NCBI GenBank assembly: GCA_002269645.1
Contig: NIVC01004997.1
Location: 1-28,906, forward strand
Reading direction: 5' to 3'
DNA from: Macrostomum lignano
Lineage: Eukaryota
DNA length: 28,906 bases
How positions within the stretch are numbered: the first letter of the stretch is position 1; every line of letters begins with the position of its first letter. A program made the translations under genes and the position numbers. A model generated the notes under the pieces. It did not search any database. It was not told the DNA's origin and saw only the letters and a program-made list of their open reading frames with translations. This document shows positions 1-28,906 of the stretch, in pieces.

Positions 1-1
1 G

Positions 2-330
2 CTTGTGCTTGAATATGCCGACTTAGTGCACAGTTCACTGCCTTGGAACTCCTGAACAGACTGCGGTCCCGGCGTCGTTAAATATCGCTTGATGGTCTTT
101 CTCTAATTGGCACTTTAAGCTTATGTAGTACGAGATGCGACGTACGCTTGTCGACATGATACAGTCCACTCTGACTTGTATTTGAAAAATAGTCTATGGT
201 CATAGACTGACTACCTCCACCCGAGCTGTTCTACCGAGACTGCGTGTTATTGCCTTTCTAGACGCATAGACTACTAGCCTATAGGGAAGTCAATGCATTC
301 ATTTGCAGTCGGGATGTAGTGGTATAAACA
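2..330 (+). mobile_element. Possible decayed LINE (CR1/L2-like) ORF2 C-terminal remnant
   Basis: Frame +2 begins LVLEYADLVHSSL, resembling the PxLEYAxxVW motif that follows the RT core in CR1/L2 elements. The downstream sequence has stops and frameshifts. Single weak motif. Confidence 0.2.
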
Positions 331-480
331 TGCGAGCGCCTGTTAAAGGAGGAGCCGCCCAAGTTTCTGAGCATCCCTACTTCAGAACAATATACCATTG
401 TATATATACTTTAGCACTTGCATTTCACAGTCAAGATTGCTTTAAAAATGTATGCACACTTCATATTAGTTAATATGTAG

Positions 481-835
481 TGCATGCGCCCTTGTCAGTT
501 GGCAGGGCGCGTTGCACTTTGGGGCTGGTTGGGGGGGTTGGCGGGCGTGGCAGGGTTTGGCCGCCGGCCGGGCTTTGCGCGTGCCCCTCCCCAGCCGTGC
601 CCTGCCCCGTGCTCAGCGGCTGGTTGGCTGCGGCCGGGCCAGCTTTGGCGCGGGTGCAGCCCCTCCCCCTTAGCGGGGTTTTGATTGGCTGGGCCGGCGT
701 GGTTTGTTTTGGTGAGCTTAGCCGGTGGGGCCGTCTGCCCCAGGGTTTGGGTGCTATTTATGGTGCGACTCTGGCTCTTGCCCACCTCCTGCGTGCTTTT
801 TGTGTTTTGGTGTGCTCCGAGAGTGCAAGCGCGAG
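481..835. promoter_or_regulatory. GC/CpG-rich island with inverted CCAAT and G-runs
   Basis: Abrupt switch from AT-rich to GC-rich sequence at about 481. Many CpGs, GATTGGCT at 683-690, and G tracts at 520-560. The overlapping ORFs have no convincing protein character. Confidence 0.35.
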
Positions 836-839
836 ACCT

Positions 840-1193
840 GATAAAAGAAACAGCAACATTAGCTACTTCGATAAAAGAAACAGCAACATTAGCTACTTCG
901 ATAAAAGAAACAGCAACATTAGCTACTTCGATAAAAGAAACAGCAACATTAGCTACTTCGATAAAAAGAAACAGCAACATTAGCTACTACTCGATAAAAG
1001 AACAGCAACATTAGCTACTTCGATAAAAGAAACAGCAACATTAGCTACTTCGATAAAAGAAACAGCAACATTAGCTACTTCGATAAAAGAAACAGCAACA
1101 TTAGCTACTTCGATAAAAGAAACAGCAACATTAGCTACTTCGATAAAAGAAACAGCAACAACATTAGCTACTTCGATAAAAGAAACAGCAACA
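840..1193. repeat. 30-bp minisatellite, about 12 copies (GATAAAAGAAACAGCAACATTAGCTACTTC)
   Basis: Directly visible near-perfect tandem copies with small indels near 965, 990 and 1160. Confidence 0.97.
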
Positions 1194-1356
1194 ATAGCCT
1201 AAATAGCGAGAAGAGTCTTGGAGAATTAAGAAGAAGTCGGAAACTGCGCTTGAGACCTGCGAATAATAAACGGTGAACAGTCATCTGGCCACTGGTAAGC
1301 CGCCTGCTGTTTGAGTCCTTTCTTTTCGGGAAGCTTGCTAGGCCGAATTCTTGCCA

Positions 1357-1654
1357 GAGCGTCATAACGCCGGGAGACCATATAGCTTCTGTAGTACGGT
1401 ACCGTTTACCATATATATTGCGTACGCCCTACGGTATAGAGAATAGAAGCACTCGAGAGTGTCACCACACCTCGAGCCGCAGCGTGAACTCTGAGTGTCA
1501 CAACACCAGAGGGATCGAATTATTATCGCAGAGCGTCGCCACGCCTGCTCGTCGTATTCATAAAAGTACAGACAGAGCGTCACAACGCCTGTTATATCAC
1601 ATATAATATATATGTACTCGGGACTGGGCACCCAAGCCGACCCGGGTCACAACA
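1357..1654. other. Segment with five dispersed copies of a 15-bp motif GAGYGTCRYMACRCC; LTR-like TGT...ACA ends possible at 1390-1654
   Basis: Motif copies at 1357, 1457, 1493, 1531 and 1575. TGTAGT at 1390 and ACAACA at 1649-1654. No TSD, PBS or PPT found. Confidence 0.4.
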
Positions 1655-2135
1655 AATACAAGCTAACTAAATAAACTGTTAGGATTTATTGTGATTGACT
1701 GTCAATCCCTCCTCCTTCAGTTCGTTGCGTGCTACGCGCGTGCAGGTGGCACTTGTGACTGTTGCTGAGTTTACTTAGATCTTGAAGCAGCTATGCTGCC
1801 AGAGAACTGTTTTAAAAATAGAACCTACACGCTTCACTACATATCCATAGCCACCCTTCTCTCTCTCTCAAAAAGTTTTTTCTTGAATGCAATTGCGCGT
1901 TTAATTATAGCTCATAAATTGAATTGGCTCCAGTGTACACCACACTATACACGGTAGCAAAGTGGGGTAATGTACACATCGCATCTGATATAGCTACGAG
2001 TAATGGATATTTTAGACGTTAGTTCCATGTTGGCCGATCCTGTGCCTTTATCTCACATTGCTATCGAATCTGCACTGATTAGCAATAGGCCTAATTGGCA
2101 TTGGCACTGTGACCAGTTTTTATCTGCATATCCAA

Positions 2136-2187
2136 ATGAATTGGCGCAATCAGGCCGCTGCCCTGATTGAACTGTGCCTCCTCCTAG
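2136..2187 (+). CDS. Putative first (signal-peptide) exon of the Cys-rich membrane protein gene
   Basis: ATG at 2136 gives MNWRNQAAALIELCLLL, followed by a perfect phase-1 donor CTAG|GTAAGT at 2188. Joined to the phase-1 acceptor at 3756/3757 it reads MNWRNQAAALIELCLLLVIRQLA, which is signal-peptide-like. The linkage is inferred. Confidence 0.35.
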
Positions 2188-2636
2188 GTAAGTTATAATT
2201 GGCCTGTAAATTGGCTTCGAGTTATCGCTTATTGTCAGGTAGCCGGCACTGGCATGAAAGCGGCGCGGCGGCGGCATCAAACGAACGCCCCGCGATGGCG
2301 AGTTCCAAACACACCGGGGGGGGGGGGTTCTACCCCTCCTTCCTTTGATCTGTGGGACGCCATAAACTCACGGATGCAAAAGAGGCTGCGTGGAAATCAC
2401 ACGCGATGCGGGCCCGTATAGGAAAGAACAGAAACACCGGCTGAACAGATAAGACCTAGAGGTGGTAAACTACTCGTAATTACGTACAGTGCGAATGCGA
2501 AGGTAAAAGAATCGCAGATGTTATCGATGCGTTTGTATTGTAAGGCACAATCTAATTTTGTTTTTTGTTCTTCTGTCCTCTTCGAAAAATCTAAGAGATC
2601 ATTGAGCAAATTTTCGAGGCTTTACTAAAAATGCAT

Positions 2637-2818
2637 GAGTATTTGGTAGGGCTACGGACTACCGGGTGAGTATTGGGTAGGGCTACGGACTACCGGGTGA
2701 GTATTGGGTAAAGTGGCAGACTACTGGGTGAGTATTGGGTAGGGCGGCAGACTACCGGGTGAGTATTGGGTAGGGCAGCAGACTACCGGGTGAGTATTGG
2801 GTAGGGCGGCAGACTACT
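2637..2818. repeat. 31-bp minisatellite, about 6 copies (GAGTATTGGGTAGGGCGGCAGACTACCGGGT)
   Basis: Directly visible tandem copies at 31-bp spacing. Confidence 0.95.
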
Positions 2819-3129
2819 GAAAGAGCAAAGTTAGCCAAAATACTGACAGTAATGGAGCCCGCTCTGAGCTAGGCAGACTGCCCTTGTCATACAATATCTG
2901 AAAGATAATTATGCAGTACCGGGCCTTACTATAGCAAATCGCCCCAGACTCCATCATCCCTCGAGGCTAGTCGGGAATCCATTTTACAGTAAGGCTGGCA
3001 TTACAGCTGAAGTGAATAACGAAATCACACGAAACTGTCACCATGGACGAGTAGAAAGTCAATCGGAACACACAAAACCGGTTTTGAATTATAACAGATT
3101 TTAGAGACACTGGAAACAGAGAGTGGAGA

Positions 3130-3440
3130 ACTCTGCAGAGCAAAGTCACTGCAGCTTCAAATGGTACTACTCATTGTACTCAACAGAAAATTCCGCCCTA
3201 GAAATGTCCAATCCAGAATTCAGCGCACCCTACCTACCTGTCACAGTTTAGATTAGCAAACCATAAACTGTGATGTGAAACAGTGAGGACTACAAGACAT
3301 AAAGATCCCTTACGAGAACAGGGCCTGTCCAAAGTGCCATGTGGGGTAGAAAGTGAAGTTCACTTCCTGTTCAAGTGCAGCTGGAACTTTTATAGTGCTC
3401 CCCGCGATAAATTTGAACTTAAAACCTCACTGCAGAGGAT
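3130..3440 (+). mobile_element. Decayed LINE ORF2 C-terminal fragment (Zn-knuckle-like region)
   Basis: One frame from 3238 reads LSQFRLANHKL*CETVR...PCGVESEVHFLFKC...Y..PR. This matches the FRLxxHxLxxETGR...CxxC...ExxxHFLxxC pattern at the end of many invertebrate LINE ORF2s. It contains an in-frame stop. Confidence 0.6.
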
Positions 3441-3756
3441 AAAAAGTTTACCTAATGACTCAAGAAGATGGATAAACAATGAAAGTTCTAGCAAAACTCT
3501 TCAAATACATGACGCTAGCTAGGATGCAGAAAAAAGCTTGAATAATCTGCTAGCGCACGAGATTTTATCTCGAGTCACTTCGAGAAATATTCTTCATTCC
3601 CTAACTTTCTGAATTTATTTTTTTACTGTATTAATCAGTTTGCGTTTGCTTCTGATAAATATTAACATAAAATATAAAAATCAGCACCTTCGGAGTTCGA
3701 ATTTATTAGCAATAAAACCTATCATAATCGAATTCGCAGGAGCTGCAGTCAACCAG

Positions 3757-4026
3757 TCATCCGGCAACTCGCGGAGCCTGAACGAACTCAAAGTGAGGTC
3801 ATGGGCCTGTCTCGTGGCGACCGGTGCAGCCGCAGCAGCCACAGCGCCTGTCAAAAGGGCCTGGAGTATCGCGGCATTGACTGCACCTGTCACAGGTGTC
3901 CGCAAGCCGGCGAGAGGCCCAGCCATCCGGTCCAGAGAGTCAGGCTGCGCTGCATCAGCCTCTTGAGTCTGTGCGAGCCACCCGAGGTCACAACTGCGAG
4001 TGTGTTTGACTTCGGAATGGAAATCG
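3757..4026 (+). CDS. Internal exon A: cysteine-rich module 1 of putative membrane protein
   Basis: Reads ...RCSRSSHSACQKGLEYRGIDCTCHRCPQAGERPSHPVQRVRLRCISLLSLCEPPEVTT..., the same Cys spacing as exon B. Candidate acceptors at 3739 and 3748 (phase 2) or 3756 (phase 1). Candidate phase-1 donors at 4000 (GTGTGT) or 4027 (GTCAGG). Confidence 0.6.
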
Positions 4027-5500
4027 GTCAGGAGAGGAGTGGGTCAGAAGAGAGTGGGTCAGGAGAGAGTGGGTCAGGAGAGGAGTGGGTCAGGAGAGAG
4101 TGGGTCAGGAAGAGTGGGTCAGGAGAGGAGTGGATCAGGAGAGGAGTGGATCAGGATCGAGGAGTGGGTCAGAAGAGAGTGGGTCAGGAGAGAGTGGGTC
4201 AGGAGAGAGTGGGTCAGGAGAGAGTGGGTCAGGAGAGGAGTGGGTCAGGAGAGGAGTGGATCAGGATCGAGGAGTGGGTCAGAAGAGAGTGGGTCAGGAG
4301 AGAGTGGGTCAGGAGAGAGTGGGTCAGGAGAGGAGTGGGTCAGGAGAGAGTGGGTCAGGAGAGAGTGGGTCAGGAGAGAGTGGGTCAGGAAAGAGTGGGT
4401 CAGGAGAGGAGTGGGTCAGGAGAGAGTGGGTCAGGAGAGGAGTGGGTCAGGAGAGAGTGGGTCAGGAGAGAGTGGGTCAGGAGAGGAGTGGGTCAGGAGA
4501 GGAGTGGGTCAGGAGAGAGTGGGTCAGGAGAGGAGTGGGTCAGGAGAGGAGGGGTCAGGAGAGGAGTGGATCAGGATCGAGGAGTGGGTCAGAAGAGAGT
4601 GGGTCAGAAGAGAGTGGGTCAGGAGAGAGTGGGTCAGGAGAGAGTGGGTCAGGAGAGAGTGGGTCAGGAGAGGAGTGGGTCAGGAGAGGAGTGGGTCAGG
4701 AGAGAGTGGGTCAGGAGAGGAGTGGGTCAGGAGAGGAGGGGGTCAGGAGAGGAGTGGATCAGGATCGAGGAGTGGGTCAGAAGAGAGTGGGTCAGGAGAG
4801 AGTGGGTCAGAAGAAAGTGGGTCAGGAGAGAGTGGGTCAGGAGAGGAGTGGGTCAGGAGAGAGTGGGTCAGGAGAGAGTGGGTCAGGAGAGGAGTGGGTC
4901 AGGAGAGAGTGGGTCAGGAGAGAGTGGGTCAGGAGAGAGTGGGTCAGGAGAGAGTGGGTCAGGAGAGAGTGGGTCAGGAAAGAGTGGGTCAGGAGAGGAG
5001 TGGGTCAGGAGAGAGTGGGTCAGGAGAGAGTGGGTCAGGAGAGGAGTGGGTCAGGAGAGAGTGGGTCAGGAAAGAGTGGGTCAGGAGAGAGTGGGTCAGG
5101 AGAGGAGTGGGTCAGGAGAGAGTGGGTCAGGAAAGAGTGGGTCAGGAGAGGAGTGGGTCAGGAGAGAGTGGGTCAGGAGAGAGTGGGTCAGGAGAGGAGT
5201 GGGTCAGGAAAGAGTGGGTCAGGAGAGGAGTGGGTCAGGAGAGAGTGGGTCAGGAGAGAGTGGGTCAGGAGAGGAGTGGGTCAGGAGAGAGTGGGTCAGG
5301 AGAGGAGTGGGTCAGGAGAGAGTGGGTCAGGAAAGAGTGGGTCAGGAGAGGAGTGGGTCAGGAGAGAGTGGGTCAGGAGAGGAGTGGGTTAGGAGAGAGT
5401 GGGTCAGGAGAGGAGTGGGTCAGGAGAGGAATGGGTCAGGAGAGAGTGGGTCAGGAGAGGAGTGGGTCAGGAGAGAGTGGGTCAGGAGAGGAGTGGGTCA
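4027..5500. repeat. 15/16-bp purine-rich minisatellite, about 95 copies (GGAGAG[G]AGTGGGTCA)
   Basis: Directly visible. It explains the three long + strand ORFs (EWVRR, RVGQE and SGSGE repeats). Confidence 0.98.
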
Positions 5501-6204
5501 GTGCTTTAATAAAAAGAGTAATTTAGCTGCATCATGAGGTCTATCTCAATAATAAAATCTGAGCAAGGCAGAAAGTGTTCGAAATTTACTTACTAAGTAG
5601 TGGAAAGGTGGAACGAACGCTGCTCAAACCGAGACAGACACGGGGACCCACATTTCTTACAGGTGCTCTATACACAACTTACAGGGTAAAGGTGCTGCAG
5701 CGAAGGCTGTTATTTTGTCTCAGTAGTGCTATTGATTGAGCTGAAAGTGTTGAAAGCACAATTAAAGATGAGTTCAATAAGAGGGCTCTGTCCGCTAAAC
5801 GCTGATTGAAAAACAGGTTAATATGTGGGGAGGCGAAACTTCCAGCTAAAACGTATAAGCGACTGCATCGCAATTAATGACTTTGATTACAGGTAAACAG
5901 CAGTCACGAGAGAATTTCCAAGAAAATATTTCTTTAGCAATTCGGGTCTTTGTTTGTTGCTTTTGACTGACTTGTGAAAATTTGAGACAACGTCAGGGCT
6001 CCCTTTTATTATTATCGATTTGAGCTGCCCTGTAAGCACCTGCTCCAGTAGAAGGGACCGCGGAATTGTTTTCGAAGAAGTTTTAGACTGTCTTGACACT
6101 CCGTATGTGAATGTTTCCTTGTAATTAATAGTTCACTGCAAACTTTTATCGACTGCACGCTGATCTGTGCCATAGCGACCACTTAATCTGAGTCAGTTAT
6201 CAGC

Positions 6205-6830
6205 TGATCTAAGCCAAAGACACGGGTCTGGGCCATAGACATTAGCTTACCTAAGCCAAAGGGTCTGGGCCATAGGCACTATAGCTTATCTAAGCCAAAG
6301 ACACGGGTCTGGACCATTTTTTTTAGAGGCAGGGGGTTTGTGTGCACCCTGGCGCACTTTAAGCGACATAGGCACACAACCGGCGAGAGGCATTACTGCC
6401 CATTCCGCCGACTCCCCTGAGCAGGCATACAAGCGCGCGGATACGTACGCAGGCACACACTCACACAGGAGTGTACAGCGGCCCTAACTTTATTTTATCG
6501 TTAGGCATTTACACTTCACTGCGCCTTGGGCGGTTGGCTCTCAAGGCCGTTAATTGCACGAGCAGAGCCAAGCCGAGATTCCAATTCAGCCCCAAATTAA
6601 TGTGACTGCACTTGGAATCGAGCCTGGGCCGCTGGTACACCAGAGCCTGCGCTAGACCGCTGGGCTACGGCCCCCCAAAAGGTCTGGACCATAGAGATTA
6701 GCTTATCTAAGCCAACGGGTCTGGGCCATAGACATTATAGCTTATCTAAGCCAAAGACATGGGTCTGGGCCATAGACACTATAACTTATCTGGGCCATAG
6801 ACACTATAGCTTATCTGGGCCATAGACACA
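6205..6830. repeat. About 42-bp degenerate tandem repeat (TTAGCTTATCTAAGCCAAAGACACGGGTCTGGGCCATAGACA) split by a SINE
   Basis: About 3 units at 6205-6317 and about 2 units plus two shortened 25-bp units at 6681-6830. Confidence 0.9.
6318..6676 (-). mobile_element. tRNA-derived SINE with poly(A) tail and 12-bp TSD
   Basis: Minus strand starts GGGGGGCCGTAGCCCAGCGGTCTAGCGC (A box TAGCCCAGCGG) and has B box GGCTCGATTCC. The A-tail appears as a T-run at 6318-6324. TSD GGTCTGGACCAT lies at 6306-6317 and 6681-6692. Confidence 0.85.
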
Positions 6831-7856
6831 AAGAGACGGTATGTTCTGCACCATAAACAACAGCTGATTTGGGTGATTGATAAATTTCGTAGAAAGTCGC
6901 ACTTTTGAAGCAAGTTCACATATTTTGATAATCTACAGTAGCACTCATTTTTCTGAAGTTTGCAAGGAGCTTAGAGTGAGCGCCAAGCGTGTGGTGCATA
7001 AATACCGGTACATAGTCATGAATACATAGTAAAACGACGGAGACGGACGGGAGTGCAATCTAATTGTAACTGAGGTGAGAAGTGAGAGCTCAAGAACTTT
7101 CCGAGTTAACCAAACCGTCTGCCCCAGTCGGTTGGAAATCAAGCTGACAAGCTCTAAGAGGTACTCGACACGGAGACGACTGGGTCGAGAGAGCACTTTG
7201 AGCTAATATGACTCATGAAGTAGTCATTAACAATGAGAGCATATGCCGCATGCCAAATGCGGTCGTGGGTTCCCCAGCGCGAAGGAATCTGCGGGTATTT
7301 TTAGCCCAATTATGCTCCTGCCGTTCAGATATCTGGTCTAAATGTCTGAGCAGTGTCTGAGCACTAATCCTTGTGGAGTTCAATAGAGCAGAACAAGAAA
7401 TACGAGTCCGGAGTCTGCAAACCGCCGGGGTCTGAGTCGTCTGAAAGATATTCGCTATTACCAGATACAGCATATAATGCCACATGCAGCTAAAGTCCTA
7501 CCTGAATCAAGCGTGTGGATGTCGGTAACAGTTTACGGTCATTAGCGTTGACCAAGAATTGCACTGTATGGAAATGTGTATGAGATAATTGGTTTTCACT
7601 TCTGCAAAGGATTTATCAGGTCAGCTAAAGCCCTACACGTATCTTCAGGTGAGCTAGCCCTACAGGTAACACCACTACCTAACACCAAATTTAGTATGCA
7701 GGTAAGATAAGACAGAAAAGTCAGGTACCGTGAACCACATCCGGGACGATAAGGTCACAAATCATCGATTATCAGATGGAATGAAACCACCAAATAATCA
7801 GATTGGATTTCATCAGATGTGCTAACCTGCGATGAACTCAATACTCAAATTTGCAG

Positions 7857-8120
7857 GCCCCCTCAACCAGCTGTCCTGCCAGAGGGCCTACCTGGGTAGC
7901 GAGGCAGCCTGCGGCACGGCTGCGGTCCGAGGCTGCCCGGCCGACAGCTACCTGACCCGGGGTTGCTCCTGTGAGATGTGCCCGAGCCGAACGACTTTCA
8001 GCAGCGGCTTCGAACTGGACTGCCTGCAGCTGCTGGGCTTCTGCCAAGGTGCCCAACTTCTTGCGGGCGGCGAGACTGGGACAAATCCTGACCAGGCGAC
8101 GACTACCCTCAGCGAACCAA
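7857..8120 (+). CDS. Internal exon B: cysteine-rich module 2 plus Thr-rich stalk
   Basis: Branch-like GCTAAC at 7821, acceptor TTTGCAG| at 7856, donor A|GTGTGA at 8121. The exon is 264 nt, phase 1-1. Reads GPLNQLSCQRAYLGSEAACGTAAVRGCPADSYLTRGCSCEMCPSRTTFSSGFELDCLQLLGFCQGAQLLAGGETGTNPDQATTTLSEP. Confidence 0.65.
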
Positions 8121-8193
8121 GTGTGATTGTTAGGACACTATCGACAGCTGTTTCCGGTTTGTCAGTTATGGATGAGCTTCTTAGTGCCTAATG

Positions 8194-11100
8194 CCTCCCG
8201 GTTCCCTCCCGGTTCCCTCCCGGTTCCCTCCCGGTTCCCTCCCGGTTCCCTCCCGGTTCCCTCCCGGTTCCCTCCCGGTTCCCTCCCGGTTCCCTCCCGG
8301 TTCCCTCCCGGTTCCCTCCCGGTTCCCTCCCGGTTCCCTCCCGGTTCCCTCCCGGTTCCCTCCCGGTTCCCTCCCGGTTCCCTCCCGGTTCCCTCCCGGT
8401 TCCCTCCCGGTTCCCTCCCGGTTCCCTCCCGGTTCCCTCCCGGTTCCCTCCCGGTTCCCTCCCGGTTCCCTCCCGGTTCCCTCCCGGTTCCCTCCCGGTT
8501 CCCTCCCGGTTCCCTCCCGGTTCCCTCCCGGTTCCCTCCCGGTTCCCTCCCGGTTCCCTCCCGGTTCCCTCCCGGTTCCCTCCCGGTTCCCTCCCGGTTC
8601 CCTCCCGGTTCCCTCCCGGTTCCCTCCCGGTTCCCTCCCGGTTCCCTCCCGGTTCCCTCCCGGTTCCCTCCCGGTTCCCTCCCGGTTCCCTCCCGGTTCC
8701 CTCCCGGTTCCCTCCCGGTTCCCTCCCGGTTCCCTCCCGGTTCCCTCCCGGTTCCCTCCCGGTTCCCTCCCGGTTCCCTCCCGGTTCCCTCCCGGTTCCC
8801 TCCCGGTTCCCTCCCGGTTCCCTCCCGGTTCCCTCCCGGTTCCCTCCCGGTTCCCTCCCGGTTCCCTCCCGGTTCCCTCCCGGTTCCCTCCCGGTTCCCT
8901 CCCGGTTCCCTCCCGGTTCCCTCCCGGTTCCCTCCCGGTTCCCTCCCGGTTCCCTCCCGGTTCCCTCCCGGTTCCCTCCCGGTTCCCTCCCGGTTCCCTC
9001 CCGGTTCCCTCCCGGTTCCCTCCCGGTTCCCTCCCGGTTCCCTCCCGGTTCCCTCCCGGTTCCCTCCCGGTTCCCTCCCGGTTCCCTCCCGGTTCCCTCC
9101 CGGTTCCCTCCCGGTTCCCTCCCGGTTCCCTCCCGGTTCCCTCCCGGTTCCCTCCAGGTTCCCTCCCGGTTCCCTCCCGGTTCCCTCCCGGTTCCCTCCA
9201 GGTTCCCTCCAGGTTCCCTCCCGGTTCCCTCCCGGTTCCCTCCCGATTCCCTCCCGATTCCCTCCCGATTCCCTCCCGGTTCCCTCCCGGTTCCCTCCAG
9301 GTTCCCTCCCGGTTCCCTCCAGGTTCCCTCCAGGTTCCCTCCAGGTTCCCTCCAGGTTCCCTCCAGGTTCCCTCCCGGTTCCCTCCCGGTTCCCTCCGGT
9401 TCCCTCACGGTTCCCTCCCGGTTCCCTCCCGGTTCCCTCCCGGTTCCTCCCGGTTCCCTCCCGGTTCCCTCCCGGTTCCCTCCAGGTTCCCTCCCGGTTC
9501 CCTCCCGGTTCCCTCCAGGTTCCCTCCCGGTTCCCTCCCGGTTCCCTCCCGGTTCCCTCCCGGTTCCCTCCCGGTTCCCTCCCGGTTCCCTCCCGATTCC
9601 CTCCCGGTTCCCTCCCGGTTCCCTCCAGGTTCCCTCCCGGTTCCCTCCCGATTCCCTCCCGGTTCCCTCCCGGTTCCCTCCCGGTTCCCTCCAGGTTCCC
9701 TCCCGGTTCCCTCCCGGTTCCCTCCCGGTTCCCTCCAAGTTCCCTCCAGGTTCCCTCCAGGTTCCCTCCCGGTTCCCTCCCGGTTCCCTCCCGATTCCCT
9801 CCCGGTTCCCTCCCGGTTCCCTCCCGGTTCCCTCCAGGTTCCCTCCCGGTTCCCTCCAGGTTCCCTCCAGGTTCCCTCCAGGTTCCCTCCAGGTTCCCTC
9901 CCGGTTCCCTCCCGGTTCCCTCCCGGTTCCCTCCCGGTTCCCTCACGGTTCCCTCCCGGTTCCCTCCCGGTTCCCTCCCGGTTCCCTCCCGGTTCACTCC
10001 CGGTTCCTCCCGGTTCCCTCCCGGTTCCCTCCCGGTTCCCTCCCGGTTCCCTCCAGGTTCCCTCCCGGTTCCCTCCAGGTTCCCTCCCGGTTCCCTCCCG
10101 GTTCCCTCCCGGTTCCCTCCCGGTTCCCTCCCGGTTCCCTCCCGGTTCCCTCCCGGTTCCCTCCAGGTTCCCTCCCGGTTCCCTCCCGGTTCCCTCCCGG
10201 TTCCCTCCCGGTTCCCTCCCGGTTCCCTCCCGGTTCCCTCCCGGTTCCCTCCCGGTTCCCTCCCGGTTCCCTCCCGGTTCCCTCCCGGTTCCCTCCCGGT
10301 TCCCTCCCGGTTCCCTCCCGGTTCCCTCCCGGTTCCCTCCAGGTTCCCTCCCGGTTCCCTCCCGGTTCCCTCCCGGTTCCCTCCCGGTTCCCTCCCGGTT
10401 CCCTCCCGGTTCCCTCCCGGTTCCCTCCCGGTTCCCTCCCGGTTCCCTCCCGGTTCCCTCCCGGTTCCCTCCCGGTTCCCTCCCGGTTCCCTCCCGGTTC
10501 CCTCCCGGTTCCCTCCCGGTTCCCTCCCGGTTCCCTCCCGGTTCCCTCCCGGTTCCCTCCCGGTTCCCTCCCGGTTCCCTCCCGGTTCCCTCCCGGTTCC
10601 CTCCCGGTTCCCTCCCGGTTCCCTCCCGGTTCCCTCCCGGTTCCCTCCCGGTTCCCTCCCGGTTCCCTCCCGGTTCCCTCCCGGTTCCCTCCCGGTTCCC
10701 TCCCGGTTCCCTCCCGGTTCCCTCCCGGTTCCCTCCCGGTTCCCTCCCGGTTCCCTCCCGGTTCCCTCCCGGTTCCCTCCCGGTTCCCTCCCGGTTCCCT
10801 CCCGGTTCCCTCCCGGTTCCCTCCAGGTTCCCTCCCGGTTCCCTCCCGGTTCCCTCCCGGTTCCCTCCCGGTTCCCTCCCGGTTCCCTCCCGGTTCCCTC
10901 CCGGTTCCCTCCCGGTTCCCTCCCGGTTCCCTCCCGGTTCCCTCCCGGTTCCCTCCCGGTTCCCTCCCGGTTCCCTCCCGGTTCCCTCCCGGTTCCCTCC
11001 CGGTTCCCTCCCGGTTCCCTCCCGGTTCCCTCCCGGTTCCCTCCCGGTTCCCTCCCGGTTCCCTCCCGGTTCCCTCCCGGTTCCCTCCCGGTTCCCTCCC

Positions 11101-11900
11101 GGTTCCCTCCCGGTTCCCTCCCGGTTCCCTCCCGGTTCCCTCCAGGTTCCCTCCCGGTTCCCTCCCGGTTCCCTCCCGGTTCCCTCCCGGTTCCCTCCCG
11201 GTTCCCTCCCGGTTCCCTCCCGGTTCCCTCCAGGTTCCCTCCCGGTTCCCTCCAGGTTCCCTCCCGGTTCCCTCCCGGTTCCCTCCAGGTTCCCTCCAGG
11301 TTCCCTCCAGGTTCCCTCCCGGTTCCCTCCCGGTTCCCTCCCGGTTCCCTCCCGGTTCCCTCCCGGTTCCCTCCCGGTTCCCTCCCGGTTCCCTCCCGGT
11401 TCCCTCCCGGTTCCCTCCCGGTTCCCTCCAGGTTCCCTCCCGGTTCCCTCCCGGTTCCCTCCCGGTTCCCTCCCGGTTCCCTCCCGGTTCCCTCCGGTTC
11501 CCTCCCGGTTCCCTCCCGGTTCCCTCCCGGTTCCCTCCCGGTTCCCTCCCGGTTCCCTCCCGGTTCCCTCCCGGTTCCCTCCAGGTTCCCTCCCGGTTCC
11601 CTCCCGGTTCCCTCCAGGTTCCCTCCCGGTTCCCTCCCGGTTCCCTCCCGGTTCCCTCCCGGTTCCCTCCAGGTTCCCTCCCGGTTCCCTCCCGGTTCCC
11701 TCCCGGTTCCCTCCCGGTTCCCTCCCGGTTCCCTCCCGGTTCCCTCCCGGTTCCCTCCAGGTTCCCTCCCGGTTCCCTCCCGATTCCCTCCCGGTTCCCT
11801 CCCGGTTCCCTCCCGGTTCCCTCCAGGTTCCCTCCCGGTTCCCTCCCGGTTCCCTCCCGGTTCCCTCCAGGTTCCCTTCCCGGTTCATTCCCTCCCGGGT
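8194..11900. repeat. 11-bp satellite, about 335 copies (CCCTCCCGGTT)
   Basis: Directly visible. Perfect for the first 960 bp or so, then scattered CCAGG, CCGATT and CACGG variants and 1-bp deletions. It explains all the 500-1270 aa ORFs here. Confidence 0.99.
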
Positions 11901-12526
11901 TCAATTGGGAATTCGGTTTATGCCGTTGGGAACTGTAATTAGTGGACAATATTAATCATTGAAAGTGATTACAGAATCTAAATTTCATGGCGTCACAATG
12001 TCTGGATCTCTTTGCCATGACACAGGTGTTTTTTCACCCGTCAATCAGGCCATTGTTTGGAACTATCGACTTCAATTCAAAATCGGAAGCAAAAATCAGA
12101 AAGACAGTAAAATTTCGATCGCTGAAAACATTTTTTCTGAAAAACTTGAATTGCAATTCTGCACTCAAGAACCGACGTGCGGCACCTGGGTTACTGAGGA
12201 CGATGAAACAAACAATGATTTCTTTAATTTCCTGATCATTAGGGAAAGCAGACAAGGGAATTTCAAATTCAGGTGGCAATCTCCAATATTGCTAGCTGAC
12301 AATTCCTGCCCTTAATGAGATGACCGCTAATAATGAGAGTGCGTGCTCACATAGGAAATCACAACAATAGCTAGCAGGCAACTTCATTTTGAAAAATTAG
12401 TTTCGCGTTGCGTGGTGACCTACAAATCGACTAGTACATGTTTTTACATGCGTATTTTTATAATTTCGCAAGCCCAAAAAATGCCCTGTTTCCTTTTTTC
12501 CTATCATGATAAACACCAGCGCTGTT

Positions 12527-12887
12527 GGGTGTTGGCTATAAAATCTGTGCTAGTGGGGTGTTGGCTATAGAATCTGTGCTAGTGGGGTGTTGGCTATAAA
12601 ATCTGTGCAAGTGGGGTGTTGGCTATAAAATCTGTGCTAGTGGGGTGTTGGCTATAAAATCTGTGCTAGTGGGGTGTTGGCAATAAAATCTGTGCTAGTG
12701 GGGTGTTGGTTATAAAATCTGTGCTAGTGGGGTGTTGGCTATAAAATCTGTGCTAGTGGGGTGTTGGCTATAAAATCTGTGCTAGTGGGGTGTTGGCAAT
12801 AAAATCTGTGCTAGTGGGGTGTTGGCAATAAAACCTGTGCTAGTGGGATGTTGGCAATAAAACCTGTGCTAGTGGGGCTATAAAATC
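12527..12887. repeat. 29-bp minisatellite, about 12 copies (GTGTTGGCTATAAAATCTGTGCTAGTGGG)
   Basis: Period 29 measured from ATCTGTGC at 12601, 12630 and 12659. Confidence 0.96.
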
Positions 12888-12945
12888 CGATTTAGAGGTT
12901 GGCTGTAATTTTTTTCATTTAAGCCAATTCAATTTAAACTCGCAG

Positions 12946-13115
12946 GCAACACTTGGCGTGTGCTGCTCATCATCCTCTGCGTTCTGCTCATCGCCACTCC
13001 CATTGTCGCAGTGTTTGCTGTTCAGAGGCTTCAGCAGCAGCGCTACGCCTCAGCCTCGCTTAACGATGCGGCGGCCAGAGTGCCTCTGGATGACAAGAGT
13101 GGAGCCAGCATCTGA
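12946..13115 (+). CDS. Terminal exon C: single transmembrane helix and short cytoplasmic tail
   Basis: Acceptor AAACTCGCAG| at 12945, phase 1. Reads (S/G)NTWRVLLIILCVLLIATPIVAVFAVQRLQQQRYASASLNDAAARVPLDDKSGASI*, with a 21-aa hydrophobic stretch followed by polar and basic residues. Missed by the ORF track, which reports another frame. Confidence 0.7.
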
Positions 13116-13226
13116 TTGTCGAGGCAAAGCGAGCTCCATCAACTCTACGGCAAAAGATGTATTTTTTCTTATCAATTTGCACAGACTGCATGTATGGTTT
13201 TGTACTGAAGCATGTGCTGAAATGAG

Positions 13227-13232
13227 AATAAA
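13227..13232 (+). terminator. Candidate polyadenylation signal AATAAA for the membrane protein gene
   Basis: First AATAAA after the exon C stop, about 110 nt downstream. Confidence 0.45.
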
Positions 13233-13260
13233 ACACAACAGATGCTACTGTAATGCCACA

Positions 13261-13565
13261 TAATATTAATAATAATATAATTTTTGATTACGCTTGCTCT
13301 AATGGGCAGTTGTGCAACCGACAGCTCAGCCGCAGCTATTGCGCGGCGCATCTGAAGGCTGCGTACGGCTGTTTAGTCAAAAGACTTGGGGGTCGCCACA
13401 CATATCCTCAATTACCTCAGCTAATCCTGGTACCCATTTTACAGCTGGGTGAACTGAACAGTTGTGTCTTGCTCAGGGGCACAAATTGTTTCGAGTGGGT
13501 CGAGAATCGAACCCCCGACCGTTCAGTCGTGATTCCGACGCTCTGACCACTCGGCTACAAGCAGT
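13261..13565 (-). mobile_element. Second tRNA-derived SINE family with conserved-type core and (ATT)n-like tail
   Basis: Minus strand reads GCTTGTAGCCGAGTGGTCAGAGCG (A box) ... GGGGTTCGATTCTCG (B box), then TGTGCCCCTGAGCAAGACAC ... CACCCAGCTGTAAAATGGGTACC, with a tail of AT/ATT repeats at 13261-13285. No TSD seen. Confidence 0.8.
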
Positions 13566-13807
13566 ATACAAGGCGTAGCTGAAGGGCAGGCAAGGTGGCC
13601 GTAGAACCCTAACCTAAAATTTATGTTTATGTGAAACAGCTTATATAGCTAGTATCTGCTTTTCAAAAATTTCGATTGCGAAAATGCTACTATCAGTAGC
13701 AAGTAGTGAAATTTTGTTCGCGTGAGCAGAATAATTAATTAATAATTGAAACAGGATTATCGAATAGTTAGAGCTAGATAAATTTAAATTTTAACTATTT
13801 TACCAAG

Positions 13808-14225
13808 CTGTCTCATTGTGTAACAGCTCATCCATCTCATCTCCCCAACTGTCTCATTGTGTAACAGCTCATCCATCTCATCTCCCCAGTATCAGCTCAT
13901 CTATCTCATCTCCCCAGTATCAGCTCTTCTATCTCATCTCCCCAGTATCAGCTCATCTATCTCATCTCCCCAGTATCAGCTCATCCATCTCATCTCCCCA
14001 GTATCAGTTCATCTATCTCATCTCCCCAGTATCAGCTCATCCATCTCATCTCCCCAGCTGTCTCATTGTGTATCAGCTCATCCATCTCATCTCCCCAGTA
14101 TCAGTTCATCTATCTCATCTCCCCAGTATCAGCTCATCCATCTCATCTCCCCAGCTGTCTCATTGTGTATCAGCTCATCAATCTTATCTCCCTAACTGTC
14201 TCAATTTATCCTGACAGCTCATCTA
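13808..14225. repeat. 28-bp pyrimidine-rich minisatellite (TATCAGCTCATCCATCTCATCTCCCCAG) with longer units carrying CTGTCTCATTGTG
   Basis: Directly visible, about 13 units. It explains the SSISSPQ-type ORFs. Confidence 0.93.
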
Positions 14226-14824
14226 TCCTGACAGAAAGAACAGATTCTGTCAGACTCCCTTGGAGAATCAAACATCCGGGTAAGCGGGCCTCATCCGTGA
14301 ACAGGACCAGCAACTTTCTTGCAGAAGCTGGGAGAGAAGTTCTGGCAGCAGCTGGCAGAAATTAGAGGGCAGAGTTACTCTACAACAGTAGTTATGCGAA
14401 CGTAATCGCAAGAATCCAGATATACAAACAGGCGAGAGTCAGTCAAAGCTACAGGCCGAAAAATCGATTTAAAAAAAGAAAGGATAGAAAAACTGCGTCT
14501 CTCAAGGAGTGTACGAAAATTATAGAAACTGACTCTCAGTCGGATTTTCAGCCTTGCCATCTGAGTGGCATAACTGAACTGAGCTGAAGATAATTGACGC
14601 GTGCCAACAAGGAACAACAAGGGCGTTGAGAAGAAATAATAAATAACAGATGTGATTCTTGGCCTGCAGAGGGTGCGCGTCTGCCTTCACGGGGGTAATA
14701 ACCGTAAACTATTGCGACACCGCGAGCAGAGCACAAATTGGAGGTTTAAAAGCTAGCCATCCCGCGACAACCCCCAACGCAGACGCCACCCTGCCACCCC
14801 TAACACACTTTGTACGCTCTGCCC

Positions 14825-15101
14825 ACAAAGCACACCTATGAGTGAAGGTAGCTGCAATGCTGACAGTAGCCGTTGAGTTGCAGTGTTAATTCCGCTGAAT
14901 AGCAATTTCGAAGGGACAAATTTGAGTATTGATCTCGATCAATTCCACCAACTAGCGATATTAACAAAGTCAACACAGGCAGACGTGACGTGCATCATAG
15001 TGACGGCAGTGACGCCTGCAGCCTGATGCTTCTGTGCGCTGGAGGAAATAACGAAGCTGCATGTCTGGAGCGATGATGCCAGTGCAAATAGTTTAGAAAA
15101 A
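14825..15101 (+). repeat. Short copy of an unclassified dispersed repeat (longer copy at 23192-24170)
   Basis: Three blocks match, in the same order, 23216-23356, 23615-23684 and 24121-24170 (for example GGTAGCTGCAATGCTGA, GGCAGTGACGCCTGCAG, CGAAGCTGCAT..GATGCCAGTG). Confidence 0.75.
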
Positions 15102-15659
15102 GCTTGCAAAACGAGCGATTGTTAATAGGATCGATGTTATCTGGTCACGACAAGCAGTCACGCTGATGCGACCGGCCCAGTGCGAGCCGCCGGTATGGCA
15201 GGACAACCCGGCACTCGGCAAGCGACCCAGTGGGACAACTAAGTGGGGCGTACAGTGGGCGGTGTGCACACTTGCGACTGCCTGTTGAGAGCAGTCGGTA
15301 AATATTTTTATTTTCAATTTACAATGAATTATGATCTGATTTTTGATGAAAAGCGTGATTCTGTACTCGTAATACTTTATTTAGCCTTAATAAGAACCAT
15401 TCTTCCATCCCAATCGAGGCCGCCCGGTGATCGTCCGGCAATTTAACTTTGGCATGTTTTATGTTCAAGCAGCTTAATTTAATAGCTCTGCTTGTTCAGC
15501 TTAGCGGGAGAACCATTTTTATCCCAATATTAGGTTAGGTTGGAGTAGAGCTGAAAGCCCCCGGAGACCAACTTTTTGTGTTGGCAGTCGAAAGAAGATT
15601 AGAAACATCAAATTGACAATAAATATGAAATATTTGCGCTTCTGTCATGAATGTGTTAT

Positions 15660-16457
15660 TGTGACTTGAGTGCACTATTCTACGCCGGGCCAGTCTGGCC
15701 GGCCTCTCCCCCCCTCCTCAGATATTTTCTGACTCACCCACCTTCACTTCTCTCTCTGCCTAGGCCTTGTCTGTTTATTCACCCCCCCATTCTTTGCGTG
15801 CGACCCCACCCCATTCTTTTGTAAGCCTAGCTGCCCCGCCCCTGTAGTTTGTGATTGGCTGCCAGTCCCAGTCTGCCGTGCTGCGCTCTCGGCGATTAGC
15901 TGGCACTTCTCATTTTGGTCCCATGTCGTTTTCTAAACTCCCTGTTGCCGCCTTCATCCCGCGCCCTCGACCCCAGTTTGCTGCCTATAAATTCAGACCC
16001 CGTGAGACCCCATTTCCGTCGTTCTCGTCGCTCCCCGGTGATTGTTGCCAGTGTTGGTTGCTATTACACTAAATTGTCCTTAATTGTCCTAATTGTTCTA
16101 AATAAATAGAAATACAAATAGAGAATACCAAGAAGACTCCCACCGCTCTGTCGGCGTTGTTTCCGGGTTGAACGACCGAAATCGCGGCTGGTAAGCCTTC
16201 CACCTTGCAAGTCATTTGGGGTCTGCATCTGTACTAGGCACCTTAGAGGGATTAAGTGCGTCGTACGCCGGTCCCACCCCAAGCAGCTTTGCGTCGTACG
16301 CGAGACTGTAGGCTATCGTGCGTCGCACGCTCGTGCAGCCTGGTCCCGACGGACACCGCGTCGTACGCGTGTCAGTGGAGGACCGCAGCCAGGGTTAGTA
16401 CGCGAACCCGGGTCTGGAAAGGGGCACGAAGGGACCGAGCCCGTGAGCCCCATCACA
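15660..16457 (+). promoter_or_regulatory. LTR/promoter-like segment: GC box, inverted CCAAT, TATA, AATAAA and a GCGTCGTACGC array
   Basis: CCCCGCCC at about 15834, GATTGGCT at about 15853, CCTATAAATT at about 15982 and AATAAA at about 16102. TGTGA (15660) and TCACA (16453-16457) form a 5-bp inverted pair, but there is no TSD. Confidence 0.3.
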
Positions 16458-16939
16458 AAACTTCTATAAGCTTTGTCTTGCTTTGCCATCTATTTTGAAT
16501 TGCTGCTCAACCTGCTGGCTTAAAATGCCCCTTAGAAGTAGAGTTACGGACTCCTCACTGGGTGAAACTAATGTCTGCAATGCTCGACCTCATGCTGTTG
16601 GCCAGAAACCCATGATCGATCTGAAAAATGCTGCAGCAACTGTTACAGCTTTGAGTTGGTGTCCACTAGAATAACAGAATAATTTTTATACCTGGATGGC
16701 GCTGTGCAGCTGGGATATTTCTAAGCAGAGCAAAACTAGTTACTGATTTTTTAGATATTTTGTTTTGGCAACGCTGTTTTAACCTGGAATTTAAACCCGC
16801 AGAATTTGGAACCCTGTATCTATTTTGCTTCTTAGATTTAAAGAAATCGAACAAAAACTTATTTAAATAGTGATGATAGAAGTTAGTAAAAACCAAATTA
16901 GGATTACCATTTCGATTCCTTTGGTTTATTTCAGCAGGA

Positions 16940-17215
16940 TTGTATTGCCTCTACTTTTCTCTACTTCTCTTTCATCTGTCCTCTCTCCATCCATCTATTA
17001 ACTATTCCTCACACTCCCTTCCATCTGTCTACTCTCCCCTCTCTCCCTTTGTTCATTCTGTCCTCCCTCCCTCCCTTCTATCTGTCTACTTTCACTCTGT
17101 TATCCCTGTCTTCCTCTTCTGCTGTACCCTCTCTCCATCATCCCTCTCTTGCCTCTGCCCTGCCTCCCTTCCATCTGTCCTCTGCTGCTCTCTCTCTCTG
17201 CCTTGTCTACCGCTT
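16940..17215. repeat. Degenerate CT-rich low-complexity tract
   Basis: Pyrimidine-dominated, with CTCT, CCTCCC and CATCTGT submotifs. Confidence 0.8.
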
Positions 17216-17692
17216 TTTCTTTGACTTTTTTGACTTTGAAACTTGAAAATTTACAGGTAATGTTAGGAAATAGTTAAAGGTGTTAGTGTAAAATTTGAAT
17301 AGGATTGGTTGAAGGTTTGAAGACTTGAATTTAGGAAGTTTTAAGGTAACCTTAAGTCTTTTCCATAGTGAATTTAGTGTGGGTGTAAATTTTAATGAAG
17401 TTTGTAATGTTTGTAAGTTTCTAACTCACAGTGTAATGTGAAACTATACATTTGCTAAAAATATCAACCCTTTCGTTTCAGAGGACACCCAAATCAGATT
17501 GATATAAGCAGATAGAATCGTTCATCATTGTAAATGCAAGACAGGACAAGCATGCAAAACAGCGTGGGGCGTCGTTGTTGAAAGGCTAAACTTTGTACTT
17601 AAAACGTAAAAAATATAGTAACTGTAACATTCACATGGGTATTAATGGTATAATAAGTATATTTAGGAACGAGTTATTAAATTAAATTAAAG

Positions 17693-19178
17693 AGCTGGAG
17701 AGACTTCGTTTGAGAAGGCGACCAACCTGCGAAGCAGAGGAGGTCTTGGGTCGCGTGGCCTGGTCTGCCATCAGCGCTTACTTGGGCGAAAGCGGCGCAT
17801 TCTGCTAAATCTGGCAGGCGACTCTAAGGACGAGCGCAGCAATGAGCTGCATGAGTTTTTCGACGCCAATGTTAACGCACCGCCACTTCTCTGCCAGACG
17901 ATCTGACGCTGCCGCCGGAGATGCCGTTGCTGGAAGAGGAGAGCTTCAGCGTTGCACCAGTCAACACAGCCGACGCTGTGTGGCTCCACCAACAGTCACC
18001 GGGCGGGAAAAAGCTGTGACCGGACAAGTTGCATTGAGGCATTGCTCATACAACCCTGGCCATTGAGAAGGCACCTAAAGAGTGGACCACGGCACACATT
18101 TTCGCTATTCCAAAGAAGCCAGGCACCACAGGGCTAGAGAAGCACTGAGGCATCTGCCTTCAGTCTTTCGCTGCGAAGCTGTTTAATCGGCTGCTGCTAT
18201 CGCGGTTGCTGCAGGTGCTGGATCCGTACCTACGTCTTGAGCAGGTCAGCTTCCGGCTCCATCGCGGCACTGTGACGCAGATCCTAGCTCTTCGTCGAGT
18301 CATCGAGGAGACGCGGATATGCCAGACGATCCTGATTGTTATCTTCATAGATTTCAAAAAGGTATTCGACTCGCTCGTCAGGTCCATACTCCCAGAGGTG
18401 CTCCGTGCGAACACAGTGTCAGAGTAGCTTGTCTACGCCATCACGGCAATGTGTACCGTGATACAAAAGCTGTTGTTTCAACACCGGAAGGTCTATCTGA
18501 CTGCTCCAGAGAGACTCGCGCCGCTGCGGATTGCTCTTCATACCAACGACGACGGCTTTCTGCTACTGCACGGCTTTCTGCTTCGGTCAGCGACAACCGG
18601 AGAGGCGGCTCAGCGTGTTGGCTTCGCCGATGATCTCGCCCTGCGGTCATTAACTGTTGAAGTCGCCCAGCGACAACTGGATAAGCTGGTTGCGTCGAGT
18701 GTCGGCCTGTTGGTCAACATGCAAAAGACCATCGTGCTCTGCTGGCCGGACGACATTGTGTCTGCAATTTTGTGCAGATGGACAGGCGACAGAGCTTCTG
18801 TGTTGTCAGCAGTTCATCTATCACCTTGGCGGTCTGGCTTCCGACATCCGCGAGAATCTGCAGCGTCGCTGCAGGCTTGCCAATAGCCTACCTAACTACC
18901 AGTGGATGGCCCTGCTCCAGGTGGTGGTCGAGACTATCTTGTTATACATCACTGAGACCTGGACGCAGAGCGCTTCATCTGCGCTGAGTCGCACTGCCCA
19001 CAGCCGGTGCGGGGAAGTCCTGCTGCTGAAGCAGCAGGTGCACCCTCCCTACCGGCGGGAACAGGCGCGCACTTGGCTTTTCGTTCACAGCCTGCTGGTG
19101 CTGGCTGACGCCGGCGTCTCGGATTTGGTCGGCGGCGTGGCCTGCATTCGCGACCTGGCCCAGAAGCGCGCCCTGTGA
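17693..19178 (+). mobile_element. 5'-truncated, decayed RTE-like LINE: linker, reverse transcriptase and C-terminus
   Basis: APKEWTTAHIFAIPKKPG...*GICLQSFAAKLFNRLLLSRL...LDPYLRLEQVSFR...QILALRRVIEE...FIDFKKVFDS, then GFADDLAL (YADD box), VGLLVNMQKT and ETILLYITETW. Multiple stops and frameshifts. Confidence 0.92.
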
Positions 19179-19822
19179 CGCTGCCTTCTAAAGACTCTAA
19201 CAGCGTATTTTGTTGTTCGTCGTTGGCAAAGTCAAATCGGCAGGAGGAAACTGCAAGGCTTAGGCTCAAGCCAGGCGGACACGAGCTGAGAAGACACAGA
19301 CAGCGCATGGCGGAGAAACTTTTCTCCAACACACCCTACCCAATCGTAGAAGACAATTGACAGGTAAGCAGCAAAGTTAGAGGCAAAAGAGTCATCGAAG
19401 CGTGAAGCTTAAGCCCACGCAGGGTTGCGACTCATAGCTACTAGACGCATCGGGGGTGGGGGGGGGTAAACAGTCGTCGGGACTTTTGCCGTCCCACGCT
19501 ACAAGTGAAAGCTCAAGCGCCTTTGAAAAAGAAAAAAAGAAGAATTCTAGCAGTTCTCGGATTGTCTTTTATATTTCTTTGTCTGCGCAGAAACTTTTTG
19601 AATAAAATTTTTACCACCCACGTCCTACTGCCACCAATGTAAGCGTCTATTGGTGCAGAGACAAACTGCCAACTCAACTGCCTGCTGCAACCCAGGACGG
19701 TACGTAAAACGAACAGCTCAGAGATGCTAAACGGCCTAAATAGGCAAAGCCTTCGCAAATACACAACACGAGTCAGAGCGCTGAGCTCAACTTGATAAAA
19801 AATCACATAATTCAGTGTAAAA

Positions 19823-20935
19823 ATGCAATATTCAGGTGAGCACAATCCTGAAACATTGTCTCATGTCATTTTTCACGCAATTATCGCAAAGCCAGCTCCC
19901 TCAGCTAAGCCAATCATTCCTAACTTTCCAGCCCGCGCTCTACTCGCCGTCCTCCTCGTCTGGCTGGCTCCTCGGCCGACCCGCTGCGACTGCCAGCGAG
20001 GTTGGCGCCGTCTGCAGACGAAGAGCTGTCTGAGCGACTCGCTGGCGCTGTGGACGAGACCCTCCGGCTCCGTCCTCGACTGCGTGCTCGAAGCCGAGCG
20101 CTCGAGCGGCCTTCTGGTGGCCCAGTTCGACTCGGACACTCGCCAGTGCTCGCTCTTCCAATACACCGCAGTGTGCCACCTCATCGATGGACTCGCTGCT
20201 GCAGAGAGCTCGAAGTCCCGCCGCTGTGCCGCATTCGCCAATGACAGAGCCGCCAAGTTCCTCACCTTGAGCAGGAAGCTCATGCTGGATGTGGGCTCGA
20301 AGCTGAGGGCCGCCTGGGTGATGAGCGACGATGCGGACGCCAGCAGGAGCAACTTGGTGTGCGGCCAGACGCAGCAGTGGATGTCGGAGAATGTGGAGTG
20401 GAGCAGCGAGGGAGCCAAGCTCGACGGAGTGTCGTCCAAGATGTGGCTGGAGAACGTGGAGCTCGCGAGCGTGCAGCAGAGACTCACGTGGCTGGTCAGG
20501 CTCAAGCGGACTGTCCGGAAGGAGGCAACGCTGCTCGAATCCTACAACTGCGACTCCACGGCTTTGAACGCAGCCTTTTGGGACGGCTGGACAGGCGGAT
20601 GGGGCCTGTACTTCTTCAGGGTATCTTCATCTTACTTTGAGTACTTCACACCATCTGTAACGAACTCGTTTGACGCGAATGGATTCGTTGAGGTCGGCAT
20701 CAGTTCGGCGTCTCCGTCAAGCCGCGACTTCTTCTCCAACTTCGCGTTCGTGCCGCAGTCTGTTGTGAGCGCTGGTCCTCAGCGTAACGCAGCCGTGTCA
20801 ACATGCCGCTGCATCCGCTTGGGATTTAGACCTGCCGACTCGCGAATGTTGAACGGCACAGTGCAGTCGGTGGCCATCATGAACGACACGATGACGGAGG
20901 CTGAGATCCGCAGCTTCTTCGGCCTGGTACGCTGA
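19823..20935 (+). CDS. Secreted PAN/apple-like plus LamG/concanavalin-A-like protein, copy 1 (exons 19823-19835 and 19932-20935, 338 aa)
   Basis: ATGCAATATTCAG|GTGAGC donor, 96-nt intron ending CTAACTTTCCAG. The spliced N-terminus MQYSARALLAVLLVWLAPRPTRC is a signal peptide. C..S.LDC...QFD....CSLF is PAN-like. GAKLDGVSSK, LTWLVRLK and LGFR...LNGTVQSVAIMNDTMTEAEI are LamG/pentraxin-like. Confidence 0.8.
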   Translation: MQYSGEHNPETLSHVIFHAIIAKPAPSAKPIIPNFPARALLAVLLVWLAPRPTRCDCQRGWRRLQTKSCLSDSLALWTRPSGSVLDCVLEAERSSGLLVAQFDSDTRQCSLFQYTAVCHLIDGLAAAESSKSRRCAAFANDRAAKFLTLSRKLMLDVGSKLRAAWVMSDDADASRSNLVCGQTQQWMSENVEWSSEGAKLDGVSSKMWLENVELASVQQRLTWLVRLKRTVRKEATLLESYNCDSTALNAAFWDGWTGGWGLYFFRVSSSYFEYFTPSVTNSFDANGFVEVGISSASPSSRDFFSNFAFVPQSVVSAGPQRNAAVSTCRCIRLGFRPADSRMLNGTVQSVAIMNDTMTEAEIRSFFGLVR

Positions 20936-21180
20936 CCTGCCAGCCGCTCGGTTAATGCAAACTTACCAACTAAACAATTCAATGCACCGATGTTTTCTAA
21001 AAAACGACGTCCTTTTAGCACTGAAGAGTTTCCTTCTGTTGTGCCCGGCTGCATCTATCTACACCGATGAGCAATCTTTGTCTTTTGGTCAGTTGGGCCG
21101 GGGATTGCGCTCTAACCACTCCTGCCGCGTTTGCATATCCCACCCCTAATCGTCTGGATTGGGGTTGGGTTTATTGTATC

Positions 21181-22290
21181 ATTTTGGAGGGGTTTTTAGG
21201 GGGGGGGTCCACCAATGAAGCCAAATTGCTGCACGCTTAAAACTTCTATGGCCAAACCACACTGAGAAATCACTTCAGCAAAAATCTAAGCGAGCCAGAA
21301 TCTCAACTCAGTCAATAGGCCTGCGAACAAAAGATAGCAAGCACGTAGGACACCTGTTGAAGAATGGATCATTTTGGTCCATTTGGTCCATTCGGTCTAT
21401 TCGGTCCATTTGGTCAATTTCGGGTCCAGAAGGGATCAATTCGGTCAAAGTAGCGGCGTTACTTTTCCAAATCCTGTCTCCAAAGCACAGAACGGTTTCA
21501 CGGAGCCACCTGACTTGAACGTTGGCGGTGGTGGCTTTGAATTAAAAATTGGCCCTTCCGAAACGTTGATCCTCGATGATAGTGATTCCACAGACACGAA
21601 GGTAGATAGCGGAATAGACCAGCTCAAGCGGTAATCAATGAAGCAGGCGCATAAAATCCGCCATCAATCTTGCGTAAGCGTAGAAGATGCGCAAACCTGG
21701 ATGTTGAAAATCGGCTGTCGCCGGATCGCAGGAGTAGCTGTTGCTTAGGAGAACCTCGCTAAACTTACGAAGTACCAATTTTCTCGGACTAGAACAGACC
21801 GGCGTATTGCCCAATTGCATAATATCCATTTCATTGATCTCAGCGGAGGAGCTTCAACTTCATCGGCGTCCAATTGAATGAGATCCTCAAGCGTGCATTG
21901 CATTGCGGACTCTCGCTCAACTCTTTCGCCCAACTGGGAACTCGAAGCTCCAACAACGTCACCTTGCGACGCGTGCAATAGTCCGATACGAGTGCCGGTT
22001 GTTGAATCCAAAATTTAAGCCATTTGCCTTTGGTTGCAGTCGCGCGTTGAGCTATAGCTAAGCTATGAACCTTCTGCTACATATTTGACTTACAACTTCA
22101 TGTTTACACTTTCTATTTTGGACCATAGACACTACCATAGATAGATAAGACCAAGTATTTTGAGCGTGCAACAATGCATCATTGCCCAAACTGATGGTTT
22201 CACGCTTTAAATATCAATGGTCCAAACGCCTTCAAAATCATACAATATCGGTGAAGAACGGCTATTCATGCACCAATTGTTTATTTGATA
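21181..22290 (-). other. About 1.1-kb insertion present only behind gene copy 1, with an unidentified decayed ORF and 9-bp repeats
   Basis: The copy 1 flank stops matching copy 2 at 21180 and resumes at 22291. The junctions carry GTTTATTGTATC and GTTTATTTGATATC. The minus-strand reading frame from 22011 to about 21360 has one frameshift and two stops. About six 9-bp units lie at 21375-21427. Confidence 0.6.
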
Positions 22291-22585
22291 TCCAGCTCTG
22301 ATTGGCCGGACTGGCCGACACGCGCTCCCATTCCCAATTACTAGCCTCCGTGCCAAGTTGGATAGGCTAGTATGTACGCGCTTGTTGTCAGCCAGTCGTC
22401 AGTCGGAAGAAATCTATGAGCCTAGAGATTTGAGGGGTTATTTGATGAAATACGATCGTATACGTATATAAATGAGCTGGCGGTGGGCGAGGGAGAGCGT
22501 GCTGCTGAGTTCGGACTCGGCGACACAATGGGCTATAGTAAGCCAAAGCTTCAAGTTCAAGTTAATAAAGATATTTTAATAAAAG
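22291..22585 (+). promoter_or_regulatory. CCAAT/TATA/AATAAA block, copy 1
   Basis: CTGATTGG at about 22298, TATATAAA at 22465-22472, AATAAA at about 22563 and 22578. Clearly homologous to 26590-26880. Confidence 0.45.
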
Positions 22586-23191
22586 CCCGCTGCCTCGCTC
22601 TACCTAGATTTTTGGCCGAAGTATCAAAGAAGAACAATTATTGAGTATTCTCTGTTCCTTCCGTGGGAGACGCTGCCACTCTGGACACTGAATCTGATAA
22701 GATTAGGGACGGGCTGATCAAGTCCCTAGACATGACCTTACGCTCAGTAATCGAAGTCAGTCCGGCCAGCGGACTGAGGCGATCTCGGGCCCGTCGGCTG
22801 AAGAGTCCAACCAGTTAGTTTCGATCAGGCCGTGCCGCAACACTTCGATAATTCTGCGTGACTTTTCTTGCATTCAGTATTTTGGGCTTATGCTCATCAA
22901 CGACTAATTGTGCGATAAGTTACTTTCGAAGTCCTTAGGGTGCATGTGAAGACTTAATGCTTCGTGTTCAAGGCCAATTTGCAGCTAGTCTGTGCTTGGG
23001 AGATTTCGGATTCTTTACTTACTTTGACTGTGTTTAAAAGGTCAAACTAATCAGGATTGATCGATCAGAAATGACATGTCCCGCGCCTTTTACTCGTGTT
23101 TATTTCCTTTGATTTATAGCATGCATGCGCAGCACTCGGCAAAGATGACAAATCTGGGTAAAGAAGTATGGAGTGAATGTTGAATTCAGAC

Positions 23192-24170
23192 GCAAACACA
23201 CTTAACTACCACTAAGAGTAAAGGTAGCTGCAATGCTGAATTTAATGACCGTTGAGTTGTGGTGCTACTCTCCCGCTGAATAGCAATTTTGAAGGGCAAA
23301 ATGTGAGTAGTGAGTTGGATCAATTTCACCAAGTAGCCAGTTTAACAAATTCAGCATGGCGAGGGTAACGCACAGTACGACGTTAAAACAGCTCTATAGT
23401 GGTTAGTGCGAGAAACCAAAAGTATTGAGCTCTGAGCTCACTAGACGACTTTTATATTTTTGGTACAAGCGAACGTAAGAATAATTGATGCATAAAAGCA
23501 CAAGGGGTTTTAAAAGAACGCACACACTAGTCACGCTCAATGAAGCATTGTCAGTCAATCGATAAAATAAAACAGCGAGTGTACTCAATGTACACCCGCT
23601 GAGTCACGCGATACGACAGACGTGGCGAGCAAAATCTCTGATTGGCAGTGACGCCTGCAGGCTGATGCTTCTGCGTGCTGGAGGCACATAATAATAAATA
23701 AAAATAATAGATAAAAAAGTTTACATACCAGAGCAGGTGTGCAAATTTCAGTACATTTTAATAACAATTATAATGGCACTGCAGTTTTGCTTGATCAGTA
23801 TAAGAAACATCATCTATCCAGCATCTTTGTGGTCTTTAAATTGCAAAAAAATTGAAAATTGAGAAACATCAAAGTACGCGTGTACGAATATACGAGCTAA
23901 GTCTAATAACTCTGTGAATTATTGATGCATTCACATGTGCATAAGTGAATGGAGTTTGACCACTCTAAAAGAAGCTCCGGCTCCTTGTATCACACGAAGT
24001 ATAAAAGCAAGCAAGCAGTATGTGCATTTCCTCTATGCCCCTGCCTCATCCTGCACGGAAACCGTGACTCATGGCCGTTTACCTTGTGTCTCGATGCTAG
24101 CTAAAGAAGGTCCTGCATTAGCGAAGCTGCATTGCTGGGGTTGATGCCAGTGTAAATATCTTAGAAAAAA
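23192..24170 (+). repeat. Long copy of the unclassified dispersed repeat (see 14825-15101)
   Basis: Contains the three matching blocks separated by about 260 and 435 bp of sequence absent from the short copy. Confidence 0.65.
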
Positions 24171-24889
24171 ATGCGGGTAAACATAGAACGCATAAAACTG
24201 ACGCCCAATGCTTCGTGGGTGATGTATCGGATGCAAACACCATCAAACGCGCTTGAATTGCTAAGTTGTCTTCACTACTTTTTTAGCAGACTTGGCACCG
24301 GAGAATCAGCCGTGAGATGAGTTGCAGAATCGCTTGAGCGAAGCAGCTAATGGAGTTTATTTTAAAAAGTAGAAAGGAATCCACAATCCAGTGAGCACCG
24401 TCACTATAATGCATTTGATCGACACTCGATCCCAGAACCTGCGGTGGATGCGATATTTGCGTCACGAATGCCTTGCTGGATCACTAGTTTGTTCTACCAC
24501 CTGAAGAGAAAGTCTTCAGTGCAGTTGGTTTCTTTCAAGCTAAAGAAAACATCGACGAGGGACTTCTTGGCTAACTAATTCTGCACTCAGAAATGGTGCA
24601 AAATATGAATCAATTGAAAATCTTCTTGATGGGAAGTGTTTCTCAGTAACTTTCCATGAGCATCCTGCTGAAGAAAAAAGATGGAGCTAGGCTTCTGGAT
24701 TGCAAAAGGATTCTTCATTGTTTGGGATTGCCGGATGACTGTGGCGTCAGCAGCGACTGTGGACAAGTCAGACATACATGCAGTCATAATTAATCTGTTC
24801 ATTGGTACAAGTTAGATGCCACGACCTCCAAGTGTTCAAGACGGTGAGCCGAAGCGCTTCAGTGCTGCTGTGGCCCATGTGGATCTTCG

Positions 24890-25000
24890 GGGTGACGCCA
24901 AGGACTCGGTCGAATCGAGCCCCAGCCGTACCACAGGACACACTAAGGGTCGGGACGCTGAACTGCCTGACGGAGGCGCCTGGGCTCTGGCAAAGGCTTC
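24890..25000 (+). mobile_element. Small 5' fragment of the same LINE family (start of the APE domain)
   Basis: RSNRAPAVPQDTLRVGTLNCLTEAPG aligns with NLNLAPAVPVGRTINCRTLKAPG at about 27255-27325. Confidence 0.45.
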
Positions 25001-25237
25001 TTCGTCTGCGTAAAACCCTATTGCATTTTTTACCTTTCACGCCAGACTGCCCACGATGTAAGCGCCTATTGGTGCAGAGACAAACTGCCAACCCAATCAC
25101 CTACTACGCTTAAGTCGGAAAGCAAGTAAAACGAACAGCTCAGAGATGCAAGACGGCCTAGGAGGCAAAGCCTTCGCAGATACACAATGCGAGTAACTTA
25201 ACTCAACTTGATAAAAAATCACATATTCAGTGTAAAA

Positions 25238-26344
25238 ATGCAATATTCAGGTGAGCACAATCCTGAAACATTGTCTCATGTCATTTTTCATGCAATTATC
25301 GCAATTCCAGCTCGCTCAGCTCAGCCGGTCACTTTCCAGCCCGCGCTCTACTCACCGTCCTCCTCGTCTGCCTGGCTGCTCGGCCCGCCCGCTGCGACTG
25401 CCAGCGACGTTGGCGCCGCCTGGAGACGAAGAGCTGCCTGAGCGACTCGCTGGTGTGTGGACGAGACCATCGGCTCCGTCCTCGACTGCGTGCTCGAAGC
25501 TGAGCGCTCGAGCGGCCTGCAGGTGGCCCAGTTCGACTCGGACACTCGCCAGTGCTCGCTCTTCCAATACACCGCAGTGTGCCACCTCATCGATGGACTC
25601 GCTGCTGCAGAGAGCTCGCAGTCCCACCGCTGTGCCGCATTCGCCAATGCCAGAGCCGCCAAGTTCCTCACCTTGAGCAGGAAGCTCATGCTGGGTGTGG
25701 GCTCGAAGCTGAGGGCCGCTTGGGTGATGAGCGACGATGCGGACGCCAGCAGGAGCAACTTGGTGTGCGGCCAGACGCAGCAGTGGATGTCGGAGAATGT
25801 GGAGTGGAGCAGCGAGGGAGCCAAGCTCGACGGAGTGTCGTCCAAGATGTGGCTGGAGAACGTGGAGCTCGCGAGCGTGCAGCAGGGACTCACGTGGCTG
25901 GTCAGGCTCAAGCGGACTGTCCGAGTCGCGGCAACGCTGCTCGAATCCTACAACTGCGACTCCACGGGGGATCGAGGCGTGGCGTTTTGGGACGGCTGGA
26001 CAGGCGGATGGGGCCTGTACTTCTTCAGAGTCGCTTTATCTTACTTTGAGTACTTTACACCATCTGCCACGAACTCGTTTGACCCGAACGGATTTGTTGA
26101 GGTCGGCGTCACTTCGGCGTCTCCGTCAAGCCTCGACTTCTTCTTCAACTCCGCGTTCGTGCCGCAATCCAGTTTGAATCATGGTGATGAGCGTAACGCA
26201 ACCGTGTCGACATGCCGCTGCATCCGCTTGGGATTTCGACCTGGCGACTCGCGAATGCTGAACGGCACGGTGCATGCGGTGGCTTTCATGAACGACACGA
26301 TGACGGAGGCTGAGATCAACAGCTTCTTCGGCTTGGTGCGCTGA
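25238..26344 (+). pseudogene. PAN-like plus LamG-like gene, copy 2, frameshifted (exons 25238-25250 and 25340-26344)
   Basis: Same ATG/donor and an 89-nt intron ending ACTTTCCAG. Two 1-bp deletions relative to copy 1 at about 25454-25471 give a stop at 25501-25503. The downstream frame (ORF 25457-26344) is otherwise intact. Confidence 0.75.
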
Positions 26345-26589
26345 CCTGCGAGCCGCTCGGCCACTGCAACTCAAAAACTCAAAACTTCAACACACCATGT
26401 TTTTTTTAAGAAATGACGTCCTTTAGCACTGAAAAGTTTCCTTTCTTCTGTTGTGAACGGCTGCATCTACACCGATGAGCAATCTCTGGCCATAGGTCGT
26501 CGGCCGGGCATTGCACTCTAACTAAACCTCTGCCTCGTTTGCGTATTCCAACCCCAATCGTCTGGATTGGGATTGGGTTTATTGCATAC

Positions 26590-26880
26590 CCAGCTCTGAT
26601 TGGCCGGACTCCCCTCCGCATTACCTCTAGCCTCCGTGCCAAGTTGGATAGGCTAGTATGTACGCGCGATTGGTGTCAGCCAATAGGCAGTCGCAAGAAA
26701 TTTGTTAAGCGCTAATCTTTGAGCCTAGAGATTTGAGGGTTTTTCAATGAAATATACGTATATAAATGAGCTGGCGGTGGGCGACGGAGAGCGCGCTTCT
26801 GAGTTCGGGCTCGGCGACACAATCGGCTATAGCGAGCCAAAGTTTCAGGTTTAAGTTAATAGAAATATTTATAAATTAAT
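26590..26880 (+). promoter_or_regulatory. CCAAT/TATA block, copy 2
   Basis: CTGATTGG at about 26597, GATTGG...GCCAAT at 26669-26686, TATATAAA at 26759-26766. Homologous to 22291-22585. Confidence 0.45.
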
Positions 26881-26965
26881 AGAAAGTTAATAGAAGTTAA
26901 TAGAAAAAAAGCAGAGGTTATTTGCAGAGCCATTATATTTGCAGAGCCATTTTATTTGCAGAGCC
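26853..26965. repeat. Short tandem repeats: AGTTAATAGAA (3-4 copies) and 17-bp T(A/T)TATTTGCAGAGCCA-type unit (about 3.5 copies)
   Basis: Directly visible at the junction between the duplicated unit and the LINE. Confidence 0.85.
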
Positions 26966-28261
26966 ATTATATTTGGACGCCCGTGCAAATAGTGCTGCCA
27001 CCTCCTGGCATCGCGGCCAGATCAACAGATCGCGCATGACCTCGGTTGGCTCGAACGGCCGCGCCTCGGCTGCGGTAGCAAAGCTCAGCGCACCAGGGAC
27101 ACTCAGAGGTCGGCCCAGCGCGCAATGTCGCACTGAGCGGCGACGTGAGCGCAACCGGCGAGGGCGACTCCGTGGCGCGGCCAGGCGCCTGTTGCCCCCC
27201 GTCCCTGCTATTCCAACTATGGATCCACCGGGTGGCGCCGGGGACCACGAGGCCAATCTCAATCTGGCCCCAGCTGTACCAGTTGGCCGCACGATTAACT
27301 GCCGAACTCTGAAGGCCCCTGGCGTCGCATCATTCTCGTCCACCTGCCCCGACCTACAGCTGGACTTCATCATGCTGCAGGAGGAGGTCGACCCGACTGA
27401 TAGGGGTCGACCAGCGCGCCCGCTGCATCCGGATGTTGTGCACGTATGCACCCACTTCTGCTCACCCTGAGGAGGCTCGTTCCTTCTTCGACTTCCTGGC
27501 TAGGCAGCTGGAAGAGGTGCAAAACCGCGACACGCTGGCGGTGCTCGGAGACCTGAACGCAGTCCCGCGGAGGTCCGAGCGCTCACCCTTTGTCGCGGGA
27601 CGCGAGAACGCCAACACCGATCCGCTGGAGGACCTGCTTGACCGGCTAGACCTGGTGTCCGCGAACACCCAAGCCTCCTGCCCGTCTGGTTACCTTTGCC
27701 GGCTGCAAGAGAAGGCGGCGGAACGCACGCGGGCAGAACGCCACGAGGAGACTAGCACAACTCGACCATGCGCACTGCGTTCGACACTCCGCGAGCGCTC
27801 GCCTGCGTCCACCAGTACCGACATCAGCAGAGGGCTGCTGCGGAGCAGCGTCCGCTGATGCAACCGGCGCAGAAATCGCTGGCTTTCTGCAGCGACCCGA
27901 CCATCGGCAAGCGTGGCTCAGCATCGAGCGACAGAAACCGGCGGCCCACAGGCGATGCTGAAGACGCGTTTGAGCGCCTTCTAGACGAGCGGCAGCAGGC
28001 CGCTGTCGACGACGCCGTCCGGACCATTACTGCAGCCGGCCTGAAGTGAGGAGCCGCGCAGTGTGGACGGCGTCCGGACTCTGACGGGACGCAAAAAGCG
28101 CGTGGCGCTGAATATGGCCGGTGATACCTCGGAGGAGCGCAGGAATGAATTGCGGGAGTGAACGCAGGAGTGAACGCGCCCGCGTCGTCACTGTTTGTCA
28201 GTTTTGCGCTCCCACTGGACATGCCGCTCCCAGCTGAGGAGGACATCTGCATTAGCCTAGT
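26966..28261 (+). mobile_element. 5' part of an RTE-like LINE: APE endonuclease and linker, decayed
   Basis: GRTINCRTLKAPG, FIMLQE, YAPTSAHPEE, LAVLGDLNA and LDLVSANT are APE motifs. The linker RTLTGRKKRVALNMAGDTSEERRNELRE matches RLLGRKRRILLNLAGDSKDERSNELHE at about 17775-17850. Confidence 0.88.
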
Positions 28262-28263
28262 TA

Positions 28264-28906
28264 CGAGGTGTATCCCAAAAGTAAGTTTCGGTCAGCTGCC
28301 AACAGTGAGCAATTAGTTTTAAAAAACGTAAACTTTGTCAAACCACAACTTCAAGTATTTGTCACTCCACAAATCGCGCCAAGCTCAACGCACTTTTCCC
28401 AGCGACGCACCCACGCTTCAAAGGCGGGCCGGGCCATGCAGCCGGCGATCGCCAGATGTCGCGAGAGCTGATGAAGCGCTGTTGTTCACCTGCTCCTCAG
28501 ATCCGAAACGTTGGCCACGAAGCTCTCTTTCATTCGGGAACAGATAGAAGTCCGCGGAGCCAATATCAGGCGAGTAGCGCGGGTGGTGGAGAATTTCAAG
28601 TTCACGAGCCGAGCAGCTCTTCAACCCGTCTGGCCGATGCACCGGGCGTTGTCGTGATGGAAGATGACGCTTCTCCAGAAGGCCGGCCGCTTTTTCCTTA
28701 TCGCTGGTCGCAGTTTCTCTTGAAGCACCCATCGATAGTACTCAGCATTCACTTTGGTACCCCAGGCCAGGCAGTCCAGAATGATCCCGTCAATGTCAAA
28801 AAAATGATGTGCATCACTTCAATGAGCCTTGCTTGCGTCGCACCTTCTCGGACTCGCCGATCCTATCGGAAGCCACTGCGCTGACTGCCGCTTCAGCTCT
28901 GGGTCT
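28264..28906 (-). mobile_element. Mariner (Tc1/mariner DD34D) transposon, 3' half with terminal inverted repeat; frameshifted transposase
   Basis: Minus strand reads DPELKRQSAQW, MHIIFFDIDG, VNAEYY..VL..KLRPAIRKKRP, IFHHDNAR, HPRYSPDIGSADFYLFP, LRGQRFGSEE and WVRRWEKCVE. The terminus TA|CGAGGTGTATCCCAAAAGTAAG lies at 28262-28285. The element runs off the window. Confidence 0.93.

Follow-up and report, generated by a model that had tools for sequence, protein, structure and literature searches.

The window analyzed here, a 28,906-nucleotide stretch of Macrostomum lignano DNA (contig NIVC01004997.1), raises the question of whether positions 2136 to 13232 hold a real gene and, if so, what kind of protein it encodes and whether this copy is intact. 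A sequence-only reading had proposed a hidden multi-exon gene for a membrane protein with a duplicated cysteine-rich module belonging to no known family.

A four-exon gene and its annotated sister

The features on which that proposal was built are present in the DNA. Both copies of the cysteine pattern lie on the + strand where they had been placed (module A at 3825 to 3974 and module B at 7910 to 8044); the ATG at 2136, the GTAAGT after 2187, the AGs before 3757, 7857, and 12946, the GTs after 3999, 4026, and 8120, the stop codon at 13113 to 13115, and the AATAAA at 13227 to 13232 are all found; and the proposed spliced model is in frame and open for 242 amino acids. The motifs CxCxxCP and LxCxxLLxxC each occur exactly twice in the six-frame translation and are confined to these two exons. 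A BLASTP comparison of the exon A product with the exon B product gives E=0.002 at 28% identity, and since this direct similarity is weak, it is the shared cysteine spacing that carries the signal. The weakness also favors the view that there is no gene here and that the two open stretches resemble each other by chance, a view to which we give practically no credence. The combined cysteine pattern matches twice in the six-frame translation compared with 0 matches in 200 block shuffles, and the locus corresponds to an annotated, transcript-derived spliced coding sequence with conserved GT-AG sites.

That coding sequence belongs to PAA82741.1 (A0A1I8HF80; P0001; 262 aa, BOX15_Mlig018243g1), the sole strong match among 5.8 billion clustered proteins. 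Its source organism is M. lignano, its NCBI title is hypothetical protein, and its UniProt/UniRef name, assigned automatically, is "TNFR-Cys domain-containing protein." We rebuilt its coding sequence exactly from four GT-AG exons on a sister locus (L001), which is collinear with window positions 1 to 15108 at a DNA identity of 94 to 99%. The annotation of the sister-locus assembly was built from RNA-seq with StringTie, TACO, and TBONE, and duplicated blocks with identities of 95% or more account for 180 Mb of the same assembly (PMC5730564). With an RNA-seq-derived model on a locus that is 96 to 99% identical, the gene is already annotated and is thus neither hidden nor new as a gene. The collinear locus, the matching exon-intron structure, and DNA identity above 95% mark the window gene and BOX15_Mlig018243g1 as the same gene, and the four exons, exon 1, the acceptor regions, the poly(A)-signal distance, and the collinear flanks are common to both. 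The remainder of the proposed organization, a multi-exon gene for a membrane protein whose module is encoded twice, by exons symmetric in phase 1, and is followed by stalk, transmembrane helix, and short tail, agrees with the annotated sister gene. A full-text literature search for 'Mlig018243' found no paper, and Rfam and tRNA scans of the window gave no matches.

The coding part of exon 1 (2136 to 2187, + strand) begins with the ATG, encodes the hydrophobic N-terminus MNWRNQAAALIELCLLL(G), and ends in phase 1 at the GTAAGT donor; it is 100% identical to L001 10001 to 10052. Exon 3 (7857 to 8156, + strand; 300 nt, phase 1 to phase 1) encodes a Ser/Thr-rich stalk and module B, which at its full extent (7877 to 8044) has 8 Cys spaced C-x10-C-x7-C-x9-CxCxxCP-x12-C-x6-C. 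The coding part of exon 4 (12946 to 13115, + strand) encodes the transmembrane helix WRVLLIILCVLLIATPIVAVFAV (approximately 12954 to 13022) and a 30-aa tail and closes with the TGA stop; the AATAAA follows 112 nt past the stop codon, which is the same distance as in the sister locus. Kyte-Doolittle hydropathy is 2.5 over residues 7 to 17, an N-terminal hydrophobic segment and, judged by hydropathy, a putative signal peptide, and 3.18 over 19 residues (212 to 230), which indicates one transmembrane helix and is followed by the basic-rich QRLQQQR. The protein thus has the N-terminal hydrophobic signal, the single helix, and the basic residues after the helix that characterize a type I single-pass membrane protein.

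We conclude that the gene is real and has several exons, and that its product is a small type I membrane protein in which a cysteine-rich module occurs twice. In its intact form the gene has four coding exons and encodes 262 aa: a short signal peptide and two tandem 8-Cys modules, then a stalk rich in Ser and Thr, a single transmembrane helix, and ~30 aa of cytoplasmic tail. The two modules of the intact copy are each encoded by a separate exon, of 267 and 300 nt, that is symmetric in phase 1, an arrangement that would have arisen by internal exon duplication. The cysteine pattern originally described is present, but it does not cover the whole module: the intact form, seen in window module B and in sister-locus module A, has 8 Cys (C-x10/11-C-x7-C-x9/10-C-x-C-x2-C-x13/17-C-x6-C), and window module A is missing the first of them.

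The 7-bp deletion in exon 2

As annotated, exon 2 of the window, which encodes module A, spans positions 3740 to 3999 (+ strand), and the alignment pairs window position 3740 with L001 12237, the start of sister exon 2 (L001 12237 to 12503 in the reconstructed coding sequence). The window exon is 260 nt versus 267 nt in the sister locus, a length that is no longer a multiple of 3. The alignment of the two exons contains one indel, a 7-bp deletion at 3792 to 3793, where CTCTGCC of the sister locus is missing. With this deletion, the frame is shifted and module A loses the codon for its first Cys (LCREV); the 7 Cys that are left are encoded at 3825 to 3974 (C-x7-C-x10-CxCxxCP-x16-C-x6-C). If the window copy were spliced as annotated (2187 to 3740), translation would meet a premature TGA at 3964 to 3966, yielding a product of 92 aa. 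The exon 2 donor at 4000 to 4005 is GTGTGT, with a T at +4, and fits the GTRAGT consensus less well than the GTGAGT of the sister locus; this weaker donor would be a second damage. Compared with the intact paralogue, the deletion disrupts the frame, and under annotated splicing nothing compensates for it; together with the weakened donor, it makes a null allele or young pseudogene the most likely status of the window copy.

An assembly error is conceivable as the source of the deletion, but the deleted frame also occurs in A0A1I8IY03 (P0002) and P0003, two gene models from another annotation. Exact look-ups of the contigs for these two models found none on record. In A0A1I8IY03, a 7tm_1 GPCR is fused to exon 2, which is read in the frame of the module and is 100% identical to window positions 3741 to 3998, and M. 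lignano makes polycistronic precursor RNAs (PMC5730564), which is consistent with exon 2 being part of an upstream rhodopsin-type GPCR transcript rather than of a separate gene. We regard this as highly improbable. A0A1I8IY03 is incomplete at either end and belongs to an older, more error-prone annotation, while the RNA-seq-based annotation has a separate gene that starts at the exon 1 ATG. Furthermore, an extracellular-type module behind the C-terminal tail of a GPCR would be cytoplasmic, which is topologically senseless.

The junctions chosen in the sequence-only reading bear directly on whether this copy is functional. The acceptors at 7857 and 12946 and the donor at 3999 agree with the annotation, but 2187 to 3757 and 8120 to 12946 depart from the annotated 2187 to 3740 and 8156 to 12946 (the annotated exon 3 donor follows the G at 8156 and reads GTTTGT), and the alternative donor at 4026 turns out to be the first unit of a 15-nt minisatellite. 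The acceptor at 3757 (AG before T, 3755 to 3757, + strand) is the third AG in a run, 17 nt downstream of the annotated acceptor. The 17-nt acceptor shift and the 7-nt deletion add up to 24 nt, so that the frame is restored, and in effect this acceptor was chosen because it hides the 7-bp lesion. Nonetheless, the same arithmetic can be read as a genuine rescue, in which the window copy is spliced from 2187 to 3757, from 3999 to 7857, and from 8120 (or 8156) to 12946 and encodes a functional surface receptor or adhesion protein of 242 to 254 aa. Such a model is open from ATG to stop with GT-AG at every junction, the shift exactly offsets the deletion, and the second annotation (A0A1I8IY03) likewise reads exon 2 in the module frame. 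We consider functionality unlikely, however, since the acceptor region of the sister locus is identical and its transcript-based model splices to the first AG, which corresponds to 3740, and 3757, as the third consecutive AG, is without its own pyrimidine tract. In addition, module A would have an odd 7 Cys where module B and intact module A have 8, and A0A1I8IY03 is a gene-prediction fusion with the upstream GPCR, not a transcript. The predicted product is also absent from every protein collection searched, and exact look-up of five candidate window isoform products found none in a collection of 15 billion proteins. At best, the use of acceptor 3757 would yield an N-terminally altered 7-Cys variant.

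Our preferred reading, which we consider probable but well short of certain, is that the window gene is one of several near-identical copies (allele, homeologue, or recent duplicate) of the annotated BOX15_Mlig018243g1 and is most likely damaged. Coding identity between the two copies is 97.95% over 782 aligned bases, and the exons are not better conserved than the introns (97.95% versus 95 to 99.3%). The coding differences comprise 9 nonsynonymous and 5 synonymous changes, which is a dN/dS of 0.55, although 14 changes are too few to separate relaxed from moderate constraint. The window copy differs from BOX15_Mlig018243g1 in the 7-bp exon 2 deletion, the T for A at donor position +4, 9 amino acid replacements, a 1.18-kb insertion upstream, other transposon content downstream, and much longer intronic minisatellites. 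Intron 2 of the window contains ~95 copies of the 15-nt unit GGTCAGGAGAGAGTG (4026 to 5501, + strand), a repeat that is open in all three frames and so produces long artefactual open reading frames. Most of intron 3, which is 4789 nt in the window versus 2098 nt in the sister locus, is made up of 336 copies of the 11-nt unit CCTCCCGGTTC (8194 to 11886, + strand). The window copy is an ordinary gene duplicate that is probably decaying. The finding matters mainly for annotation, as a damaged duplicate of a deposited, uncharacterized M. lignano gene, and it is a warning that splice sites picked to keep a frame open can mask a frameshift. The near-identical copies also illustrate ongoing duplicate decay in the hidden polyploid M. 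lignano.

Relation to the TNF receptor cysteine-rich domain

The proposal that the module belongs to no known family is at odds with the UniProt label, which our own searches do not confirm. The name 'TNFR-Cys' implies that PROSITE profile PS50050 (TNFR_NGFR_2) scores above threshold. A search of Pfam, including PF00020 (TNFR_c6), with the spliced model and with each exon product returned no family at E<=10; the ectodomains of four human controls reach 68 to 104 bits for PF00020. PDB sequence searches by phmmer and hmmsearch with the full model, a 4-sequence profile, and module B alone gave no match. An HMM that we built from Pfam-verified human cysteine-rich domains (CRDs) and ran with --max reached ~6 bits, local only, and hhalign of the module alignment against 10 Pfam-verified CRDs returned a probability of 2.6% over 14 columns. 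An exhaustive phmmer search with PAA82741.1 against 1.84 billion cluster representatives found M. lignano proteins only, plus one spurious transmembrane-region match, and the sole match in a profile search with the module alignment was P0003. Judged by these searches, the protein is an orphan at the sequence level, with no relatives found outside M. lignano, which is a good reason to examine the TNFR-Cys label by structure. The structure prediction recommended at the outset was of no help in this respect. AlphaFold2 gave PAA82741.1 a mean pLDDT of 50, with an unusable ectodomain at ~40 and only the helix at 207 to 250 reaching ~80, and module B with a 4-row alignment had a mean pLDDT of 39. 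At such low confidence, any fold match to these models would be meaningless.

A TNFR CRD has an elongated disulfide-ladder fold with 1-2, 3-5, and 4-6 pairing and binds a trimeric TNF-family ligand. The present protein resembles the TNFR superfamily in its type I topology and its tandem CRDs of ~40 residues, and Cys 3 to 8 of the modules (C-x4/5-[Y]-x4-C-x-C-x2-C-loop-C-x6-C) stand in A1-B2 order. The 'CxxCP...TFSS' stretch of module B resembles the common TNFR stretch 'CxxCPxGTFS'. In contrast with TNFR CRDs, the Tyr-to-C2 gap of the modules is one residue short, the C4-C5 loop is 13 to 17 residues rather than 7 to 11, each module has two additional N-terminal cysteines, and the modules end in a hydrophobic, helical-looking LxCxxLLxxC that is unusual for TNFR. 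PROSITE PS00652 is C-x(4,6)-[FYH]-x(5,10)-C-x(0,2)-C-x(2,3)-C-x(7,11)-C-x(4,6)-[DNEQSKP]-x(2)-C. A strict pattern of this style has no match in PAA82741.1 but matched 4/4 controls; the misfits are the module gap of x4, against a required x5-10, and the loop of x13/17, against a required x7-11. A relaxed TNFR spacing pattern (gap >=3; loop <=18) fits Cys 3 to 8 of both modules as well as the controls, but spacing alone does not equal homology. EGF, laminin-EGF, somatomedin B, PSI, VWC, granulin, and furin-like repeats were rejected by cysteine spacing and the negative Pfam scan.

As the TNFR label is not reproduced by our own tests, the original doubt about TNFR appears not unreasonable. We consider it possible, although less likely than not, that the 8-Cys module represents a genuinely new disulfide-rich fold found only in Macrostomum and that its cysteine spacing gave rise to a false-positive TNFR-Cys label. 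The negative TNFR tests, the restriction of phmmer relatives to M. lignano, and the two extra N-terminal cysteines and LxCxxLLxxC, which are foreign to TNFR, are in line with this. Against it stand the A1-B2 order of Cys 3 to 8, the Tyr after C1, the CxCxxC(P) center, and the profile match past threshold that the UniProt name implies. Moreover, Pfam commonly misses invertebrate TNFR CRDs that are highly divergent. We think it decidedly unlikely that an undescribed Macrostomum-only fold, an artefactual TNFR-Cys label, and expression of the window copy through the compensating acceptor 3757 all hold together; if they did, the window copy would be a recent example of a frameshift made good by a change of splice site. 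In our preferred reading, by contrast, the working mechanism is that the module would be braced by disulfides and serve in extracellular binding.

Both TNF ligands and TNFR-type proteins are reported for M. lignano (PMC7519573; bioRxiv 10.1101/2024.07.27.603686), and the number of its TNFR-like receptors is disputed, with counts of 1 (PMC7519573) versus 17 (2026 preprint). The canonical platyhelminth TNFR (SmTNFR, NGFR-like; Bertevello et al. 2020, PMC7519573) is also a flatworm type I protein with cysteine-rich repeats, and in M. lignano it has a conserved death domain (PMC7519573). The protein encoded here departs from this receptor in its two aberrant modules and its tail of 30 aa. It is without the death domain, for which a tail of ~30 aa would be too short, and we recognized no TRAF-type motif in the tail. 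Such a protein would be a non-signaling, co-receptor, or decoy-type surface protein, for which binding of a TNF-like ligand is conceivable.

Gene identity and exon structure

The spliced gene model proposed by the sequence-only reading has one match among 5.8 billion clustered proteins, P0001 (PAA82741.1, UniProt A0A1I8HF80, "hypothetical protein BOX15_Mlig018243g1," from the flatworm Macrostomum lignano; UniRef name, "TNFR-Cys domain-containing protein"). P0001 has 262 aa, and the match covers 100% of the query with ~97% identity outside two gaps. Its locus, L001, is on contig NIVC01000455.1 of GCA_002269645.1. Window positions 1 to 15108 are collinear with L001 at 94 to 99% DNA identity, with differences that consist of large indels in minisatellites and transposon-like inserts. 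Based on this collinearity, we infer that the window is a further copy of the L001 locus, whether an allele, a homeologue, or a recent duplicate. An extra copy fits the source genome, Mlig_3_7, in which 180 Mb of non-repetitive blocks are duplicated at ≥95% identity (PMC5730564).

P0001 is rebuilt exactly from four GT-AG exons on L001: exon 1 (L001 10001 to 10052; window 2136 to 2187), exon 2 (L001 12237 to 12503; window 3740 to 3999), exon 3 (L001 15684 to 15983; window 7857 to 8156), and exon 4 (L001 18082 to 18251; window 12946 to 13115). An AATAAA is at window 13227 to 13232. The proposed multi-exon gene is therefore real, and the transcript-based annotation of the sister locus supports the way it is spliced; the Mlig_3_7 annotation was built from RNA-seq and transcript assemblies with StringTie, TACO, and TBONE (PMC5730564). 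It is not "hidden," however, since it is already deposited as PAA82741.1 at the sister locus, and its product is an uncharacterized cysteine-rich type I membrane protein that is lineage restricted and has a TNFR-like framework. The symmetric phase-1 exons that had been described are borne out by exon 2 (267 nt) and exon 3 (300 nt) of the intact copy, both of which run from phase 1 to phase 1. The splice arithmetic was also correct, in that 2136 to 2187, 3757 to 3999, 7857 to 8120, and 12946 to 13115 join into an open frame of 242 aa. In contrast, two of the proposed junctions differ from the P0001 exons on L001, where the annotated equivalent of acceptor 3757 is 3740 and that of donor 8120 is 8156, and the alternative donor 4026 is simply the opening repeat of a 15-nt minisatellite.

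Between the two copies, identity is no higher in coding sequence (97.95%) than in introns (95 to 99.3%). The coding differences are 9 nonsynonymous and 5 synonymous (NG86 dN/dS, 0.55), which is compatible with relaxed constraint, although 14 changes are too few to decide.

Cysteine-rich modules and their possible relation to TNF receptors

In a six-frame scan of the 28.9-kb window, CxCxxCP and LxCxxLLxxC are each found at exactly two places, as similarly spaced motif pairs in identical order at 3882 to 3974 (module A, on exon 2) and 7964 to 8044 (module B, on exon 3). The combined pattern, found 2 times in the window and 0 times in 200 composition-preserving shuffles, confirms the duplicated plus-strand cysteine pattern that had been reported. 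Direct similarity of the exon 2 and exon 3 products is weak (BLASTP, 28% identity over 36 residues, E = 0.002), and the shared signal therefore lies chiefly in the cysteine framework. The intact module has 8 cysteines in both repeats, C-x10/11-C-x7-C-x9/10-C-x-C-x2-C-x13/17-C-x6-C.

The automatic name of the protein in UniProt implies a match to the PROSITE TNFR-Cys profile. Cysteines 3 to 8 do fit the TNFR order and approximate spacing (C-x4/5-Y-x4-C-x-C-x2-C-x13/17-C-x6-C), and a relaxed pattern matches in both modules; the likeness to a TNF-receptor cysteine-rich domain (CRD) lies in this framework and in the label from the source. In contrast, Pfam gave no match at E ≤ 10, and PDB sequence searches with single sequences and with profiles gave no match. 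A strict PROSITE-style pattern left P0001 unmatched while matching 4 of 4 controls. An HMM of 13 CRDs from four human receptors (verified as TNFR_c6 by Pfam) scored ~6 bits on the protein, and only locally, and hhalign against 10 of the verified CRDs gave a probability of 2.6%. Because the label was not reproduced in our own tests and only the order and spacing of cysteines 3 to 8 fit, we do not class the module as a proven TNFR CRD; at the sequence level it appears TNFR-like in its cysteine framework and otherwise an orphan. The remaining interest lies in two readings of the module, a genuine TNFR CRD that has diverged strongly or a new fold.

Exhaustive phmmer searching of 1.84 billion representatives found relatives in M. 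lignano and none outside it. The module-profile search that the sequence-only reading had suggested was run but added no further relatives. Structure prediction failed because homologues are lacking, and AlphaFold was confident on the transmembrane helix only. M. lignano has been described as having a single canonical NGFR-like death-domain TNFR together with TNF ligands (Bertevello et al., PMC7519573), and a 2026 preprint lists 16 "wengen-type" receptors, 1 "grindelwald-type" receptor, and 6 ligands in its proteome.

The hydrophobic N terminus (residues 7 to 21) and the one strong transmembrane segment (residues 210 to 232, followed by QRLQQQR) seen in the hydropathy profile give a type I topology. 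The ectodomain has 16 cysteines (8 + 8), one NQS sequon, and a Ser/Thr-rich stalk, and the tail of ~30 residues is far below death-domain size. This architecture agrees with the earlier interpretation of a membrane protein with two modules, a stalk, a transmembrane segment, and a tail of ~30 residues, which was partly right. The protein would most likely act as a disulfide-braced extracellular binding protein with no intrinsic signaling capacity, perhaps a co-receptor, decoy, or adhesion-type molecule.

A frameshifting deletion in the window copy

The key feature of the window copy, which was missed and which the choice of acceptor 3757 concealed, is a frameshifting deletion. Alignment of exon 2 from both loci shows that the window lacks 7 bp after 3792 (CTCTGCC in L001) and has no second indel in this exon. 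In the intact protein this stretch corresponds to ...NELKLCREVMG..., where the first of the module A cysteines lies. The 8-Cys form is common to both repeats, which argues for it as the ancestral state and for the window form as a derivative.

With acceptor 3740, the window copy reaches a TGA at 3964 to 3966 after 92 codons. Acceptor 3757 is 17 nt 3' of 3740, and since 17 nt plus the 7-nt deletion is 24 nt, it would exactly restore the frame, but a stretch of 13 N-terminal residues would be altered and module A would have an odd cysteine count of 7. It is the third of consecutive AGs in a region identical in L001, where the annotation uses the first AG. At the exon 2 donor, the window has GTGTGT and L001 has GTGAGT.

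Two M. lignano models from another annotation, P0002 (UniProt A0A1I8IY03) and P0003 (A0A1I8HD72), carry exon 2 in the deleted frame, with window 3741 to 3998 showing 100% identity to P0002, which makes a one-off assembly error unlikely. Five protein products can be conceived for the window copy, and a collection of 15 billion sequences contained none of them. Most probably this copy is a null allele or a young pseudogene.

The upstream neighbor at the sister locus (L001 1174 to 6829, beyond the left end of the window) is a rhodopsin-family GPCR (7tm_1, E = 2.7e-28), and P0002 is a prediction that joins it to exon 2 of the cysteine-rich gene. We regard this fusion as a frameshift artifact, probably a mis-prediction. 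P0003 (95 aa) is an exon 2 fragment in the 7-bp-deleted frame with two more internal frame changes, and represents a third copy with heavier damage or else a low-quality contig; its name, "Protein phosphatase 1 regulatory subunit 35," looks wrong.

Minisatellites, inserts, and other features of the window

This small gene has tandem arrays in each of its three introns. Most of intron 3 (4789 nt in the window, 2098 nt in the sister locus) is an 11-nt minisatellite, CCTCCCGGTTC, at 8194 to 11886 (336 copies, 97% matches), which has extreme strand asymmetry (GC, ~0.70; GC skew, ~-0.5) and creates artifactual ORFs of >1200 aa on both strands. The 15-nt minisatellite, GGTCAGGAGAGAGTG, at 4026 to 5501 (~95 copies) begins 27 nt past the exon 2 donor, carries a G|GTCAGG pseudo-donor in every unit, and is about twice as long as the sister-locus array (L001 12530 to 13257). 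Further intronic arrays are at 12527 to 12877 (29-nt unit, 12 copies) and 2636 to 2817 (31-nt unit, 6 copies).

Window 476 to 1654 (~1.18 kb), which includes a 30-nt minisatellite at 840 to 1198 (11.8 copies), has no sister-locus counterpart, with L001 9523 and 9520 abutting. The position of this insert, 0.5 to 1.7 kb upstream of the ATG, means that promoter function in the window copy may be affected. Also absent from the sister locus are 15108 to 19704, 27433 to 27858, and 28418 to 28732 (-). ORFs there look like putative retrotransposon reverse-transcriptase/endonuclease fragments and a mariner-type transposase fragment; three pieces of these ORFs had no Pfam match at E ≤ 0.01. Two long paralogous plus-strand ORFs, at 19823 to 20935 (370 aa) and 25457 to 26344 (295 aa), are 5.6 kb apart. 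One has a weak Pfam match to Laminin_G_3 (concanavalin A-like lectin; E = 2.9e-4, below the gathering score), and the pair has 86 to 89% identity to a single copy at L001 26457 to 27688, far below the rest of the locus.
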